Shown: positions 1-64,000 of the stretch, in pieces
How the letters are laid out: each line of letters opens with the position of its first letter
How positions within the stretch are numbered: position 1 is the stretch's first letter
Origin: Bacteroidia bacterium
Lineage (GTDB): Bacteria; Bacteroidota; Bacteroidia; UKL13-3
NCBI GenBank assembly: GCA_041675505.1
Contig: JBAYTR010000010.1
Coordinates: 67,895-131,894 of the forward strand
DNA: 64,000 nt
Direction of reading: 5' to 3'
The notes under the pieces: model-generated
Told to the model about the DNA's origin: nothing
Databases searched by the model: none
The model's input: only the letters and a program-made list of their open reading frames with translations
Made by a program: the position numbers and the translations under genes

Positions 1-2306
1 TTGTTGGGGGTATTCAGTACGGGATGGTTGGGTAATTCAAAGTTTACTTTCGCTTCTTCATCTGTAATACGTTCGCGGGTAATTTTAAATTTATACGGAC
101 CGATATCACTGCTCAGCGGACCGGCCCAGCTGTTGGTGTTGTACTGCACAATGAGGTTGCCGCCATTGGCCACGTAGTCCATTAGTTTTTGTTTGAACGC
201 AGGTAGTTTTTCGTTGGTGTTGTAGGCGCGCACACCGGTAATAATAGCCTCAAACTGATTGAGGTTTTCTTTGGCCAGCATATCATCTGTAAGGGTGATT
301 ACCTCATAACCCAATTGTGTTAAACATGGTGCCACCTCATCACCTGCACCGGGGATGTAACCAATGCGCTTGAGTTTTTTCTTTACATCCAAACGAATGA
401 GTTTTATTTCTGCTTCAGGGAATAGTGTTTGAATAGGAATGTGGTCGTATTTAATTTCTTTGATGCCCTTGGAGTAGGACTTGCCCAGATAAGAGGCCGA
501 AGAAGTAATGGTAACTTCAGCCTGAGTGGCCGGTGGTGTTACCATAAATGTAAATGTTTTTTCATCACCCTTTTTCTTCAGCTCGTATGAAGCACTTACC
601 GGAATACATTTCCAGCCGTTAGGTGTGTTTAATTTTACCTCCCCCCGAAGGCTGTCCTTTCCTGCTTTTACACTAACCTTTACCTCTTTTGCTGCATTAA
701 TAGGGAAGGCCACAACATCGTTTACTACATTCACCATTATGGGTGGCGTAATCACAAGTGGTCTATACAGTTCTCCCTTTTCTGGGTCGACCCATTTGTA
801 TTGAAATAAGGATGTTTTTGGGCCCCAATAAGTGTCCTGTGTTTTGAAACCCACGGACCCCAACGGTATGGTTTTACTATGCTCATTTACTTCATTTATG
901 CCACGAGACAAAAGGGGAACATTGAACAAGTTGTTTTTTAATTTAGAATTTAACCAATAAGGATTTAATGGAGGGTTATCAATTGGAATAGCCATTTTGT
1001 GACTAAAAGAAACAATGCTATTCTCCTTAATTATACTGTCATCTGGGCTGAGAAAAAGACTTTGCTGCACACCGTGGCCCCACGAGAAACTAATTGGATC
1101 AATAATATAAACATTCGAAAGGATGATTGGTAAACGGGACCGATTCAAAATGCTTATTGTAAAAAGGCTTTCATCTGAAGACAAAGTATGACTTTTTGTT
1201 GTTGTCTCAACGTACACACCATGCAGATTGGCTATACAATCCCCCAAGGCCATTAGTGTTAGAGGTTCAACAAGAACTTTATTTTGAATTTTATCAAACT
1301 TGGCCAACCTTTTATAGTCTGCTTTTGTTATAAGAAGATTTTGAGCCGACAGAATTAAATCACTGGAGTTCGCTGGATTATTTGGGTCAAAAGAAGATAT
1401 TGCTCTTGTTAGTATTTCCGATATTTTCTCCCCCCCCTTCACCCTCTTCCACGTAAAATCAATTCCCTCAAAAATATCTTTCAATCCTGCCGTATCACCT
1501 TTAACGGGTTTGAAGTATTCAAAATATTCACCCCGTTGTTTGGCGCTTCCAAAGCCCTGGCTCTTGTGCATGCTGCGGCTTTCAGCGGCTATTTCTCCGT
1601 AACTTTTTCCCAGCAACGGATTGTAACCACCCACATCCAATTTGATAAACGCACTCATGTCGGCATTGGGGTCGCGAAAGCGGTTGGTGGCGTTGTAAAA
1701 CAACCTGCGGGGCTGCCACACTTCTACATGTTGCAGTTGTTCAGGAAAACGTTTGGGGTCTCCGGCTGCGTCAAAAGCCTCTTCAGCTAAAATGGCCGAG
1801 GCCGTGTGGTGTCCGTGTCCACCGCTGCCATCTGTAGCAAAGCGGGTAATGATAATATCAGGACGAAAGTTGCGAATCACCCACACCACGTCACTCAGCA
1901 CCGAGTCTTTGTTCCACTTTTTAAATGTTTCTTCAGGCGTTTTGCTGTAACCAAAATCATAGGCGCGGGTAAAAAACTGTTCGCCACCGTCAATTCTTCG
2001 GGCAGCTAAAAGTTCCTGTGTGCGTATCACACCTAACTCCACACCTTGCTCCGGGCCAATAAGGTTTTGTCCACCATCACCGCGGGTAAGGCTGAGGTAA
2101 CCGGTGCGCAAACATTTTTCGTTGGCGAGGTAAGCTATCAGGCGTGTATTTTCATCATCAGGGTGCGCAGCAATGTAGAGCACGCTGCCCACAGTGTTCA
2201 ACTTTTTAAGTTGCAATAAAATTTCAGAGGAAGTATACGAGCGCGGTGGTTGTGCGTGTAAAACACCCCACCACAAAAAGACAACTATAAAAGCAATACG
2301 TTTCAT
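1..2306 (-). CDS. PIG-L/LmbE family deacetylase fused to a large C-terminal domain; 3' end lies outside the window, so it is absent from the ORF track
   Basis: My own translation of the minus strand from the ATG at 2304-2306 gives MKRIAFIVVFLWWGVLHAQ (signal peptide) and then ...YIAAHPDDENTRLIAYL..., the LmbE/PIG-L metal-binding motif. The reading frame stays open to position 1. Confidence 0.65.
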   Translation of the reverse strand, partial: MKRIAFIVVFLWWGVLHAQPPRSYTSSEILLQLKKLNTVGSVLYIAAHPDDENTRLIAYLANEKCLRTGYLSLTRGDGGQNLIGPEQGVELGVIRTQELLAARRIDGGEQFFTRAYDFGYSKTPEETFKKWNKDSVLSDVVWVIRNFRPDIIITRFATDGSGGHGHHTASAILAEEAFDAAGDPKRFPEQLQHVEVWQPRRLFYNATNRFRDPNADMSAFIKLDVGGYNPLLGKSYGEIAAESRSMHKSQGFGSAKQRGEYFEYFKPVKGDTAGLKDIFEGIDFTWKRVKGGEKISEILTRAISSFDPNNPANSSDLILSAQNLLITKADYKRLAKFDKIQNKVLVEPLTLMALGDCIANLHGVYVETTTKSHTLSSDESLFTISILNRSRLPIILSNVYIIDPISFSWGHGVQQSLFLSPDDSIIKENSIVSFSHKMAIPIDNPPLNPYWLNSKLKNNLFNVPLLSRGINEVNEHSKTIPLGSVGFKTQDTYWGPKTSLFQYKWVDPEKGELYRPLVITPPIMVNVVNDVVAFPINAAKEVKVSVKAGKDSLRGEVKLNTPNGWKCIPVSASYELKKKGDEKTFTFMVTPPATQAEVTITSSASYLGKSYSKGIKEIKYDHIPIQTLFPEAEIKLIRLDVKKKLKRIGYIPGAGDEVAPCLTQLGYEVITLTDDMLAKENLNQFEAIITGVRAYNTNEKLPAFKQKLMDYVANGGNLIVQYNTNSWAGPLSSDIGPYKFKITRERITDEEAKVNFELPNHPVLNTPN

Positions 2307-2351
2307 ACAATTGGAATACAAGGGTTGAACAGATAAATGCGGGAAAGGGTT

Positions 2352-5294
2352 TTAGTCTTCGCAGTGGTAGTTGCGAGGCGGGCGCGAGCGACCTTCGCGG
2401 GCGGGTTCTCCGGCTGCCTGTGCTTCGAGCATTTTTTTAAACAGCCAGTTGCGTAACTCTATGTTTTGTTGGTAGAGTTTCAGGTCTTCTTCTGCATCAA
2501 AATACCGTTTGCCGTCTATCCAGGTTTTTTCTACTTTAGCGTAAATACTCAGGGGGTCGTTGCTCCACAATACCACGTCAGCATCTTTACCTACTTTAAT
2601 ACTCCCTACGCGGTTATCTACGTGCAGCATTTTAGCCGGGTTGAGTGTAACCATTTTCCAGGCTTCTTCTCTGCTCATGTTGCAGTAGCGGATACTCTTG
2701 GCCGCCTCCTGATTAAGTCTGCGACCCATTTCGGCATCATCGCTGTTAATGGCTGTGGTTACTCCGGCTTTGGTAAGTAAGCACGCATTCTGCGGAATGG
2801 CATCAATTACTTCGTATTTGTAGGCCCACCAATCACTAAAGGTGCTGGCCGAGGCTCCGTGTTTTTTCATTTCATCGGCTACTTTGTAACCCTCCAGAAT
2901 GTGTGTGAACGTATTGACCTTAAACCCGAGTGAATCGGCCACGCGCATCAGCATGGAAATTTCAGATTGCACATACGAGTGGCAGGTGATGAATCTTTTT
3001 TTGTTGAGAATTTCATTCAGTGTTTCCATTTCCAAATCGGTACGGAAAGGTGTTTTGTTTTTAACAGCGGCTGATTTGTCGAGCGCATATTGTTTGGCGC
3101 GTGTAAAATCATTCACCATCACCTGCTCTACGCCCATGCGGGTTTGCGGGAACCTGAATGTAGGATCGTTCCAACCTCCGCGTTTTACATTTTCACCTAA
3201 TGCGAATTTGATAAAGCCATCAGCTCCTTCAAATTTCATTTGCTCGGGCAAGGCACCCCAACGCAGTTTAATGAGTTGAGATTGTCCGCCAATGGGGTTG
3301 CAGGAACCGTGCAGCAATTGCGCACCCGTTACCCCACCGGCCAGCTGACGGTAGATGTTGATGTCTTCATTGTCGACCACATCACCTATGCGCACTTCGG
3401 CTGTGTTGCTGTGGGTACATTCATTCACTCCGTTATCAATGGCAATGTGTGAATGTTCGTCAATTATACCGTTGGCCAAATGTTTATTGGTTCCGTCAAG
3501 AGTGGTGTAATTGCTCTTGCCGAAAATGCCGGCAGCATTCAGCTTTTTACCTACCGCAGCAATTTTTCCGTCTTTGATGGCCACATCGGTTTGTTCCAGA
3601 ATACCCTCCACTTCATTGGTCCACACGGTTGTGTTTTGTATGAGTACGTTGTCGTAATTCGGAAGGGTAGTTCTGCCGTAATCACCAAACGGGTAGCTCA
3701 CGCGGAATACGGAATCAACTTTATTTTCTTTGACTTTCTTTTTATCCTCGGGCGCAGCTTTTTTTGTTCCGTTCACTTGTTGCGCCAGGTAAACCAAAGC
3801 AATTTCTTTGGCTTCGGGCAAGGCGGCATCGGTAAGTTCTTTTATCCATCCGGTAACCGACAAGGCGTTTTTCGAACACTGGCAAATGGCAGCAAAACCT
3901 TTGCTTCCCTGCACATATTCCAAAGTGCCTTTGCAACTGTCGTTGCTCAGTTTCAGTTCTACGCTGTTGCCTTTAACCGTAAAAGTTCCGTTGTTACTAA
4001 GGGCAAAAGTTCCCTCCAGCATTTTTTTGTTTTTACCGGGAAGAACGTGCTGCTCACCTTTAATCCAGTGCTCGGTAATTTCAAAATCTTCTTCACCCAA
4101 AGGTGTGGTGGCGATAAAAAAGTTGGCCAGTTTTCCTGCGGCAATGCTGCCGGTTATATCTTCTATTTTGAGTAGGCGTGCCGGTTCAGTACACAAGGCT
4201 TTCACCAGGTCGGTTGCATTCAGGCCGCCTGATTGTACCTTGGCTAAGTTTTTCCAGAAAGTTTCTTTATCCAATCCTTCGGCAGTGAAGGCAAAGGGCA
4301 CGTTGTTTTGTTTGAGTATGGAGGCGTTTTTAGGTGCCATGTACCAATGCAGCAAATCAGCGGTGTTGATGAACTCGGCCATCTCAGCACTTTGTATGTT
4401 GTAGGTTTTCGGAAGTTGTAAAGGCACAATAAATGAGGCTCCGGTTTGTTTCAGTTCAGCGGCCCATTGGTACTCCGTACCGTTGCCTTTTACAATCCAG
4501 TTTTTGTTAAACTCTTTGGCAATTTTTAATGCACGCAAAGCTGATTGTTTGCTTTCCACTTCAAATATCACGGGTAAATTCTGCAGCTGATTAAAACGCT
4601 CCAGGGTGTAGTTGTACTCCAGTTTGTTTCCGCCCGCAGCATACCATTGCGCATCTAAATGTGTTTGACGCAACAAGGCGATTGAACCCATCAATGAAGA
4701 AGGATATTGATTGGGTGAGGTACCCTTATCAAAAGAATAATGCAAGGCCGATTGTTTGCGCAAAACAAGTTCGTTATCGGGTTTATTACCGGGTAACACC
4801 AACGTTGATGCACCGCGCACAATGCCGTCACGCACAAAGGAAGATACACAGCCGTAACCCATTTCGAGCAGTTGTTTCCATTGCTTATCATCGGGTTCAA
4901 AATGTTCAAAGGCATCTACATCGCTGCGGATAGCTTCGTTCCAACCCAGTGCGGCTTTTTTCGGAGCATTGTTTTTATCTGTTTTTTGGTTGATGCCGTA
5001 GGTGCTGAACGGGTCAATAAAAGAAGGATAAATCCACTGGCCTTTTACATCGGTTACTACGGCATCCGTTGGAATAACAACTCCTTTGCCCGCTGCCACA
5101 ATTTTACCGCCACGGATAACCAGTGTATAATCCAATCCTGTAGTTTGTTCATTGAGCTGTATGTTGGCATGGGTAAACGCAAAGCACGTAAGCTTAGGAT
5201 CTTTAACAGTTAACTGTGGAAAGGAGGGTTGAGCAAAAACGAAGACAGGGAAAAGTGCGGTAAACACTACCGCCAGCAGTTTATTTTTTATCAT
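2352..5294 (-). CDS. two-domain amidohydrolase family protein (secreted); probable start at the internal Met giving MIKNKLLAVVF...
   Basis: 992-aa ORF with a signal peptide, HSHIAIDNG metal-binding motif, and amidohydrolase-like segments in both halves. I moved the start to 5294 to remove overlap with the upstream gene. Confidence 0.65.
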   Translation of the reverse strand: MIKNKLLAVVFTALFPVFVFAQPSFPQLTVKDPKLTCFAFTHANIQLNEQTTGLDYTLVIRGGKIVAAGKGVVIPTDAVVTDVKGQWIYPSFIDPFSTYGINQKTDKNNAPKKAALGWNEAIRSDVDAFEHFEPDDKQWKQLLEMGYGCVSSFVRDGIVRGASTLVLPGNKPDNELVLRKQSALHYSFDKGTSPNQYPSSLMGSIALLRQTHLDAQWYAAGGNKLEYNYTLERFNQLQNLPVIFEVESKQSALRALKIAKEFNKNWIVKGNGTEYQWAAELKQTGASFIVPLQLPKTYNIQSAEMAEFINTADLLHWYMAPKNASILKQNNVPFAFTAEGLDKETFWKNLAKVQSGGLNATDLVKALCTEPARLLKIEDITGSIAAGKLANFFIATTPLGEEDFEITEHWIKGEQHVLPGKNKKMLEGTFALSNNGTFTVKGNSVELKLSNDSCKGTLEYVQGSKGFAAICQCSKNALSVTGWIKELTDAALPEAKEIALVYLAQQVNGTKKAAPEDKKKVKENKVDSVFRVSYPFGDYGRTTLPNYDNVLIQNTTVWTNEVEGILEQTDVAIKDGKIAAVGKKLNAAGIFGKSNYTTLDGTNKHLANGIIDEHSHIAIDNGVNECTHSNTAEVRIGDVVDNEDINIYRQLAGGVTGAQLLHGSCNPIGGQSQLIKLRWGALPEQMKFEGADGFIKFALGENVKRGGWNDPTFRFPQTRMGVEQVMVNDFTRAKQYALDKSAAVKNKTPFRTDLEMETLNEILNKKRFITCHSYVQSEISMLMRVADSLGFKVNTFTHILEGYKVADEMKKHGASASTFSDWWAYKYEVIDAIPQNACLLTKAGVTTAINSDDAEMGRRLNQEAAKSIRYCNMSREEAWKMVTLNPAKMLHVDNRVGSIKVGKDADVVLWSNDPLSIYAKVEKTWIDGKRYFDAEEDLKLYQQNIELRNWLFKKMLEAQAAGEPAREGRSRPPRNYHCED

Positions 5295-6651
5295 GTTGTT
5301 CTCTCCACAATTCATTGAATGATTTGGCACTTAGTTCAGGAAACACCCTGCGCTCTCCCCAGCTGCTTTTAAACAACGATTTAATGAGGAAACCTTTAAT
5401 GCTAGGGGCGCGGTTCATTTTTTTGCGATCGAGCATGGCTTTTTTCCAGGCTATCCACATCAGCTTTTCGCTGGTTTTACCATGACCCTCATCTACAAAA
5501 TCTTTTCTGTTGGCCAGCAGTGTTTGGTGTATGGGAATGTTTACCGGGCACACATCGGTACAGGCCCCGCAAAGGGTGGAGGCGTGGCTCAGGTGCTTGA
5601 ATTCTTTGGCACCAAATTGCAACGGACTCACTACTGAGCCGATGGGTCCGATGTTGGTGCTTTCATATCCATGTCCGCCAATGGTTTTAAAAATGGGGCA
5701 CACATTGGAGCAGGCACCGCAACGAATGCATTTTAGCGCTGCCCGTTGTTCCTGTTTTTCGAGTACGTTGGTGCGGCCGTTGTCCAGCAGTATCACATAC
5801 ATTTCAGCAGGTCCGTCTCCTTCGTCCTGAAAACGCGGACCCATAAAAAGAGAGTTGTAAGTCGTGAGGTTTTGTCCGGTACCGTAAGTGGCCAGCATGG
5901 GCAGCAACACTTCCAGATCACCCATTCCCGGAATTATTTTTTCAATACCCGCCAGTACAATGTGTACCGCAGGAGCCGAAGTTCCTACACGCACATTGCC
6001 CTCGTTTTCGGTAATTACCACCGCACCGGTTTCGGCCACCAGAAAGTTGGCCCCTGTAATGCTTACCTGGGCATTGCGTAAATGTGTTTTTATATTGCCG
6101 CAGCCTTTTGCGGTAAGTTGCTCGGCTGTGGTCTCGTGGCTGTTGGGCAGATTAAATAAAGCACCTACCTCTTCCAATGATTTGTGCATGGCCGGTGTTA
6201 CCGGATGAAAAGGAGCTTCGTTGGCCAGTTGAACAATGTATTCGCCCAAATCAGTTTCGTGAACGGCTACCTGTTTTTGTGTAAAGTGTTTTTGCAAACC
6301 AATTTCTTGTGCCGTGGTTGATTTGCTTATGACAATTTCACTGGCTGCATGTTGGGTAACAATGTTTTCAATTTCGCTGAGTGCGGCAACCGCATCGGGA
6401 GCCCAAAGAACCTTCCCGCCCCTTTTGGTAAAGGCGTTTTCAAACTCCAGCAAAAACTTATCTAGGCTTTCAATGGCTCTCCACCGGGAAAAAGAGGCGC
6501 GCTCTTTGGCCAGTTCCAGCTGTTCAAACTGTGTGATTCCCTTGTGGTGTTGTACCCGATAATTGGCCAAAGCAGCATCTATCTTCTGGCGCCTTTCCGC
6601 ATCAAAAGCTGTTTTTTCAGCTAACCGAAGAAAACTTTCCAGATCTGCCAT
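5281..6651 (-). CDS. LutB/LldF-like iron-sulfur protein (LUD domain plus two 4Fe-4S ferredoxin motifs)
   Basis: Two Cys clusters: CIRCGACSNVCP and CGACTDVCP. The overall layout matches lactate-utilisation protein B-type proteins. Confidence 0.7.
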   Translation of the reverse strand: MADLESFLRLAEKTAFDAERRQKIDAALANYRVQHHKGITQFEQLELAKERASFSRWRAIESLDKFLLEFENAFTKRGGKVLWAPDAVAALSEIENIVTQHAASEIVISKSTTAQEIGLQKHFTQKQVAVHETDLGEYIVQLANEAPFHPVTPAMHKSLEEVGALFNLPNSHETTAEQLTAKGCGNIKTHLRNAQVSITGANFLVAETGAVVITENEGNVRVGTSAPAVHIVLAGIEKIIPGMGDLEVLLPMLATYGTGQNLTTYNSLFMGPRFQDEGDGPAEMYVILLDNGRTNVLEKQEQRAALKCIRCGACSNVCPIFKTIGGHGYESTNIGPIGSVVSPLQFGAKEFKHLSHASTLCGACTDVCPVNIPIHQTLLANRKDFVDEGHGKTSEKLMWIAWKKAMLDRKKMNRAPSIKGFLIKSLFKSSWGERRVFPELSAKSFNELWREQHDKK

Positions 6652-6654
6652 TCG

Positions 6655-7497
6655 CTATTTTATCACCAGGTTATCAATCAACCGAACACCGCCCAGGTGC
6701 ACGGCAACGCAAGCTACAATTTTTTGTGCATCTGCCCAAGCGAGTACGGGCAACAACTCTTCCCCTTCAGCTATCTCTACATAATCAAGGGTAAAATCAG
6801 GGTCTTGTTTAAGTAGGCTGATAATTTCTTCCCTCACTTCAGCCGGAGTGTGGCCGCTTATTTTTTGACTTCCGCCAAGCAATGCTTCATGAATACGCGT
6901 GGCTTTTTGGCGAAAGTGTGCTGATAGCAAGGTGTTGCGGGAACTCATGGCCAGTCCGTCTGTTTCGCGAATGAGCGGGCACACACGTACGTCAATATTT
7001 AAGTCAAAGTGTTTAACCAGTTTTTTCACCACCAGACACTGTTGCAGGTCCTTCTGACCAAAGTAGGCCCTATGAGGTGTCACAATATCAAACAGTCGTT
7101 TTAAAACGTTGATAACTCCGCTAAAGTGACCCGGACGGTGAGCAGCTTCCATCACCCGGTTCAGGTTGCCCAGCTCAAAGGAATAGTCGGTTGAATCCGT
7201 ATAAACATCAGCCGTTTCGGGGGCATACACCATATCGCAGCCGGTTTGTGCCAGCAGGTGCAGGTCGAGGTCAAGTGTACGCGGGTAGCTCGACAAATCC
7301 TTGGCGTTGTTGAATTGGCTGGGGTTTACAAACACACTGCACACCGTAAAATCGTTCTCGCGCTGTGAGTTTTCAATGAGCGAAAGGTGCCCCTGGTGCA
7401 GGGCTCCCATGGTAGGAACAAAGCCAATCTGTTTTCCACGCTGTTTAAGGCGGGCAATATGGGCATGTAAATCGGCTCTTAACTTAAAGACTATCAA
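6655..7497 (-). CDS. panC: pantoate--beta-alanine ligase
   Basis: N-terminus ...FVPTMGALHQGHLSLI... is the PanC HIGH-type motif region. 280 aa. Confidence 0.9.
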   Translation of the reverse strand: MIVFKLRADLHAHIARLKQRGKQIGFVPTMGALHQGHLSLIENSQRENDFTVCSVFVNPSQFNNAKDLSSYPRTLDLDLHLLAQTGCDMVYAPETADVYTDSTDYSFELGNLNRVMEAAHRPGHFSGVINVLKRLFDIVTPHRAYFGQKDLQQCLVVKKLVKHFDLNIDVRVCPLIRETDGLAMSSRNTLLSAHFRQKATRIHEALLGGSQKISGHTPAEVREEIISLLKQDPDFTLDYVEIAEGEELLPVLAWADAQKIVACVAVHLGGVRLIDNLVIK

Positions 7498-7611
7498 TGA
7501 TTAAGGTGGTGTTAAACGGTCGCTCCCCAAAGAAAAACTGACAAATTTATACGCAAAGTCTGCAGATTTTTATATATTTTTGCACACTAATTTCATTTAA
7601 CTACACATCTT

Positions 7612-8451
7612 ATGGTAAAAAGTTCTAATCGTAAACGAGTTCTCTTCGTTTCTTCAGAGATGAGTCCCTTTCTAAAAGTTTCCAGTGTAGCCGAGTTAGC
7701 CCGCAGTCTCCCGCAAGCCATTCAGGAAAAAGACAACGAGATTCGTGTGCTAATGCCACGTTTCGGTTGTATCAATGAACGCAGAAACCGTTTGCACGAA
7801 GTTGTAAGGCTCTCCGGTATCAACATTACCATTGACGACAACGACAACCCGCTTACTATTAAAGTAGCTTCATTACCTGAAGCCAAAATGCAGGTTTATT
7901 TTCTTGATAACGAGGATTATTTCCACCGCAAGTTTGTTTACGCCAACGAAAAAGAAGAGTTTTATGCCGACAATGATGAGCGTACTATTTTCTTTTGCAA
8001 AGGCGCCCTCGAAACAGTTAAAAAATTAGGCTGGGCCCCTGATATTATTCATTGCCAGGGTTGGATGACCAGTCTTATTCCGCTTTACATTAAAACCATT
8101 TACAAAGACGAACCCGTTTTCCGTAATGCTAAAATTGTGTTCTCGGTATTTGAAAACGAATTTGAAGCCAATCTGGGCAAAGACTTCGGACGCAAAGCCA
8201 GCTTGAACAACATAGACGCTAAACAAATGGGTACCTTCAAAGACGGAGATTGCCAGAGTTTATACATGGGCGCTATTGAGCATGCTGATGCCATTGTAAA
8301 ATGCAGCGATAATATAGATCCTAAGGTGGTGAAACAGCTTACTGCACAAACCAAAAAAGGTACGGTAGTATTGGAGCACGCTGAGAATGGTGATGGTTTT
8401 GCAGATAGATACACCGACTTGTATGATGCCCTTCTTGTCAGACAGAACTAA
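7612..8451 (+). CDS. glycogen/starch synthase family protein (GT5 N-terminal-domain-only form, about 279 aa)
   Basis: MVKSSNRKRVLFVSSEMSPFLKVSS...LP resembles the N-terminus of bacterial glycogen synthase (GlgA, Glyco_transf_5). The protein is too short for a full GlgA. This short form is commonly found next to panC in Bacteroidota. Confidence 0.55.
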   Translation: MVKSSNRKRVLFVSSEMSPFLKVSSVAELARSLPQAIQEKDNEIRVLMPRFGCINERRNRLHEVVRLSGINITIDDNDNPLTIKVASLPEAKMQVYFLDNEDYFHRKFVYANEKEEFYADNDERTIFFCKGALETVKKLGWAPDIIHCQGWMTSLIPLYIKTIYKDEPVFRNAKIVFSVFENEFEANLGKDFGRKASLNNIDAKQMGTFKDGDCQSLYMGAIEHADAIVKCSDNIDPKVVKQLTAQTKKGTVVLEHAENGDGFADRYTDLYDALLVRQN

Positions 8452-9763
8452 ACTCCACCGACTTTTTCTTTTTGCACTTCTTCTTTTTTCCTTCGCCTGT
8501 AAAAAAACAGACGAAGGATTTATAGGGGGAGACATTTTGCCCGCAAGTGACAACCTTAACTTTGTGGCAACCGATACATTTTCATTGTTGATGTATACGG
8601 TAAAAGATGATTCAGTACGAACAGACGAACGCTCTGTTAACCCGCTCGGTTTTATACACGACCCCTACTTTGGCCGTACCCAAAGCTCCATTTACACTCA
8701 GATTCGTTTGCCGGAGAACAACCTTAATTTTTCTGCGGTAAAGCTCGACTCCATTGTGCTTACGCTTAAGTACCAGAACAAAACAGCCTCCTACGGAAAC
8801 ACCGCCACTACTCAAACCATCAAGGTGTATGAGTTAAGCAACTCGTTGTACATTGACAGTGTTTATTACTCCAATGCCCGCCCCGCTTATTACCCGCAGG
8901 AAATTGGCAGCTGGACCGGCAAGTTTAACCTTAACGACAGCATTACACTCCAACACGGTAGCAAAACCAGAAAATTACCTCCGCATTTACGCATCAGAAT
9001 AACCAACAATGCCTTTATTGACAAAATAAAAAACGGAGGTACCAGCTTTTCAACCAACGAGGCGTTTATCAACTACATGAAAGGCCTGGCCATTGTGCCG
9101 CACGACTTTGCCATTAACCCCGGTGAAGGAGCCGTAGTGAACATGGATTTGGTGTCAACGGTTTCTAACCTTACCATTTATTACAACGACTCCCTGTACA
9201 AAGACCTGCTCATTAATGAGAACTCCCCGCGCTTAAGCAGTTATGAGCATAACTATTTCGGTACTGCACTTTCTTTGCAACTGGGTTTGAAACAACACCG
9301 CGATACCTGCTACGCACAATCCATGGGTAGTGTAAAAACATTTTTTAAAGTACCCCACATTCTTGACCTGATTAAGAAAAACGGGAACAAAGCCGTAACC
9401 GTTGCTGCAGCTGAACTTACCGTGCCGGTTCTTCCCGGAGCAGGTACAGCGCAATACGGTTTACCGTTGGAGGTTTTCTTTGTTACGGCTGATTCAACGG
9501 GCAAAAACTTCACGTTACCCGGAGGAATTTTAATCGGCTATTCAGGAAAATACAACGCTACTAAAACAGCCATTACAGTTAACCTGAGTTCTTATTTTCA
9601 AAGCATATTGAACGCGTACAAAAAATCAGGCATTGAAAAGGATTACGGCTTGTACATAGTGCCTTCCTATAATTATTCAGGCATGGAGCGAATTGTGTTT
9701 AATACCAATAAATTTGCACCCCTTCCACCGAAACTTAAATTGACCTATAGCGTTATTCAATAG
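8423..9763 (+). CDS. DUF4270-like lipoprotein
   Basis: From the internal start MMPF, the sequence has a hydrophobic leader ending ...FSFAC (lipobox). The ORF-track start at 8387 overlaps the upstream gene and lacks a leader. The position after panC and the short glycogen synthase matches the usual DUF4270 context. Confidence 0.5.
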   Translation: MMPFLSDRTKLHRLFLFALLLFSFACKKTDEGFIGGDILPASDNLNFVATDTFSLLMYTVKDDSVRTDERSVNPLGFIHDPYFGRTQSSIYTQIRLPENNLNFSAVKLDSIVLTLKYQNKTASYGNTATTQTIKVYELSNSLYIDSVYYSNARPAYYPQEIGSWTGKFNLNDSITLQHGSKTRKLPPHLRIRITNNAFIDKIKNGGTSFSTNEAFINYMKGLAIVPHDFAINPGEGAVVNMDLVSTVSNLTIYYNDSLYKDLLINENSPRLSSYEHNYFGTALSLQLGLKQHRDTCYAQSMGSVKTFFKVPHILDLIKKNGNKAVTVAAAELTVPVLPGAGTAQYGLPLEVFFVTADSTGKNFTLPGGILIGYSGKYNATKTAITVNLSSYFQSILNAYKKSGIEKDYGLYIVPSYNYSGMERIVFNTNKFAPLPPKLKLTYSVIQ

Positions 9764-10821
9764 TGGTTATAGTACTTGATAAAAACATTACACGAGAAGA
9801 TGCGGCAGCTATACTGTTGCGCTTAGAGGGTTACGGACTAAAGAATCATGCGGTTCACCTCAACGGGCAATCGGTTATTACCGTTTCCAACTTTCCGGCT
9901 GATTTTGATATCCGCAAAATTCAATTAATTGACGGAGTAAAAGAGGTGGTTGAAGTAAGCGAGCCATATAAACTGGCCAGCAAAAGCTGGAAAAAAGAAC
10001 GCACCTCCTTTAACGTAAACGGAACTCCCGTAGGTACCGATACCATTAACGTAATGGCCGGCCCTTGCGCAGTAGAGTCGGAAAAACAGATTTTTGAGAT
10101 TGCTGAATTTCTTCATCAACAGAACATAAAATTTATTCGCGGTGGAGCTTACAAGCCCCGCACCTCTCCTTACTCTTTTCAGGGTTTAGGATTGGAAGGA
10201 CTCAAAATGTTGAGGGCCGCAGCAGATAAGTACCAACTCAATGTAATTACCGAAGTAATTGATTTGAGCGTACTGGACGAGGTATACAAGTATGCTGATG
10301 TGTTGCAGATAGGCACACGCAATATGCAAAACTATTACTTGCTGGCTGAACTGGGTAAACAAGACAAACCCGTTCTTTTGAAACGAGGCATGCAGGCCAA
10401 AATACCGGAATGGTTGATGGCTGCAGAATACATACTTTCAGGAGGAAATGAGCGCGTTATTTTGTGCGAGCGCGGCATACGTACTTTTGATAACAGCACC
10501 CGCAATACTCTCGACATCGGAGCAATTCCGTTGGTGAAAGAACTGAGTCACCTGCCTGTTTTTGCCGACCCCAGCCACGGCACCGGTATTCGTACCCGTG
10601 TTGAACCACTGGCACTGGCTGCTGTTGCTGCCGGAGCAGATGGTTTACTTATTGAAGTACACAATCACCCCGACCAGGCTCTGTCTGACGGACCTCAATC
10701 CATCTATCCCGATCAGCTGGTGCAGCTCATGAACAAACTCTCACCGTTGGCACAAGTTATCGGCAGAAAGTTAGATTATGAATCGCAAAACAATTATTTT
10801 AGTGCCGAATCTGCGCAGTAG
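9763..10821 (+). CDS. 3-deoxy-7-phosphoheptulonate (DAHP) synthase, KDO8PS-like class with an N-terminal regulatory domain
   Basis: Core ...[14 protein letters not shown]...[21 protein letters not shown]...[13 protein letters not shown]...LLKRG...FADPSHG... matches type I-beta DAHPS/KDO8PS signatures. Confidence 0.8.
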
Positions 10822-10865
10822 CACAGACTAAACCAACCCTACTTAACTTTAATTACTGACTAACT

Positions 10866-12704
10866 ATGTGTGGAATTGTAGCTTACATAGGTAAGCAGGA
10901 AGCTTACCCTATTCTTATTAAAGGACTTAAACGCCTGGAGTACCGCGGTTATGATAGTGCCGGAGTAGCACTGCTTAATGACGGGATAACGGTATATAAA
11001 AAAGCAGGGAAGGTTTCTGACCTGGAGCAGTCCGTAGGTGGTCAGGACACTACCTCTCACGTGGGCATAGGCCACACACGCTGGGCCACACACGGAGAGC
11101 CTAACGACCGCAACGCACATCCGCACCTTTCTCAGGATGGTGACTTGGCCATTATTCACAACGGTATAATCGAGAATTATGCGCCCTTAAAAGAAGAACT
11201 CATTAAGCGTGGCCACACGTTTAAAAGTGATACCGATACGGAAGTACTGGTGCACCTGATAGAAGACGTAAAGAAAAAAATGGAGGTTTCTTTACAAGAA
11301 GCCGTTCGTATTGCGCTCTCTGAAGTAGTGGGTGCATACGCCATTGTGGTGTTGTCTAAAAACGACAACAACATGCTCATCGGGGCACGCAAAGGCAGCC
11401 CCATGGTGGTGGGTATTGGCAAAGACGGGGAATACTTTATCGCCTCCGATGCTTCACCCATTATTGAGTACACTAAAAACGTTTATTACTTAGACGACAA
11501 CGAAATCGTTTACATCGAAAACGGGGAAATGACCGTAAAAACGATTGACAACGTGGTGCGCACACCATACATCCAGGAACTGGAAATGAACTTGGAGGCT
11601 TTGGAAAAAGGCGGATACGAGCACTTTATGCTCAAAGAAATTTACGAACAACCCCGTTCCATCATTGACAACTTTCGCGGACGCATTCGTTTAAACAACG
11701 CACAAATTGTGATGGCCGGAGTTGACCAGTTTGAACACAAGTTTAAAAACCTGCCCCGCATTCTTATTGTGGGTTGCGGCACCTCATGGCATGCCGGCCT
11801 GGTGGGTGAATACCTTTTTGAAGAGTTTGCCCGCATACCTGTGGAAGTGGAATACGCCTCAGAGTTTCGTTACCGCAATCCGGTGGTAAATGAAAATGAT
11901 TTTGTAATTGCTATTTCACAATCAGGCGAAACCGCAGATACGTTAGCGGCCATTCAAATGGCCAAAGAAAAAGGAGCTACTATTTTCGGGGTATGTAATG
12001 TGGTGGGCTCATCTATTCCAAGGGCTACACATGCGGGAGCGTACACACATGCCGGTCCGGAGATTGGTGTGGCTTCTACCAAAGCCTTTACGGCTCAGGT
12101 AACCGTTTTAACACTGATGGCTTTAAGCATAGCACAAAAACGCGGTACCATTACCCAAAGCCGAATGCGCGATGTACTTACTGAGTTGGAATCCATTCCA
12201 TCTAAGATTGAAAAAGTTCTGCAACTGAATGACTACATCAAAACCATAGCTGAGCAATACAAGGATGCGCGCAACTTCCTTTACCTCGGTCGCGGATACA
12301 ATTTCCCGGTGGCTTTGGAAGGTGCGTTAAAACTGAAAGAAATCTCTTACATACATGCTGAGGGTTATCCTGCTGCTGAAATGAAGCACGGCCCTATTGC
12401 GCTGATAGATGAAGAAATGCCGGTGGTTGTAGTAGCTACCAAAGACAGCATTTATGAAAAAGTAATCAGCAATATACAGGAAGTAAAAGCGCGCAAAGGA
12501 AAAGTAATTGCCGTGGTAACAGAGGGTGATGATAAGGTAAAAGGCATGGCCGATTACGTAATTGAAATACCTGAAGTGGAAGAATCGCTGGCCCCGCTGG
12601 TTACTACCATTCCGTTGCAACTGCTTTCATACCACATTGCCGTAATGCGTGGCTGTAATGTTGATCAACCCCGTAACCTGGCCAAGTCGGTAACGGTGGA
12701 ATAA
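10866..12704 (+). CDS. glmS: glutamine--fructose-6-phosphate aminotransferase
   Basis: MCGIVAYIG N-terminal nucleophile, two SIS domains, C-terminal ...KSVTVE. 612 aa. Confidence 0.95.
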   Translation: MCGIVAYIGKQEAYPILIKGLKRLEYRGYDSAGVALLNDGITVYKKAGKVSDLEQSVGGQDTTSHVGIGHTRWATHGEPNDRNAHPHLSQDGDLAIIHNGIIENYAPLKEELIKRGHTFKSDTDTEVLVHLIEDVKKKMEVSLQEAVRIALSEVVGAYAIVVLSKNDNNMLIGARKGSPMVVGIGKDGEYFIASDASPIIEYTKNVYYLDDNEIVYIENGEMTVKTIDNVVRTPYIQELEMNLEALEKGGYEHFMLKEIYEQPRSIIDNFRGRIRLNNAQIVMAGVDQFEHKFKNLPRILIVGCGTSWHAGLVGEYLFEEFARIPVEVEYASEFRYRNPVVNENDFVIAISQSGETADTLAAIQMAKEKGATIFGVCNVVGSSIPRATHAGAYTHAGPEIGVASTKAFTAQVTVLTLMALSIAQKRGTITQSRMRDVLTELESIPSKIEKVLQLNDYIKTIAEQYKDARNFLYLGRGYNFPVALEGALKLKEISYIHAEGYPAAEMKHGPIALIDEEMPVVVVATKDSIYEKVISNIQEVKARKGKVIAVVTEGDDKVKGMADYVIEIPEVEESLAPLVTTIPLQLLSYHIAVMRGCNVDQPRNLAKSVTVE

Positions 12705-12739
12705 GGTTGGTACCGTTGTGTTTTAAACGGACTACGAAA

Positions 12740-12764
12740 CAGCAGCTACAGTTGTTTAACCAAC
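12740..12764. repeat. 25-bp direct repeat, copy 1 (CAGCAGCTAcaGTTGTTTAACCAAC)
   Basis: Matches 13199-13223 at 23 of 25 positions. Copy 1 is intergenic, downstream of glmS. Confidence 0.6.
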
Positions 12765-12905
12765 TTTTATGTGAATACTCTGTAAACGTCTTTCCTGTGA
12801 GTAATCACAATCAGCCTTATGGTATTGGATGAAATTTTTCAAATATAGTCTTGTCCTTAACATTATTTAAAGACCTTTCAAATGATTTATCAAATTCGAC
12901 AATCA

Positions 12906-13100
12906 TTAAGATTTTAATTTTTTGAGGATGGTGGATTTAGGAACAGTTTTTCCGGTCTTAACTTTATCCATTAAGGTTCCCATCATCAAATCCTCAAATT
13001 GCTCATCCTTTACACTCAGAACATCCGCCCCAAGTTTTTTGGCAAGTTCAGACAGGATTTTATTGCTCTGTTTGTCGGCCCTTATAAGAATTGCACTCAT
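12906..13100 (-). CDS. small hypothetical protein (64 aa) inside the segment bracketed by the 25-bp direct repeats
   Basis: The only ORF in a 500-bp gap. Charged, Lys-rich, no TM segment. No recognised family. Confidence 0.3.
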   Translation of the reverse strand: MSAILIRADKQSNKILSELAKKLGADVLSVKDEQFEDLMMGTLMDKVKTGKTVPKSTILKKLKS

Positions 13101-13198
13101 GATGTAAAGATATTAAAAATGATTATCAGCGAAAGACTTCAAACATTGTTAGCTAACGGTAGAGGAGAAAAACTCATCCATACTTTTTATTTCCGCTC

Positions 13199-13223
13199 CA
13201 GCAGCTAAGGTTGTTTAACCAAC
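13199..13223. repeat. 25-bp direct repeat, copy 2 (CAGCAGCTAagGTTGTTTAACCAAC), spanning the stop codon and last codons of the yjbR-like gene
   Basis: See copy 1. The YjbR-like C-terminus ...ALVKQP-stop is encoded here on the minus strand. Confidence 0.6.
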
Positions 13224-13546
13224 GCAGCCAGTTGAGCAGGTGCCACTTCGCAATAAGCTGAGGTGAGTGCAGCTGTAAACAGACGCTTGCTTACCTTACT
13301 TAGTTCCACCATGGTCCACCCTTGTTTGCCCCACTTATTGTTTACAGGATACACGATGCTTTTGTCAGCCAGTGAAAACAGGTCCTGATTTATTTCAGAT
13401 AATTTAAGGCAGGCCCTGTTGTTTTTTTCGTCACAGGTGGCAAATATTTTTCCCTTTACCCGAAAGGAAATTTTTTCAAAGTGGGCCGCTTCTGTAGCCT
13501 CAGGAAAAGAAAGTGCAATAGTTCGGAAGGCTGCTAAACTCACCAC
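13205..13546 (-). CDS. MmcQ/YjbR family DNA-binding protein
   Basis: 113 aa; ...FPEATEAAHFEKISFRVKGKIFATC... is typical of the YjbR/MmcQ fold family. Confidence 0.65.
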   Translation of the reverse strand: MVSLAAFRTIALSFPEATEAAHFEKISFRVKGKIFATCDEKNNRACLKLSEINQDLFSLADKSIVYPVNNKWGKQGWTMVELSKVSKRLFTAALTSAYCEVAPAQLAALVKQP

Positions 13547-13568
13547 GTGAGCAATGGTTCAGTGTGCA

Positions 13569-14180
13569 TTAAAAATTACCGTACGAGAGGAAGAACGAAC
13601 CGTTGGTAACTGTTTTCGACTGGGTACCTGTTTCGTTGTACAACTTACATGTGAAGGTGCCTTTTACATCCACATAGGTATCGCCAAAGATGCTGAACTG
13701 CTGTGTGCTGGTAATGTTAAACGTTGCCCCGCTTTGTGTACCGTTAATGCTGCTCCACACCTGTCCGGTGGCATCTACATGCAAAATTTCTACACCATCG
13801 GTAGTAGGGGTGGAATACATGTAATTTCCGGGAGCAAAATAGGCTACAAAATCAGCATCATCAGGGTAGGCACCCTGAAAGCTCATTTCACCCTTGTATA
13901 TGCTCACACCTCCTACGGTATTGTCAGAAAAAATATTGGAATAATAGTAAGCGGTAGAAAACTCAGGCAACGGGCGGGTTTCTTTACTGGAGCCGGCTGC
14001 TTGTTCAAAACCGTTTTTTCCGTCAGTGTAGGTGAGGGAACTGCCATCTACGGTAAGGGCAACATTATATCGGTTGGGAGTAGGAGTTGGGGTGGGTGTA
14101 ACGTTGTTATCATCATCGTCTTTTTTACAACCGGTAAACGCCAAAGCCAAAAGAGCTGCAGCAAAGAATAAATTTTTCAT
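13569..14180 (-). CDS. hypothetical lipoprotein
   Basis: MKNLFFAAALLALAFTGCKK lipobox followed by a TPTPTPTP linker. No recognised family. Confidence 0.6.
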   Translation of the reverse strand: MKNLFFAAALLALAFTGCKKDDDDNNVTPTPTPTPNRYNVALTVDGSSLTYTDGKNGFEQAAGSSKETRPLPEFSTAYYYSNIFSDNTVGGVSIYKGEMSFQGAYPDDADFVAYFAPGNYMYSTPTTDGVEILHVDATGQVWSSINGTQSGATFNITSTQQFSIFGDTYVDVKGTFTCKLYNETGTQSKTVTNGSFFLSYGNF

Positions 14181-14367
14181 ACGTATTAAAATTTAGGTAA
14201 GACAAAAATATACTTTTTGGGATAAAAACCACAGGGAAGTGCAAGTTTTTTGAGGGAGCTGTTGTGTTGCCTTTCTGTTTGATAATTTGAAAGAGACCTT
14301 GTGGTTGCTGTTTGCTGAGCGTTTATTTAGGTAGGGTATTATTTTAGCTATAAGCTACATAAAAGAA

Positions 14368-14390
14368 AAGCGTAGGCGCAACCTACGCTT
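14368..14390 (-). terminator. rho-independent terminator ending the AT-rich minus-strand operon
   Basis: AAGCGTAGG-cgcaa-CCTACGCTT stem-loop. On the minus strand it is followed by TTTTCTTTTAT. It sits 70 bp downstream of the permease stop. Confidence 0.55.
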
Positions 14391-14459
14391 AGGTTGACCT
14401 CCCATAATTCATACATGTGGCATAATGCTTTATTCAAATCATTATTTGCAAGCTGCTTT

Positions 14460-15242
14460 TTATTTCCATTTCAGAAGTGTCTTTTCAAAAAGATAAATGA
14501 TTCTCGAAAACAAAAGAGCCAAAAGAATTATGCAGATTACAGCAGCCAAAACCAACGAAACATCATAAGTTCCACCAGCTTTAAAAACCCTATGTCCCAA
14601 ACCTTCGTGGGCTGAAATAAATTCGGCAATGAAGGCACCAAGTAAAGCAAAACTAATGTTCAGTTTAAGCGAATTAAAAAGCCAAACCAATGAAGAAGGC
14701 ACGATTAGTTTTGAAAATATCTGCGTCCGTGATGCTCCAAAGGAGTGAAACAGTTTTATTTGTTGAACATCAACTTGTCTTGCACCTTCATAGGATTGAG
14801 TGATTGCAATTACTACTGTTGAAAGTGCAGCCATTATAACCTTTGCATACATACCAGTTCCAAACCACATTATCATCATAGGTGCAATGGAAAAAATTGG
14901 AATTGCTCCAATTGCAATGATGTAAGGTCTTGTCAAGTCAGCAACTCGTTTTGAATACCAAAGGGAAAGTCCGATTGCTGCACCGCAAATGTTGCCAATT
15001 AGAAAACCATAAATCGCTTCCTGTCCTGTAATAAAAATGTCCCTTGGTAAAATACCATTGGAGATGTTTTCAATCAGCGAATGAAAAACTTTGGATGGAG
15101 AAGAAAACAAAAAGAGTTTCTTTTCAGTAGTTGAAATTACAAACTGCCATAACAGCAAGAAAACTGTTAATGGCAACAAACCCAAAATGATACTTATGAT
15201 TTTTCTTTTCATTGTTCGTCTTGCTTTGGAAGTGATTGCCAC
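14460..15242 (-). CDS. ABC transporter permease, NitT/TauT (SsuC/TauC-like) family
   Basis: 260 aa, 6 predicted TM helices, EAA-like loop region. Overlaps the upstream ATPase gene by 34 nt. Confidence 0.8.
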   Translation of the reverse strand: MAITSKARRTMKRKIISIILGLLPLTVFLLLWQFVISTTEKKLFLFSSPSKVFHSLIENISNGILPRDIFITGQEAIYGFLIGNICGAAIGLSLWYSKRVADLTRPYIIAIGAIPIFSIAPMMIMWFGTGMYAKVIMAALSTVVIAITQSYEGARQVDVQQIKLFHSFGASRTQIFSKLIVPSSLVWLFNSLKLNISFALLGAFIAEFISAHEGLGHRVFKAGGTYDVSLVLAAVICIILLALLFSRIIYLFEKTLLKWK

Positions 15243-15970
15243 ATTTCAGTAAAGTATTTAGAAAACTTTTGGTCTTGCTTAACTGAAATTGGACTTCTCT
15301 TTTCTACATCAAAAGTTATCTGTAATTCCTTGAATGTTTCGTTTGGCTTGTGATTAAAAATTATTGTCCTATCGCTTACTGTTATTGCTTCATCAATGTC
15401 GTGAGTAATCAGTAAAACAGTTTTGTGATTCTCTTTTGACAAAGCATGTATTTGTGCTTGTAGTTCAAGCCTCGTGTTGTAATCAATTGCTGAAAATGGT
15501 TCGTCCAAAAGCATTATTTCAGAATCTAACATCAGTGTTCTGATAAGAGCAACTTTTTGTCTTTCACCGCCTGAAAGTTGTGAGGGATAACTATGAACCA
15601 AATTTGAGATGCCAAAGCGTTTCAAATACTGCATTACATTTTCTTTTGTTGAGGAATTTATTTTGCCTTGAATTTCAATACCGACAATTATGTTTTGATA
15701 AACTGTTTTCCAAGGGAGCAATAAATCCTTTTGCATCATGTATGCTATTGCAGTTCTCCTGTCTGCAATGTGGTCAAGTTTTACTTCTCCGCTATATTCA
15801 TTGTCAAGTCCGATTATCAAGTTGAAAAGAGTTGTTTTCCCACAACCATTTGGCCCCAAAATGGAAACAAACTCCCCTGAACGAATAGTGAGATTGAGGT
15901 TTTTAAAAACCTCAACGTTACCCGTTGGAGTGCTAAATGACTTGGTTATGTTTTTTAACTCAATGTTCAT
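15209..15970 (-). CDS. ABC transporter ATP-binding protein (NitT/TauT family)
   Basis: Walker A GPNGCGKTT, signature LSGGERQK, Walker B LLDEPFSALD-like. Confidence 0.85.
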   Translation of the reverse strand: MNIELKNITKSFSTPTGNVEVFKNLNLTIRSGEFVSILGPNGCGKTTLFNLIIGLDNEYSGEVKLDHIADRRTAIAYMMQKDLLLPWKTVYQNIIVGIEIQGKINSSTKENVMQYLKRFGISNLVHSYPSQLSGGERQKVALIRTLMLDSEIMLLDEPFSAIDYNTRLELQAQIHALSKENHKTVLLITHDIDEAITVSDRTIIFNHKPNETFKELQITFDVEKRSPISVKQDQKFSKYFTEMWQSLPKQDEQ

Positions 15971-17514
15971 TAGTGCTTGACAATTTCCTTTTGTGCATTT
16001 GTAACTCTTGATTTTGCAAATGTCGCTTTAGAATAAATTTGATTAAATATTTTATAGCAATATGTTTCTTCTTTATCTCTCAAGGAAAATTGAGAATTGT
16101 TTTTTTGAATGTTTTGATATTCTTCTTCACTCAAATTGTTGTTTGCAAATTCATGTAGCAAACCCTTTCCTCTTTCAACGCCTCCAATTCCAGCCCCTTC
16201 CATCAAAGTCATTTTCTCTCTCGAATAAATGTAGTCAGGCAATAAATCTTTAAATGCTTCTCTCAAAACAAACTTTGTTGTTGTATCTCCTGTTTTTGTC
16301 TTTGCCACTTTTAAAGACGGATGAATGCTCAAAGCATATTCAACTAAAGTTCTGTCAAGAAAGGGTTCACGAACTTCAACGGCATATTTCATTCCTGTTT
16401 TGTCAACTCTCAAAAGTTGTGTCCTGTATAAATCGTTTAGAAGATTTTTAATTTCATTTTGAAATTCTGTTTCATCAGGAAGGGAAAGAAAATCACCATA
16501 GCCGCCAAATATTTCATCGCTGCCCTCGCCACACAAAACAATTTTGAAACCTTTGTCGTGTGCTAACTCTGCCAATTTCATTGAAAGTAAAGAGCCACGA
16601 ATAGGATTTGGTTCAAATGTCTCAATGGAATAAATCACATCAGGAACATTTTGAAGCAAATTTTCTTTGCTTGTTTTAATATGATGAAACTTCAAATTCA
16701 AATCATTGCAAAGTCGCTTTGCATAAATCACGTCTTCGCCTGAATCTTCACCGACAATTAAAGCTGTAACATCATTGTGATAACTGCAACACAATAAATG
16801 AACTATTGAACTGTCAATGCCACCACTTAAAAAAGTAGCAATAGGCAAATCTGTTTCAACTCTTTTCTTTACAGCCAATTCAACAAGTTCACGAACATTA
16901 TTTGTAATTGTGCTTACTGAATCAGTATTCCATTTTGTGCTTGGCGTTTTATAATACTGGAAAACTCCTTCATTGGTTATGTAGTGTGCTGGTTTAAGTT
17001 CTTCAAATGTTTCTACTTCCAAATCAGTAAAGGATTTCATTTCAGAAGAAATATAAACTACATTCTCACTCTTGCAGTAGAAGAATGGTTTCACTCCAAA
17101 AAAATCTCTTGCTCCGAAAAACTTATTTTGAACGGAATCATAAATTAGAAATGCAAACATTCCTTCTAACTGCTGCAAGAAATTTATTCCGTGTTCTTCA
17201 TAAAGATGAACCAAAACTTCTGTGTCGCAATCTGAAATAAACTTGTGTCCTTTCATTTGCAATTCTGATTTCAAATTTTTGTAGTTGTAAATCTCACCGT
17301 TAAAAACAACTCCTATTGTTTTGTTCTCATTGAAAAAAGGTTGTGTGCCATTTGGTCTGTCAACTATTTTAAGGCGAACACTTCCTAAGATTGAATTTCC
17401 TATTTGAACTTGTTTAGGTGCAGTATCTCCCCGATGCTCAATTTTTTTGAGCATAAACTCCATTTCTGTTTTGCCTTTTGGAGTAGGATTAATAATTGCT
17501 GCGATACCACACAT
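15970..17514 (-). CDS. asparagine synthase (glutamine-hydrolysing) family amidotransferase
   Basis: MCGIAAI Ntn-Cys, PP-loop SGGIDSS, 514 aa. One-nt overlap with the ABC ATPase start. Confidence 0.8.
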   Translation of the reverse strand: MCGIAAIINPTPKGKTEMEFMLKKIEHRGDTAPKQVQIGNSILGSVRLKIVDRPNGTQPFFNENKTIGVVFNGEIYNYKNLKSELQMKGHKFISDCDTEVLVHLYEEHGINFLQQLEGMFAFLIYDSVQNKFFGARDFFGVKPFFYCKSENVVYISSEMKSFTDLEVETFEELKPAHYITNEGVFQYYKTPSTKWNTDSVSTITNNVRELVELAVKKRVETDLPIATFLSGGIDSSIVHLLCCSYHNDVTALIVGEDSGEDVIYAKRLCNDLNLKFHHIKTSKENLLQNVPDVIYSIETFEPNPIRGSLLSMKLAELAHDKGFKIVLCGEGSDEIFGGYGDFLSLPDETEFQNEIKNLLNDLYRTQLLRVDKTGMKYAVEVREPFLDRTLVEYALSIHPSLKVAKTKTGDTTTKFVLREAFKDLLPDYIYSREKMTLMEGAGIGGVERGKGLLHEFANNNLSEEEYQNIQKNNSQFSLRDKEETYCYKIFNQIYSKATFAKSRVTNAQKEIVKH

Positions 17515-17518
17515 TTTA

Positions 17519-18322
17519 TTATTTTTGTTCTTCTTTATTAAAATTTGAAAACCAAGGTCTGCTTCTTATTCCTTTACGAAAAGAGTAAATCTGTAAACTC
17601 GGAAGGTCGGGGGCAATCAATTCTTTTTCTTCATCCGATGTGTATGTGAGAAAAACATTTTGAAAAAAATTCTTTTCTACATACTGCTTTTCAATTTGAT
17701 TCATTGTAATGTAAGCATATGCCGATTCATCAGTTGAATTAAAACGCAAGTCGCCAAAAATTTGATTGTTTGAATATCTGTAAGAATGTTTACCTGCTGA
17801 TTTTTTTAAAAGTTCAAATGATTCTCTACCTTTTAAAAACTCTGGTATGTTATGACTTCCATTCTCATTTATAATTGCATTGATTAATGCATTCATGTCT
17901 TTTAAGTGATGTGATTTTGCAAAAGGCATTAGCACTTCGGACATGAGAACATGTGTGTAATTGAATTCATTTACAACGTTTCTTATCCCTTTGAAATAGC
18001 TTTTGTAATCTTCGGGCTTATAGCCATTAAGCATTGCATGTGTGTCAGTAAAAATTAATGTTAGCTGAGCATCCAATTTGTAATGCTTTTCAATAACTCG
18101 CAGAAAACCGAAAAGATTTAGCAACGCATCAAAGTCGTATTTGTCGGGGTACTTTTTATCGGATGCGCCCCAATATGAAATGAAACGAATATATTTCTTG
18201 TTATGCTTTACTCTTTCATTAACATACTTATCTAACTCCGCAATTTGTTTCTTGCGAACCTCAATCTTTTTTGCTGCTAAAAAAGAGCCGATTGTTTTTC
18301 CGTTTCGCAAATTGCTATTCAT
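17519..18322 (-). CDS. hypothetical 267-aa protein, enzyme-like, no family recognised
   Basis: AT-rich ORF inside the coupled operon. Motifs ISYWGASDKK and LTLIFTDTHAML loosely resemble the catalytic-core motifs of tRNA-dependent cyclodipeptide synthases, but key CDPS residues do not align, so it is left unassigned. Confidence 0.55.
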   Translation of the reverse strand: MNSNLRNGKTIGSFLAAKKIEVRKKQIAELDKYVNERVKHNKKYIRFISYWGASDKKYPDKYDFDALLNLFGFLRVIEKHYKLDAQLTLIFTDTHAMLNGYKPEDYKSYFKGIRNVVNEFNYTHVLMSEVLMPFAKSHHLKDMNALINAIINENGSHNIPEFLKGRESFELLKKSAGKHSYRYSNNQIFGDLRFNSTDESAYAYITMNQIEKQYVEKNFFQNVFLTYTSDEEKELIAPDLPSLQIYSFRKGIRSRPWFSNFNKEEQK

Positions 18323-20189
18323 TGCGATAAAAATATTTGCTTTCGTGTTTTAGTTTAAACAATTCCCGTGAAGACAAAAAAACAATAACTAAACAAATTA
18401 AGAAACAATAAAAAATATAATTGCCATATTTAATTGTATGTAAAACTTCTTTGTATTCTATAGGGTCGCTATTCGGAACAACTTCTTGCCTTGCAAATTC
18501 ATGTTTCAATTCATCTAATTTTGGAGTTTTAGGATGTAAAATGTGAAACATACTTGATGTAATCTCAAGTAAAATAAATAACGAGCCTATAAAGTAAAGT
18601 AACGTGGGTTTTCTTACATGCTTCCATAATGAACTTTCTATAAACAGTCGAAAGTTTTCAACTTTATTAGTGAACAGTTTTAAGAGATATAAAAAGGGCA
18701 ACAATGGTGTTAAAAATATTCGCCAACCTGCCCACTTTTTTGTGTGTAACGTTTTTCTTTCAAGTTCAAAATAATGCTTTTCATTTTGACGATATTCAGC
18801 TAACAAATCATCAGCTACGAACAAACTGTAATCAATAGTTTGAGGAACAGGTATGCCCTCAGCCCTATATCGCAAAAGCGTTAATTCTTTCAAATCATCT
18901 TTAATCGGATTAGTTTTTGAGTAATACAAATTGCCAATATCTCTCCACTCTCTTAATCTATCTACATAGTATTTAAGAATTTCTTCAAGTGAAAATTTCT
19001 CTTTTTTATTATTGATAAGAAACTGGATATAACTTTTAATAGTTTCATCTGCGATTAAGAGGTTAAGCAATTCGTCTTGGGTATCATCATCATATTTGAG
19101 TTTTGTTTTCAGAAAGTGAATTAAGCCCGTTGTATCGCTTTTCTTTAGATACGAATGAATTCTGTGTAAATTTTTATCAATGCCGTAGAGCAACCCTTTA
19201 AGTTTTTCTGAATTTTCAGGTGCATTATTACCTAAGATGCCCGTAAACATGAAACTTTGATCGTTGTCATACGCTAAGTTTTCTAATTCAATAATTTTTT
19301 TGTTTGCTTCTCCATTATGCTTATCAAGTAAGAAATCAATACTTATAAAATCACATGAGAATGAGACAGAATTATTGCAATAGTCATCGTTATCTACTTC
19401 TTCGTCAATGGTTCCATTATTTTTATATGTTTTTTTACTTACTTTACGAAGTTCATATCCAAAATCTTTTCTTTCTTCTACCAATGTAGATGTAGATGTT
19501 TTGTATTGCTCATAATAGATATGACCAATACAAAATCCTGTTGAAGGAGTATCATAACAGATGATTGATTGAGTAATATTTTCTTTTCCGTATTGAGACG
19601 GAAAATTTTGTGGATTCTTATATAATCTACCTAAGTCATTAGACGAACTAGTTAAATCTCCACTTCCTACAGCCAGAAAAGCAATTTTTGAAACTAATCC
19701 ACCAATAACCTTTGTATTGGTTTTTAATATTTTCTCTTTAAAGAGGTTTACCCCATTCTCTTTAAAGACTAAATTGTTACTATTGTCAACATCTAAACAT
19801 TGTGAAAGATTGAGATTAAACTCTTTATTACAAATATCTTTCTTTGTTTTAATGTCAAGCAAGTCCTGAAACTTTTTAAGTTCTGCTTGTAGCTTGGTGG
19901 CATCGCAATGGTTCAAATAGATAAGATGAGATGGGTCGCAAATGGCTGCGTCTGCTAAACCAAGCAAAACGGAAAAGGTTGCAAATCCATCACCCTTTAA
20001 TTTCTTGCTCTGGTCAAACCTGAAATCATTTTTTGTTCCAATTATAACTACTTCTAATTCCGAAAATGGTGTGTCATGGAAATCATTGCCATAGTATGCA
20101 ACATAAAATGGAAGGTATAATACCGTGTCAGTTGATACGGCAATTTCAAGTTTGTCTTTTGTTCGTATGGAAGAAAATCCTGAATCCAT
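18315..20189 (-). CDS. NMT1/THI5/SsuA-like substrate-binding domain (N-terminal, no signal peptide) fused to a C-terminal region with about 3 TM helices
   Basis: N-terminal ...LYLPFYVAYYGN...GFATFSVLLGLADAAICDPSHL... parallels the ...YLPFYIAQEKGFF...AQFGIGDPVFTAISREKG region of the adjacent canonical SBP. C-terminal hydrophobic segments WAGWRIFLTPLLPFLYLL, LLYFIGSLFILLEI and IFYCFLICLVIVFL. Confidence 0.6.
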   Translation of the reverse strand: MDSGFSSIRTKDKLEIAVSTDTVLYLPFYVAYYGNDFHDTPFSELEVVIIGTKNDFRFDQSKKLKGDGFATFSVLLGLADAAICDPSHLIYLNHCDATKLQAELKKFQDLLDIKTKKDICNKEFNLNLSQCLDVDNSNNLVFKENGVNLFKEKILKTNTKVIGGLVSKIAFLAVGSGDLTSSSNDLGRLYKNPQNFPSQYGKENITQSIICYDTPSTGFCIGHIYYEQYKTSTSTLVEERKDFGYELRKVSKKTYKNNGTIDEEVDNDDYCNNSVSFSCDFISIDFLLDKHNGEANKKIIELENLAYDNDQSFMFTGILGNNAPENSEKLKGLLYGIDKNLHRIHSYLKKSDTTGLIHFLKTKLKYDDDTQDELLNLLIADETIKSYIQFLINNKKEKFSLEEILKYYVDRLREWRDIGNLYYSKTNPIKDDLKELTLLRYRAEGIPVPQTIDYSLFVADDLLAEYRQNEKHYFELERKTLHTKKWAGWRIFLTPLLPFLYLLKLFTNKVENFRLFIESSLWKHVRKPTLLYFIGSLFILLEITSSMFHILHPKTPKLDELKHEFARQEVVPNSDPIEYKEVLHTIKYGNYIFYCFLICLVIVFLSSRELFKLKHESKYFYRNE

Positions 20190-20191
20190 AT

Positions 20192-21205
20192 TTAATTTGT
20201 CTTGGTATCTGAAATAGATTTTTCGGCAAAGGAATTATCTACTGCATCTGATGTTGGTTTCATTTCCTTCATGTCGCCTATATCAACTCTTACTTGTATC
20301 GCTTTCTGCCAAGCTTCATCACTCATTACAGCATGGTCTGGAATTGTTTTATCTGCTACCATTCTTTTTACAGCATTTGCAACAACTGCTTTGTCAAGGT
20401 TGGGGAAAAGTTTTGCTGCAATTTCTGCCGTTCCTGCTTCATCTGTGTGGCAATACTGTAATGCCTTTTCAATTGCGTTTACAAATTTTTGAACAGTTTC
20501 CTTATTGGCGTTTATGTATTCCTCTGTCGTTGTTAAGCCAGTGAAAGCAAATCTTCCATAAAACTGCGGTGAGGAGTAAACAACTTTGTAACCTTTACTT
20601 TCAGCTATTGATGTTCCTGGTTCTAAGTCCATCGCAATATCGGCACTTCCATTTTCAAGTAAAGCCAACTGTGAACCAATTGGGGCTTGAACAATGATTG
20701 TGTTTTTTAATAAATCTCCTCCTTTCATGAGTGTCTTTTTCATCAAAGCGTAATTTGTTGACGGGTCGGGGAATGTTCCAACTTTCAAACCAGCCAAATC
20801 ACCAGGCTGTTCTATGGTTTTGATGTTATCCTTGTTTGTTACACCCCAAATTGTTACTCCGTCAACGATGGAACCAATTACTTTTCCTTTTGCTCCTTTC
20901 TCTCGTGATATGGCAGTGAATACAGGGTCGCCAATTCCAAATTGTGCTTCGCCTTTCAAAACGGTTGCAAAAACCTGGTCGTCATTACCTGAAAACTTTA
21001 CAGTAATTTCAAGTCCTTCGTCTTTGAAAAAACCCTTCTCCTGTGCAATGTAGAAAGGTAGGTAAATTAGATACTTCTCTTGTCCCCACTGCGCTACTAT
21101 TACTTTGGTGACTTCGGTGGTTTTTGGCTTTTCAGTGTTGCATGAATTGCATCCTCCCAAAATGATTGTGAGAACCAGTAATGCTGCTAAAACTATTTTA
21201 TTCAT
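20192..21205 (-). CDS. ABC transporter substrate-binding lipoprotein, NMT1/THI5-like (SsuA/TauA family)
   Basis: Lipobox LTIILGGC followed by an SBP fold with NMT1-like motifs. Confidence 0.8.
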   Translation of the reverse strand: MNKIVLAALLVLTIILGGCNSCNTEKPKTTEVTKVIVAQWGQEKYLIYLPFYIAQEKGFFKDEGLEITVKFSGNDDQVFATVLKGEAQFGIGDPVFTAISREKGAKGKVIGSIVDGVTIWGVTNKDNIKTIEQPGDLAGLKVGTFPDPSTNYALMKKTLMKGGDLLKNTIIVQAPIGSQLALLENGSADIAMDLEPGTSIAESKGYKVVYSSPQFYGRFAFTGLTTTEEYINANKETVQKFVNAIEKALQYCHTDEAGTAEIAAKLFPNLDKAVVANAVKRMVADKTIPDHAVMSDEAWQKAIQVRVDIGDMKEMKPTSDAVDNSFAEKSISDTKTN

Positions 21206-21261
21206 TTTGACGGTTTTAATTGCTATTTTATATTGTAAAGATAGTTATTCACTCGATAAAT

Positions 21262-22788
21262 TCAACAATTGCTTCCCTTCTCAAAAAGTGTTTTCCAAAG
21301 GAATGTATCAAACAATTGTGCTAAGTTGTAAGTCAAAAACAAAAATAAAGTTCCTCCCAATAGTATTGCCAAAAACCATTTCCAAAGGTTGCTGTAAATT
21401 TTGAGTTTGCCATCAATGAATGCTACATCAGCATTGAATTCTTTATCATTATTAAGGATTCTCTGAATGTCTTCTTTTTCTAAAAGGTCAGTGTAGCGTT
21501 CTTTCAAATTTGTGTAGCTGTCAACGAATCTTTTGCGTTGCTCTTTCACTTCCCACTTTGCTACTAAGTAATAAAGGAATGAGCCGAACAAAAAAACAAT
21601 TGAAAGAACTGCTGTGTCAAGTGTAAACACATTTACAAAATCTCCATTGCCCAAAACTTTTATTGCGATTGCAGAAAAGTAAAAAGTGATTAGCGCCAAA
21701 GAACTTTTTTGAAAACCACTTGCAAATGTTTCAATGACTTTGTTTGCTCTGTTGTTGAAGTCAAGCAACTGGTCAGAAATTTTATTTCTGATTTCAATGT
21801 ATTGCTTGATGTTCTGCTTCTCGTAAACTTTGTAACTTGATTGAATAGATTGAAATGGATGCCCTTTCAATTCTAATTCACCACTATTTTCAAAGTGAAG
21901 TGAAATAATGTTTCTGGCTAAACCAATTTTATCATTGAGGTTTCCGCCACAATAAACCCAATTGTATATATTGAAATATTCTTTCGTTCCATCTATCGGC
22001 AATGCTTTTACATCAACTTTTCCTTTGATTGATTTATAACCGTTGATTTTAAATTCAAGTTCGTTGGCTTTTAGCGAAGTAATGTCAAACAAATAAACAA
22101 CGGAAAGCACAACAGCATAATGATTGAAAAGCAAACACAGCTTGCTGTGTTTTGCATTTTCAATTTGCAACTGAAAATCATCAGGCGTTAAGTTGTGTTC
22201 TTCAATGTTGGTGTAATTACTTGCTGAAAGAATGCTATCAAGGCGTTTATGCCTGTCAGCAAATGTTTGAGTAGGTGTGGTAGCACCTATTTGTGTAAAG
22301 AAAATATTTGCTGTATTGAATGGCTTGTCAAGATTCAACACTTTGAAGTTTACAAAAGGTGTGTTTGATAAAACACGATTGAAAACCGCATACGCTTCTG
22401 CTACTGACAAACTTTCAAGTGTTGCTGTGAAGATTTCTAAATCATATATAGAAATATTGTTTGAAATATTTCCTTTAGTGATTTTGAAGGTTGCTGTGAT
22501 TGGTTCGCCTTCCTGATGCAAATATTCCTTATCAAGTTCAGTTTTGAAATCGGTAAAATTTGAACTGGTTGAATAAAATGATTTTGGGTCGGCTTCTCCA
22601 AATTTGATTGTGAATGTTAATTGGTCGTTAGGCTCTAAAAAGTTGTAGGCGGTTTGAATGCTTGCAACCTCTGTCGATGAAAAGTTTGTTGCTGACAATT
22701 CACAAATAAATTCTTTGTCATTCTCTGAAACAGTTGTTTGAGAATAAGTAGAGAAAAAAGAGTGAATGAATTTATCAGCAAATTGCAT
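21262..22788 (-). CDS. hypothetical membrane-anchored protein: about 350-aa soluble N-terminal domain plus about 3 C-terminal TM helices
   Basis: 508 aa. TM segments LALITFYFSAIAIKVL, AVLSIVFLFGSFLYYLVA and WKWFLAILLGGTLFLFLTY. One-nt overlap with the upstream gene. Confidence 0.5.
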   Translation of the reverse strand: MQFADKFIHSFFSTYSQTTVSENDKEFICELSATNFSSTEVASIQTAYNFLEPNDQLTFTIKFGEADPKSFYSTSSNFTDFKTELDKEYLHQEGEPITATFKITKGNISNNISIYDLEIFTATLESLSVAEAYAVFNRVLSNTPFVNFKVLNLDKPFNTANIFFTQIGATTPTQTFADRHKRLDSILSASNYTNIEEHNLTPDDFQLQIENAKHSKLCLLFNHYAVVLSVVYLFDITSLKANELEFKINGYKSIKGKVDVKALPIDGTKEYFNIYNWVYCGGNLNDKIGLARNIISLHFENSGELELKGHPFQSIQSSYKVYEKQNIKQYIEIRNKISDQLLDFNNRANKVIETFASGFQKSSLALITFYFSAIAIKVLGNGDFVNVFTLDTAVLSIVFLFGSFLYYLVAKWEVKEQRKRFVDSYTNLKERYTDLLEKEDIQRILNNDKEFNADVAFIDGKLKIYSNLWKWFLAILLGGTLFLFLTYNLAQLFDTFLWKTLFEKGSNC

Positions 22789-23825
22789 TAGCTATTGCCG
22801 TTTTGTCTGTTGCTGAAATATTGATAGCCTTGTTCCGATTTGATTTTCACATATCTTGTTCCGTCTGCATCTTTTTCCGCTGTGATTATTGTTTCAAGGT
22901 TCGGAATATCTTCTTTCAAGTGCAAATCAATTTGGCTTGTCAAGGGGATAGTGTTTAGAAATTTTGCCCTAATCTTTGCCTTTACAATCGTGAACTGTTC
23001 GTCAAAAGGTGTTCTTGGTTTTGATGGCAATTGTCGGATTTGAGTTTTGATTTCTGCAACATCAAGGTTGGAATCGAAGGGAGTGTAGTTTCCAATTGCT
23101 GTGTCCAAATACTCTTGCATGTCAAAATTGTCGTTGGCTCTGAAATAGCGAACGGTGCTATTACGCAAATGCAAATAATCTTGTGGGTGTTTCTTTTTCA
23201 GTTTTGTAAATATGCCTTTGTCAATTGCTTCAAAAGCATTTTCTGTATTGTCCTCGTCTGAATAAACTTTGGTGAGTTCTAAAAAATCTTTCCACCAATA
23301 ATGAGAAAGGTTTGGATTGGTGTCATACACCAAAACATTAGTTACAGTTTGGTCGCTGTTTAGCGAACAAACAAATGCTTTGAAAACCTTTTTCTTTAAT
23401 GGAAGTCCTCTTGAAATAGTAAAATTTATTTCGTTTAAGAAATCGCTGTGGTCTGCTTTACAGATTACAAGTTTGTTGACGCTGTTTTCTGTTACCAATG
23501 CTTGAACAACAATTCCCTTTTGAATCTCAACTCCAAGTTTCAACATTTTTGCTTGTGCCTCTTGCTCTTTCTTCAAAAGTCGTGTTACTATTGTTGATGC
23601 AATTGCAGGAAATTCTTCACCTGCAATAATTTTCGTAATCTGTCCTCTTACTTCTGTTGTGTCGCTGTCAAACTTGAAGTTTCTACCACTGCTGCCTGTC
23701 GTAATGAGATTTACCAGTCCTTGCAAGTATGTGTTGAAGTCAGCACCATAAATTGATTGCTCAATTGATTCAACCGCTTGTTCATGAATGTCAACCTTAA
23801 ATATTTGTATGGCTGTTATGTCCAT
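22788..23825 (-). CDS. hypothetical soluble protein, first gene of the AT-rich operon
   Basis: The ORF-track start at 23891 adds 22 residues. The Met at 23825 (MDITAIQIFKV...) has an AT-rich upstream region typical of Bacteroidota starts. Faint resemblance to NA37/YejK-type nucleoid-associated proteins; unverified. Confidence 0.5.
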   Translation of the reverse strand: MDITAIQIFKVDIHEQAVESIEQSIYGADFNTYLQGLVNLITTGSSGRNFKFDSDTTEVRGQITKIIAGEEFPAIASTIVTRLLKKEQEAQAKMLKLGVEIQKGIVVQALVTENSVNKLVICKADHSDFLNEINFTISRGLPLKKKVFKAFVCSLNSDQTVTNVLVYDTNPNLSHYWWKDFLELTKVYSDEDNTENAFEAIDKGIFTKLKKKHPQDYLHLRNSTVRYFRANDNFDMQEYLDTAIGNYTPFDSNLDVAEIKTQIRQLPSKPRTPFDEQFTIVKAKIRAKFLNTIPLTSQIDLHLKEDIPNLETIITAEKDADGTRYVKIKSEQGYQYFSNRQNGNS

Positions 23826-24304
23826 GTTGTATATTTTAAAATGTGAAAAATTGTTGGTTAACGGGTGCTGATAAAGCGTTGGCGATTGCACACTTTTGAT
23901 TTCGCCTTTGGGTTGGCTTGTACGTGAGCTGCAAATGCAAATGTGTACTGGTGTTTTTTGTTTTCCAGCTGAAGCGTTTACAATTCAAGGAGGTGTCGTT
24001 GGTGTCAAGTTTTGTCAAAAAGTTCATTTTTCATCTGTCAGTTTAATGTTAACACTGTTGCCATAGGGTTTCCGGCAGCTTTTTTATATGCGAAGGTTTG
24101 CCTGGTTTTGTAAATATATCAATTTGCTCATAACTCTTCAAAAAGGGGGTTGTTTTTTGAATACTTTGTGATGTAAATCGCTTTGAAAATCTTGGCCAAT
24201 TAGGCCACGGGAATTTGCAAGACAGGTGAACAGGTTAGGTTGCATAGCATATTGGTTTTCAACGGCAAATTAGAAGGTTTTTTATTACTGTGCAAATTTA
24301 TTAT

Positions 24305-24327
24305 TGTGCTCGCATTGGGAGACTGCT
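24305..24327. repeat. direct repeat TTGTGCTCGCATTGGGAGACTGC, 5' end of tandem element copy 1 (about 24305-24410, ends in a T-run)
   Basis: Matches 24514-24536 at 21 of 23 positions. Both units end ...GACGTT(T)CTTTTTTGA about 100 nt later. Confidence 0.5.
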
Positions 24328-24513
24328 TCTCCCGATAGCCATCGGGTCTCGGTGGCATTGCTTTTTGGGGTGCCGCGCTAGGCTCAATAAGACGTTTCTT
24401 TTTTGAAGAGAGATAGACTTTAAGCACATCGTCTTTGCGATGAACTTCTGGGTAGTGTGTTGGGTAGTCAAGAAGCAAACTTTAGTTCAGGGAAGCAACC
24501 TCCTATTACAACT

Positions 24514-24536
24514 TTGTGCTCACATTGGGGGACTGC
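24514..24536. repeat. direct repeat TTGTGCTCACATTGGGGGACTGC, 5' end of tandem element copy 2 (about 24514-24612)
   Basis: See above. Confidence 0.5.
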
Positions 24537-24627
24537 CACGGGCTCTCATCACACAGGCTAAGCTTCGCCCTCGCAGTGACGTTGGTTTTGACAGTGACGT
24601 TCTTTTTTGAGTGCCTTTGAAGTAATG

Positions 24628-25035
24628 TTACTTCATCTCCTGGCACAACTCAATCAGTACTCCGTTGGTGGCTTTGGGGTGCAGGAAACAAATGAGTTTA
24701 TTATCAGCACCGCGCTTGGGTGTTTCATGGATAAATTGAAATCCGGCTGCTTCTAAACGGGTTATTTCTGCTTCAATGTCTTCTACATCAAATGCAATGT
24801 GGTGTATGCCCTCGCCTTTTTTCTCAATAAATTTTGCAATGGCACTGTCGGCTGAGGTGGCTTGCAGCAACTCTACTTTGCTTTCTCCGGTTTTAAAAAA
24901 AGCGGTGATTACGTGTTCGCTTTCCACGCCCTCTTCTTTGTAGCAGGGTGTTCCCAAAAGTGCGGCAAACAGGCTTTTGGATGCTTCTATATCTTTAACG
25001 GCTATGCCCAGGTGTTCAATCTTGCGTAAATTCAT
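24628..25035 (-). CDS. methylmalonyl-CoA epimerase (VOC/glyoxalase fold)
   Basis: Sequence from the internal Met: MNLRKIEHLGIAVKDIEASK...GEGIHHIAFDVEDIEA... The N-terminal 12 residues of the track ORF are probably not translated. Confidence 0.75.
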   Translation of the reverse strand: MNLRKIEHLGIAVKDIEASKSLFAALLGTPCYKEEGVESEHVITAFFKTGESKVELLQATSADSAIAKFIEKKGEGIHHIAFDVEDIEAEITRLEAAGFQFIHETPKRGADNKLICFLHPKATNGVLIELCQEMK

Positions 25036-25228
25036 GCAGCAAAGTAACCTCAAAAAATAAAAACCCGCCAAGGTTTACTTTCCCCGGCAGGGAAGAAGCC
25101 CGTAAACGCTCAGTAGTTAAGAGGTAAAATAACCGTTCCGTCTACAGGATTTAACCTGAAAACAGGGCAGGAGTGGATATTATTTAGAATTGTTCTAACT
25201 TTGCATACATTTTGAATAGCACGAACGC

Positions 25229-25555
25229 ATGATTACAGTATCAGATAAAGCAAAACACCGGTTGGTTGACCTTAAAAAAGAGTCCAACTACGATGACAGT
25301 TATTTTTTGCGTGTTTCCGTGAAGAGTGGCGGTTGCTCAGGCCTTTCCTACGATTTAGGTTTTGACAACGAAGCCAAGCCGGGCGATCAGGAGTTTAATG
25401 ACGAGGGGGTAAAAGTGGTGGTTGACACCCGCAGCATGCTGTACCTGTTTGGTACGGAGCTCGATTTTTCTGACGGACTCAACGGCAAAGGATTTAACTT
25501 TATTAACCCCAACGCCAGCCGTACCTGCAGTTGCGGGGAAAGTTTTTCGGTATAA
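25229..25555 (+). CDS. iron-sulfur cluster insertion protein (HesB/IscA/ErpA family)
   Basis: 108 aa with the CSCGESF C-terminal motif and an internal Cys. Confidence 0.85.
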   Translation: MITVSDKAKHRLVDLKKESNYDDSYFLRVSVKSGGCSGLSYDLGFDNEAKPGDQEFNDEGVKVVVDTRSMLYLFGTELDFSDGLNGKGFNFINPNASRTCSCGESFSV

Positions 25556-25570
25556 CAGAAAGAAATTACG

Positions 25571-25606
25571 GCATTAAGATGTCCTGTGTGGTTTACTGCG
25601 CAGGAC
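25571..25606 (+). terminator. rho-independent terminator after the IscA-like gene
   Basis: ATGTCCTG...CAGGACAT stem followed by TTTTTTATTT. Confidence 0.6.
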
Positions 25607-25671
25607 ATTTTTTATTTACAATAATTTAAATTCGAAAATCAACGGGCAACAATTAAATTGCCGCAGATTTT

Positions 25672-28533
25672 ATGCGCCAACATTTACCTTTTATTTTCTT
25701 ATTGCTGTTTACACTGAGCCGTAGTTTTGTGGCGGCACAAACGGCCAAAACGGGCACCATCAGTGGTAAGGTGGCCGATAAAAAAGATAAGTCGGAGTTG
25801 GTGGGCGTAAACGTAGTCATTAAAGGCACCAAGCTGGTGGCTCAAACCGATATTAACGGAAAGTTTGAATTCAAGAACGTAAAAACCGGGGAATACACGC
25901 TGGAGTTTACCTACATAGGCTACGAAAAAATTGTATACACGGGAGTAAAAGTAAAAGAAAACCAAACCACCACCATTGATATTCAAATGGGCAGCAGTGC
26001 CGCCACCATTGACCAGGATGTGGTGGTAATAGGTCGCAGGCCGCTGGTTGACATTGAGCGTCCGCAAAGTAACAACACGGTAAGTCAGGAGCAGATTGAA
26101 TCAGCACCCGTGAGGCAATTGCAGCAAATCATCAACACACAACCCGGTGTGGTTACCACGCCCTCGGGGGTGCACATTCGTGGTGGCCGCACGTATGAAA
26201 CAGGGTATTTTGTAGATGGTGTTTCGGTTCAGGATCCCTTGTCGGGCACAGGTTTCGGGTTAGACTTGGGCAGCAATTCGCTCTCTTCCATTGATGTATT
26301 AACGGGTGGTATAGGAGCTGAGTTTGGTAATGCTACCTCAGGCGTGGTAAATGCCAAAACAAAATCAGGCGGAGATAAACATGACTTTGCGGTGTTGTAC
26401 AAGCGCGATAACCTGGGTTTTAACCAACAGTGGAAATCGGTATTTAATACACAGGTGTTGGAATTGGGCGGAGGTGGCCCGGCTATGAAAAAACTGCTCA
26501 ACAACAAGCTGAAGTTTTACGCCTCACTTCGCACGTATTTCACTGATGACTATTTTAAAAACCCTGCGAAGCAACTGCACTCTTCTTTGTTTGAGAACGA
26601 AACCTTTTTTGCGCCTTATCAGGACAACCGCTGGTCGGCCTCACTCAAAATGAACTACGATGTTTCCAATAAACAGAAGTTAGCGTTTACGTATTTGCGT
26701 TCGTTCTCCATTAACCAGGACATGAACAACCTGCGCATTACCGGCAACGATGTACCGTATTTACCCGGTTATCCGTTTTTGTTTTCACAACAAATGGACA
26801 ATGCCAATACGTATACCAACAGTTCTAACCTGATGGTGCTTAGCTGGACCGAATTTTTATCCAAACGTTTCTCCTACAAAGCCACCGTTTCGCGTTTGTT
26901 TATCAAACAACGTACGGATGCCAACGGCCGCGACTGGAGACCCAAAACTGTTGACGGAGAATTTGACCCCAATTCCATTGTAACGTATCCGGTTATTCCG
27001 TTTAACCCCGCAGATAGTGTGGTGTTTGTAAATGCACCATCGGGCTTTTACAACAACGGAGGCATAGCCACCCTGTGGCACGATCACTATGTAGAAGAAT
27101 ACACCGTAAATGCAAATGCAACGCTTTATTCAAAAAATACCTTTAACAAACTCACCTTTGGTGTGGAGCAGGTGTTACAGGATATGCAGTGGGTGGATAT
27201 TCGCAGGCCCTGGGTAGGTGCGCCTATTCCTTTGCCTGACGGCACTTACTCCCAGTCTTTCCGTTTAGGAGATTACAGCGATTTGTGGAAAGTAAAACCC
27301 CGCAAAGGCGCCCTGTTCATCAACGACCAGATAAAATACAAAGGTTTAATTGCCAACGTGGGCGCACGTTTTGAGTACTGGGCTCCGGGAAAATTTGTAG
27401 ACGATGCGGTAAAAGATTCCCGCTCACCCATACGCGATGAAATACGCAGTGAGTACAACAGCAGTACCGTTAACTTTTTAGGTCTGCGTCACAAGTTCCG
27501 TTTTTTGCCCCGGGTGTCGGCCAGTTTTCCCATCAAAGAAAACCAGATGTTGTTTTTTAACTACGGGCACACCACCAAAATGCCGCACCCTTCCTTTTTG
27601 TATGCCGGTTTAAATCCGTTGTATACCGACAGGTCAACCGCCAGTGTGTTGGGAAATCCTAACCTTAATCCGGAGGTGGCCATTTCGTATGAACTGGGTT
27701 ACCGTTCGCAAATTACCTCCAACGATGCCATTACCATCTCTGCCTTTTGGGTAGATAATTACGATTTCATCTTGCGTGTACCCATTTTGGTAAAAGATGT
27801 AACCGGCAGAGAAGTACAACGCACCATGGCCATTAACTCCGATTACTCGCGTAAGCGTGGCATTGAAGTAGGTTACATCAGACGCATAGGCAACTGGTTT
27901 ATGGGGCAGGTGAGCGGAAACTTTATGGTGGCCACGGGACAGAGTGCTTCGGCCTCTGAAGCCTTGAAAGAAATTTTAAACACCGGAGCTGCGGAAGACA
28001 CCCGTGAGTTTTTTATGCCCTGGGATACCCGCTTTGACGTGAAAGCCAATGCCTTGTTTAAGGTTGACCGCAAAGGCGGATTGTTCGGAGCCGGATTTTT
28101 AAACAAGTGTTCCTTCTATTTGGAGAATGTGTGGCGCGCAGGTCGCAGGTATACGCCCTATGTACTGGAAGGTTACGAGCCCATTACCGGCAGGCCCATT
28201 TGGGTGCAGGACAACCGTCCGGAAGCCCGCTGGAGTAAGATTGGGCAGAACTGGTTCTGGATAGATTTTAATTTCCGCAAGTGGTACGACTACAAAAAAG
28301 TAAAAGTAGCGTGGACCATTGAGGTAACCAATGTGTTGAACAATAAAAACTCAGCCATTATCAACCCGGTAACCGGCAGGGCCTACACCTCGGGCGATGA
28401 TGTTCCTACGGAATGGCGCGACCCCCGATACAATGACCCCCGCGACCCGCGCTCATCAGGCACCCCACCCAACGACCCTTCGAGGTACTTGCAGCAGCGC
28501 AACTATCTTATAGGCCTGGCCGTTCAGTTCTGA
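25672..28533 (+). CDS. TonB-dependent receptor with N-terminal carboxypeptidase-regulatory-like domain
   Basis: Signal peptide, GKVADKKDKSELVGVNVVIKGT CarbopepD_reg-like domain, plug and barrel motifs, C-terminal ...IGLAVQF. Confidence 0.85.
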   Translation: MRQHLPFIFLLLFTLSRSFVAAQTAKTGTISGKVADKKDKSELVGVNVVIKGTKLVAQTDINGKFEFKNVKTGEYTLEFTYIGYEKIVYTGVKVKENQTTTIDIQMGSSAATIDQDVVVIGRRPLVDIERPQSNNTVSQEQIESAPVRQLQQIINTQPGVVTTPSGVHIRGGRTYETGYFVDGVSVQDPLSGTGFGLDLGSNSLSSIDVLTGGIGAEFGNATSGVVNAKTKSGGDKHDFAVLYKRDNLGFNQQWKSVFNTQVLELGGGGPAMKKLLNNKLKFYASLRTYFTDDYFKNPAKQLHSSLFENETFFAPYQDNRWSASLKMNYDVSNKQKLAFTYLRSFSINQDMNNLRITGNDVPYLPGYPFLFSQQMDNANTYTNSSNLMVLSWTEFLSKRFSYKATVSRLFIKQRTDANGRDWRPKTVDGEFDPNSIVTYPVIPFNPADSVVFVNAPSGFYNNGGIATLWHDHYVEEYTVNANATLYSKNTFNKLTFGVEQVLQDMQWVDIRRPWVGAPIPLPDGTYSQSFRLGDYSDLWKVKPRKGALFINDQIKYKGLIANVGARFEYWAPGKFVDDAVKDSRSPIRDEIRSEYNSSTVNFLGLRHKFRFLPRVSASFPIKENQMLFFNYGHTTKMPHPSFLYAGLNPLYTDRSTASVLGNPNLNPEVAISYELGYRSQITSNDAITISAFWVDNYDFILRVPILVKDVTGREVQRTMAINSDYSRKRGIEVGYIRRIGNWFMGQVSGNFMVATGQSASASEALKEILNTGAAEDTREFFMPWDTRFDVKANALFKVDRKGGLFGAGFLNKCSFYLENVWRAGRRYTPYVLEGYEPITGRPIWVQDNRPEARWSKIGQNWFWIDFNFRKWYDYKKVKVAWTIEVTNVLNNKNSAIINPVTGRAYTSGDDVPTEWRDPRYNDPRDPRSSGTPPNDPSRYLQQRNYLIGLAVQF

Positions 28534-28628
28534 TAAAAAGAGTCGCATTAAACCGCGTATTTTCCACACGTTTACAATTTTTTAACAAGGGATAGCTAAT
28601 ATTGCAGTTCAATTAATTCTTTAAAAAG

Positions 28629-31600
28629 ATGAAATCAACATTACGATTATTTGTCGCAGGCGCAATGCTCTTTGCTTTAAGCACAGAGACCAGAGCGCAG
28701 GGCCCGTCTAACAACCCGGCCACACCGGGAGCGGCCACCATTTCAGCCAAAAACACTCCTTACTTTCAAAACTTTGATGGTTTGGACATTACAGGAACCA
28801 ACCAGATTAACTTACCTGTTGGCTGGCAAACCAGTGAAAGCGGAAGCGGAGGCAGGTACAACGGTGGTTATGCAGCAGATAACGGTGCAGGCACATCAGG
28901 CGACCTTATCAGTTACGGTGCAACCAGCACAACCGACAGAGCCTTGGGTACCTTGTTGAGTTCCAGCATTGCTCCGCGTTTCGGGGTGTTTGTTAAAAAC
29001 ACTACCGGTTCAGTGGTGGATTCTGTAAGAATAGAATTTACACTCGAACAATGGCGTTGTGGTACAATCAACAGAACCGATTCTTTTATAGTAGAATACA
29101 ACATTAACCGTGGAGGAATAGATACCAACGCTGTGAACAACAGCGGCTGGAGCAGATTCCCCAATCTGTTGTTGAACGGTAAAACATACACGGCAACCGG
29201 TGCGTTGGATGGCAACATTGCCGCCAACCAAACCCGTTTTACAGCTATGCTCACCGGCATTACACTAAACAACAACGACACCCTGGTGATTCGTTTTGTG
29301 GATTACAACGCCACAGGTTCTGATGACGGAATGGCCATTGATTCTTTCTCCATGATTTTTGATCCGTTGATTTTAACACCACAACCCGTAACAGGAATCA
29401 ACGTTACACCTACTTTAACAACAGCAGGAGTTAACTACACTGCACCCGGCAATTTCAGTTCAGCTACCCAACAGTTTGTAGCGTTTTTGAAACAAGGTAC
29501 AGCCATTACAGCAGGTACTCCAACCATGAACCCCGCAGGTTACACCGCCAACAGCGATTTCTCAGCCAACGGTACAGCTTACCAAAACGATGCAGCAGCA
29601 AAATGTGTGTACAAAGGAACAGGAACCAACTTCAACGTAACCGGCCTTCAAGCCAACACAGCGTATCACTTAATGATTTTAACTGTATCCACAGCCGATT
29701 CAGTGTATTCATCAGGCGCAACAGCACAGTTTAGCTCAGGCCGCACCACCATAAACTTCACAGCTAAATCAGGTTCGCAAATTGAAGGAGCAGTGAGCAA
29801 TATCATCAGCGTATCCATTGCCAATCCTTCTACTACGGTAACCGATACTACCTTTGTAGAACTCCAACTTACCGGAGGTGATGCCACCAACGGAGTGGAT
29901 TTAGCTACCACCTTCAACACCACTGTTCTGAAATTCCCGGGTAACTCCACATCGGCACAAACCGTTTCTTTCGGAATTACCAACGATAACACAGACGAGT
30001 GGAACGAGACATTGCAGTTTACCTTACGCAACGTAAGCGGAGGAGCCGCAGCAACTATCGGAGCCGACTCATTGTTTACGTATACCATTGTAGATAATGA
30101 TGGCATTGCTAATCCGGCTTCAGGAGACATTGCGTTTACACAGGTGCAGGCTACCAGCAGCACAGGTGTTTTTGATAACTCGGAATTTATTACACTTAAG
30201 CGTCTTGATTTACGCAACATGGGTGTTACCGACAGAGGAGTATTGACAGACGGAGCGCTTTCTACTACAGAATCAGTATATAACCTGCCTACTACCTCAG
30301 CACTGGCTGATGTTCCTGCGGGAACAGTGGTACGTTTTGTTGCTACTACCGGAACAGACGACACCAATTGGGCAGACGGCATCATGACTTTTTATACTAC
30401 GGCCATGAACCTTTCAACCGGTGGCGACCAGATTATTGCCTTCACCGGATTTAATAACTATGTAGCAGGTATCAACTTTGCCAACAGCGGCTGGACAAGC
30501 GGTTCAACCAATACCAATACCTCAAAAGCACCAGGTACTTTAGCTGATTTGCATGCAGGCACTAAACCCAACGTGCGTTTTAAAGGAATGGTTTCAGGTG
30601 CAGCATCGTTGCTTCGCGACAGCTTAATCAACGTTTCCAGCTGGGATACTTCAGCTACCCGTTTTGCCACTGACTTCGCTACATTCACCTCACAGTTTAA
30701 CGAGCCTGCTTCACAAGCAACCAACCTTACGGTAGCCGGCACCTCATTAAGCAACATTACCCTGAGCTGGAAAGCCTCTGCTGCTGCTCAGCGTTATGCC
30801 GTGGTGATGAATACCTCTTCCACCATCAGCAACCCTGCAGATAGTTTTACCTACAACAACACCAACAATTATAATCAGGCAGATACCGTAATTCTTTCCG
30901 CTTCAGCAATGACCAAAGGAAACGGAAGAGTTGTTTACAGCGGACACGATACCATGGTTGTGGTAAACGGACTGGCCAACGGCACCCGCTACTACTACAA
31001 AGTGTTTGCCTTGAACGGAAACGGTAGTAATGCGAATTACAATGCCAACTCACCACTTTCAGGTGATACTACCACACAAAATCCTGTTGTTCCTGTAGTG
31101 AAATTCGGAACACTTTCTACTACTACTTCTGAAGATTCTACGTCTATAAAAATTCCGGTTAGCTTAACCAACTCCACCAACACAGCGGTGAGCGTTAGTG
31201 TGGCCATTAAAGGCGGAACAGCTACATCAACCAGCGATTACCAGTTGGGTGCTGCTTCAATCAACTTCTCAGGTAACGCAGATACCACCACACACGTTAC
31301 AGTAACCATTGTAAACGACAACCTGGTAGAGGGTGCGGAGAACGTAGTACTTGTTCTGCAAAACATTTCTTCACCGGCTATACTGGATGCCGACTCTGTG
31401 CATACCTTAACCATCAACGACAACGACTTTACTAAAATTGGTTTTGAAGTAAACAGACAAACCATTGCTGAAACCATTGACACCGCCCGCATACGTGTAG
31501 TGATGAAAGATTTGGGTCCGAATGCACCTTACACCGTTAATGTATCAGCTACTCCGTTAACAGCTACAGCAACTCAGGATTATGCTTTAATCACCACTTC

Positions 31601-32990
31601 ACTTACTTTTAGCGGTGCTGCCGATTCTGTAAAAACTGTTTTGGTAAAAGTGTTTAACACCCTGCCACTTGAAGCAAACGAAAGTTTTGTACTTCAACTG
31701 AGCAGCCCCAGCACAGGAGCTGCATTGGATGTAAACGCTACCGACACCATTACCATTAACAACTTCAGCTACCCGTACTATCCTATCGGACAAATTAACA
31801 AAACGGATGCTAACGGAGTATTGGACTCAGCCGGCAGAAGATATGAAGTGCGCGGTATAGTTTACGGAGTAAATATTCGTACAACAGGCCTTCAGTTCAC
31901 CATCCATGACGGCACAGGTGGCTTAGGTACATTTAATACTCCGGCCACCTTTGGCTATACCGTTAAAGAAGGAGATAGTATTATCCTTTTTGGCCGCCTG
32001 AATCAGTTCAACGGTTTAGCTCAGATAGAAGCCATTGATACAATTATTGTAGCAGGTACCAACAAAGCCACGAAAGCACCGGTAACTGTGAGTGCTCTGA
32101 GTGAAGCAACAGAATCAGAATATGTAATGTTCCCATCGCTTACACTTGCTCCTTCAGCTAACTGGCCGGTGACTCCGTTTACCGGAACAGGTCGCAACAT
32201 GTATGCTTACGTTAACGGCAACCCTGCCGATAGTATACAAATCAGAATTGTAGTGACCAGCCCGTTGAACGGCTCACCTCGCCCAACAGAGAAATTTGCT
32301 ATGATTGGTATAGGCGGACAGTTTGATAACAGCAACCCTTTCACCAGCGGTCACCAGTTGTTCCCTATGTTCCTTAACCACATCATTAACGGAGATACAG
32401 TTGGTTTCACCACAGCTTCTGCCACAGTAAATGAAGCAGCAGGTACAGTTAACATCAGTGTGAGCCTTAAAAATCCAACTGCATTACCTACCACGGTTCA
32501 GGTAGCTGTTAATGGCGGATCAGCGGCCGGAAGCAGCGATTATACTTACACCACACAAACCGTTACGTTCCCGGCCAACAGCAATGCAGCGCAAACCGTT
32601 ACGTTAAGCATAACTGACGACAACCTGTTCGAAAGCAACGAGACCATTGCCTTCACCTTGCAAAATGCTACCAACAACGCTACCATTGACCCTGCTGCCG
32701 GTGCTTACATCATCACCATTACCGACAATGATCCTAATGGAGTGAAAGAGTTGAACGCAGTACAATTTAATGTATATCCTAACCCTGCCCGCGAAGTGTT
32801 GAACATTGCAGCAGACAAGGAAATGAACAGCGTAGTAGTAACCGACATTATCGGTAACGTGGTGTTGAACGTTAACGATGTGAATGCGAAGAAAGCTACA
32901 TTAAACACCGCCTCATTGAACGCAGGGGTTTACTTTGTACGGGTATACTCAGCAGAAGGAAGCAGTGTGAAGAAGGTTATAATTAAGTAA
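28629..32990 (+). CDS. giant secreted protein (1453 aa) with multiple Calx-beta-like repeats and a T9SS C-terminal sorting domain
   Basis: Repeated ...TVTF/LTFSG...ADTTTHVTVTIVNDNLVEG.../...AQTVTLSITDDNLFESNE... units typical of Calx-beta. C-terminal ...VYPNPAREVLNI...GVYFVRV...KVIIK is a Por-secretion (T9SS) CTD. Confidence 0.75.
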   Translation: MKSTLRLFVAGAMLFALSTETRAQGPSNNPATPGAATISAKNTPYFQNFDGLDITGTNQINLPVGWQTSESGSGGRYNGGYAADNGAGTSGDLISYGATSTTDRALGTLLSSSIAPRFGVFVKNTTGSVVDSVRIEFTLEQWRCGTINRTDSFIVEYNINRGGIDTNAVNNSGWSRFPNLLLNGKTYTATGALDGNIAANQTRFTAMLTGITLNNNDTLVIRFVDYNATGSDDGMAIDSFSMIFDPLILTPQPVTGINVTPTLTTAGVNYTAPGNFSSATQQFVAFLKQGTAITAGTPTMNPAGYTANSDFSANGTAYQNDAAAKCVYKGTGTNFNVTGLQANTAYHLMILTVSTADSVYSSGATAQFSSGRTTINFTAKSGSQIEGAVSNIISVSIANPSTTVTDTTFVELQLTGGDATNGVDLATTFNTTVLKFPGNSTSAQTVSFGITNDNTDEWNETLQFTLRNVSGGAAATIGADSLFTYTIVDNDGIANPASGDIAFTQVQATSSTGVFDNSEFITLKRLDLRNMGVTDRGVLTDGALSTTESVYNLPTTSALADVPAGTVVRFVATTGTDDTNWADGIMTFYTTAMNLSTGGDQIIAFTGFNNYVAGINFANSGWTSGSTNTNTSKAPGTLADLHAGTKPNVRFKGMVSGAASLLRDSLINVSSWDTSATRFATDFATFTSQFNEPASQATNLTVAGTSLSNITLSWKASAAAQRYAVVMNTSSTISNPADSFTYNNTNNYNQADTVILSASAMTKGNGRVVYSGHDTMVVVNGLANGTRYYYKVFALNGNGSNANYNANSPLSGDTTTQNPVVPVVKFGTLSTTTSEDSTSIKIPVSLTNSTNTAVSVSVAIKGGTATSTSDYQLGAASINFSGNADTTTHVTVTIVNDNLVEGAENVVLVLQNISSPAILDADSVHTLTINDNDFTKIGFEVNRQTIAETIDTARIRVVMKDLGPNAPYTVNVSATPLTATATQDYALITTSLTFSGAADSVKTVLVKVFNTLPLEANESFVLQLSSPSTGAALDVNATDTITINNFSYPYYPIGQINKTDANGVLDSAGRRYEVRGIVYGVNIRTTGLQFTIHDGTGGLGTFNTPATFGYTVKEGDSIILFGRLNQFNGLAQIEAIDTIIVAGTNKATKAPVTVSALSEATESEYVMFPSLTLAPSANWPVTPFTGTGRNMYAYVNGNPADSIQIRIVVTSPLNGSPRPTEKFAMIGIGGQFDNSNPFTSGHQLFPMFLNHIINGDTVGFTTASATVNEAAGTVNISVSLKNPTALPTTVQVAVNGGSAAGSSDYTYTTQTVTFPANSNAAQTVTLSITDDNLFESNETIAFTLQNATNNATIDPAAGAYIITITDNDPNGVKELNAVQFNVYPNPAREVLNIAADKEMNSVVVTDIIGNVVLNVNDVNAKKATLNTASLNAGVYFVRVYSAEGSSVKKVIIK

Positions 32991-33012
32991 CCTGACTAAT
33001 ACAGTATAAAAA

Positions 33013-33045
33013 AGGTCTCCTGATTAATTCAGGAGACCTTTTTTA
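33013..33045 (+). terminator. rho-independent terminator after the giant protein gene
   Basis: AGGTCTCCTGA-ttaat-TCAGGAGACCT followed by TTTTTT. Confidence 0.7.
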
Positions 33046-33068
33046 TTTAGTGCTGAACTAGTGTTAAC

Positions 33069-33521
33069 TTATGTGAGTAGTTTTTCAAAGCACACACTAC
33101 TTTCCACATCGGCATATTGGCCATAGTTTTTGATAGTAGTGTAATTGTTCTTTTGGTATAAGCGAATGGCTTCCGGTTGTTTTTTACCGGTTTCCAAAAT
33201 GCATTTTTGGTAGCCCAACTCTTTTGCCCAATTTTCCAGTTCACCTAAAACTATTGATGCAATTCCTTTACCTCGTTTTTCTAACGGAACAAACATTCTT
33301 TTTACTTCCATTACATTCTCCTCATACTCTTTTATTGCGCCACAGCCCACAGCAGCTCCCTCTTCATAAGCCACTACTACGTGTTTAATAGCCGCAATTT
33401 TGTTGAACTGAGCAAAAAATGCATGGTCCTCTCCATCCCGTATGGCAAGGTCTTTATCCAGCGCAGTTACTAATTTTTGAAAATCTGAATTGTCAGAATC
33501 GGTTCTTTTAATTTTGTACAT
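33069..33521 (-). CDS. GNAT family N-acetyltransferase
   Basis: 150 aa; ...GKGIASIVLGELENWAKELGYQKC... is the acetyl-CoA binding motif region. Confidence 0.8.
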   Translation of the reverse strand: MYKIKRTDSDNSDFQKLVTALDKDLAIRDGEDHAFFAQFNKIAAIKHVVVAYEEGAAVGCGAIKEYEENVMEVKRMFVPLEKRGKGIASIVLGELENWAKELGYQKCILETGKKQPEAIRLYQKNNYTTIKNYGQYADVESSVCFEKLLT

Positions 33522-33535
33522 GTTTAATTTATTTT

Positions 33536-34111
33536 TTATTCCAGTCGTTTTTGTTGTTCGCTCGTAGTAATCGCTTTATCCAATCGTGAAAGTCTGGTCT
33601 TTTCTTGTTTGGCATTCATTATCCAATGGATGATTGTTTTTTGGTAAGAAGGTGTTTGAGTTTTAAAGAAACCCCAGGCCTGTTTGTTCTTTTTAAACAG
33701 CTTTTCGTATGCGGGGTCAAGAATATCAGGCTCTTTTTCGTGCGAATAAACAGCTGTTTTTTCGTCTGTTCTTAAATCAAATGCCTTTTGTCCTTCAGCG
33801 GTCATGAGCCCGGCCTTGGTGAGCTCTTCCACCTTTTTAATGTTGATGGTGCTCCAGATACTGTTAGGTCTTCGCGGGGTAAAACGGATGCAGTAACTTT
33901 CATTATCTATGGATCTTCTTACACCGTCAATCCAACCAAAACAAAGTGCTTGATCAACCGACTGCGACCAAGTGATGGAAGGTTTACCGCTACCCACTTT
34001 GTAGAAACCAACAATCAGTTCTGTTTCTTTTTTGTGGTGTTTTTTAAACCACTGCCTGAATGCAGCCGGTGTTGCAAAAAAGGTTACGGTTGTTTTATTG
34101 GTTGGCGCCAT
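33536..34111 (-). CDS. YdeI/OmpD-associated family protein (DUF1801-like)
   Basis: ...FFATPAAFRQWFKKHH...WIDGVRR...YQKTIIHWIMNAKQEKTRLSRL... is typical of the YdeI family. Start set at the internal Met (MAPTN). Confidence 0.65.
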   Translation of the reverse strand: MAPTNKTTVTFFATPAAFRQWFKKHHKKETELIVGFYKVGSGKPSITWSQSVDQALCFGWIDGVRRSIDNESYCIRFTPRRPNSIWSTINIKKVEELTKAGLMTAEGQKAFDLRTDEKTAVYSHEKEPDILDPAYEKLFKKNKQAWGFFKTQTPSYQKTIIHWIMNAKQEKTRLSRLDKAITTSEQQKRLE

Positions 34112-34152
34112 GAAAATGTTTGACAATATTCACTCAAGTTCAGTTCACAGAT

Positions 34153-34863
34153 TTAAATCGTTCGGCCTTCTTTAACTTTTATTTCAGAGCCCTCAGCCAG
34201 AAATACTGACACAGGTTTTTCGTTTGTGAGGAAACTGAAATCTTGTCCATATACATCACCGAAGTCTACATCAATCAGGTAATCCTTTGTTTCATAAACC
34301 TCCCATTTTGGATGCTCAACACCATACTCAGAAGTTCTCTCATTTGAAATTTTGGTATAACCCCAGTAGTGCTCTGTTATAAATTCCTCCTCGCTGCCGT
34401 CCTTAATGGGAGTTGGTTTTAGATCAGTTATTACTTTTAATGAATTCCATTGCCCTTTTCTCCAGTTGTATTCTATTATTAAACTATCGTTTGAATTTGT
34501 CCAGGAATGACTCATGGGCATAGTCTCGTATTTCTCTTTGTAAACGGTATTGGCCACAAAGGTTAACGCTGGTTTTGGAACAATCTCTTTTATGAAAACA
34601 ACTCCCCGTTTCCATTTTCCGTTGTCTTTGTATCGGACATAAAACCTAAGGTTTACTTCTTCAAAGTTGGTGTGAAACGGTATTTTAAGTCCTTTTACTT
34701 TTGTGTCTTTAAACAGGAACCCAACTAAGCTGACATAACAGGTGTTGTTCCATAAATCAATCTCTGTTTTAGGGGGTAGATACTTATCCAGTATTTTACT
34801 ATCAACTGAATAGTTAGCCATCGCTAACTTTCTCCATTCAGCTTCTAAAAATGTTTTAGACAT
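34153..34863 (-). CDS. DUF2071 (YqjF-like) family protein
   Basis: MSKTFLEAEWRKLAMANY... is the typical family N-terminus. Start moved to the Met at 34863. Confidence 0.6.
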   Translation of the reverse strand: MSKTFLEAEWRKLAMANYSVDSKILDKYLPPKTEIDLWNNTCYVSLVGFLFKDTKVKGLKIPFHTNFEEVNLRFYVRYKDNGKWKRGVVFIKEIVPKPALTFVANTVYKEKYETMPMSHSWTNSNDSLIIEYNWRKGQWNSLKVITDLKPTPIKDGSEEEFITEHYWGYTKISNERTSEYGVEHPKWEVYETKDYLIDVDFGDVYGQDFSFLTNEKPVSVFLAEGSEIKVKEGRTI

Positions 34864-34960
34864 TATATTTTCATTTAACGCGATGGATACGTAAAGGAAT
34901 AACCGCCTCGTCTTATCAGTCAGTAAAGATATAATCCACACCCATTAAAAAATAAAAAAA

Positions 34961-34987
34961 CCCCGAATTTCTCCGGGGTTTTTTTAT
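34961..34987. terminator. stem-loop with an A-run before and a T-run after, downstream of the 35027..35611 minus-strand gene (may act bidirectionally)
   Basis: AAAAAAA-CCCCG-aatttctc-CGGGG-TTTTTTTATTTT. Confidence 0.5.
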
Positions 34988-35026
34988 TTTATAGCAAGAA
35001 GGCTCGAGAAGCATTAGAGAAGGGCG

Positions 35027-35611
35027 TTAGTTGAACTTGATGTCAAATCGGCATTGGGTTACATTTATTTTTTTCTGCCCGGTTTCATTTTTCATAGAGA
35101 AGTCTTCAAAATAACCCGCAATAATATTTTGAGCAGTGTCTAGGTGGCTGATGTGCAGGATAACAGAGTCATTAAGGTTGGGGGCATCGGTTGAGCGGTA
35201 CATATCGCCACGCCAGTTGATAAAAAGTCCCCGTACTTCGTGTTCAGAATCGTCAAAATAAAATACATACCTTCCTGGTTTTCTGATGTTGTCAAGTCTG
35301 AAATAAAAATGCTCGTCAATTCCCCAACTGATACTGGTTCTGTCGGCCATCATGTAAAGCAGCAATGACCCAGAATTTTCGTAGTAATATTTCGAAAAAA
35401 ATTTTTCAGACATTTCTTCATCGGGGAGCAGATTGCCGTTAATCAAACAGCCGAAAGTATTGTACCCGCCATGTGTTTTCGAAGGCAATAAATGTGCTTC
35501 ATTTTTTGGAGTATCTTTTGGAGTGGTGGTTTCATCCGGACGGCAACTCACACCAGCGAGTAGAAGCAAAACAAAAACTCCTTTAAGCAATTTAGCGACT
35601 TTGGCAGCCAT
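35027..35611 (-). CDS. hypothetical lipoprotein
   Basis: Starts MAAKVAKLLKGVFVLLLLAGVSC at the internal Met. No recognised family. Confidence 0.5.
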   Translation of the reverse strand: MAAKVAKLLKGVFVLLLLAGVSCRPDETTTPKDTPKNEAHLLPSKTHGGYNTFGCLINGNLLPDEEMSEKFFSKYYYENSGSLLLYMMADRTSISWGIDEHFYFRLDNIRKPGRYVFYFDDSEHEVRGLFINWRGDMYRSTDAPNLNDSVILHISHLDTAQNIIAGYFEDFSMKNETGQKKINVTQCRFDIKFN

Positions 35612-35729
35612 AAAAATATGGTTTAATATAGGCAAGATAAGGAATTGTCGTAACAAAAAGCAATAAGAATAAAGCAAACAAGCCCACTGTTTTTGCAGCG
35701 GGCTTGTTTAGCAGCGGATGCTGAAACGA

Positions 35730-37895
35730 TCAGCGAATAATTTTCAACTCGTTGATGAGGTTGTTGGCGTTGCCGTATTTCTCCATCACAAAAAGCACGT
35801 AGCGAATGTCTACGTTAATGGTACGTTTGTAGTTAGGGTCGAAAGCAATGTCACCGCTCATGGCTTCCCAGTTGCCGTCAAAAGCCAACCCAATCAGGTG
35901 GCCTTCTCCATTGATTACCGGGCTGCCGGAGTTACCACCGGTAATATCATTGGTGGTAATAAAGGCTACGGGAACATCTCCGTTTTCAGCATAGCTGCCA
36001 AAGTCTTTTTTCTCATACAACTCTTTCAGTTTAGCGGGCACGGCAAACTCATGGCTGTTGGGATTTTCTTTCTCCATAATGCCGCTGAGGTGCGTAGAGA
36101 TATCAAACTGCACTGCGTCTTTTGATTTATAACTTTTAACATTACCATAAGTTAAACGCAGGGTTGAGTTAGCATCTGGGTACATGGTTTTGCCTGCATT
36201 TTTTTCACGCAAGGCCTTCATGTAAGTTTTACCTTCAGCAGCAATTACGGTGTTGTATTCTTTAGCATATTTTGCGTAGTTGGTGTTGTAGTTGTCGATG
36301 AAAGCCTTTATGTAAATATACGCAGGGTCTTTCTGCAGTTTTTTCAAATCAGGTTTTTTCAACCAGGCTTTCACCTTATTGCTATCAGCAAACATGGACT
36401 TGGCAAAAATCATTTTAGCATAATCTTTCGCCTGCTCTTTGCCTTTATCCTTGTCGTCACTCTTTATAATTTTAGCCAACAAAGCCGGGTGTTGGTTTTT
36501 AGGAATGTCTTTGTAAAAATACCAAAGCATGGCAGCAAGTATTTTGCGGTCTGAAACATGATTGAGTGTTTTGTATTGTGCATCAAAACCTTTGGCAATC
36601 ATCTCCAGATTTTTGCGCGCTGTGCTGGTATCGGTACCCAAACGTTTCATGGCGGTATCGGTTAAGGCGTTTTCATATCCGCTGAACATGGAAGCAATGT
36701 TGAGCAGTGTTGAACCCATAATGCCTTCACGCAGGTATACCCCGTGTTTGTTGTAGGGTTGGTAAGCATCTGTAGCGGTTTTCATTTTATTCAGTACGCT
36801 GTTGTATTCTGCCTTGTTGGAGGCCCATTTCAGGTACTCTGTCTCTTCGGCTTGTTTTTGTTCGTACACTTTCAGGCGCTTCAACTGTTCGGTTTGGCCA
36901 ATGAAGTATTTCCAGTAGTTAGCAATTTGTGCATAGCGTGAAGCCAATTGAATACGTACAGCCACATCTTTGTCCATTTCTTCTTTCATCAACTCCAAAC
37001 GTTTGTCGCGAAGTTTAACAATAGACGGGTTGGTTTCATCAATAGCCAATTTAACTCCGAAAGAAGTTTCATAGCGGTTGGTACGACCGGGGAAACCGTA
37101 TACCATAGCAAAGTCACCGTCTTTAATGCCTTTGATGTTTACAGGCAAGTAGTGCTTGGGTTTGTAAGGAACGTTCTCCGGTGAGTAGCCCGCAGGCTTG
37201 TTATCTTTATTGGCATAAATGCGGAAGATGGAGAAGTCACCCGTGTGGCGGGGCCACATCCAGTTGTCGGTATCACCACCAAATTTACCAATCGCTTCAG
37301 GCGGTGTGGCTACCAAACGAATATCGGTGAACTTTTCAAACACATACAGGTAGTATTCGTTTCCGCGAAACATATCACGAACAAAAGCTTCGTAGTGTGT
37401 TCCTTCAGTGGCTTTTTTGCTCAATGCTTTGGTTACCTCAGCAACTTTAGCTGCTTGTTTATCGGCAGGAACACCGGCAATGGCCGCGTTAACCTGATCG
37501 GTAACGTCTTCCATGCGCACCAGAATGGAAACCCACATACCGGGGTTAGCCAGTTCTTCTTTGTTGTTTTTGGCCCAAAAGCCATCCTTCAAAATGTTGT
37601 TGGATGTGCTGCTGTGTGAGGCAATGGCACCGTATCCGCAATGGTGATTGGTAAGTAACAAACCCTGTTCAGAGATAATCTCTGAAGTGCAACCGCCATT
37701 GAACCAGGCTATGGCATCTTTGAGGCTGGAGTTGTTTACATCATACAATTGCTCGGGGGTAAGTTTAAGCCCCTTGGCTTTCATTTCTTCATAGTTGTAC
37801 TTCTTTAACAGAAGCGGGAGCCACATGCCCTCATCAGCTCTTAATGAACTGATAAATACGAGGCAAATAGCAAAAGAGAGTAATATTCTTTTCAT
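35730..37895 (-). CDS. S46 family serine peptidase (DPP7/DPP11-like dipeptidyl-peptidase)
   Basis: Starts MKRILLSFAICLVFISSLRADEGMWLP..., the hallmark S46 N-terminus. Catalytic Ser region GGNSGSPV near the C-terminus. Start set at 37895. Confidence 0.85.
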   Translation of the reverse strand: MKRILLSFAICLVFISSLRADEGMWLPLLLKKYNYEEMKAKGLKLTPEQLYDVNNSSLKDAIAWFNGGCTSEIISEQGLLLTNHHCGYGAIASHSSTSNNILKDGFWAKNNKEELANPGMWVSILVRMEDVTDQVNAAIAGVPADKQAAKVAEVTKALSKKATEGTHYEAFVRDMFRGNEYYLYVFEKFTDIRLVATPPEAIGKFGGDTDNWMWPRHTGDFSIFRIYANKDNKPAGYSPENVPYKPKHYLPVNIKGIKDGDFAMVYGFPGRTNRYETSFGVKLAIDETNPSIVKLRDKRLELMKEEMDKDVAVRIQLASRYAQIANYWKYFIGQTEQLKRLKVYEQKQAEETEYLKWASNKAEYNSVLNKMKTATDAYQPYNKHGVYLREGIMGSTLLNIASMFSGYENALTDTAMKRLGTDTSTARKNLEMIAKGFDAQYKTLNHVSDRKILAAMLWYFYKDIPKNQHPALLAKIIKSDDKDKGKEQAKDYAKMIFAKSMFADSNKVKAWLKKPDLKKLQKDPAYIYIKAFIDNYNTNYAKYAKEYNTVIAAEGKTYMKALREKNAGKTMYPDANSTLRLTYGNVKSYKSKDAVQFDISTHLSGIMEKENPNSHEFAVPAKLKELYEKKDFGSYAENGDVPVAFITTNDITGGNSGSPVINGEGHLIGLAFDGNWEAMSGDIAFDPNYKRTINVDIRYVLFVMEKYGNANNLINELKIIR

Positions 37896-38188
37896 GGGCG
37901 ATTTAATTTTTTGCAGCGCAAGTTTACGCCTTTTTAGAGAATGGAAGTGAGACGAAAGAGTCCTTTGAGGAAAAAATCGATTAAAGTATTGTTTTTCTGT
38001 TTGAAACACATAATTTCACGTATCAAAAAACAACACTAAATGAAACCAAAACGCCTGACTTTCTATGTTTTTACAGGCAATTGTCGCATAAGTATAAATA
38101 TGGCCACCTGCTCACCCGGCCTGTACCTGGTACAACTAGTAAATAACGGCAGTATTTTAAAAACACAAAAACTACTAAAACAACGCTG

Positions 38189-39709
38189 ATGAGCACACAC
38201 AGCTATAAAAAGTTGGTTGCGGTAGTATCGTTGCTTACCTCGCTTACCACACAGGCGCAGTTTAGGCACTTTAACAAAATGTACAACCACAAGGGTTGGT
38301 GGGACAATGCAGTGGGTGTAGTTGATTTAGGCAACCACTACCTTGTTGCAGGCACCACTGCCGATTTGCTTTCTCCTGATTCCAGCTACTACCGTTCGCT
38401 TTGGCTTTATTATCTTGATAGCGCGGGTAACAAAGGTAATGAGCGACTAATACATTTCCCTTACCAGTTTGCAGGTGTAGGGCCTGTTGGTTCTGGACGG
38501 AATTTCTTAACAAAAGCTTCTGAAGGAAAGTATCTATTTACCGGTACGCTTTCAGATACAAATCAAAATGCGCGAATATTGTTGATGGAACTTGACTCAT
38601 CTTTGCAGCCGTTATGGATAACAATAGATAGCACAAAAGGCTATATGCTTCCCTACGATGCTACTAAACTTTTGGATGGAGGCTATATGGTTTGCGGCTA
38701 TTCCGGTGAAAACTATGCAAGTAAATTGGAGGGCTTTTTAGCTCGATATGATCAGTGGGGGAATCGTATATGGGTTAAGCAATACTCTGGCATTGGAAAC
38801 ACAGGTTTTAGTAGCATTATTCTATTTGATTCATCTTCACTATTAACCACCAGAACGTATTCTCAATCGGGAAGTAAGACCTCCATTTTAAAGATTGACA
38901 CCTCAGGTGTTATGATATGGAGTAAAGAGACTAGCCTTAGTAGCGTTTCTTTTAATATTAAGAAAAGTACTGATAGCACTTATATTATTTATGGAGTAGC
39001 AGGAAAGACGAATAATATTTATGGGTTAGTTGGCAAGTTTAAACTTAATAATGAAGTAAGTCTAATGTGGGCAGACTCCTTTCGCTTAGCACGCTTTAGT
39101 CATTTTATTGATGTTTTTGAATTACCCGGTGGCAATATTATAGCTGTGGGTGAAACTGACAATGTCAACGCGTTTAATGGTACCACCATTGCTTGGTGTG
39201 TTAAGGTTTCTTCAAACGGCCAATATTTGAGAGAAAAGTTATACTTTTATGAAGACGGTCGCCCCAGCCACATGTGGGGCGCATCTTCTACCAGCGATGG
39301 GGGTATTATATGCGTAGGAACCGCACAAAACGATTATGAGCCTTCACCTTATGGGCAAGATGCCTGGGTTATGAAAATTGACACCAACCTGTGTGATACC
39401 CCTGGTTGTTCAGGAGTTATTATTGGTACTACAGCAGATGAAGAATTTAAAACAAATGATGTTAAGGTTTATCCCAATCCATTCAACAATGATGTAAATC
39501 TTATTTATTCTTTAAGACAGGGCGCATCAGAAATGTGTGTAAAGGTATACAACATGATGGGAACAGAGATTTATAGGCAGGAAAATTTACCCAATAGCTG
39601 GATTAATAGCATAGCCTTAAATTTAAGCCAACACCAAACAGGTATTTACCTGATAAAACTGTTTTGTAACGGCACACAAATAGCAACAAAAAAGGTGATT
39701 AAAAATTAA
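38189..39709 (+). CDS. secreted beta-propeller-like protein with T9SS C-terminal sorting domain
   Basis: Signal peptide. C-terminal KVYPNPFNNDVNLIY...GIYLIKL...KKVIKN is a T9SS CTD. Confidence 0.6.
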   Translation: MSTHSYKKLVAVVSLLTSLTTQAQFRHFNKMYNHKGWWDNAVGVVDLGNHYLVAGTTADLLSPDSSYYRSLWLYYLDSAGNKGNERLIHFPYQFAGVGPVGSGRNFLTKASEGKYLFTGTLSDTNQNARILLMELDSSLQPLWITIDSTKGYMLPYDATKLLDGGYMVCGYSGENYASKLEGFLARYDQWGNRIWVKQYSGIGNTGFSSIILFDSSSLLTTRTYSQSGSKTSILKIDTSGVMIWSKETSLSSVSFNIKKSTDSTYIIYGVAGKTNNIYGLVGKFKLNNEVSLMWADSFRLARFSHFIDVFELPGGNIIAVGETDNVNAFNGTTIAWCVKVSSNGQYLREKLYFYEDGRPSHMWGASSTSDGGIICVGTAQNDYEPSPYGQDAWVMKIDTNLCDTPGCSGVIIGTTADEEFKTNDVKVYPNPFNNDVNLIYSLRQGASEMCVKVYNMMGTEIYRQENLPNSWINSIALNLSQHQTGIYLIKLFCNGTQIATKKVIKN

Positions 39710-39716
39710 AACTACG

Positions 39717-40607
39717 CTACTCCTGCGATAGCCAACCCAGCGTACCTCCGGTATGTAACAACAGCAGCTTTTCTCCGGTTTTTATGTCTCCGCGTTCTAC
39801 CAGTTGATGGGCGGCCAGCAACATTTTTCCCGTGTATACCTGATCAAACAAAATACCCGTTTGAGCAGCGGTGTTTTTAATGAGGGTGATTAATCGGTCG
39901 GTAGTTTTAGCATATCCTCCTTCATGAAACTCCGTATGCAGGGTAAGGTTGTTGAGCGCGGGAGCAAGAGTATGAATGTCCTTGCGTAAAAAATCAGCAC
40001 CTTTTAAAACAGCTATGCTGTGCACGTGTGCGTTCGGTTGGTGGCGGGCAAACCCTTTGGCTACACCGGCTGTAGTGCCTCCGGTACCGGAAGCCAGCAA
40101 CACGTGGTTGAACGACTGATTTACTTCTGCGGCTATTTCTTCACAGCCTTTTACTGCCAGCAGGTTGGTACCTCCTTCAGGCAATACGTACGACTGTGCT
40201 TGTGCATATTGTTGTGCCAATACTTCTTTGTCGCGGTATGCCTCGCGCGACACAAAAATGATTTCCATACCAAACGTTTGGCAAATGTGCAGCATGTAAT
40301 TGTGTGTACCCGCATCGCCCCGCACCAAACCCGTTGATTGGAATCCGCACAAAGCCCCTGCGCAGGCTACCGCCACTAAATGGTTGCTGTAAGCGCCACC
40401 AAAGGTAAGCAGGTGTGATTTGCCTTGTTGTTCAGCCTCCATTAAGTTGTATTTGAGTTTGCGCCACTTGTTGCCGCTTACAAACGGATGAATTAAATCA
40501 TCGCGCTTTAGCCACACCTCAACACCGGCCTTTTCAAAAGCAGGCAGCACAAAACGTTGCAAAGGAGCATGAACGGGAGCACTGAAAATAGCTGTAGCAC
40601 GAAGCAT
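39717..40607 (-). CDS. PLP-dependent ACC deaminase / D-cysteine desulfhydrase family protein
   Basis: Lysine motif ...HPFVSGNKWRKL..., 296 aa, tryptophan-synthase-beta-like fold family. Confidence 0.7.
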   Translation of the reverse strand: MLRATAIFSAPVHAPLQRFVLPAFEKAGVEVWLKRDDLIHPFVSGNKWRKLKYNLMEAEQQGKSHLLTFGGAYSNHLVAVACAGALCGFQSTGLVRGDAGTHNYMLHICQTFGMEIIFVSREAYRDKEVLAQQYAQAQSYVLPEGGTNLLAVKGCEEIAAEVNQSFNHVLLASGTGGTTAGVAKGFARHQPNAHVHSIAVLKGADFLRKDIHTLAPALNNLTLHTEFHEGGYAKTTDRLITLIKNTAAQTGILFDQVYTGKMLLAAHQLVERGDIKTGEKLLLLHTGGTLGWLSQE

Positions 40608-40647
40608 GGCACGAAAGTAATATCAAATTCTGTATCTTTGATTTACG

Positions 40648-42144
40648 ATGAGTGACAGTAAGCAGAAACCTCTGCATTTGTTTACCGTGTTTATATTGGC
40701 ACAGGCGGTGTTGTTTTGGATAACTCGGCACGACCCGTTTTTTGGAGATGCTGTTTCAGGCGTATCGCGCGCAGCGGTACACATTTTTGAGCAACAACTA
40801 AGCACTGTTTTTTTTCTTCCGCAACATGACCCCGGTCATCCTACCTTGTTCCCGGTATTGATATCGGCCAGCTGGATGGTGCTGGGTAAAAAACTGTGGG
40901 TGGCACATTTGCTCGTTAACCTTTTTGCAACAGGCACACTTTACCTCACGTGGCGATTGGCCAATAAGTGTTTAACCGGTTGGTGGCCCTATTTGCCTGT
41001 ATTGTTTTTAACGCTTTCAGCTACGTACCTCGCGCAAAGTGCGATGCTCACCAACCACATGCCGCTTACGTTTTTTTACCTGCTCGCCTTTACTGCACTG
41101 TTGGAGAAACGTTCCTTTATTTTTATAATCGCTTCTTGTGCTATGGTGCTCTTGCATTTGCAAGCTGTTTTTATGTTGGCAGCTATGGCTCTGGCGGAGA
41201 TGTATATTCACACCGGTGTAAATCGGCAAAGTGTAGTTCAGTTTTTTAAACAAAAACTCTGGTGGTTTATTCCTTCGGCTGCAGTGTTTTTTTGTTGGGG
41301 TTATTTGCATGCGCAACAAACGGGCTGGGCTTTCAGTTCTCCTGTTTTTGCGGAACACCGGCAAGCAGTTGGCTTTGCAGGATTTATAAAACACGTACTC
41401 ATTTCCTTTTGGCGATTGGCCGATTATGGATACTTTATTTTTTATGTGCCGTTGCTGATACTTTTTTTTCGTGAGCGGAAAAAACTTGCTCAACTTTTAA
41501 CGCAGCATACACTAACCGTTTCGTGGATAATTCATTTAAGTGTTACAGCCCTGCTTATTTGCGCTACGTTAAACTATTCTCCAGGTCACCGGTACTTTTT
41601 TCCGTTCAGTGCCTTGTTGAGCATAGTGGCTGTGGTGGCGTTGAAAGAAGCATTTCGGCAAAAACCTGCGCGGTGGATGTTGGGCGTTTCTATAGCCGTG
41701 GTATTGGTGTTGGGCAACTACTGGTATTATCCGGGTAAATGTTTGGGTGACGCCACGCTGGCCTACAGAAATTATTTCGCTTTGGAAAAACAGATTCAGC
41801 AGGAGCTGCCCGATAGTGTAATAATCTATACTTATGCACCACTGGCGTCTGAGACGAAGTACACCACACTTAAAGAAACAGGTAATCTTCAGGTAAAAGA
41901 ACTGTACGGTAAAAATATTCAAGAAACACCTGTGGTGTTGCAAAGCAACTGCAACTGTGAATTTTCTACGGAAGAGTTAAATGCATTGCAACAGTGGAAA
42001 GGTAAAAGCTATGAGCAACATGCCGTGTATGTGAATGTATTGTTTAATCCGCAGTATTTTCAGACACCGCCACTGAATGAAACTTTGCGCGAAAAAAGTG
42101 CTGTGGAGTTGTGGATGGAGAAGAGCAAACAAGCGGCTCAATAA
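40648..42144 (+). CDS. polytopic membrane protein, GT39/ArnT-like (glycosyltransferase family 39-type) candidate
   Basis: About 11 hydrophobic segments in the first 330 aa plus a C-terminal soluble domain. Family call is by architecture only. Confidence 0.45.
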   Translation: MSDSKQKPLHLFTVFILAQAVLFWITRHDPFFGDAVSGVSRAAVHIFEQQLSTVFFLPQHDPGHPTLFPVLISASWMVLGKKLWVAHLLVNLFATGTLYLTWRLANKCLTGWWPYLPVLFLTLSATYLAQSAMLTNHMPLTFFYLLAFTALLEKRSFIFIIASCAMVLLHLQAVFMLAAMALAEMYIHTGVNRQSVVQFFKQKLWWFIPSAAVFFCWGYLHAQQTGWAFSSPVFAEHRQAVGFAGFIKHVLISFWRLADYGYFIFYVPLLILFFRERKKLAQLLTQHTLTVSWIIHLSVTALLICATLNYSPGHRYFFPFSALLSIVAVVALKEAFRQKPARWMLGVSIAVVLVLGNYWYYPGKCLGDATLAYRNYFALEKQIQQELPDSVIIYTYAPLASETKYTTLKETGNLQVKELYGKNIQETPVVLQSNCNCEFSTEELNALQQWKGKSYEQHAVYVNVLFNPQYFQTPPLNETLREKSAVELWMEKSKQAAQ

Positions 42145-42240
42145 AAAAAGACTCTCACAACCAGTTGGCTGAAGAGAGATTTATTTCTTGATACAACGCC
42201 TGCTTGCCCGCTGTTGTCTTGTTGGCACAAAACCGTTTTT

Positions 42241-42804
42241 ATGAGAAAAGTAAAACTCTTTATTGCGTGCAGTGCTGATGGCTACATTGCCACACCGGAT
42301 GGGGGCCTTGATTTTTTGTCAACCGTAGAACAGCCGGGTGAAGATTATGGCTACGCAACTCATTATGCCACCATTGATACCGTAGTGTTGGGTCGGAAAA
42401 CCTACGAGAAGGTACTTTCTTTCGGTATGCCGTTTCCGCACAGTTGCACCACCTACATTATTACATCTAAACCTCAACCCCCGCAAGGCAATATTCATTT
42501 TTATCATCAAGGTCCGGTCGCGCTTATTCGCGAGTTACTGCAGCAACCCGGTAAGGATATTTTTGTAGACGGTGGTGCAGAGGTTATTCATGCGTTGATG
42601 CAGGAACAGTTGATTCATGAAATGACCATCTCGGTTATTCCCGTTTTGTTGGGTAGCGGTATTCGACTATTTAAAGAAGGGTTTAGTCAACAGGTGCTTA
42701 CACTTATGGAGAGCAAATCGTTCCCCAGCGGATTGGTACAGATGACATATTCCGTTAACTCACCCAAAGCAGCAGTTCACACGCCCAAACAGCCGGTTCA
42801 GTAA
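42241..42804 (+). CDS. dihydrofolate reductase family protein (RibD C-terminal-domain type)
   Basis: MRKVKLFIACSADGYIATPDGGLDFL... is the canonical N-terminus of the YwjB/RibD_C family. Confidence 0.8.
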   Translation: MRKVKLFIACSADGYIATPDGGLDFLSTVEQPGEDYGYATHYATIDTVVLGRKTYEKVLSFGMPFPHSCTTYIITSKPQPPQGNIHFYHQGPVALIRELLQQPGKDIFVDGGAEVIHALMQEQLIHEMTISVIPVLLGSGIRLFKEGFSQQVLTLMESKSFPSGLVQMTYSVNSPKAAVHTPKQPVQ

Positions 42805-42855
42805 AAGGCATCAAATTGTTTTTTACCACCCCTCTACTTTTGTTCCGTCAATCAG

Positions 42856-43617
42856 ATGTATATGAAACACGCAGTTGCAGCCGCATTTTTATTTCTCACT
42901 ATTCCGGTATTTGCTCAGGATTATTGGGCCAAGGTGCCGGCTTTCAGTAACCAATGTTACAGCCTAAACGATAAGCTGACGGAACAGGTTCAGGTTTACC
43001 ACGATGAGGTAAGCGGACGTATAGCTCAGCTGCAGGAAAAGCAGGAGAAAAAAATTCAAAACATGACGGAGGCTGAGCGCACACAAATGGCCATGAAAGC
43101 ATCTACCCAATACCAGAACATGACGCCCGATGCCATTCGTAAAATGCAGGAAGAGCAGCTATTGCAAATGACACTGATGCAGGAAACCGAAGCAAAACAT
43201 ACAGCCATTATTGATAAGATAACAGCGGCACAAAGTGCTTACAGGGCTGAGTGTGTTACTCAACTGGAACCCATTATGGCAGAGTACCGCAAATTGCCTG
43301 ATGGCGAAGGAACACCCGATTGGGCCATAACCAAAGGAAGGGCACTTATGCAACAATACAACAAAGCCTACGAGACCATCTGTTCTAAATACATTACCGG
43401 TGCAAATGCGGTATTTAAACCATTGCTGGAAGAGTACAGGTTGTTTCAAATCAATACCGCCATTCCCAACGGGAAAAAGAGGATGGAATTTCAAATGAAA
43501 CAATTCGGCTTAACCCCGGAAAATTATGATGGTATTGTGCTGGAAGGCGTTAAGGCTTACCTCGAAAAAATGAAAGAGGTGTATGACCTGCGTCAACTGC
43601 AAAAACAGGGAGAATAA
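42856..43617 (+). CDS. hypothetical secreted protein (Gln/Glu-rich, coiled-coil-like)
   Basis: Signal peptide MKHAVAAAFLFLTIPVFAQ. No recognised family. Confidence 0.5.
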   Translation: MYMKHAVAAAFLFLTIPVFAQDYWAKVPAFSNQCYSLNDKLTEQVQVYHDEVSGRIAQLQEKQEKKIQNMTEAERTQMAMKASTQYQNMTPDAIRKMQEEQLLQMTLMQETEAKHTAIIDKITAAQSAYRAECVTQLEPIMAEYRKLPDGEGTPDWAITKGRALMQQYNKAYETICSKYITGANAVFKPLLEEYRLFQINTAIPNGKKRMEFQMKQFGLTPENYDGIVLEGVKAYLEKMKEVYDLRQLQKQGE

Positions 43618-43669
43618 ACTCCTTACTGAAAGAGACTAGCTTTTTTATTAAGAAAGCCTGTACTGCCTG

Positions 43670-43703
43670 AAGCTTGTCGGTAAACGACAAGCTTTTTTGT
43701 TTT
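43670..43703 (+). terminator. rho-independent terminator between convergent genes
   Basis: AAGCTTGTCG-gtaaa-CGACAAGCTT followed by TTTTGTTTT. Confidence 0.65.
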
Positions 43704-45357
43704 AAAGAATGCTTAAGTTTTTAAATGAAGTGAAAACGTCAACATCAGTATCTGGATTGGTTTTTACTTCGATGATGCGGGCGCGTGAAGGTGTAGTGTT
43801 TTGTAGTGCCTTCGTAAGTTCAGATTCATTGGCTGCTGAAGTGTAACTCAGCGTATACTGCTCAGCTACTTCTTTAACGCTTCTGTTAACAGGCGTGGCA
43901 AAAAGCAATTCGCGTTCCGGCTGTTGGCGAGGTCCGTCAATCAAGCGGAATATACCACCACCGTTGTTGTTGATGACCACCACCGTGAGGTTGGCAGGAA
44001 CAAAATCATTCCAGAAAGCATGTTCATCATAAAAGAAAGAAAGGTCTCCGGTGAGCAAAACTACCGGAGCATCAGTAGCCAGTGCAGCACCCACAGCCGT
44101 GGAGGTAGAGCCGTCAATACCACTGGTGCCGCGGTTGCTGTAGAAAGTATAATCTGGAGAATGGCTGAGGTAATTCATGTAACGAACGCTCATGCTGTTG
44201 GCCAACTGTAGCTGCGTATTTTTCGCCAGATTTTTCAGGAGTATAGCTACGGCCTTTAACTCACCAAAATCAACTGATTCCGTAAATTGTTCAAGTGCTT
44301 TTGCAGCGCGTTGATTGTGTTGTTCCCATAACGTGTGGTAATTGGAGTTGTTGAACTCCACGTTTTGCAAAAGAGCAACTAATCCGTGAATGTCTGTTCT
44401 TAAATGTTTGGGTTGTGTGGCAAAGGTATCGGGTGCCTTTTCCGACACGGTAAAATGAAAATGCTTTTTAGGGGAATATTTCTTTAAAAATAATTTGAGG
44501 TTTTTCGATACGTGATTATCGCCCACAGTAATCAAAACATCGGGTGCAAGTTGTTGACGAATGACATCATCAGCAGTACCCAATAACACATCATAATAAC
44601 TCATGTCACCCATTCCCCGCAGGTTAGCACACACATCATTGAGCCATACTATTTTTTTATTCTGCACTAAGGACTTCACTTTTTTACGCAGCTTTTCTTC
44701 AGCAGGTAAGGAGGCACAGGCTACAAGCACTGAATTGGCAAAGTTTAACGCCTCGAGCAGCTCTGTTGTGTCGGGTGCCGATAAAGAAAAGGTTACCTGC
44801 GATTGTTTGGTGCCGGGAAAAACAAACGCATCAGAAGTGTACAACGGTTCACGTAAAGGCACGTTCACATGCACCGGACCAGCATCAGGGAATACAGCAT
44901 TGAGCAAAGCCGCTTTTAGTGCGTGGATGTGGTCTTTTGTTTGGGCCGTATAGGTGTCAGGTAATTGATAGCTTGCCTTTACATGGCGGCCATAAATTTC
45001 CTGTTGGAAAATAGTTTGTCCGTCCTGGTTACCTACCAGTTCAGGGGGGCGGTCGGCTGTTAAAACGAGTAAGGGTATTTTTTGAAAATACGCTTCAGCA
45101 ATGGCAGGAGCATAGTTGAGCGAAGCAGTACCTGAGGTGCAGATGAGTACTACCGGTTTTCTTTTTTGCTGTGCTATACCCAAAGCTATAAATGCGGCAC
45201 TGCGTTCATCCACCACCACCCGCAGGTTAAATTTGTTGTATCGGTAAAAGGCCAATGTAAGCGGTGCTGAACGGGAGCCGGGAGAAACAATCACATCCTC
45301 TACTCCGTATTGTGCACAGATAACAGGAAGGTGGTTGATTTGCTGCTGTTGGTACAT
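43702..45357 (-). CDS. menD: 2-succinyl-5-enolpyruvyl-6-hydroxy-3-cyclohexene-1-carboxylate synthase
   Basis: MYQQQQINHLPVICAQYGVEDVIVSPGSRSAPL... is the ThDP-dependent MenD N-terminus. 551 aa. Confidence 0.85.
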   Translation of the reverse strand: MYQQQQINHLPVICAQYGVEDVIVSPGSRSAPLTLAFYRYNKFNLRVVVDERSAAFIALGIAQQKRKPVVLICTSGTASLNYAPAIAEAYFQKIPLLVLTADRPPELVGNQDGQTIFQQEIYGRHVKASYQLPDTYTAQTKDHIHALKAALLNAVFPDAGPVHVNVPLREPLYTSDAFVFPGTKQSQVTFSLSAPDTTELLEALNFANSVLVACASLPAEEKLRKKVKSLVQNKKIVWLNDVCANLRGMGDMSYYDVLLGTADDVIRQQLAPDVLITVGDNHVSKNLKLFLKKYSPKKHFHFTVSEKAPDTFATQPKHLRTDIHGLVALLQNVEFNNSNYHTLWEQHNQRAAKALEQFTESVDFGELKAVAILLKNLAKNTQLQLANSMSVRYMNYLSHSPDYTFYSNRGTSGIDGSTSTAVGAALATDAPVVLLTGDLSFFYDEHAFWNDFVPANLTVVVINNNGGGIFRLIDGPRQQPERELLFATPVNRSVKEVAEQYTLSYTSAANESELTKALQNTTPSRARIIEVKTNPDTDVDVFTSFKNLSIL

Positions 45358-45418
45358 AATGGGAGTAACTAAAATACGTTTTTAAGGTTTTGAAAAATAA
45401 TGAAAGATTTACTGCGAC

Positions 45419-46675
45419 TTATAAAATGATTAATTTCTTAGTTATTGAATGATATTGAGATGAGATACGGACAAAATAGATGCCCTGCTGAAGCCCCATC
45501 TCAATGGGAACTTCTCCCTGAGCTGCTAAGTGTTTATGTGAACGTACAATCATTCCCTTGCAGTCAAATATCTGAACAGCAACTTCAGTTTTGAAATTAC
45601 CGTATTTTGCTTTTGCTCCCTTCACCGCTGGATTAGGAAAAACTTCTGCAAATGCCTTTATTGAGATATTAGTTGTTTCTTTTATGCGTGTTATTGTTCC
45701 AGTATCTGAATTAGCACCTGTCAATTTAAACAATCCCTTATTATTAGATGTAACCCAAAGTGTATTATTTTTATCAAATGCACCTTCTATAAACCAACCA
45801 CTTTGGGCTCTTGAGTTTCCAACATTGGTTGCCCACTCTGTGCCATTAAATTTAAAAACATCCCCTGATGCGGCAATAAACCAGACTTTACCTATTTTAT
45901 CTTCAATAATTTTATTTACTCCAAGTAAACCAGTTGCATTTACAGGGCTTTCGGATTTAATAGTGTTTTGATTTACGTCAAAATGTACAATTTTATTTGA
46001 AAAGCACCCTGCCCATATATGTGAGTTTTTATCAGCATGTATGCTAGTCATATCGCTTGGTAAATCCTGGCCGTTTGATAGTTTTAAATACGTAGTAAAA
46101 GATGCCTGATTGAATTTAATCAATGCCTTATATGAGATTAACCACACATTATTATTACGATCAATTGTTAGTCTGGTTACAAAGTTTGTAGGAATTTGAG
46201 AGTTAGAAGTATTGAAAAGTGTAAATGTACCATTGTTAAATTTTCCAATCCCATTTATATCAAACACACACCAAATGTTCCCATTCTTGTCTGCCTGTAT
46301 ATGGAGTATCTTTTGCCCTGGATGCCCTGAATTTGAAGAATTATATTTCTTCCAAACGCTATCTCCATCAAGTTCGAGTAACTCAGCCCCATTTCCAATC
46401 CAAATATGATCATTTGCGTCAACACAAAGTCCTGGGCCCAAGTTTTCATATGGAGAGTTACTGGAATTATAAATTTTTAGACCTCCTGATTTCGTTATTT
46501 TGAATAGTCCTTGCTCTCCTCGTACCCACAAATTATCTTTTGAATCAATTGCGATTTCAGAGAGAAAAGTGTCAACAGAGCTGTATGGGAATTGTTGTAA
46601 ATTTTCCCAAACATATGTTTGACTTTTTGCTGTTATCCAACCAACAGCACAGACTAGGAAAAGAAGCTTCTTCAT
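45419..46675 (-). CDS. secreted beta-propeller-like protein with T9SS C-terminal sorting domain
   Basis: Signal peptide, repeated W-containing blades, C-terminal ...EVFPNPAVKGAKA...GIYFVRI...KKLIIL. Confidence 0.55.
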   Translation of the reverse strand: MKKLLFLVCAVGWITAKSQTYVWENLQQFPYSSVDTFLSEIAIDSKDNLWVRGEQGLFKITKSGGLKIYNSSNSPYENLGPGLCVDANDHIWIGNGAELLELDGDSVWKKYNSSNSGHPGQKILHIQADKNGNIWCVFDINGIGKFNNGTFTLFNTSNSQIPTNFVTRLTIDRNNNVWLISYKALIKFNQASFTTYLKLSNGQDLPSDMTSIHADKNSHIWAGCFSNKIVHFDVNQNTIKSESPVNATGLLGVNKIIEDKIGKVWFIAASGDVFKFNGTEWATNVGNSRAQSGWFIEGAFDKNNTLWVTSNNKGLFKLTGANSDTGTITRIKETTNISIKAFAEVFPNPAVKGAKAKYGNFKTEVAVQIFDCKGMIVRSHKHLAAQGEVPIEMGLQQGIYFVRISSQYHSITKKLIIL

Positions 46676-46787
46676 ATAATTTAAGTTTTAACAACACAAT
46701 AATAGAGAATGAGGTTTGAATTTTCTCAATTAAAACATATGAGTAAAGCCACAGTAATTAATGTCTGTCAGCTGTTGGTACATGATG

Positions 46788-49289
46788 CTACAACTTAAAC
46801 TGCAACGACAATTTCACGCCAAATTTACTTGCTTTGGGATGATTTAAATAAGACAGGCGATGAACAAAATCAACACGTAAAAGCCGGAAAATATTTTCTA
46901 TGCCATAGCCTACTTCCCAATAAGGCTTCGATTCTAAAGTATAAAAAGCCACTTTCTTCGGGTCACTAAAGAGTGATGTTGGCAACAAATCAATGTTCTC
47001 TTGTCGCATGCCCCCCCATAAAATTTTGCTGTTGGCAAAGGTGCGCCACTTGAGTCTGCGAACAAGCGGAACACGGTTGGTAATTAATCCTTCGAAATAA
47101 TGTTCATAGGTGGCAGCTACATAATGGTCGCTTACAAACTCAAAAAAGCGCATGAGGTTAAACGTTTGGCTGTTGTACAACAACGATTGATTACCCCGGT
47201 GTATTTCCAAAGCAGGATAAGGCAATCGCGAAAAATAGTTGGCTGCATGTACGGTGTATTTCGCATTACCGAATACCCCTAAACCCAGCTTTTGCTCTAC
47301 ATCAACACTCAACCTGTTCATGTCAAAATCACCACCGGCAATACTGCGGTTACCGTAACTCCAGGAAAGGGTCACCTCAGGTCCGCGATCAACACCTAAG
47401 CTGATGCGTTCGTTGTCGTTTTGCAAAAAAGTTTCACCGTAGGCAAAACGAGTTTCCAGAGTGACGTAGTTAAGTGTATAGTTGGTGTGAATACTTGAAG
47501 TACCGGGTGTTTCGGGAGTTCTGTAATACGAGAAATTAAAATCACCTTCAGGGGCAAAGGAGGTGTTTTGCAGTATAATTTTCTGACTGAAGTTTTTATT
47601 CAGGGAGCGCTCCAGCCACACCCTGTTATCCTCTGTCCAGCCAAACCTGCGTATGCCCGTAATGGTGGAAACGGCATTGAATAAATTATCGCCACTGGCA
47701 TCAGGCTTATCTACTATACCCATGGGGTTTAAATCAACCTTTCGGTAGGCTACCAGTTTGGTCCACGGCTTGCGCGACATGATGTATTCGAACTGTCCTG
47801 AATATTTGAAGCGGTTGTCTTGCTCACCATAGGCTACATAACCTTTCATCACGTACTTTCTGCTAAAGTTGGCGTTGGTTTTTCCACCCGCCCTGAAACG
47901 AAAACCTTCCACCATGTTGTAGCCCAAAACATATATGTAAGGCCCTGCATCAACTTTATTAAAACTATAATATCCGTTTACGGCAATGTCAGCTAACTCG
48001 GCTATGGTTTTAAGTGCAGGTACTTTTTTAACAGAGTCCACCATGCTGTAAACATATTTCTCTTCCTGTGTCAGGGAGTCGTGTCGGGCGGTTGCCCAAT
48101 AACTATCCGTGAAGTTCTGTGCTTCTTCATCCACCTCTATTTTCTGGTCATAAAACCTGGGAGGTTTGGGTTGGTTAAGCACGTAGTTTTTGTGTGAGCT
48201 GTAAAAGCGGGCCAGCATACCTGCAGTAGTTTTACTTACCTGTGCTACATCTACCAGTATGCGTGCTTTGCTTTGTACCCAGGGCCCTTCAACGGTAGGC
48301 ATCAGCTCCTGTTGTATTTTTATTTTTTCAATAAAGTTGAGGTTGGCACCTTTGCCAATTTCCAGCACCACACGCTTTAAAGCAAACGAAGTATCGGCTA
48401 CCCAAATGGTACCGGTAAAGGCCAGGTCTTCTTTTCGTTTGGGGTTTACCTGAATCTCATAGCACCAGTGGTTGTCAATCCACATGGTATCACGTAGCGT
48501 ATAGATGTAATACATATTGCCGCTATTGGCAAGGGGTGATACAAAATCTTTATCCAGAATGCGGTTCCAGTTTTCATAAAAATTGTACTGCTGAAAAGTA
48601 GAACCCAGCAATTGTGACACCAGAGATCCGTCTTCTATTCCTACACCACTCAGGTGGGTGGCACGAATGTACTCTTTGATGCGTTTAGGGGAATTGGCAA
48701 AGTAAAAATCAGAAACTGTTTCAGAAACAAAAACGGGTAATAAAGGTTTTCCATCTTCACCGGAGAGTTTTATTACACTATCCATTAATTCTCTTATGGA
48801 ACGGAATATTTTTTTGTTCTTCATTTTCTCCGAGATGTTATCTACGGATATTTCAATGCGGTTAAACGTTTCGCAATTGTAGGCCAATAACTGATCGGGG
48901 TTGTTTTTACTTTTATGATCCAATACCTGCCGCATAATTTTTAATGCCGGATTTTCTCCCGGTTTAACAACCACTTCATTCAGCAGGTAACCGTCTTCTT
49001 CCATTTGAAAATGGATAATTTGTGTTACCCCTGCTTTCACTTTTTTTGTACGGGGTTTGTAGCCTATAAACGTTACGGTTATGCTATCGGCTTTTTGTGA
49101 GGTGCGTATGCGGTAGTTGCCGTCAAAATCAGTGTTTACACCAATGGTAGTGCCTTTAAAGAATACATTGGCAAAGGGAACAGCTTCGCCCGTGCGGGCA
49201 TCGGTTACCTTGCCCGTTACAATGGTTTCCTGTGCAAAGGCAACCAGGCAAAAAAGACTAAAAAAAAGTAGACCGGATAAACGTTTCAC
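46788..49289 (-). CDS. DUF5686 plus carboxypeptidase-regulatory-like domain protein
   Basis: N-terminus ...AFAQETIVTGKVTDARTGEAVPFANVFFKGTTIGVNTDFDGNYRI... followed by a large beta-rich body. Confidence 0.65.
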   Translation of the reverse strand: MKRLSGLLFFSLFCLVAFAQETIVTGKVTDARTGEAVPFANVFFKGTTIGVNTDFDGNYRIRTSQKADSITVTFIGYKPRTKKVKAGVTQIIHFQMEEDGYLLNEVVVKPGENPALKIMRQVLDHKSKNNPDQLLAYNCETFNRIEISVDNISEKMKNKKIFRSIRELMDSVIKLSGEDGKPLLPVFVSETVSDFYFANSPKRIKEYIRATHLSGVGIEDGSLVSQLLGSTFQQYNFYENWNRILDKDFVSPLANSGNMYYIYTLRDTMWIDNHWCYEIQVNPKRKEDLAFTGTIWVADTSFALKRVVLEIGKGANLNFIEKIKIQQELMPTVEGPWVQSKARILVDVAQVSKTTAGMLARFYSSHKNYVLNQPKPPRFYDQKIEVDEEAQNFTDSYWATARHDSLTQEEKYVYSMVDSVKKVPALKTIAELADIAVNGYYSFNKVDAGPYIYVLGYNMVEGFRFRAGGKTNANFSRKYVMKGYVAYGEQDNRFKYSGQFEYIMSRKPWTKLVAYRKVDLNPMGIVDKPDASGDNLFNAVSTITGIRRFGWTEDNRVWLERSLNKNFSQKIILQNTSFAPEGDFNFSYYRTPETPGTSSIHTNYTLNYVTLETRFAYGETFLQNDNERISLGVDRGPEVTLSWSYGNRSIAGGDFDMNRLSVDVEQKLGLGVFGNAKYTVHAANYFSRLPYPALEIHRGNQSLLYNSQTFNLMRFFEFVSDHYVAATYEHYFEGLITNRVPLVRRLKWRTFANSKILWGGMRQENIDLLPTSLFSDPKKVAFYTLESKPYWEVGYGIENIFRLLRVDFVHRLSYLNHPKASKFGVKLSLQFKL

Positions 49290-49295
49290 CTCAGC

Positions 49296-49958
49296 TTATT
49301 TCTTCACTACTTTCATCCACATTTTTAATGGAAACACGGGGCGGCCGTTGCTTTGGGTGCGCACAGCCATCAGCTTATCCAGTACGTCCAGTCCTTCTAC
49401 AATCTCACCAAAAACAGTGTATTGTTTATCGTAAGAAGGGAGCCCGCCAACGGTAGTATAGAGTTCTCGTTGCGCTTCACTGATGGTATCTTTTTTCTGG
49501 CGCTCAATAATGTTGAGTTCTGAAAGCGAAAACTTTCTGCCCTGTACTATAAAAAACTGTGAACCGTTGGATTCTCTGTTGGGGTTTGCTTTATCGCCTA
49601 CCCTTGAGGCTACCAGTGTGCCTTTTTTGAGGTATAGCCCTTCCACAATTTCTGATTCCAGCGTGTAGCCCGGGCCACCGCCACCCAACACGGCATCGTC
49701 ACTTGCTTCGTAGGAGTTGGGGTCTCCGCCCTCAATAATGGAGCCCGGTTTTACCAAATGAAACAACAGTTCATTGTAGTATTTTTGTTTAACCAGCGAA
49801 ATAAAATTGTCGCGGTGTAAAGGTGTTTCATTGTACAGTTTCACTTTCATGTCACCTGAGTCGGTCATGATAAGCACGTACTTGAATTTTTCCTTTTTTT
49901 GTGCCTGAGCAACCGTGCACAGCACCAGTAAGCCGAAGATGAAAAGCAGTTTTCTCAT
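49296..49958 (-). CDS. peptidylprolyl isomerase, cyclophilin type (secreted)
   Basis: ...FHRVIKDFMIQGGD-like region: ...LFHLVKPGSIIEGGDP...GTLVASRVGDKANPNRESNGSQFFI... Confidence 0.85.
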   Translation of the reverse strand: MRKLLFIFGLLVLCTVAQAQKKEKFKYVLIMTDSGDMKVKLYNETPLHRDNFISLVKQKYYNELLFHLVKPGSIIEGGDPNSYEASDDAVLGGGGPGYTLESEIVEGLYLKKGTLVASRVGDKANPNRESNGSQFFIVQGRKFSLSELNIIERQKKDTISEAQRELYTTVGGLPSYDKQYTVFGEIVEGLDVLDKLMAVRTQSNGRPVFPLKMWMKVVKK

Positions 49959-50353
49959 GGGTTTATCGGTATTTGTTCTTCTTCAAAATAACGCACTATG
50001 TGTTTTTTCAAAAATATTTCCTGACTAAACAAATCGTAAGCCGGCAAAGGTTTCTGTAACTCCCACTGCGGCCAACCGTCCTGATCTAAGGCCGTTAACT
50101 GGTAGTAGCCGGAGTAGCTCAGAATTTTGCAGGTAGCAATGTGCATCAGGTCCATCTTTTCTTCTTTGGTGAACTCGCGCAAAGCACCCAACTCCCGCAT
50201 CCCGATTAAAAACAGTACTGCGTTTAAATCAGGTTTTTTGCGAAACTGCTTCTTCAGTGAAAAAGTAATTTGTATATATTTTTCTTTGGTCTCCTCGTCA
50301 ATGGTTTCAAAGACGCGGTCAAAGTAGTGTTCGTTGCTCATGCTAATCGCCAA
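49955..50353 (-). CDS. hypothetical protein
   Basis: 132-aa ORF translationally coupled to the PPIase gene. No family recognised. Confidence 0.45.
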   Translation of the reverse strand: MAISMSNEHYFDRVFETIDEETKEKYIQITFSLKKQFRKKPDLNAVLFLIGMRELGALREFTKEEKMDLMHIATCKILSYSGYYQLTALDQDGWPQWELQKPLPAYDLFSQEIFLKKHIVRYFEEEQIPINP

Positions 50354-50460
50354 AGATAGGGAAAATGCAGATTATGCCCTGTTTTTGTGCTCATTTTAGG
50401 GCAAAACAGCGAAAGGGACTGCTGAAACGCAGACCAAAACCAATGAAAGGAAGCAGGTGA

Positions 50461-50667
50461 CTACTCTTTTACCTTGCAGGTGCTTATACCGAAAATCTGG
50501 TACAGCGGGCAATAACTGAGCAGGCTGGTTAAGGTAAACACTGCAGCTAAAGCCAGCAGTACCTTGCCTAAAACTCCGTCAACCACACCGGTAAAGTGAA
50601 GCACTACAAAAACGATTGAAACCAGTATACGAATGATACGGTCGGCATTGCTCATGTTTTTTTTCAT
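50461..50667 (-). CDS. DUF2892 (YgaP-like) small membrane protein
   Basis: MKKNMSNADRIIRILVSIVFVVLH... with C-terminal ...CPLY... typical of DUF2892. Confidence 0.6.
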   Translation of the reverse strand: MKKNMSNADRIIRILVSIVFVVLHFTGVVDGVLGKVLLALAAVFTLTSLLSYCPLYQIFGISTCKVKE

Positions 50668-50833
50668 ATCTGATAAATTAAAAAAGTTGTGCTATACCCA
50701 CAGCTATGGCAATACAAACTATACAAGCCAATATAAAACGAATAACCTTGGGCATAACCTTTCTTTGTTCAAAGATGAGCATTTTAGGTAAACAGCAAAA
50801 ATGATTTTCATCAGCTAATGAGATGGGTTAGAG

Positions 50834-50890
50834 TGGGCAAAAGGTGTTTCGCTGTTTCGGAAACTTGGTGTATTTTGCCTTTCTAAAATT
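50834..50890 (+). promoter_or_regulatory. 57-bp promoter/operator-like element, copy 1, immediately upstream of the 50899 gene
   Basis: GGGCAAAAggtgTTTCGCTGTTTCGgaAacTTggtGTATTTTGCCtTTCTAAAATTA. Near-identical to 51524-51580. Contains the GGCAAAA...TTTTGCC inverted repeat. A TAtgTTTG (-7-like) box follows. Confidence 0.5.
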
Positions 50891-50898
50891 ACGTATGT

Positions 50899-51381
50899 TT
50901 GTTATACAGTAATTCACATGATGAGTTTTATAGAATAATGCCAATGGCTTTTAGAATCTGCCTTTCTGTACTGTCTCTTTTCTTCATATACGCATGTGAA
51001 ACAACCACAGACCCTGCTTCCAGAAATGATATTACCATTATTAACTCATTCAATCAGGAGGTAACAATTACCCTGTATGAATCAATGTTTACATTCAAGG
51101 TTAAGCCCGGTAAATCCTACACGTATTATCAGGGAGCAGGTGACGGCCCGCCACCTTTGGATTTTAATGGTTCTGACTCCATTGTTGTAACGTTTGCAGA
51201 TGGCAAGAAGAAAGCAGACTATAACTGTAATGATAGAGCAGTTACTTCTATTATTCAGAATTGTCGCGCAGACACTATCAGCTTATTCAACAGCTTTCGC
51301 TATATCTCGCAAGAGTTAAGTAAACACAACTTCATGAATTATTATACTATTACGCAGGAAGATTATAATGAAGCAAAATAA
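50899..51381 (+). CDS. hypothetical secreted or lipoprotein
   Basis: Probable start at the internal MPMAFRICLSVLSLFFIYAC. Lipobox-like. Confidence 0.45.
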   Translation: MLYSNSHDEFYRIMPMAFRICLSVLSLFFIYACETTTDPASRNDITIINSFNQEVTITLYESMFTFKVKPGKSYTYYQGAGDGPPPLDFNGSDSIVVTFADGKKKADYNCNDRAVTSIIQNCRADTISLFNSFRYISQELSKHNFMNYYTITQEDYNEAK

Positions 51382-51523
51382 TTAAGAGGTTCCAAACAGT
51401 CAGGGAGGATATTCATCCTCCCTTCTTCCAAGAAACACTCCACAAAGCAATACACCTCTCGCAGGATATTTATCCTGCAAGCACAATTCAATTAGAACCT
51501 AACAGCAGCCAGTAACAAGGCCT

Positions 51524-51580
51524 GGGCAAAACGCATTTCGCTGTTTCGCACATTTACCGTATTTTGCCCTTCTAAAATTA
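51524..51580 (+). promoter_or_regulatory. 57-bp promoter/operator-like element, copy 2, immediately upstream of the M1 peptidase gene
   Basis: GGGCAAAAcgcaTTTCGCTGTTTCGcaCatTTaccGTATTTTGCCcTTCTAAAATTA. Confidence 0.5.
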
Positions 51581-51591
51581 TATTTTAACAC

Positions 51592-54030
51592 ATGAAGTTT
51601 TTTGTTTCCCTTTTCGCCATGCTGGCAGTTGTTCAACTGCAGGCACAAACGCTTACCACCCACAACTGTTATGTACGCGACCCCAATGCCAGTCCGCGGG
51701 AGCACAACATTGACATCGAGCGTCAAAAACTGGAGGTAGAGTTTGAACCCGCCAAGGGTTTGGTAAAGGGCAAAGTAACCCACAGCTTTACCGTTATTCA
51801 AAAGCAAGTGGATTCTATATTTTTTGATGGTCCCGGCATTCGTATCCAAGAGGCATCTATAGATGCTCAAACCCTTCGTTACAAAACCAATGCGGAGGGT
51901 GTGTGGGTATATCCGGCCAAAACACTGAACTGGGATGAGAAACATTTTATCACCTTTGTGTACGAGTGTAACCCGCGCAAAGGCATTTATTTCATCGGCT
52001 GGCACAACGATAACAGCAACAAGGGAGACGCCTTTAACCGCACCCGCAACCAGATATGGACACAGGGGCAGGGTATTGATAACCGCCACTGGATACCCAG
52101 CTACGATACACCCAACGACAAAATGCTTACCGAGGTGTTGGTTAAGTTTGATAAGGAGTATCAGGTATTAAGCAACGGAACGGCTTTAGGCATTAAAGAC
52201 AACAAAGACGGCACAAAAACCTGGCACTACAGCATGACCCGCCCGCATGCGAGTTACCTGCTCATGTTGGGCATTGGTAAATATGCGGTGAAATCAACTA
52301 AAAGCACGGCCAGCAAAACACCGGTGCATTTTTGGTACTACCCTGAGTTCAAAGAAAAAGTAGAACTCACCTCCGTTTACACCGAGCGTATGGTAGATTT
52401 TATGGAGAACGAAACCGGCATGAAATACCCTTGGGAAAGTTACTCGCAAATTATGGTGCAGGAGTTTTTATACGGTGCCATGGAAAACACCACGGCTACC
52501 ATTTTCGGAGACTTTATGGCCGTTGACCAACGCCAGTTCATTGATAAAAACTACATTGGTGTTAACTGCCATGAGTTTGTACACCAGTGGTTCGGAGATT
52601 TTATCACCGCCCGTACCTACAACGATACTTGGTTGCAGGAGAGTTATGCTACCTATTATCCCAAAAAGTTTTTCCGCCAGTTGTATGGTGATGAACACTA
52701 TGAATGGCAAAAGCGCGGAGAACAAAATTCCGCTTTAGATGCATCCAAAAAAGACCGTTTGGCCGTTGGTCATTCCAATGGCGGTACTGCACGTGTGTAT
52801 CCTAAAGGTTCATTTGTAATTGGCATGCTCAACTATGTGCTGGGCGAAGAACAATACAAAAGGGGATTAAACCATTACCTCAAAAACCACGCATACGGCA
52901 ATGTACAAACCAACGACCTGATGATGGCCTTTCACGATAAGCTGGGCATTACCCTCGATTGGTTTTTTGACCAGTGGATATACCGTGGTGCAGAGCCACA
53001 CTATGAGGTAAATTATCAGGATATAAAAGGCAGCAGCCGTTACACACAAATTCAGGTAAAACAAATTCAACAGGTAGATGAAGTGGTGGGCTACTTTAAA
53101 ATGCCGGTGGTTTTTGAAGTGAACTATACTGACGGTTCAAAGGAAAGTGTTAAAGAGTGGGTGCAGGGTAACGCTACCACCGTTCAAGTTCCCAACAAGA
53201 ACAACAAAGAAATTGCTTTTGTATTGTTCGATCCCGGGAATGAAATTTTGAGACAGCTCACCTTTAAAAAATCAACAGAGGAATTAAAGGCACAAGCCCT
53301 AAAAGCCGCACACATGATTGACCGCTACGATGCCTTGTTGGGTTTGCGCGAGGTAAGCATCGAGGAGAAGCGTCAAACATTGGTAGAGGTATTTAACAAA
53401 GAAACTTTCCATGCCACACGTAATGAAGTTATCAGCCAACTGGCGAAAGACAAGGATGGAAGGAGCTTGGAAATACTGCGCAAAGCATTTTCGGATAAAG
53501 ACGTGAATGTGCGTCAGGCGGCAGTTAATGCAGTGGATGCACAAGGTGAGTGGGTAGAGTATTTTAAGAAGTCGCTGACCGATTCTTCTTACAACATTAT
53601 CAGAACAGCCTTAACCAAACTAGGCGAACAACAACCCGCTGAAATAAATGCGTGGTTACAAACCACCGACAACCTTTACGGGCACAACCACGACCTGCGC
53701 ATCAAGTGGCTGGAGTTGGCCATTCGCAGCGGCAAGGACAACTACAAAGAGGAACTCATAGGCTACAGTAGCCGTCAGTTTGAGTTCAGAACACGTAATG
53801 CCTGCTTTACTGCACTTAAATCACTTAACCTGTTTAATGAGCAGGTGGCAAATAATTTACTAAATGCCGCCATGAGTCCAAACGGAAGATTAAAAGGCCC
53901 TGCCGTGGAAACCCTACAGTACTTTATGCAGCAATCGGGTGCTATGGGTACACTAAAACAACATTACAACAAAGCCGATTATTCAGCAGAACAAAAAGAC
54001 CTGATTAAGAAAGCCGGTATTAATCTCTGA
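51592..54030 (+). CDS. M1 family metallopeptidase (aminopeptidase N-like) with C-terminal HEAT-like repeats
   Basis: GAMEN motif (YGAMENT), HEFVHQWFGD...E zinc motif. 812 aa. Signal peptide. Confidence 0.85.
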   Translation: MKFFVSLFAMLAVVQLQAQTLTTHNCYVRDPNASPREHNIDIERQKLEVEFEPAKGLVKGKVTHSFTVIQKQVDSIFFDGPGIRIQEASIDAQTLRYKTNAEGVWVYPAKTLNWDEKHFITFVYECNPRKGIYFIGWHNDNSNKGDAFNRTRNQIWTQGQGIDNRHWIPSYDTPNDKMLTEVLVKFDKEYQVLSNGTALGIKDNKDGTKTWHYSMTRPHASYLLMLGIGKYAVKSTKSTASKTPVHFWYYPEFKEKVELTSVYTERMVDFMENETGMKYPWESYSQIMVQEFLYGAMENTTATIFGDFMAVDQRQFIDKNYIGVNCHEFVHQWFGDFITARTYNDTWLQESYATYYPKKFFRQLYGDEHYEWQKRGEQNSALDASKKDRLAVGHSNGGTARVYPKGSFVIGMLNYVLGEEQYKRGLNHYLKNHAYGNVQTNDLMMAFHDKLGITLDWFFDQWIYRGAEPHYEVNYQDIKGSSRYTQIQVKQIQQVDEVVGYFKMPVVFEVNYTDGSKESVKEWVQGNATTVQVPNKNNKEIAFVLFDPGNEILRQLTFKKSTEELKAQALKAAHMIDRYDALLGLREVSIEEKRQTLVEVFNKETFHATRNEVISQLAKDKDGRSLEILRKAFSDKDVNVRQAAVNAVDAQGEWVEYFKKSLTDSSYNIIRTALTKLGEQQPAEINAWLQTTDNLYGHNHDLRIKWLELAIRSGKDNYKEELIGYSSRQFEFRTRNACFTALKSLNLFNEQVANNLLNAAMSPNGRLKGPAVETLQYFMQQSGAMGTLKQHYNKADYSAEQKDLIKKAGINL

Positions 54031-54037
54031 TAACACC

Positions 54038-54727
54038 ATGAAAAAAAACTGTGCACTATTCATCATCAGCCTGCTTGCTGCTTTGCCGTTAAAGGCGCAG
54101 GTGAGCAAATACAGGTCTGAAGGCTGGGAGTTGATTCATTCGTTTTCCGAGTATAATGTTGCCGGTAAGCGGGTTGACAATCGTTTGCGATTCTCAGCAT
54201 TTTTTCACGTTAACCAACGCAGGCACTTTGATTTTGGCAAATCCTTCGGAGTGTTTACAGGTTTTGCGGTGCGCAACGTAGGCTTTATTGCCCGTGAAAG
54301 CGATAGCCTTACCGTTAAACGAAGGGTATATACCATGGGCGTTCCGCTGGCTTTTAAGGTGGGCAACATGAGTAAGATGATTTTCTTTTATGCCGGTGGA
54401 GAGGCTGAACTGGCGCTAAACTACAAAGAAAAACACTTTGTTGACGGCAGCAAAGAGAAGAAGTTCAATGAGTGGTTCAGTGAACGTACCCCGTTGTTTA
54501 TGCCCTCGGTTTTCGCAGGGTTTCAGAACAAGAAGGGGTTCAACCTGTGTTTTAAATACTATTTGAATAATTTCTTCAATACCGGCTACAGCCATAGCGG
54601 GGTAAAACCCTATACACTTTCGAAGGCCAATGTGTTTTACGTGTCGGCTTCGTACAGTCGTAAGAACCGCAAAAGCGCACGGACAAAGGACAAAACAACG
54701 GTTAATCCCGTTACATTGGCCCGCTGA
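54038..54727 (+). CDS. hypothetical outer-membrane-type protein
   Basis: Signal peptide MKKNCALFIISLLAALPLKAQ. Alternating beta-strand-like pattern. Four nt from the upstream gene. Confidence 0.45.
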   Translation: MKKNCALFIISLLAALPLKAQVSKYRSEGWELIHSFSEYNVAGKRVDNRLRFSAFFHVNQRRHFDFGKSFGVFTGFAVRNVGFIARESDSLTVKRRVYTMGVPLAFKVGNMSKMIFFYAGGEAELALNYKEKHFVDGSKEKKFNEWFSERTPLFMPSVFAGFQNKKGFNLCFKYYLNNFFNTGYSHSGVKPYTLSKANVFYVSASYSRKNRKSARTKDKTTVNPVTLAR

Positions 54728-54750
54728 AAACGCCTCTTGTTTTTTGCCTG

Positions 54751-54800
54751 AAAAGCGTATTTTTGCTGCGCTTTAAAAAATGATTAACAATTAAATAGTT
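54751..54800 (+). ncRNA. candidate SAM-II-like riboswitch in the metK leader
   Basis: AAAGCG-UAUUUUUGCUG-CGCUUU hairpin with a U-rich loop, followed by UAAAAAAUGAUUAAC (A-tract able to form a pseudoknot/triplex with the loop U-run), 12-60 nt upstream of the metK ATG. Pattern match only. Confidence 0.3.
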
Positions 54801-54811
54801 TTTACTACCAT

Positions 54812-56068
54812 ATGCCGTATTTATTTACATCCGAGTCCGTAAGTGAAGGACACCCAGACAAAGTAGCCGATCAGATATCGGATGCACTTATTGACCATTT
54901 TTTGGCTTTTGACCCAGATTCGAAAGTTGCCTGTGAAACACTGGTAACTACAGGACAGGTGGTTTTGGCCGGTGAAGTGAAATCAAAAGCTTACTTAGAC
55001 GTTCAAACCATTGCACGTGATGTAATCAAGAAAATTGGTTACACCAAAAGTGAATACATGTTTGAAGCCAATTCTTGCGGTGTGCTTTCAGCCATCCACG
55101 AACAAAGCGCTGATATCAACCAAGGTGTTGACCGTAAAAAGAAACAAGACCAAGGTGCAGGCGACCAGGGAATGATGTTTGGTTATGCTACCGCTGAAAC
55201 CGAAGACTATATGCCATTGGCACTTGACTTAGCGCACAAGGTATTGATTGAACTGGCTGCATTGCGCAGAGAGAACAAAGCCATCAAGTACCTTCGCCCC
55301 GATGCTAAATCACAGGTAACACTGGAATACAATGATAAGAATGAGCCGGTGCGCATTGACTCTATCGTGGTATCAACCCAACACGATGATTTTGACAGCG
55401 AAGCTAAAATGCTGGCTAAAATCAAAGAAGACATTGTAAAAATTCTTATCCCCCGCGTTAAAGCGAAATATAAGAAGTACGCCAAGTTGTTTAACAACGA
55501 TATCAAGTACCACATTAACCCAACCGGTAAATTCGTAATCGGTGGTCCGCATGGTGATACCGGCTTAACCGGCCGTAAGATTATTGTAGATACGTATGGT
55601 GGTAAAGGTGCACACGGTGGTGGTGCCTTCTCCGGAAAAGATCCTTCCAAAGTTGACCGTTCAGCAGCATATGCTACCCGTCACATTGCCAAAAATCTGG
55701 TAGCTGCCGGTGTGTGTACTGAAGTATTGGTTCAAGTTTCTTACGCCATTGGTGTAAAAGACCCTATGGGCATTTACGTGAATACCTACGGCACAGCAAA
55801 AGTTAAAATGACCGATGGTCAGATTGCCAAAGCAGTGGAGAAGGTATTTGACATGACCCCTTACGGTATTGAAAGCCGCCTTAAACTGCGTAACCCTATT
55901 TACAGCGAAACTGCTGCATACGGACACATGGGTCGCAAAAATGAGGTAGTAACCAAAACCTTTACCGGACCTGATGGTAAGAAGTTCACCAAAAAAGTGG
56001 AACTCTTTACCTGGGAGAAATTAGATTATGTAGAGAAGGTGAAAAAAGCCTTCGGAATCAAAAAATAA
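54812..56068 (+). CDS. metK: methionine adenosyltransferase
   Basis: ...[19 protein letters not shown]..., [10 protein letters not shown]-loop. 418 aa. Confidence 0.95.
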
Positions 56069-56082
56069 AAGTGACTTAAAAT

Positions 56083-56114
56083 AACGCTCCGAATTTTCGG
56101 AGCGTTATTTGTTT
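56083..56114 (+). terminator. rho-independent terminator after metK
   Basis: AACGCTCCGAA-tt-TTCGGAGCGTT followed by ATTTGTTT. Confidence 0.65.
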
Positions 56115-56144
56115 AGTGACCATTTATAACATAATACATACCAC

Positions 56145-56522
56145 ATGAAAAAGTCTCTACTCCTAGTTTTGGCTCTTGCCTTGTTTTCTTTTTCTGCCTG
56201 CGATGAAGATGGTACAACCCCGGTAGACACCTCTGCTGAATATTTGGGAAAGCTGGAAGTAAAAGTTTTTGATAACAGCATTAACGTGGTAAGCAACACA
56301 CCGGTTTACCTGTACCGCAACCTGGATGATTTATACAACAACTTTTATTTAGAGGTAGATTACACAGCAGGTTCAGGTATTGCTGAGTTTGGTGAAACCA
56401 TTGAAGGGTTTTATTACCTGCGTACCGGCAGGTACATCTTTAACGAATGGTATGCTGATACCGGTGCCGTGCAAATTATTGGCGGGCAACTCACCAAGCG
56501 AGAAATGTATTTGCATAAGTAA
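56145..56522 (+). CDS. hypothetical lipoprotein
   Basis: MKKSLLLVLALALFSFSAC lipobox. 125 aa. Confidence 0.5.
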   Translation: MKKSLLLVLALALFSFSACDEDGTTPVDTSAEYLGKLEVKVFDNSINVVSNTPVYLYRNLDDLYNNFYLEVDYTAGSGIAEFGETIEGFYYLRTGRYIFNEWYADTGAVQIIGGQLTKREMYLHK

Positions 56523-56661
56523 GCGGGGGATTGTGCTACTAAGGTTTGGCTATAATCAAGTGGCTGCTTTTGAAAACGTCTCTGTCCACAATGACCAAAC
56601 GTAATAGCATTATATTTACTCATCACCCGCCATTGGTTATAGCTTTTGTTCGCAGCGGGCT

Positions 56662-57123
56662 TTAGTCTGTAAAATGTCCATCATGTCCACTTGCTCTAAC
56701 TAAAGTATGTCCGTTTTTGAAAACGAGTTGGAGTCCGTGTTCTATCTCCCAGTCACACCCGCACGATACACATAAATAGAGGTCCCCATTTTCGTCCCAT
56801 TGAATTATTATCTCATTGGCGATAAGGTGGTTCCAAATCTCCGATGATGTCTTGATGTTTAGGGCTTTTGTGTAGCCAGACTTCAAAGTCTCGTTATAAT
56901 ATTTATAAACCAGTCCTGAGTCATTTATTCTGTCCTTAGAGTTCAACTTTAGAAAATTTTCTAAAACTTTGTCAGCGGATTCTAAATACGTTTGATGCCT
57001 TGCCTCTACAAATCCAATCGCTAATTTTTTGTTGTCAAAGTATGGAATTTCAAATGGTTCGCTCTCAAAATACTCTCCGTCTATTTCGTTTGCTTTTAAT
57101 TGTCCAACGATTTTTGATTCCAT
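56662..57123 (-). CDS. hypothetical protein (153 aa)
   Basis: No signal peptide or TM segment. Cys/His cluster CVSCGCDWEIEHG...GHDGHF near the C-terminus. No family recognised. Confidence 0.45.
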   Translation of the reverse strand: MESKIVGQLKANEIDGEYFESEPFEIPYFDNKKLAIGFVEARHQTYLESADKVLENFLKLNSKDRINDSGLVYKYYNETLKSGYTKALNIKTSSEIWNHLIANEIIIQWDENGDLYLCVSCGCDWEIEHGLQLVFKNGHTLVRASGHDGHFTD

Positions 57124-57165
57124 AGTCGTCTCTGTTTTTTGAAAGCTTGCTAACTCTAAAACAAC

Positions 57166-58002
57166 CTAAACTGCTCTCTTGCTCTTTTCTACGCGGTTGG
57201 CAATAACAATACTGAATTCATACAAACCATACAGCGGTATGGTCATCAAAATCTGACTGGTTACATCCGGTGGTGTAACAATAGCGGCTATTATTAATAT
57301 GATGAGGAAAGCGTGCCTGCGGTATTTTTTCATAAAGGCAGCACTCATTACCCCCAGTTTAGCTAAAAAGAAAACCACTATGGGCAATTCGAAAACAATA
57401 CCCGTTGCCAGTGTGAGGGTGGCCACAAAGTCAATGTACGACTCCAGGTTAATCTCGTTGATTACCTCTTCACTTACCCGGTAGCTACCCAAAAAACTTA
57501 ATGATACGGGAGTTAAGAAATAGTACCCGAATAAAATACCAATGAAGAAGAGGATGGAAGAATAAAAAACAATTCCCCTCACCTTGTTGCGCTCAGATTT
57601 TTTCAAAGCCGGGCGAATGAACTTCCACACCTCGAGCAGAATAAACGGAAAGGCTAAAATTACACCGGCTATAAACGCCACAAACATGTGCTGGGTAAAT
57701 TGCCCCGACATGGTGATGTTGCTCACCACAAATCCGATATCCGACAGGCACATGGTGTCATCGTGGTAAATTTTGTGCGACAACTCACACAGCATGCGGT
57801 AGGTCCAGAAATCAGTACGTTTTGGGCCGAAGATGAGGGTATCAAAAATGAAACTCTTTTGAACAAATGCGGCAATGGTACCCACCAGAATAGCTACCAC
57901 CGCCCGGAACAAGTGCTTGCGCAGGTCGTCCACATGGTCAAAGAAACTCATTTCTTTGGCATCCTGGTCGTGTAGTAGTTCGTCTTCCTGGTCGAGTGGC
58001 AT
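57166..58002 (-). CDS. tatC: twin-arginine translocase subunit TatC
   Basis: ...MSFFDHVDDLRKHLFRAVVAIL... and six TM segments. Confidence 0.85.
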   Translation of the reverse strand: MPLDQEDELLHDQDAKEMSFFDHVDDLRKHLFRAVVAILVGTIAAFVQKSFIFDTLIFGPKRTDFWTYRMLCELSHKIYHDDTMCLSDIGFVVSNITMSGQFTQHMFVAFIAGVILAFPFILLEVWKFIRPALKKSERNKVRGIVFYSSILFFIGILFGYYFLTPVSLSFLGSYRVSEEVINEINLESYIDFVATLTLATGIVFELPIVVFFLAKLGVMSAAFMKKYRRHAFLIILIIAAIVTPPDVTSQILMTIPLYGLYEFSIVIANRVEKSKRAV

Positions 58003-58070
58003 AAGGGCGCAAATATAATCAACTACCGTTTACTATTTGCTGTATCAACCCTTTCAAAAATGTTTCCGCT

Positions 58071-58832
58071 TTAATTACGTTTTTTATTCGCTCTGAAGTT
58101 GTAGTTTACCTGAAGCAAAAGGCTGTTTAACTTAGGAGAACTCCAGCCGTCTGATGAATATGTGTTTATGCGGTGGTTATAGTTGATTTTTGGGGTGTAA
58201 CCTTTAGCCACCTGATAATACAACCCAACATTGAATAAATGATTGGACACATCTTTCGATAGTCCAAGTACTAAGCAGTTATAACCACCGGATAAAGGAG
58301 AGGAGCTTCCATAATTTAATAATAGTGACCCGGGATTCTGACTTCTAAAATACACCGAAGAAGATTGATTTATACCGAGAATGTGTTTATAACCGTACCC
58401 AACATACAACCCGATGCTATCAAGTTTGCGGAGACAATAACTGATACCCGCCTCAGGAAGTACAATTATAAAAGTAGTTTTCTCAACGAATTTGCCACTG
58501 GTATTGCCATTGTCGGTGTTAAAATACTCTTTTAAAGTATAGCTTTCTTTTTGCGCTGCTAACGATAGATTTAATAAAAACTTATCGCTCAACTTAATTT
58601 TACAGGCATACCCGAATTTCCACCCTACAGCCATTGTATTGTAATCATAAAGATCGCTTCTGTAATGAGCAAAATCTTCTTCAACATTCCCAAATTGATT
58701 TGTAAAATTTACAACAGGTGCGATAAAGACAGAGGATGCTATTTTTCTCTGTGAGTAGGCGTTTTCAGTATAAAAGAAAGTACTAAAGAATAAAGTTAGT
58801 ATAACAAATCTCATTATAGGTTGTATTAGCAC
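58071..58832 (-). CDS. hypothetical outer-membrane beta-barrel (porin-like) protein
   Basis: Signal peptide, alternating aromatic beta-strand pattern, C-terminal ...YNF-type motif region. Confidence 0.45.
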   Translation of the reverse strand: MLIQPIMRFVILTLFFSTFFYTENAYSQRKIASSVFIAPVVNFTNQFGNVEEDFAHYRSDLYDYNTMAVGWKFGYACKIKLSDKFLLNLSLAAQKESYTLKEYFNTDNGNTSGKFVEKTTFIIVLPEAGISYCLRKLDSIGLYVGYGYKHILGINQSSSVYFRSQNPGSLLLNYGSSSPLSGGYNCLVLGLSKDVSNHLFNVGLYYQVAKGYTPKINYNHRINTYSSDGWSSPKLNSLLLQVNYNFRANKKRN

Positions 58833-58948
58833 AAGGTACTGTACGGTTTAAAAATGTACCCCGATTTAGAAATAATTTTGAGTGATAACGGAGCAAACAT
58901 AATTTTTAGTTTCGCAGACCCTGATATTCCTTGGTTAGAACCAAATAC

Positions 58949-60301
58949 TTATTTTGATAGCTTAATATTTTCATCACCCGGCTGATAGGGTAAATACGTC
59001 ACAATCAACTGAAACATTTCATCGGTGGTGCGCATACTGCCTTCGCGGTCGCGCACTATGCGGGGCGGGCTGAACGGGTTGTTCGGGTTATCTTTTGTGT
59101 TATCAAATACTCCTTCTGCCACCAGTGTGCTGCCTGCCGGTATCTTAAGCATTTTGGGAAAAGTGTAAAAATACTGCCAGCGGAAATCCCATTTTTTTAA
59201 CCGCACCAGCCGGATGGTATCGCCTTGCGGGGTTAAGGCGTATGCCAGAAATGATTTGCCCAACAAATGCATGTGCGGGTTAACGGTAAGCACAGAAATG
59301 TCCTGCGGAACGGTATAGCGGGTCACATACGTTTTTATCACATCAGGCGGAATAACCAGTGGCGGTTCAATAGGAGATACCCCCAGCGTACCCATCTGAA
59401 ATTCCTGTAGCGGTCTTTGAGGCGGGCCTGGTGCAAAGAATACATTGAAGTACGATTGGTCGGAGTCGTGAATAGCCGAGGGGCCGTAATGCACATCGTT
59501 GAGGTACAGCGCACCTTTTTTGCTGATGCGCCAACCGCCAATACCATCAGGATATTGAGCGGGCTCTACACCGGGTAAATAATTGCTTACCGAAGGACTC
59601 ATAAGCGGATAGGTGCCGTCATCATTCAGTAAATCCAACATGCGGTGAATAACACGACTATCGTACGCTTCTGTGTTCACAGCCATTTCACCGGCATGTA
59701 TGTTTTGTTTTCCGTTGTCCGTGTAAGTGATGAGGTGACCGTTCATGTGATGCAGCAAACGTTTGTTACCGGGCACAAATTCAAACATTCGCACAAACGT
59801 ATCAAAGGGCAGCTCAAACGGCAGTTTCATTACCCTGAAATGGTCAGTATTGTTTCCTTCAATCTGAAATGTTTTTGGCATTTTAATCACCATATCCGGT
59901 TTTCCGAAAGAGGATCCTGAAGGATAAACAGGTGGTGGAGGGACCTTTGGCAAGTCACCCGGTTTTGCTCCGTTCTCCGCCCACTGCGCCAAAAGTTCAA
60001 TCTCTTCATTGCTCAATACTTTTTCGCCCACAAAATGAACGTACTCCGGGTCGGCCGGCCAGGGCGGCATAAAGCGCGTGGTGGTAACCTGCCGAATTAG
60101 TTTAGCCCGTTTCGATACGTCTTCAAATGTCATTAAAGGAAACGGTCCGGCCTCACCACTGCGGTGACAAGGTGTGCAGTTTTCATACACAATGGGCGCA
60201 ATGTGCTCGGCAAAGTTTACCTCTTCGGGCAACGGTTTTTTCTTACCGCAGGCAAAAAGAAAGAGTGATGCAAGAAGGGTGAATGCAAAAGAAAAGCGCA
60301 T
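58949..60301 (-). CDS. cytochrome c domain fused to a copper type II ascorbate-dependent monooxygenase-like (PHM/DBH-like) domain
   Basis: CTPCH heme-binding motif near the N-terminus. HHMNGH...(CuH-like) and HMHLLG (H-x-H CuM-like) histidine clusters. Start set at the internal Met MRFSFAFTLL with a lipoprotein-like leader. Confidence 0.5.
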   Translation of the reverse strand: MRFSFAFTLLASLFLFACGKKKPLPEEVNFAEHIAPIVYENCTPCHRSGEAGPFPLMTFEDVSKRAKLIRQVTTTRFMPPWPADPEYVHFVGEKVLSNEEIELLAQWAENGAKPGDLPKVPPPPVYPSGSSFGKPDMVIKMPKTFQIEGNNTDHFRVMKLPFELPFDTFVRMFEFVPGNKRLLHHMNGHLITYTDNGKQNIHAGEMAVNTEAYDSRVIHRMLDLLNDDGTYPLMSPSVSNYLPGVEPAQYPDGIGGWRISKKGALYLNDVHYGPSAIHDSDQSYFNVFFAPGPPQRPLQEFQMGTLGVSPIEPPLVIPPDVIKTYVTRYTVPQDISVLTVNPHMHLLGKSFLAYALTPQGDTIRLVRLKKWDFRWQYFYTFPKMLKIPAGSTLVAEGVFDNTKDNPNNPFSPPRIVRDREGSMRTTDEMFQLIVTYLPYQPGDENIKLSK

Positions 60302-60362
60302 GGGCAAATATAGTGTTCTGTACTCTTTGTGAAAACCTTCAACCACAGCTTGGGTGAATACA

Positions 60363-60980
60363 CTACTCAATAAAACACCCGATAGCCTTGGTCTTTTTCA
60401 CTTTGATAGCTTTTCCGTTGCTGATGGCGGTGAGCACATCGAGTAATTCACGCTGGGTGATTACCCGCCTTTTTTTGCCCAGTTCATAGGCCCAGTTATC
60501 AATGCGTCCCCGATAAACGGTTGCTCCTTTTTCATTCACCACCACTACCTCAGGGGTAATGCTGGCTCCGGTGTATCGGGTTACTTTTTGTTCACTGTCG
60601 CGCAACAGGGGCATGGTAATTTTATACTGTTTAGCAAAAGCATTTACGTCTGTATCAGAAAAAGATTTATCGGGCACCAGGCCATAAAAATGAATGTTGT
60701 TGTTGGCAAACTTTTGCTGCAATTCATTCAGGGTAAGGGAATAACTCTGGCACAGCGGGCACTCAGGCGAAAGAAAAACCAAAACAGATGCCTTGTTCTT
60801 TTTGAGTTGCGAAAAAGCGAAATCCTTGTTAAAAGAATCTTTAAGTGTAAACGAAAAAATATCAGCAGTAACAAAAGCAAAACAGAACACAACGGTGGTA
60901 AGCAATGCTCCACACCGCAGTAGTTTTTTCTGTCGGCTGAAAAAACTATTCTCCTTTAAAAGCAGGTTTACGTTTTTCAT
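60363..60980 (-). CDS. thioredoxin-fold redoxin (TlpA/AhpC-TSA-like)
   Basis: ...VLVFLSPECPLCQSY... CxxC motif in thioredoxin-fold context. N-terminal TM anchor. Immediately upstream of the Cu monooxygenase gene. Confidence 0.7.
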   Translation of the reverse strand: MKNVNLLLKENSFFSRQKKLLRCGALLTTVVFCFAFVTADIFSFTLKDSFNKDFAFSQLKKNKASVLVFLSPECPLCQSYSLTLNELQQKFANNNIHFYGLVPDKSFSDTDVNAFAKQYKITMPLLRDSEQKVTRYTGASITPEVVVVNEKGATVYRGRIDNWAYELGKKRRVITQRELLDVLTAISNGKAIKVKKTKAIGCFIE

Positions 60981-61728
60981 TGAATGAGGCTACTCCTTCT
61001 TTGTAGTCGGTTGTGTTGCCTGCAATACCCTGGCAGTACATTTCGTATTCAAGCATGGTATCCAAATCGCTTTGGAAAGATTTGTTGAGCATTTTTTTCA
61101 TCAATGCAATGGCTTTGGTGGGAGCATTGGCGTAGTACTCGGTTACTTTCGCTACTTCTGCGTCCAGGTCTTCAGCTTTTACCACACGGTTCAACATACC
61201 CCATTCCAGGGCTTGCTGCGCGCTTACCTTGTTGCCCATGGTAGACATTTCAAATGCACGAGCCGAACCCACCAAACGCGGCAGGAAATAGGAAGAACCC
61301 GAATCAAGCACCAGCCCTACGTTAATGAATACTTCAATGAGTGAAGCATTTTCAGCAGCCACAATAAAATCAGAGGCCAGTGCCAATGAACAGCCGGCCC
61401 CGGCAGCTACTCCGTTTAAACGGCAAATGATGGGCTTGGGCATGTTGCGCATGGCGCGGATGATGGGGTTGTATCTTTTCAGTAACGAATCGGCCAGGGA
61501 ACGTTTTTCAGCACCGGCAATGGCTTTCAAATCCTGACCCGAGCAAAAGGCTTTGCCGGCTCCGGTGAGTACTACCACCCGCACATCTTTATCGCGCTCT
61601 GCTTTCTTTAAAGCATCCTGCAAATCATAACTCTGCTGGTCGTTGAAGGCATTGAATGAATCGGGGCGATTCAGGGTAATGGTGCAAACGCGGTTAGTAA
61701 CGTCAAATAATAAGGTTTCGTAACTCAT
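60946..61728 (-). CDS. enoyl-CoA hydratase/isomerase family protein
   Basis: ...VVVLTGAGKAFCSGQDLK... and ...RLNGVAAGAGCSLALASDF... crotonase fold motifs. Confidence 0.85.
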   Translation of the reverse strand: MSYETLLFDVTNRVCTITLNRPDSFNAFNDQQSYDLQDALKKAERDKDVRVVVLTGAGKAFCSGQDLKAIAGAEKRSLADSLLKRYNPIIRAMRNMPKPIICRLNGVAAGAGCSLALASDFIVAAENASLIEVFINVGLVLDSGSSYFLPRLVGSARAFEMSTMGNKVSAQQALEWGMLNRVVKAEDLDAEVAKVTEYYANAPTKAIALMKKMLNKSFQSDLDTMLEYEMYCQGIAGNTTDYKEGVASFNEKRKPAFKGE

Positions 61729-61957
61729 GGAATTAATTTTTACGGCTCAAAAATACAAAAAGGAAAGAGGTTCCTGCACAAATTATCTGTCTCTCATTTT
61801 TGTTCGTGTTGACTGTGCCATGTTTCGTGTCATCACGAAACATTTTCTATGATTTGTGTGTGCAGTCTTGCGTTGCGGGCCGAGGGGCTATCACCCCTCG
61901 CATTAATTAGTGCGCCCTTTCAGGGCTGGTGGATGCAAAAGAGTGTTCACACTAAAA

Positions 61958-63220
61958 CTAGTGCGTGCGTTTCATGCGCACTTCGTTAATGCGGGTATGG
62001 TATACGGAGATGATGGTGAACTCGTATTTACCAATCTGAATTTTTTCGTCTTTGAGCGGCAGGCTTTCGTGGTGTTCAATAATAAATCCGCCCAGGGTAC
62101 TGTATTCGCCTTCGGGGATATTCAAATCGTATTCGCGGTTGATGTAATCAATTTCTAAACGGGCAGAAAAAACAAATTCAGTATCGCTTATTTTTTGCTC
62201 GGTAAGTTGCTCCACATCGTACTCGTCTTCTATCTCACCAAAAATCTCTTCCATAATGTCTTCGTTGGTCACAATGCCGGCTGTTCCGCCAAACTCATCT
62301 ACTACCAGTGCCAGACTTTTTTTGTTGTTGGAGAATAATTTGAGCAATTCATTTGCCTGCATGGTTTCAGTTGCTATGATGGGCGAAATCATGATGGACC
62401 TAATGTTTTTGGGCTTTTTAAATACCTCTACCTGGTGCACATATCCGATAATGTTGTCGATAGAATCATGGTAAATAAGAATTTTGGAGTGACCTGACTC
62501 CAGAAATTTCGCATACAAATTTTCAATGGTATCGGTTACCTCAATGGCCACCAATTCAGTACGTGGAACCATGCACTCGCGAACTTTTACGTTGGCAAAA
62601 TCGAGCGCATTTTTAAACATTTCTGTATCAATGTCAGCGTCTTCATCCAAATCAAGTTTTGCACTTTCATTGATGTAGTTGTCCAAATCTATTTTACTGA
62701 AAACGGGTGTGCTTTCTGAAAACTCCAGCCGGAATATTTTAACGAAAATAAACTTGGAGAGGTAAACGATAAAATGCACAATGGGCCACAACAGATAATA
62801 AAAAATCATGAAGGGCAGGGTAAGCATAAACAACACCACATCAGGATTGATGCGGAACAGCGCTTTAGGAATAAACTCAGCAAACAGGAGCACGATAGCC
62901 GTTGAAACTATTGTGGTGCAAAAGAGCACCAAAAATTCATTGTCCTGTTCATACGGCAAATATTCGCGCATAACGGGCGATACGGCACCGTCCATGTACA
63001 AACTGTAAATTACCAGTGCAATGTTATTGCCTATAAGCGTAGTGCTGATAAACTTGGAAGGTTCTTTTACAAACTGGGAGAGTATTTTAGCGGTGTAACT
63101 TCCCTGCTTACTTTTAAGTTCAATGCGCAACTTGCTGGCCGTAATAAATGCAATCTCAATCCCGGAGAAAAATGCCGATAAGAGCATGGCCACAAGAATG
63201 ATATATAAGGAGTGGTCCAT
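61958..63220 (-). CDS. hemolysin/CNNM family protein (DUF21 + CBS pair + CorC_HlyC); GldE-like in Bacteroidota
   Basis: Four N-terminal TM helices, CBS region, C-terminal transporter-associated domain. 420 aa. Confidence 0.8.
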   Translation of the reverse strand: MDHSLYIILVAMLLSAFFSGIEIAFITASKLRIELKSKQGSYTAKILSQFVKEPSKFISTTLIGNNIALVIYSLYMDGAVSPVMREYLPYEQDNEFLVLFCTTIVSTAIVLLFAEFIPKALFRINPDVVLFMLTLPFMIFYYLLWPIVHFIVYLSKFIFVKIFRLEFSESTPVFSKIDLDNYINESAKLDLDEDADIDTEMFKNALDFANVKVRECMVPRTELVAIEVTDTIENLYAKFLESGHSKILIYHDSIDNIIGYVHQVEVFKKPKNIRSIMISPIIATETMQANELLKLFSNNKKSLALVVDEFGGTAGIVTNEDIMEEIFGEIEDEYDVEQLTEQKISDTEFVFSARLEIDYINREYDLNIPEGEYSTLGGFIIEHHESLPLKDEKIQIGKYEFTIISVYHTRINEVRMKRTH

Positions 63221-63372
63221 GTTAGCTGATTAAGTTTTTTTTGTATTTCCAAAGCAACACACACACGGCACTCAGCACAAAAAAGGTATATGCCTTTCCG
63301 TAAATAAATCCATCAGTAAGTGTAACCACAATACCGGTGAGTAAAGCAGCAATTGCCAGCATGAGCCACATT

Positions 63373-63942
63373 TTATTTACCCACTGCCCCATTGCCGTCC
63401 TCCATTCTGATTGTTCCGCTCAACTTGAATATTTTGTACTTCGAAAAATCTTCGTTTGATTCAAAGCCGTACCCGTATAATATTTCATCTGCTGTATGTA
63501 TGGTTACGTACTTATCTGAATGAATTTTCTTTCGCTGTTCGTCCCAAATTATTTCTTCGGTGTTTAATCGTTCACCTTTGGTGTTCACCAACACCACACT
63601 GTCACGAGCAATCATCTTTTTTTCATGCTCATACCTGATGGCATATTTGGCTTTGAGAAAATTTTCCACCACCTGATCTTTGTTGTAAAAGTAGCAGGTA
63701 ATCCCTTTAGTCATTTCAGTATACGGTTTTTCATCCTGGTAACGCTCAATGAGTGGTGCGAACATTTTTGCTTTAATAATGCCGGAGTCGGTATAAAGCA
63801 TTTCTACGTTAACACCTTTTTCTACAGGAAACTTAGTGGGTTCAGCGAGCAGCTTCACTTTTTCAATATCGTTTTTACACCCTGCGTGTACTAAAGTGCC
63901 TACCAAAAGTGCCAACAAAAAAGAAGGATAAAACCTACCCAT
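63373..63942 (-). CDS. LptC/OstA-like periplasmic protein candidate, membrane- or lipid-anchored
   Basis: Leader ...LLALLVGTLVHAGC. C-terminal ...EEIIWDEQRKKIHSDKYVTIHTADEILYGYGFESNEDFSKYKIF... resembles the LptC C-terminal beta-jellyroll consensus. The gene sits directly upstream of the CorC-like gene. Confidence 0.4.
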   Translation of the reverse strand: MGRFYPSFLLALLVGTLVHAGCKNDIEKVKLLAEPTKFPVEKGVNVEMLYTDSGIIKAKMFAPLIERYQDEKPYTEMTKGITCYFYNKDQVVENFLKAKYAIRYEHEKKMIARDSVVLVNTKGERLNTEEIIWDEQRKKIHSDKYVTIHTADEILYGYGFESNEDFSKYKIFKLSGTIRMEDGNGAVGK

Positions 63943-64000
63943 AATTTTACGAAAGGTACGAAAATCAATCAATTTTAATGCGGTTGAACCATTTTTCACC

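What the first reader, a model, noticed from the sequence alone, without database searches (positions are those of the whole stretch)
23892..24627. 736-bp non-coding region with two tandem paralogous elements of about 100 bp, each ending in a T-run (candidate sRNA pair or regulatory repeats)
TTGTGCTCGCATTGGGAGACTGC (24305) and TTGTGCTCACATTGGGGGACTGC (24514) are 21/23 identical and 209 bp apart. About 100 bp after each, the sequence converges again on GACGTT(T)CTTTTTTGA(A)G. Copy 1 contains adjacent perfect hairpins (GGGAGActgctTCTCCC and CCCGATagccATCGGG). The interior is otherwise diverged, the pattern expected for duplicated small RNA genes keeping their 5' ends and terminators. It could also be paired protein-binding sites. 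The region separates the island operon promoter from the convergent mce gene. It also carries an SfiI-like GGCCAATTAGGCC palindrome at about 24196.
Basis: seen in the sequence. Interest (0 to 1): 0.55.

Follow-up and report, generated by a model that had tools for sequence, protein, structure and literature searches.

The report
Worn copies of a palindromic repeat
The two look-alike stretches are worn copies of a hairpin-forming repeat that is scattered through intergenic DNA of Bacteroidota and that, in other genomes, surrounds a tiny GIY-YIG nuclease gene; they are not a locus-specific pair of small-RNA genes.

Summary
The 23-mer is not a 5' end. It is the 3' half of the apical loop plus the 3' strand of the inner stem of a palindromic unit of about 105 nt or more: CGTCAYYGCGAG..GAAGCAATCTCC-loop(TGTGCTC)-TTGGGAGACTGC..CTCGCAGTGACG-TTTCTTTTTTGA. 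Window 24427-24612 is one complete but insertion-laden unit. Window 24304-24368 is a right-half unit, and 24390-24408 is a terminal scrap.

The same family occurs in 53 metagenome contigs and in a Bacteroidia MAG, singly or in tandem arrays, next to unrelated housekeeping genes. The only recurrent neighbour is a 97-99-aa GIY-YIG nuclease. All four independently sampled homologues of that nuclease are flanked on both sides by unit arrays; Algoriphagus sp. NG3 has about 25 units with a 126-128 bp period.

Rfam has no model for the unit, and I found no paper. The window has no GIY-YIG gene and no other copy in 64 kb. A strain with 96% identical mce carries a single, differently built unit at the same spot.

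Verdict: these are decaying members of a REPIN-like interspersed repeat, probably inert here or at most a terminator or insulator. The locus is ordinary. The link between the repeat family and the nuclease may be undescribed.

The parts
24427..24612 (+). Unit 2: a complete palindromic repeat unit, swollen by insertions. It starts 17 nt from the mce stop codon.
   Evidence: A profile built without the window hits 24487-24589 at E = 4e-10. The seed profile gives E = 1.8e-5. It aligns with 19 family units and keeps 9/10 outer-stem and 8/10 inner-stem pairs.
24430..24442 (+). Unit 2, 5' strand of the outer stem (CGTCTTTGCGATG; family consensus GTCATTGCGAG).
24492..24503 (+). Unit 2, 5' strand of the inner stem (GAAGCAACCTCC; consensus GAAGCAATCTCC).
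24514..24536 (+). It is the 3' half of the apical loop (TTGTGCTCACA) plus the 3' strand of the inner stem (TTGGGGGACTGC).
24569..24581 (+). Unit 2, 3' strand of the outer stem (CCTCGCAGTGACG). It is followed by a local 16-nt duplication (24574-24589 and 24592-24607) and the T-run at 24603-24608.
   Evidence: (D4).
24304..24368 (+). Unit 1: a right-half unit of a variant type (loop 3' part + GGGAGACTGC + TTCTCCCGAT-hairpin + degenerate outer strand and T-run). It has no left arm.
   Evidence: Against the L002 unit it scores 63 versus 19.9 +/- 3.9 in shuffles, 0 of 500 as high. Against the L058 terminal unit it scores 40, 1 of 500 as high. No left arm was detected upstream (all). The profile hit at 24312-24332 has E = 0.012.
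24390..24408 (+). Isolated terminal scrap AGACGTTTCTTTTTTGAAG: the end of the outer stem plus the T-run of a unit.
   Evidence: (D2).
24132..24166 (.). A-run/T-run palindrome TTCAAAAA-GGGGGTTG-TTTTTTGAA. It may be a relic of the outer flanks of a unit, or a small bidirectional terminator. Unresolved.
   Evidence: D2, D3, I5.
23826..24075 (-). Upstream (promoter and leader) segment that travels with the 345-aa/508-aa gene pair. It is not part of the repeat.
   Evidence: The window as a whole shares 89% identity with L009 over 24075-21291, ending exactly at 24075.
24628..25035 (-). mce (methylmalonyl-CoA epimerase, 135 aa). Its stop codon abuts unit 2.
22788..23825 (-). First gene of the downstream operon (345 aa, NA37-like nucleoid-associated protein).

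Best explanation
The two elements are what remains of a short array of an interspersed, hairpin-forming (palindromic) DNA repeat family of Bacteroidota.

A canonical unit is two inverted arms: GTCAYYGCGAG-(optional small hairpin)-GAAGCAATCTCC, and its near-complement GGGAGACTGCTTC-(optional hairpin)-CTCGCAGTGAC. The arms surround a loop that carries TGTGCTC in this subfamily, and an A-rich stretch and a T-run flank the whole. The window holds one full unit (24427-24612), one right half (24304-24368) and at least one terminal scrap.

Shown:
- The window copies belong to the family.
- The family is dispersed and forms tandem arrays.
- It is tightly linked to a stand-alone 97-99-aa GIY-YIG nuclease gene.
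- The window copies are degenerate.
- This spot differs between closely related strains.

Inferred:
- The units spread, or are maintained, through the GIY-YIG nuclease acting in trans on the conserved arms, much as REPINs depend on RAYT transposases.
- At this locus they are decaying passengers in a variable slot downstream of mce. They have no dedicated function beyond, at most, blocking read-through or antisense transcription.
For: - The 23-mer is non-random. Profiles built without the window hit 24487-24589 at E = 4e-10 and 24312-24332 at E = 0.012, and nothing else in 64 kb.
- The 21-sequence alignment places the 23-mer in the loop and inner 3' strand. Its consensus structure has an outer stem and an inner stem, and 93% of cells pair, against 29-59% when the partner columns are slid.
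- Window unit 2 keeps 17 of 20 pairs.
- Its left arm matches the L075 left arm, 0 of 500 shuffles as high.
- Canonical units fold with z = -3.2 to -4.0 on either strand.
- A pattern from the right arm alone finds 53 metagenome contigs. Most also carry the left-arm GAAGCAATCYCC, which was not in the pattern.
- A Bacteroidia MAG has units on both sides of a GIY-YIG gene.
- Among 70 flanking ORFs, GIY-YIG is the top recurrent Pfam family (5). The rest are diverse housekeeping genes, with no Y1/RAYT or IS transposase among the 25 families listed of 78.
- Reverse test: four GIY-YIG homologues, chosen without knowledge of their flanks, all have units on both sides starting within roughly 10 to 100 nt of the gene. 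Algoriphagus sp. NG3 has about 25 units with a 126-128 bp period.
- Strain L002 (mce 96% identical, 90% DNA identity up to the stop codon) has one differently composed unit directly after mce.
- Relatives with 86% and 83% identical mce have other genes there and no unit.
Against: - No GIY-YIG gene lies in the 64-kb window, and the rest of this genome was not available. An active partnership in this organism is therefore unproven.
- Only one locus was seen in the window, so dispersal within this genome is not shown.
- Mobility itself was not demonstrated. I found no insertion polymorphism with clean empty sites and no target-site duplication.
- The 21/23 identity of the two 23-mers, in otherwise diverged copies, could reflect selection on that segment (a binding site) rather than decay.
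- The T-run on one strand is well kept in this subfamily, which would also fit a transcribed element.
Confidence: 0.75

Rival explanations
1. A pair of small RNA genes on the + strand. Each would start near the 23-mer and end at the T-run, antisense to and convergent with mce.
For: - In the window both 23-mers are preceded by a 7/8 match to the Bacteroidetes -7 box TAnnTTTG: TATTATTG and CAACTTTG (sequence; the consensus is from my own knowledge).
- A T-run follows on the same strand.
- Copy 1 folds at z = -2.2.
- One terminator-like site lies at 24338-24356 on the + strand.
Against: - The -7-like box is missing in the orthologous L002 copy (…AGCGATGGTGCTC) and in canonical units (…GAACGATTGTGCTC).
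- The 23-mer is internal to a larger palindrome.
- Units in arrays are about 20 nt apart.
- Copy 2 folds worse than shuffles.
- There is no Rfam match.
- The stems are conserved in sequence with almost no covariation: 93.2% of cells paired against 92.3% in shuffles.
- There is no clear strand preference: 358 cells paired on one strand against 340 on the other.
Confidence: 0.07
2. An exapted terminator or insulator. The hairpins with A/T-rich flanks stop transcription between mce and the downstream operon, or stop antisense transcription from entering mce.
For: - Units are hairpins flanked by an A-rich stretch and a T-run.
- Family members lie mostly between genes, antisense to both neighbours, as here: 25 to 10 on the downstream side and 21 to 12 on the upstream side.
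- Unit 2 begins 17 nt after the mce stop.
Against: - In the mce sense, the closing strand of the outer stem is followed by AUGUGCUUAAAG, not a U-run (sequence).
- The scan finds no terminator-like site on the minus strand.
- The window unit as a whole is not more stable than shuffles.
- Relatives do without it.
- This reading is compatible with the best explanation rather than an alternative origin.
Confidence: 0.2
3. att-like recombination sites that mark the border of an integrated island.
For: - The repeats sit at the mce-proximal edge of an 11.9-kb segment that is absent from relative L003.
- The slot downstream of mce is variable in other relatives.
Against: - No copy of the 23-mer or of the unit lies at the other border (12.7-14.5 kb) or anywhere else in the window.
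- No integrase- or recombinase-sized ORF with such a domain was found among the segment genes tested; three of its ORFs were not scanned.
- Both copies lie on the same side of the segment, 210 bp apart.
- The same repeat occurs next to unrelated housekeeping genes elsewhere.
Confidence: 0.04
4. A minus-strand leader or tandem riboswitch that controls the downstream NA37-like / ABC-transporter / Asn-synthase operon.
For: The upstream gap is long (802 nt), and the repeated elements lie between mce and the operon.
Against: - Only 23826-24075 is conserved with the same gene pair in L009. The repeats are not.
- The repeat is linked to mce in L002 and to unrelated genes elsewhere.
- There is no Rfam hit.
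- Minus-strand folds are not better than shuffles.
Confidence: 0.03

Closest known systems
REP / REPIN elements with their RAYT (TnpA_REP, Y1/HUH) transposases, and BIME mosaics of enterobacteria and pseudomonads
   Same: - Short intergenic palindromes built from two inverted arms, each with its own small hairpin, that together form a hairpin of about 100 nt.
- They occur singly, as mosaics or in tandem clusters, next to unrelated genes.
- A single-domain nuclease gene is itself flanked on both sides by the repeats.
- The arms show fixed left/right asymmetries (a T.G and an A.C position here).
   Different: - The associated gene is a 97-99-aa GIY-YIG nuclease (PF01541), not a Y1/HUH transposase. 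No RAYT was seen among the 25 Pfam families listed for the 70 neighbouring ORFs.
- The host phylum and the sequences are unrelated.
- Arrays can reach about 25 head-to-tail units.
- Mobility has not been shown.
MITE-like bacterial repeats (Correia/NEMIS, ERIC, RUP, the Nezha elements of cyanobacteria, Rickettsia palindromic elements)
   Same: Non-autonomous elements of about 100-180 nt with terminal inverted repeats. They are dispersed in intergenic DNA, fold as long hairpins and can affect transcription of their neighbours.
   Different: - No target-site duplication or IS-derived terminal repeat was identified.
- No cognate IS transposase was found.
- They occur in tandem head-to-tail arrays.
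- The partner is a GIY-YIG nuclease.
Free-standing GIY-YIG homing endonucleases (for example phage T4 Seg proteins and I-TevI-type enzymes)
   Same: A small GIY-YIG gene embedded in, and apparently spreading with, a specific DNA context.
   Different: - These proteins are the catalytic domain only (about 98 aa), with no DNA-binding extension.
- They are chromosomal and sit inside repeat arrays, not in phage genes or introns.
- NCBIfam gives only sub-threshold similarity to the group I intron endonuclease model: 19 bits against a cut-off of 56.
Rho-independent (bidirectional) terminators
   Same: A GC-containing hairpin flanked by an A-rich stretch and a T-run.
   Different: The stem is about 105 nt with conserved sequence and a conserved loop. 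It is multi-copy, and the window copies lack a U-run on the strand of the flanking genes.

Membership tests
The palindromic repeat family defined here (outer stem GTCAYYGCGAG/CTCGCARTGAC, inner stem GAAGCAATCYCC/GGRGACTGCTTC) | Significant match to a profile built from units of other genomes | tested here: met
   Window 24487-24589 gives E = 4e-10 and 24312-24332 gives E = 0.012, using a profile that excludes the window and L002.
The palindromic repeat family defined here | Both arms are present and able to pair (outer and inner stems) | tested here: met
   Unit 2 keeps 9/10 outer and 8/10 inner pairs. Unit 1 has only the right half.
The palindromic repeat family defined here | The unit as a whole forms a stable hairpin | tested here: not met
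   Window unit 2 has z = +1.6, against -3.2 to -4.0 for canonical units. The window copy carries insertions of about 20 nt in the left arm and about 30 nt in the right arm.
REP/REPIN-RAYT system | Short intergenic palindromes, dispersed and clustered, multi-copy | tested here: met
   53 metagenome contigs. Several contigs have 2-6 units at one or two places. Neighbouring genes are unrelated. Multi-copy status within the window's own genome was not testable.
REP/REPIN-RAYT system | An associated Y1/HUH (RAYT) transposase gene flanked by the repeats | tested here: not met
   No Y1_Tnp family appears among the 25 Pfam families listed for the 70 neighbouring ORFs. The flanked gene is GIY-YIG.
Small regulatory RNA gene | Own promoter conserved across homologues | tested here: not met
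   There is no sigma-70-type site on the + strand in front of either copy. The Bacteroidetes -7-like box seen in the window is absent from L002 and from canonical units.
Small regulatory RNA gene | Structure supported by covariation, or a match to a curated RNA family | tested here: not met
   Rfam gives nothing. Pairing is explained by conserved sequence: 93.2% observed against 92.3% in shuffles.
Small regulatory RNA gene | Discrete transcript | not testable with these tools
   No expression data were available.
Island att sites | Direct repeat at both borders of the inserted segment, plus a recombinase | tested here: not met
MITE | Terminal inverted repeats with a target-site duplication and an empty-site polymorphism | tested here: inconclusive
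   Inverted arms are present. No target-site duplication was recognised. The only strain comparison (L002 against the window) shows a rearranged unit, not a clean empty site.
Intrinsic terminator of mce | Hairpin followed by a U-run on the mce (minus) strand | tested here: not met
   No minus-strand site was found in the scan. The minus-strand sequence after the stem is not U-rich.

The most novel reading that the evidence does not exclude
The window elements are relics of a previously undescribed partnership that resembles REPIN-RAYT. In this reading, a stand-alone 97-99-aa GIY-YIG nuclease, a family with more than 5,900 cluster representatives, propagates or maintains a 105-128-nt palindromic repeat. 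That repeat forms long tandem arrays around the nuclease gene and seeds single copies through intergenic DNA of Bacteroidota, and apparently of other phyla seen in sediment metagenomes. This would be a second, mechanistically different (GIY-YIG rather than HUH) solution to the same selfish or domesticated repeat lifestyle.
Probability: 0.35. Interest if true: 0.6.

Novelty: new variant of a known kind. Interest (0 to 1): 0.35.

Why it matters
For this locus the result is deflationary. It removes a candidate sRNA pair and explains the odd pattern of conserved ends and free interior as the arms and loop of a decaying palindromic repeat. It also corrects the gene orientation and the unit boundaries.

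Beyond the locus there are three practical points:
- Such units create spurious ORFs (for example ...GDCFVPRSD in L021) and break assemblies. The L002 contig ends inside a unit.
- They mark a variable slot downstream of mce.
- The nuclease link found on the way gives a concrete, testable candidate for how interspersed palindromes spread in Bacteroidota, a phylum in which, to my knowledge, REP/RAYT biology has not been worked out.

Tried and rejected
- **Rfam.** At gathering thresholds on the whole window and at E <= 10 on 23700-24800, the only result was a chance-level AaHKsRNA82 hit at 24140-24217. Full units from five loci also gave nothing.
- **tRNA or tmRNA fragments as att cores.** None in the window.
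- **Coding potential.** The + strand ORF 24440-24610 spans copy 2, but copy 1 is in a different frame. The distances from 23-mer to TGA differ by 7 nt, and copy 1 has an in-frame stop in the frame of copy 2. Rejected.
- **Remnant of the sulfotransferase 3' end that abuts mce in relatives.** The C-termini do not match, and the window's apparent + strand ORF 13554-14171 is spurious; the real gene is a minus-strand lipoprotein.
- **Integron attC-like sites.** The ends do not fit RYYYAAC/GTTRRRY (sequence inspection).
- **Third copy at the far border of the variable segment.** None.
- **Left arm upstream of copy 1.** Not detectable.
- **GIY-YIG gene in the window.** None by tblastn.
- **Viral contigs.** No match to the right-arm pattern.
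- **Genome-collection scan with the 23-mer-derived pattern.** It gave 12 hits, and I estimate about 17 by chance. One is certainly real (L021). A second, L016 from a Rhodothermales MAG, gets weak profile hits.
- **Literature.** Seven full-text searches, by sequence words and by GIY-YIG combined with repeat, REP, MITE, REPIN or COG2827, found nothing relevant.
- **Covariance model.** Not built. The stems are conserved in sequence, so it would have added little over the profile searches.

Full report
**Context.** The window is part of a 196-kb metagenome contig (ENA ERZ27247358, k141_387550). The organism is a member of the Bacteroidota, judging from T9SS sorting domains and SusC-like TonB receptors. 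Both genes that bound the region lie on the minus strand. mce (methylmalonyl-CoA epimerase, 135 aa) occupies 24628-25035. Downstream of it lies an operon whose first gene is a 345-aa NA37-like protein starting at ATG 23825. The non-coding gap is therefore 23826-24627 (802 bp), and mce and the operon are co-directional, not convergent.

**The observation.** The 23-mer is real and non-random. It occurs at 24304-24326 and 24514-24536, is 21/23 identical, and the copies are 210 bp apart. No shuffle gave a match, and there is no third copy in 64 kb even with three mismatches. Each copy is followed some 90-100 nt later by GACGTT(T)CTTTTTTGA. The interiors do not align (score 14 against a shuffle mean of 20). 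Rfam finds nothing, either at gathering thresholds or at E <= 10, and there are no tRNA genes.

**Relatives at the same locus.**
- A strain with 96% identical mce (L002) is 90% identical in DNA up to the stop codon. It carries a single element directly after mce. That element has the 5' flank of copy 2 but the hairpins of copy 1, and the contig ends inside it.
- Relatives with 86% identical mce have a sulfotransferase gene overlapping the end of mce and no element. Relative to them, the window carries an 11.9-kb replacement at 12704-24636.
- Relatives with 83% identical mce have a CBASS-like island at this position.
- The 345-aa/508-aa gene pair occurs elsewhere in other contexts. Only 23826-24075 of its upstream region travels with it.

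The repeats therefore belong neither to the gene pair nor to a conserved mce 3' region. They sit at a junction inside a variable slot.

**What the elements are.** I scanned the GTDB genome collection with a pattern derived from the 23-mer. It gave 12 hits, a number I estimate to be about what chance predicts. One hit, in a Bacteroidia MAG (L021), was clearly homologous well beyond the pattern: GTGCTCCACATTGGGAGACTGCTTCGTTCCTCGCAGTGACATTTTCTTTTTGA.

In L021 this sequence is the right half of a 105-nt imperfect palindrome. Its left half is CGTCATCGCGAG-TCATGTACTCATGGCGTG-GCGATCTCC. Units lie on both sides of a 98-aa GIY-YIG gene (PF01541, E = 1e-15).

A right-arm pattern (TTGGGRGACTGC, then 5-35 nt, then CTCGCARTGAC) found 53 metagenome contigs and no viral contig. 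I estimate only a few hits by chance. The hits are real, because most also carry the left-arm GAAGCAATCYCC, which was not in the pattern. Several contigs show head-to-tail arrays (L073, L058, L075, L044).

The 21-unit alignment and its consensus structure define three features:
- an outer stem (GTCAYTGCGA / TCGCARTGAC);
- an inner stem (AGCAATCTCC / GGGAGACTGCT);
- variable small hairpins inside either arm.

In addition, the apical loop contains TGTGCTC in the AT-rich Bacteroidota subfamily.

The T-run block is the end of the outer stem plus its trailing T-run.

**The window copies in that frame.**
- *Unit 2 is complete and spans about 24427-24612.* Its parts are a left outer strand at 24430-24442, a left inner strand at 24492-24503, a loop, the 23-mer, a right-arm insertion, and a right outer strand at 24569-24581. 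These are followed by a local 16-nt duplication and the T-run.
- *Evidence that unit 2 is a family member.* Its left arm matches the left arm of an L075 unit at score 60 against 17.5 +/- 3.4 in shuffles, with 0 of 500 as high. It keeps 17 of the 20 consensus pairs. A profile built without it gives E = 4e-10.
- *Unit 2 is degenerate.* It carries large insertions and does not fold better than shuffles as a whole (z = +1.6). Canonical units give z = -3.2 to -4.0 on either strand.
- *Unit 1 (24304-24368) is a right half of a variant type.* It is GGGAGACTGC-TTCTCCCGAT plus a hairpin. The same variant occurs in L002 and as the last unit of arrays in L058 and L044. It has no left arm.
- *The segment 24390-24408 looks like a detached unit end.*
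- *No other copy exists in the 64-kb window, and no GIY-YIG gene either*.

**Nature of the family.** I scanned the ORFs next to elements in 43 loci (70 ORFs). GIY-YIG is the top recurrent Pfam family (5 ORFs). A few ordinary families recur twice, and otherwise the neighbours are diverse housekeeping genes such as H+-PPase, chaperonins and LeuRS. No Y1/RAYT or IS transposase appears among the 25 families the tool listed, out of 78. Elements tend to lie antisense to both neighbours, as in the window (25 to 10 and 21 to 12).

The reverse test was striking. I picked four homologues of the small GIY-YIG protein from the protein search without knowledge of their flanks: two from MAG or metagenome lineages, one from Algoriphagus sp. 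NG3 and one from Pedobacter nototheniae. All four are flanked on both sides by units that start within roughly 10 to 100 nt of the gene. In Algoriphagus the gene sits in the middle of about 25 units with a 126-128 bp period.

Pairing in the stems is high: 93% of cells pair, against 29-59% when the partner columns are slid. It comes from sequence conservation, not covariation, because shuffles still pair at 92%. One flanking pair does switch between U-A and C-G in step with the subfamily. Two positions are fixed non-Watson-Crick differences between the arms (T.G at 35/199 and A.C at 98/136). There is no net strand preference (358 against 340 paired cells). This pattern fits arms that a protein recognises at the DNA level better than it fits a structured RNA, but it does not exclude an RNA.

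**Interpretation.** The best-supported reading is that 24304-24612 is a decaying mini-array of an interspersed palindromic repeat. By anatomy and genomic behaviour it is REPIN-like. Its partner gene in other genomes is a stand-alone GIY-YIG nuclease rather than a RAYT transposase.

That the nuclease mobilises or maintains the units is an inference from adjacency only. At this locus the copies are probably inert. A weak terminator or insulator effect is possible, but on the strand of the flanking genes there is no U-run after the stem and no terminator-like site.

The sRNA-pair, att-site and leader/riboswitch readings each fail specific tests, which are listed under the rival explanations and the membership test.

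**Novelty.** The locus itself is ordinary: an intergenic repeat in a variable slot. The family has no Rfam model, and seven full-text searches found no description of it or of its link to GIY-YIG. The library searched is incomplete, so this is absence of evidence only. I therefore rate it a new variant of a known kind and give the finding as submitted a modest interest score.

Noticed in passing
window 12704-24636; L003 6400-7048; L006/L007 6429-12400: The position downstream of mce is a variable slot. The window has an 11.9-kb segment containing a YjbR-like gene, a lipoprotein and a 9.4-kb operon (NA37-like, 508-aa unknown, NMT1, 624-aa and 267-aa unknowns, Asn-synthase-like, ABC ATPase and permease). 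One relative has only a sulfotransferase gene there. Another has an HTH/M78 + SMODS + bacHORMA + AAA (CBASS-like) island.
   Followed up: partly
window 21262-23825 (minus); L009, L010-L013, L014: The 345-aa NA37-like gene and the 508-aa gene with no Pfam match form a portable two-gene module. It is found with different downstream genes and next to NB-ARC or DUF6602 genes in other contigs. L014 has a second 344-aa paralogue nearby. This may be a defence- or mobile-element-associated cassette.
   Followed up: partly
L096 1-3300 (Algoriphagus sp. NG3, CP139421.1:2292993-2296292); L097; L080-L095: Small (97-99 aa) GIY-YIG nuclease genes are embedded in tandem arrays of the palindromic unit, with a period of 126-128 bp and up to about 25 units in 3.3 kb. 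No description was found in the searchable literature.
   Followed up: partly
window 24132-24166: TTCAAAAA-GGGGGTTG-TTTTTTGAA: an A-run/T-run palindrome that resembles the outer flanks of a repeat unit without its core. It could be a relic, an excision-like footprint or a small bidirectional terminator.
   Followed up: no
L036 1533-1572 (minus) and 3162-3201 (plus): Two identical units in inverted orientation, with identical 25-nt flanks, bracket a 1.6-kb segment. That segment encodes a 388-aa ORF with no Pfam match and looks like a composite element.
   Followed up: partly
L021 1683-1901; L044; L073 2515-2733: In three related contigs the unit arrays lie just upstream of the same small S4-domain (PF13275) gene. 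The number of units differs between contigs, which shows array expansion and contraction at one orthologous site.
   Followed up: no
window 13554-14171 (+) and 13569-14180 (-): Two near-coextensive ORFs lie on opposite strands. The + strand one has an implausible composition. The minus-strand one begins like a lipoprotein signal (MKNLFFAAALLALAFTGC...) and is the likely gene.
   Followed up: partly

What the first reader, a model, noticed from the sequence alone, without database searches (positions are those of the whole stretch)
50834..51591. Same 57-bp promoter/operator-like element precedes two consecutive, unrelated genes
GGGCAAAA-n4-TTTCGCTGTTTCG-n..-GTATTTTGCC-n-TTCTAAAATTA is present at 50834-50890 and again at 51524-51580, with about 48/57 identity. 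Each copy ends 8-12 bp before a start codon (hypothetical secreted protein; M1 aminopeptidase). The element contains the inverted repeat GGCAAAA/TTTTGCC around a TTTCGCTGTTTCG core and overlaps a TAnnTTTG-like -7 box. It therefore looks like a shared promoter with an embedded operator, a regulon signature. A weaker cousin (GCGTATTTTTGCTGCGC) sits before metK.
Basis: seen in the sequence. Interest (0 to 1): 0.5.

Follow-up and report, generated by a model that had tools for sequence, protein, structure and literature searches.

The report
Duplicated promoter flanking an inserted gene
The two near-identical 58-bp stretches are two copies of the aminopeptidase gene's own promoter, made when a small accessory gene was inserted at a strain-variable spot, and they are not the mark of a wider gene-control network.

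Summary
The repeat is real: 50834-50891 and 51523-51580 share 48 of 58 bases, with a chance expectation of about 2e-10 for the window. It is not a regulon signature. A profile of the element finds no further copy in 78 kb of the source contig or in about 100 related loci. An exact-pattern scan of 185,579 species genomes finds it only at this same locus, in two Bacteroidia MAGs.

Close relatives (89-95% nt identity in the M1 gene) carry at least seven structural versions of the interval between gene B and the M1 gene. One (L086) is an empty site. There the left flank of copy 1 runs straight into a single element and then the M1 ATG, exactly one 689-bp repeat period shorter. Another (L099) has a head-to-tail junction in which the duplicated unit also includes 91 nt of M1 coding sequence.

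The element spans about -49 to +9 of a Bacteroidota-type promoter. TATTTTGC fits the TAnnTTGY/TAnnTTTG -7 box, which distant M1 orthologues carry at the same place. The GGCAAAA/TTTTGCC inverted repeat decays in relatives without compensation. There is no RNA-structure signal.

Verdict: a promoter duplicated by local rearrangement in a hypervariable islet. It is ordinary, though a tidy example.

The parts
51523..51580 (+). Copy 2: the resident promoter region of the M1 aminopeptidase gene, about -49 to +9 relative to the inferred transcription start
   Evidence: It is conserved in all 8 alleles of close relatives, and its right 33 nt are invariant. It is the only copy in the empty-site allele L086. 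It ends 11 nt before the M1 ATG.
50834..50891 (+). Copy 1: a paralogous copy of the same promoter region, upstream of the inserted lipoprotein gene C
   Evidence: It matches copy 2 at 48/58 positions. It is absent from L086, L003, L085 and L092. L002 has a diverged version that keeps GGGTAAAA, TTTCGCTGTTT and a TAAATTGC box at the same spacing.
51560..51567 (+). -7 box TATTTTGC of copy 2 (TAnnTTGY form of the Bacteroidota TAnnTTTG box)
   Evidence: Distant M1 orthologues carry TAnnTTTG(C) or TATTTTGC 10-25 nt before the ATG. The consensus and the TAnnTTGY variant, placed at -12 to -5, are described in PMC9723704 and PMC7366714.
50871..50878 (+). -7 box TATTTTGC of copy 1
   Evidence: Same sequence and same position within the repeat.
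51536..51548 (+). Block TTTCGCTGTTTCG of copy 2, covering the -33 region. TTTC lies 20 nt upstream of the TA of the -7 box.
   Evidence: Spacing counted from the sequence. The published -33 consensus is TTTG (PMC7366714), so the match is only 3 of 4. L092 has TTTCACCGTTTCG here.
50847..50859 (+). Block TTTCGCTGTTTCG of copy 1
   Evidence: Identical to the block in copy 2. L002's copy 1 keeps TTTCGCTGTTT.
50894..50901 (+). A second, canonical -7 box (TATGTTTG) just downstream of copy 1. It is a possible own promoter of gene C.
   Evidence: Pattern survey. It is kept in L099, where 19 extra nt separate it from the repeat.
50892..51522 (+). 631-bp segment between the repeats (leader, gene C and hairpin module). 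It is missing from the empty-site allele.
   Evidence: L086 joins window position 50833 to 51523. Relatives carry other genes here.
50938..51381 (+). Gene C: a 147-aa predicted lipoprotein with no Pfam family. It is an accessory gene.
   Evidence: There are only 6 homologues in 5.8 billion proteins. Its more distant homologues (56-65% identity) lie in a different context, after a 556-560-aa gene.
51398..51522 (+). Hairpin module with stem-loops at 51404-51423 and 51462-51479. It is the conserved right-hand end of every filled allele and is probably a terminator or insulator in front of the M1 promoter.
   Evidence: Fold z-score -4.7. Both stems are invariant in 6 alleles, with no covariation. 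The module is absent from L086.
51592..54030 (+). M1-family aminopeptidase gene with a signal peptide, driven by copy 2
   Evidence: Pfam Peptidase_M1 and Peptidase_M1_N.
50461..50667 (-). Gene B (YgaP-like membrane protein), the conserved left-hand neighbour of the variable interval
   Evidence: Pfam PF11127. It is present in L002, L003 and L086. In L004, the 78%-identity relative, a minus-strand gene whose start resembles gene B's lies about 100 nt from the M1 ATG; this was read from sequence only.
50393..50414 (-). Short look-alike TTTCGCTGTTTTGCCCTAAAAT upstream of gene A. It is probably not a member of the repeat.
   Evidence: Exact 11-mer match, but the profile E-value is 88. The TTTCGCTG part reads TTTCGGTG, TTTTGGTG and TTTGGATG in L003, L086 and L002.

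Best explanation
The 58-bp element is the core promoter and first transcribed bases of the M1 aminopeptidase gene in this Bacteroidia lineage. It has four conserved blocks:
- an upstream block, TGGGCAAAA, at about -49 to -41;
- a -33-region block, TTTCGCTGTTTCG;
- a -7 box, TATTTTGC;
- the start-site region, TTCTAAAATTA.

The interval between gene B and the M1 gene is a hypervariable islet where different accessory genes come and go between strains. In the window strain a 631-bp segment sits between two paralogous copies of this promoter. The segment holds a leader, lipoprotein gene C and a two-hairpin terminator-like module. As a result the incoming gene sits behind one promoter copy and M1 keeps the other behind the terminator module.

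Shown:
- the two copies are homologous;
- they flank an indel that is exactly one repeat period long;
- the element occurs nowhere else in the sequence examined;
- a relative has a head-to-tail duplication junction that includes M1 coding sequence.

Inferred:
- the element is an active promoter, with a start near 51572-51574 for M1 and 50883-50885 for gene C;
- the blockwise conservation between the paralogues reflects promoter function;
- the duplication arose by illegitimate or short-homology recombination (tandem duplication, possibly followed by gene conversion or deletion) and not by a dedicated recombinase.

Any co-regulation of the two genes would come from common descent of their promoters, not from membership of a regulon.
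For: - Empty site. L086 (GTDB MAG DATGWX010000255.1) has cyclophilin, gene A, gene B, the copy-1 left flank, one element and then the M1 ATG. This corresponds to window 50833 joined to 51523.
- Variable content at the same place. L002 has a 214-aa gene behind a diverged copy 1. L003 and L085 have two minus-strand genes and no copy 1. L092 and L100 have other combinations. All of them end with the hairpin module, copy 2 and M1.
- Duplication junction. L099 has 125-nt identical ends and a junction joining window 51682 to 50857, so the duplicated unit includes the promoter and 91 nt of M1 coding sequence.
- No other copies. The nhmmer profile finds only the copy-2 orthologues, window copy 1 and the L002 half-copy (E = 0.17), across the window and all loci then held (about 0.8 Mb) and, separately, loci L101 and L102, which extend the source contig beyond the window ends. 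The genome contigs pattern scan gave 10 hits. Two are this same locus in Bacteroidia MAGs. The other eight come from unrelated taxa and lack the rest of the element in their flanks.
- Promoter identity. Distant M1 orthologues carry TAnnTTTG(C), TATTTTGC or a close variant (some read TATTTTCG or lack the TA) 10-25 nt before the ATG. Canonical TAnnTTTG boxes precede many operon-leading genes in the window. The consensus and the TAnnTTGY variant at -12 to -5 are published for Bacteroidota (PMC9723704, PMC7366714).
- L002's diverged copy 1 keeps GGGTAAAA, TTTCGCTGTTT and a TAAATTGC box at identical spacing, while the rest has drifted.
- No RNA signal. There are no Rfam hits, and the element's fold z-score is only about -1.2.
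Against: - No transcription start data exist for this organism, so promoter activity of either copy is inferred from sequence alone.
- The -33 match is imperfect (TTTC instead of TTTG).
- The conserved upstream blocks TGGGCAAAA and TTTCGCTGTTTCG are more than a minimal promoter needs and could be a regulator site.
- Gene C also has its own canonical -7 box (TATGTTTG, 50894-50901) just after copy 1, so copy 1 may not be the promoter actually used.
- The direction of history is unresolved. The empty allele L086 sits among filled alleles by M1 similarity, so it may be a secondary deletion between the repeats and not the ancestral state. Copy 1's spacers differ from copy 2 at 9 of 14 positions, more than strain divergence would predict.
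- Only about 40% of the source contig, and no complete genome of this strain, could be scanned for degenerate copies.
Confidence: 0.8

Rival explanations
1. Shared operator or regulon element. A transcription factor binds the GGCAAAA/TTTTGCC inverted repeat or the TTTCGCTGTTTCG core and co-regulates the lipoprotein gene, the aminopeptidase gene and other genes elsewhere in the genome.
For: - The differences between the paralogues cluster in spacers and leave four blocks intact, including two upstream blocks not needed for a minimal promoter.
- L002's diverged copy 1 still keeps GGGTAAAA and TTTCGCTGTTT.
- A short look-alike lies upstream of gene A at 50393-50414.
Against: - There is no further copy in 78 kb of the contig or in the related loci.
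- The exact core pattern occurs once per genome in the two related MAGs, at this locus.
- The left arm of the palindrome decays in L002, L003, L092 and L100 without any compensating change in the right arm, which is simply the -7 box.
- Block 2 reads TTTCACCGTTTCG in L092.
- The look-alike's TTTCGCTG part is not conserved in three relatives.
- The two copies are related by duplication, so their similarity needs no selective explanation.
- No regulator gene is evident among the neighbouring genes that have Pfam assignments. Gene A and the 229-aa gene have no Pfam family, so they cannot be ruled out as regulators.
Confidence: 0.07
2. Recombination (att-like) site of a small mobile gene cassette. 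The 58-bp repeats are the joints left by integration of a circular gene C plus hairpin cassette into the M1 promoter, and the cassette can excise again. L099 would be the circle and L086 the empty site.
For: - Direct repeats flank the insert exactly, and an empty site exists.
- L099 assembles as an 845-bp unit with identical ends, which is compatible with a circle.
- Cassette content differs between strains, and each filled allele ends in a hairpin-rich module. L100 has a degenerate second module after gene C.
Against: - No integrase, transposase or recombinase was found within about 10 kb on either side.
- The L099 junction joins M1 nt 91 to the middle of copy 1. It is not a repeat-to-repeat joint, so it fits an illegitimate tandem-duplication junction better than site-specific excision.
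- The left boundaries of the variable segment differ between alleles: L003 breaks 20 nt upstream of copy 1, and L092 and L100 break inside the signal-peptide coding region.
- The repeats are only 83% identical.
- The element is found at no other locus.
Confidence: 0.08
3. Cis-acting RNA leader. The element is transcribed, and the GGGCAAAA...UUUUGCCC hairpin acts as a 5'-UTR regulatory structure shared by both mRNAs.
For: An 8-bp stem is predicted in both copies.
Against: - The fold z-scores of about -1.2 are not better than shuffles.
- Rfam gives no hits even at E = 1.
- The stem is lost without compensation in relatives.
- The stem's 3' arm is the -7 box, so most of the hairpin would lie upstream of the inferred transcription start.
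Confidence: 0.02

Closest known systems
Bacteroidota primary-sigma promoters (-33 TTTG / -7 TAnnTTTG) and the TAnnTTGY variant (motif SM5 of Flavobacterium psychrophilum)
   Same: TATTTTGC fits TAnnTTGY exactly. It lies 24 nt before the M1 ATG, where orthologues carry TAnnTTTG(C). An A-rich leader without a Shine-Dalgarno sequence follows, as is typical of the phylum (PMC6847099 abstract; PMC9723704).
   Different: The -33 position has TTTC rather than TTTG. The two extra conserved upstream blocks have no described counterpart. No transcription start data exist here. Whether TAnnTTGY boxes are read by the primary sigma factor or by another one is not settled in the cited paper.
Direct repeats flanking an indel, produced by tandem duplication or short-homology recombination (segmental duplication and deletion in hypervariable genomic islets)
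   Same: Two same-orientation copies bound the variable DNA. One allele has a single copy and lacks exactly one repeat period. A relative has a head-to-tail junction. Gene content at one site differs between strains at 89-95% nt identity.
   Different: The repeat unit here coincides almost exactly with a complete promoter, so each side of the insertion keeps a promoter. The copies have diverged in the spacers only.
Regulon operators (a shared transcription-factor site upstream of several operons)
   Same: A conserved element with an inverted repeat lies upstream of two genes at promoter distance.
   Different: There are only two occurrences, they are adjacent and they are related by duplication. 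The palindrome is not conserved in orthologues. No further sites were found.
Integron gene cassettes (ORF plus hairpin-forming attC inserted downstream of a resident promoter)
   Same: Small ORFs, each followed by a hairpin-rich module, vary between strains and are inserted next to a resident promoter. There is a possible circular form (L099).
   Different: There is no integrase. The junctions are not at a fixed site. The hairpin module does not resemble attC in any tested way. The promoter itself is duplicated, which integrons do not do.
Bacteroides invertible promoters (promoters flanked by inverted repeats and flipped by a site-specific recombinase)
   Same: A Bacteroidota promoter region containing an inverted repeat.
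   Different: The arms are only 7-8 bp long, enclose 30 bp and include the -7 box itself. No inverted-orientation allele was seen among 8 relatives, and no recombinase gene lies nearby.

Membership tests
Bacteroidota sigma-A-type promoter | -7 box TAnnTTTG (or TAnnTTGY variant) a short distance upstream of the gene | tested here: met
   TATTTTGC lies at 51560-51567 and 50871-50878. Most distant M1 orthologues carry TAnnTTTG(C), TATTTTGC or a close variant (TATTTTCG; two lack the TA) 10-25 nt before the ATG. The consensus is taken from PMC9723704 and PMC7366714.
Bacteroidota sigma-A-type promoter | -33 TTTG motif 19-21 nt upstream of the -7 box | tested here: inconclusive
   TTTC, not TTTG, lies 20 nt upstream of the TA. 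The -33 motif is weak or undetectable in some Bacteroidota (PMC7366714).
Bacteroidota sigma-A-type promoter | Transcription start about 5 nt downstream of the box | not testable with these tools
   There are no transcriptome data for this metagenomic organism. The predicted starts are about 51572-51574 and 50883-50885.
Regulon operator / shared transcription-factor site | Independent occurrences upstream of several unlinked genes | tested here: not met
   The nhmmer profile finds only this locus in 78 kb of the contig and the related loci. The exact-pattern scan of genome contigs finds the motif once per related MAG, at this locus. Degenerate sites elsewhere in the unsampled genome cannot be excluded.
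Regulon operator / shared transcription-factor site | Palindrome or repeat conserved in orthologous promoters | tested here: not met
   The left arm changes from TGGGCAAAA to CAAGCAAAA, CCGGCAAAA or CAAACAAAA in relatives, with the right arm unchanged.
Regulon operator / shared transcription-factor site | A cognate regulator | not tested
   No regulator domain was seen among neighbours with Pfam hits. Gene A and the 229-aa gene have no Pfam family.
Local duplication flanking an indel | An allele with one copy that lacks exactly the intervening DNA plus one repeat | tested here: met
   L086 joins window 50833 to 51523, with a single element and 94-96% flank identity.
Local duplication flanking an indel | A duplication junction, or copied neighbouring sequence beyond the motif | tested here: met
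   L099 joins window 51682 (M1 nt 91) to 50857, within a contig that has 125-nt identical ends. This is in a relative. In the window itself the repeat stops at 58 bp.
Structured cis-regulatory RNA / riboswitch | Match to a known family, or a significant and conserved fold | tested here: not met
   Rfam gave no hit at the gathering threshold or at E <= 1. Fold z-scores are about -1.2. The stem is lost in relatives.
Integron-like cassette system | Integrase gene adjacent to the insertion site | tested here: not met
   No recombinase or integrase Pfam family was found among called genes within about 10 kb on either side.
Integron-like cassette system | Every cassette ends in a recombination hairpin, with fixed junctions | tested here: inconclusive
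   The hairpin module ends every filled allele, and a degenerate copy follows gene C in L100. However, the left junctions differ between alleles.
MITE / REP-type dispersed repeat | Many dispersed copies in the genome | tested here: not met
   There are two copies only, both at this locus.

The most novel reading that the evidence does not exclude
The promoter-sized repeat and the invariant two-hairpin module together define a previously undescribed way of exchanging cassettes in Bacteroidia that needs no integrase. Small accessory genes would enter and leave the M1 promoter region as units of gene plus hairpin module plus promoter copy, possibly through small circles such as the 845-bp L099 unit. 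The duplicated promoter would serve both as the recombination substrate and as a guarantee that the resident and incoming genes both stay expressed.
Probability: 0.06. Interest if true: 0.6.

Novelty: new member of a known kind. Interest (0 to 1): 0.2.

Why it matters
Mostly this is a caution. Two adjacent genes that share a long upstream motif need not mark a regulon. Here the similarity is inherited through a local duplication at a strain-variable insertion site.

The locus is still a clear natural example of an accessory-gene insertion that leaves both the newcomer and the resident gene with a complete promoter. It also adds one more instance of the TAnnTTGY-type -7 box in front of a secreted peptidase in an uncultured Bacteroidia lineage.

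It does not open a new question. The only feature worth a further look is the invariant hairpin module that closes every filled allele.

Tried and rejected
- Known RNA family: Rfam at the gathering threshold on the whole window, and at E <= 1 on 50300-51700, gave nothing.
- RNA hairpin: the element's folds are no better than shuffles.
- Sigma-54 promoter: by eye, the GG-N10-GC spacing is not met in either copy. No tool was run for this.
- E. coli-type sigma-70 promoter or intrinsic terminator scan: nothing at the element, and no canonical terminator.
- Third and fourth motif copies: the look-alikes at 50393-50414 and 50781-50800 on the minus strand seemed at first to extend the family to all four promoters of the cluster. 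Their matching bases are not conserved in L002, L003 or L086, and the profile E-value for the first is 88. I therefore do not count them.
- Genome-wide family: the exact two-gap pattern TTTCGCTGTT-N0-20-TTGCC-N0-4-CTAAAAT in 185,579 species genomes gave 10 hits. Two are this locus. The other eight lie in unrelated taxa, about the number I estimated by hand for chance.
- Travelling with gene C: the more distant gene C homologues (56-65% identity), which lie in other genomic contexts, lack the element.
- Simple Campbell-type integration into an L086-like recipient: it predicts chimeric copies. Instead, copy 2 is L086-like along its whole length and copy 1 differs in both spacers, so this simple form is not supported.
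- Covariation in the hairpin module: none, because all the pairs are invariant.
Full report
**1. The observation**

Reading 50400-51900 and running repeat finder confirms one 58-nt direct repeat. It lies at 50834-50891 and 51523-51580, has 48/58 identical bases and a spacing of 689. It is the longest and best repeat in the whole 64-kb window. From base composition, 48/58 or better is expected about 2.5e-10 times among all same-strand pairs in the window.

The ten differences fall almost entirely in two spacers. Four blocks are identical: TGGGCAAAA, TTTCGCTGTTTCG, GTATTTTGCC and TTCTAAAATTA. Four identical runs of 9 nt or more have p = 0.004 by permutation, but I chose that statistic after seeing the data.

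Copy 2 ends 11 nt before the ATG of a signal-peptide-bearing M1 aminopeptidase gene (51592-54030; Pfam). Copy 1 ends 7 nt before a mechanical TTG ORF start. The likely start of the downstream 147-aa lipoprotein gene (gene C) is the ATG at 50938 or 50944, 46-52 nt further on.

**2. Source and neighbourhood**

The window is part of ENA metagenome contig ERZ27247358:k141_387550, which is 196.8 kb long. DUF5686, T9SS sorting domains and the promoter style place it in Bacteroidota. The closest named records are 'Bacteroidia bacterium' MAGs.

The local gene order is:
- a DUF5686 protein, a cyclophilin and gene A (128-132 aa, no Pfam), all on the minus strand;
- gene B (YgaP-like, minus strand);
- copy 1, gene C, a two-hairpin module, copy 2 and M1, followed by a 229-aa gene and metK.

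**3. Is it a dispersed motif?**

It is not.
- The exact 11-mer core occurs three times in the window. Two are the repeat. The third (50404-50414, minus strand) is discussed in section 8.
- An nhmmer profile was built from window copies 1 and 2 and the copy-2 orthologues. It finds only the copy-2 orthologues, window copy 1 and a half-copy in L002 (E = 0.17). The search covered the window and all loci held at that point, about 0.8 Mb.
- A separate search of loci L101 and L102, which extend the source contig beyond both window ends and bring the scanned stretch of the contig to about 78 kb, gave nothing.
- An exact scan of 185,579 species genomes with TTTCGCTGTT-N0-20-TTGCC-N0-4-CTAAAAT returned 10 stretches. 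Eight lie in unrelated taxa and lack the rest of the element in their flanks. That is about the seven chance hits I estimated by hand from pattern length and database size. The other two are this same locus in Bacteroidia MAGs, one match per genome.
- Rfam gives nothing.

**4. Comparison with close relatives**

The search for related loci with the M1 protein, the genome scan and context look-ups for gene C homologues produced eight alleles of the interval between gene B and M1. They come from organisms with 89-95% nt identity to the window in the M1 gene.

| Allele | Content between gene B and M1 |
|---|---|
| L086 | Nothing. The sequence left of copy 1 (…CATCAGCTAATGAGGTGGGTGAGGT) runs directly into a single element and the M1 ATG. 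This equals window 50833 joined to 51523, exactly one repeat period shorter. |
| Window | Copy 1, gene C, hairpin module, copy 2 |
| L002 | A diverged copy 1, an unrelated 214-aa gene, hairpin module, copy 2 |
| L003, L085 | No copy 1; two minus-strand genes (226 aa, and 682 aa with an HExxH motif); hairpin module; copy 2 |
| L092 | Another upstream gene, gene C (84% identical) with a different signal peptide, hairpin module, copy 2 |
| L100 | The 3' end of the 214-aa gene, gene C with a third signal peptide, a degenerate hairpin module, a 138-aa gene, hairpin module, copy 2 |
| L099 | See below |

L099 is a 970-bp contig with 125-nt identical ends. Its first 141 nt match window 51542-51682, which is the right part of the element plus 91 nt of M1 coding sequence. 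They are joined head-to-tail to window 50857 onwards, which is the right half of copy 1, gene C, the hairpins, copy 2 and M1. L099 therefore records a tandem duplication, or a circle, whose unit includes M1 coding sequence.

In the 78%-identity relative L004, a minus-strand gene whose start resembles gene B's lies about 100 nt from the M1 ATG, and the element is absent apart from a -7 box. This was read from the upstream sequence only.

The two window copies are thus paralogues that bracket a strain-variable insertion. The element belongs to the M1 gene and not to gene C: the more distant gene C homologues (56-65% identity) lie in other genomic contexts and lack it.

**5. What the element is**

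The upstream regions of 30 M1 orthologues (35-54% protein identity) share almost nothing except a TAnnTTTG(C) or TATTTTGC box 10-25 nt before the ATG.

That is the -7 box of the Bacteroidota primary sigma factor, described together with a -33 TTTG motif (PMC7366714). Flavobacterium psychrophilum also has a TAnnTTGY variant at -12 to -5, whose listed targets include a dipeptidyl-peptidase and other amino-acid-scavenging genes (PMC9723704). TATTTTGC fits TAnnTTGY exactly.

If the box is placed at -12 to -5, the start falls near 51572-51574 for M1 and 50883-50885 for gene C. The 58-bp repeat then spans about -49 to +9:
- block 1 lies at -49 to -41;
- block 2 covers the -33 region, with TTTC 20 nt upstream of the TA;
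- block 3 is the -7 box;
- block 4 is the start site and the first transcribed bases.

Within the window, canonical TAnnTTTG boxes precede many operon-leading genes, including metK (TATTTTTG).

L002's diverged copy 1 keeps GGGTAAAA, TTTCGCTGTTT and a TAAATTGC box at the same spacing, while the rest has drifted. That pattern is what one expects from a promoter paralogue under selection for function.

These assignments are inferences from sequence. No transcription start data exist.

**6. The inverted repeat and RNA ideas**

The left arm reads TGGGCAAAA only in the window and L086. In L002, L003, L085 and L100 it is CAAGCAAAA, in L099 CCGGCAAAA and in L092 CAAACAAAA. The right arm, which is the -7 box, never changes. 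The palindrome is therefore not maintained.

RNA folding of either copy is no better than shuffled sequence, with z about -1.2.

**7. How the duplication arose**

This is not settled. The L099 junction joins M1 nt 91 to the middle of copy 1 with little or no homology. It looks like an illegitimate tandem-duplication junction.

The empty allele L086 groups with the window and L003 by M1 similarity, inside a set of filled alleles. It may therefore be a secondary deletion between the direct repeats and not the ancestral state. The copy-1 spacer (GGTG), shared by the window and L002 against CGYA in all copy-2 versions and in L086, points the same way. Recombination between strains could also produce this pattern.

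No integrase or transposase lies within about 10 kb. The left junctions of the variable segment also differ between alleles. I therefore favour ordinary duplication, deletion and recombination in a hypervariable islet over a dedicated cassette system.

**8. Loose ends**

- The look-alike at 50393-50414 on the minus strand (TTTCGCTGTTTTGCCCTAAAAT, upstream of gene A) shares the 11-mer and two other words with the element. Its TTTCGCTG part reads TTTCGGTG, TTTTGGTG and TTTGGATG in L003, L086 and L002, whereas TTTTGCCCTAAAATGAG is conserved. I treat the extended match as largely coincidental, but it is unexplained.
- The hairpin module (51398-51522) folds strongly, with z = -4.7. Both stems are invariant in six alleles, with no covariation. 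It closes every filled allele. It is probably a terminator or insulator in front of the M1 promoter, but I did not test this.

**9. Verdict**

The 'shared promoter' reading is reasonable.

This is a duplicated Bacteroidota promoter bracketing an accessory-gene insertion. It is a new instance of known phenomena and of low general interest.

Noticed in passing
window 51398-51522 (stems 51404-51423 and 51462-51479): A two-hairpin module with the shared core AGGATATTYATCCT, 57 nt apart. It folds strongly (z = -4.7) and both stems are invariant in six alleles. It closes every filled allele just before the M1 promoter and is absent from the empty allele. L100 has a degenerate second copy after gene C. 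There is no Rfam match and no covariation.
   Followed up: partly
L099 1-970 (JGI Ga0183872_10809173): The contig has 125-nt identical ends and a head-to-tail junction joining window 51682 to 50857. This indicates an 845-bp tandem unit or circle that carries gene C, the hairpins, the promoter and 91 nt of M1 coding sequence.
   Followed up: partly
window 50393-50414 (-): The short look-alike TTTCGCTGTTTTGCCCTAAAAT lies upstream of gene A. The TTTCGCTG part is specific to this strain, while TTTTGCCCTAAAATGAG and a nearby TGCCCT/AGGGCA stem are conserved in relatives. Its role is unknown.
   Followed up: partly
window about 14000-24000: A low-GC island (0.32-0.36, against 0.43-0.47 elsewhere). 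It encodes ABC-transporter parts, an NMT1-like binding protein, an asparagine-synthase-like enzyme and three large ORFs without any Pfam family. It may have been acquired horizontally.
   Followed up: no
L093-L098 (gene C homologues, 56-65% identity): In more distant Bacteroidia, the gene C homologue is the second gene after a 556-560-aa protein without a Pfam family. In L093-L096 it is followed by a protein with a T9SS sorting tail. In L097 the pair lies next to an IS110 transposase and defence genes (methylase, GmrSD, HEPN).
   Followed up: no
window 50938-51000, compared with L092 and L100: Gene C alleles share the mature protein from ...ACETT onward but have three unrelated signal-peptide and 5' regions. 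The recombination junctions therefore lie inside the signal-peptide coding sequence.
   Followed up: partly
window 54728-54811: metK has a canonical TATTTTTG -7 box 54 nt before its ATG. No SAM riboswitch was detected by Rfam anywhere in the window.
   Followed up: partly
window 49955-50341 (-) and 54038-54727 (+): Gene A (128-132 aa) and the 229-aa gene downstream of M1 are conserved in relatives but have no Pfam family.
   Followed up: no
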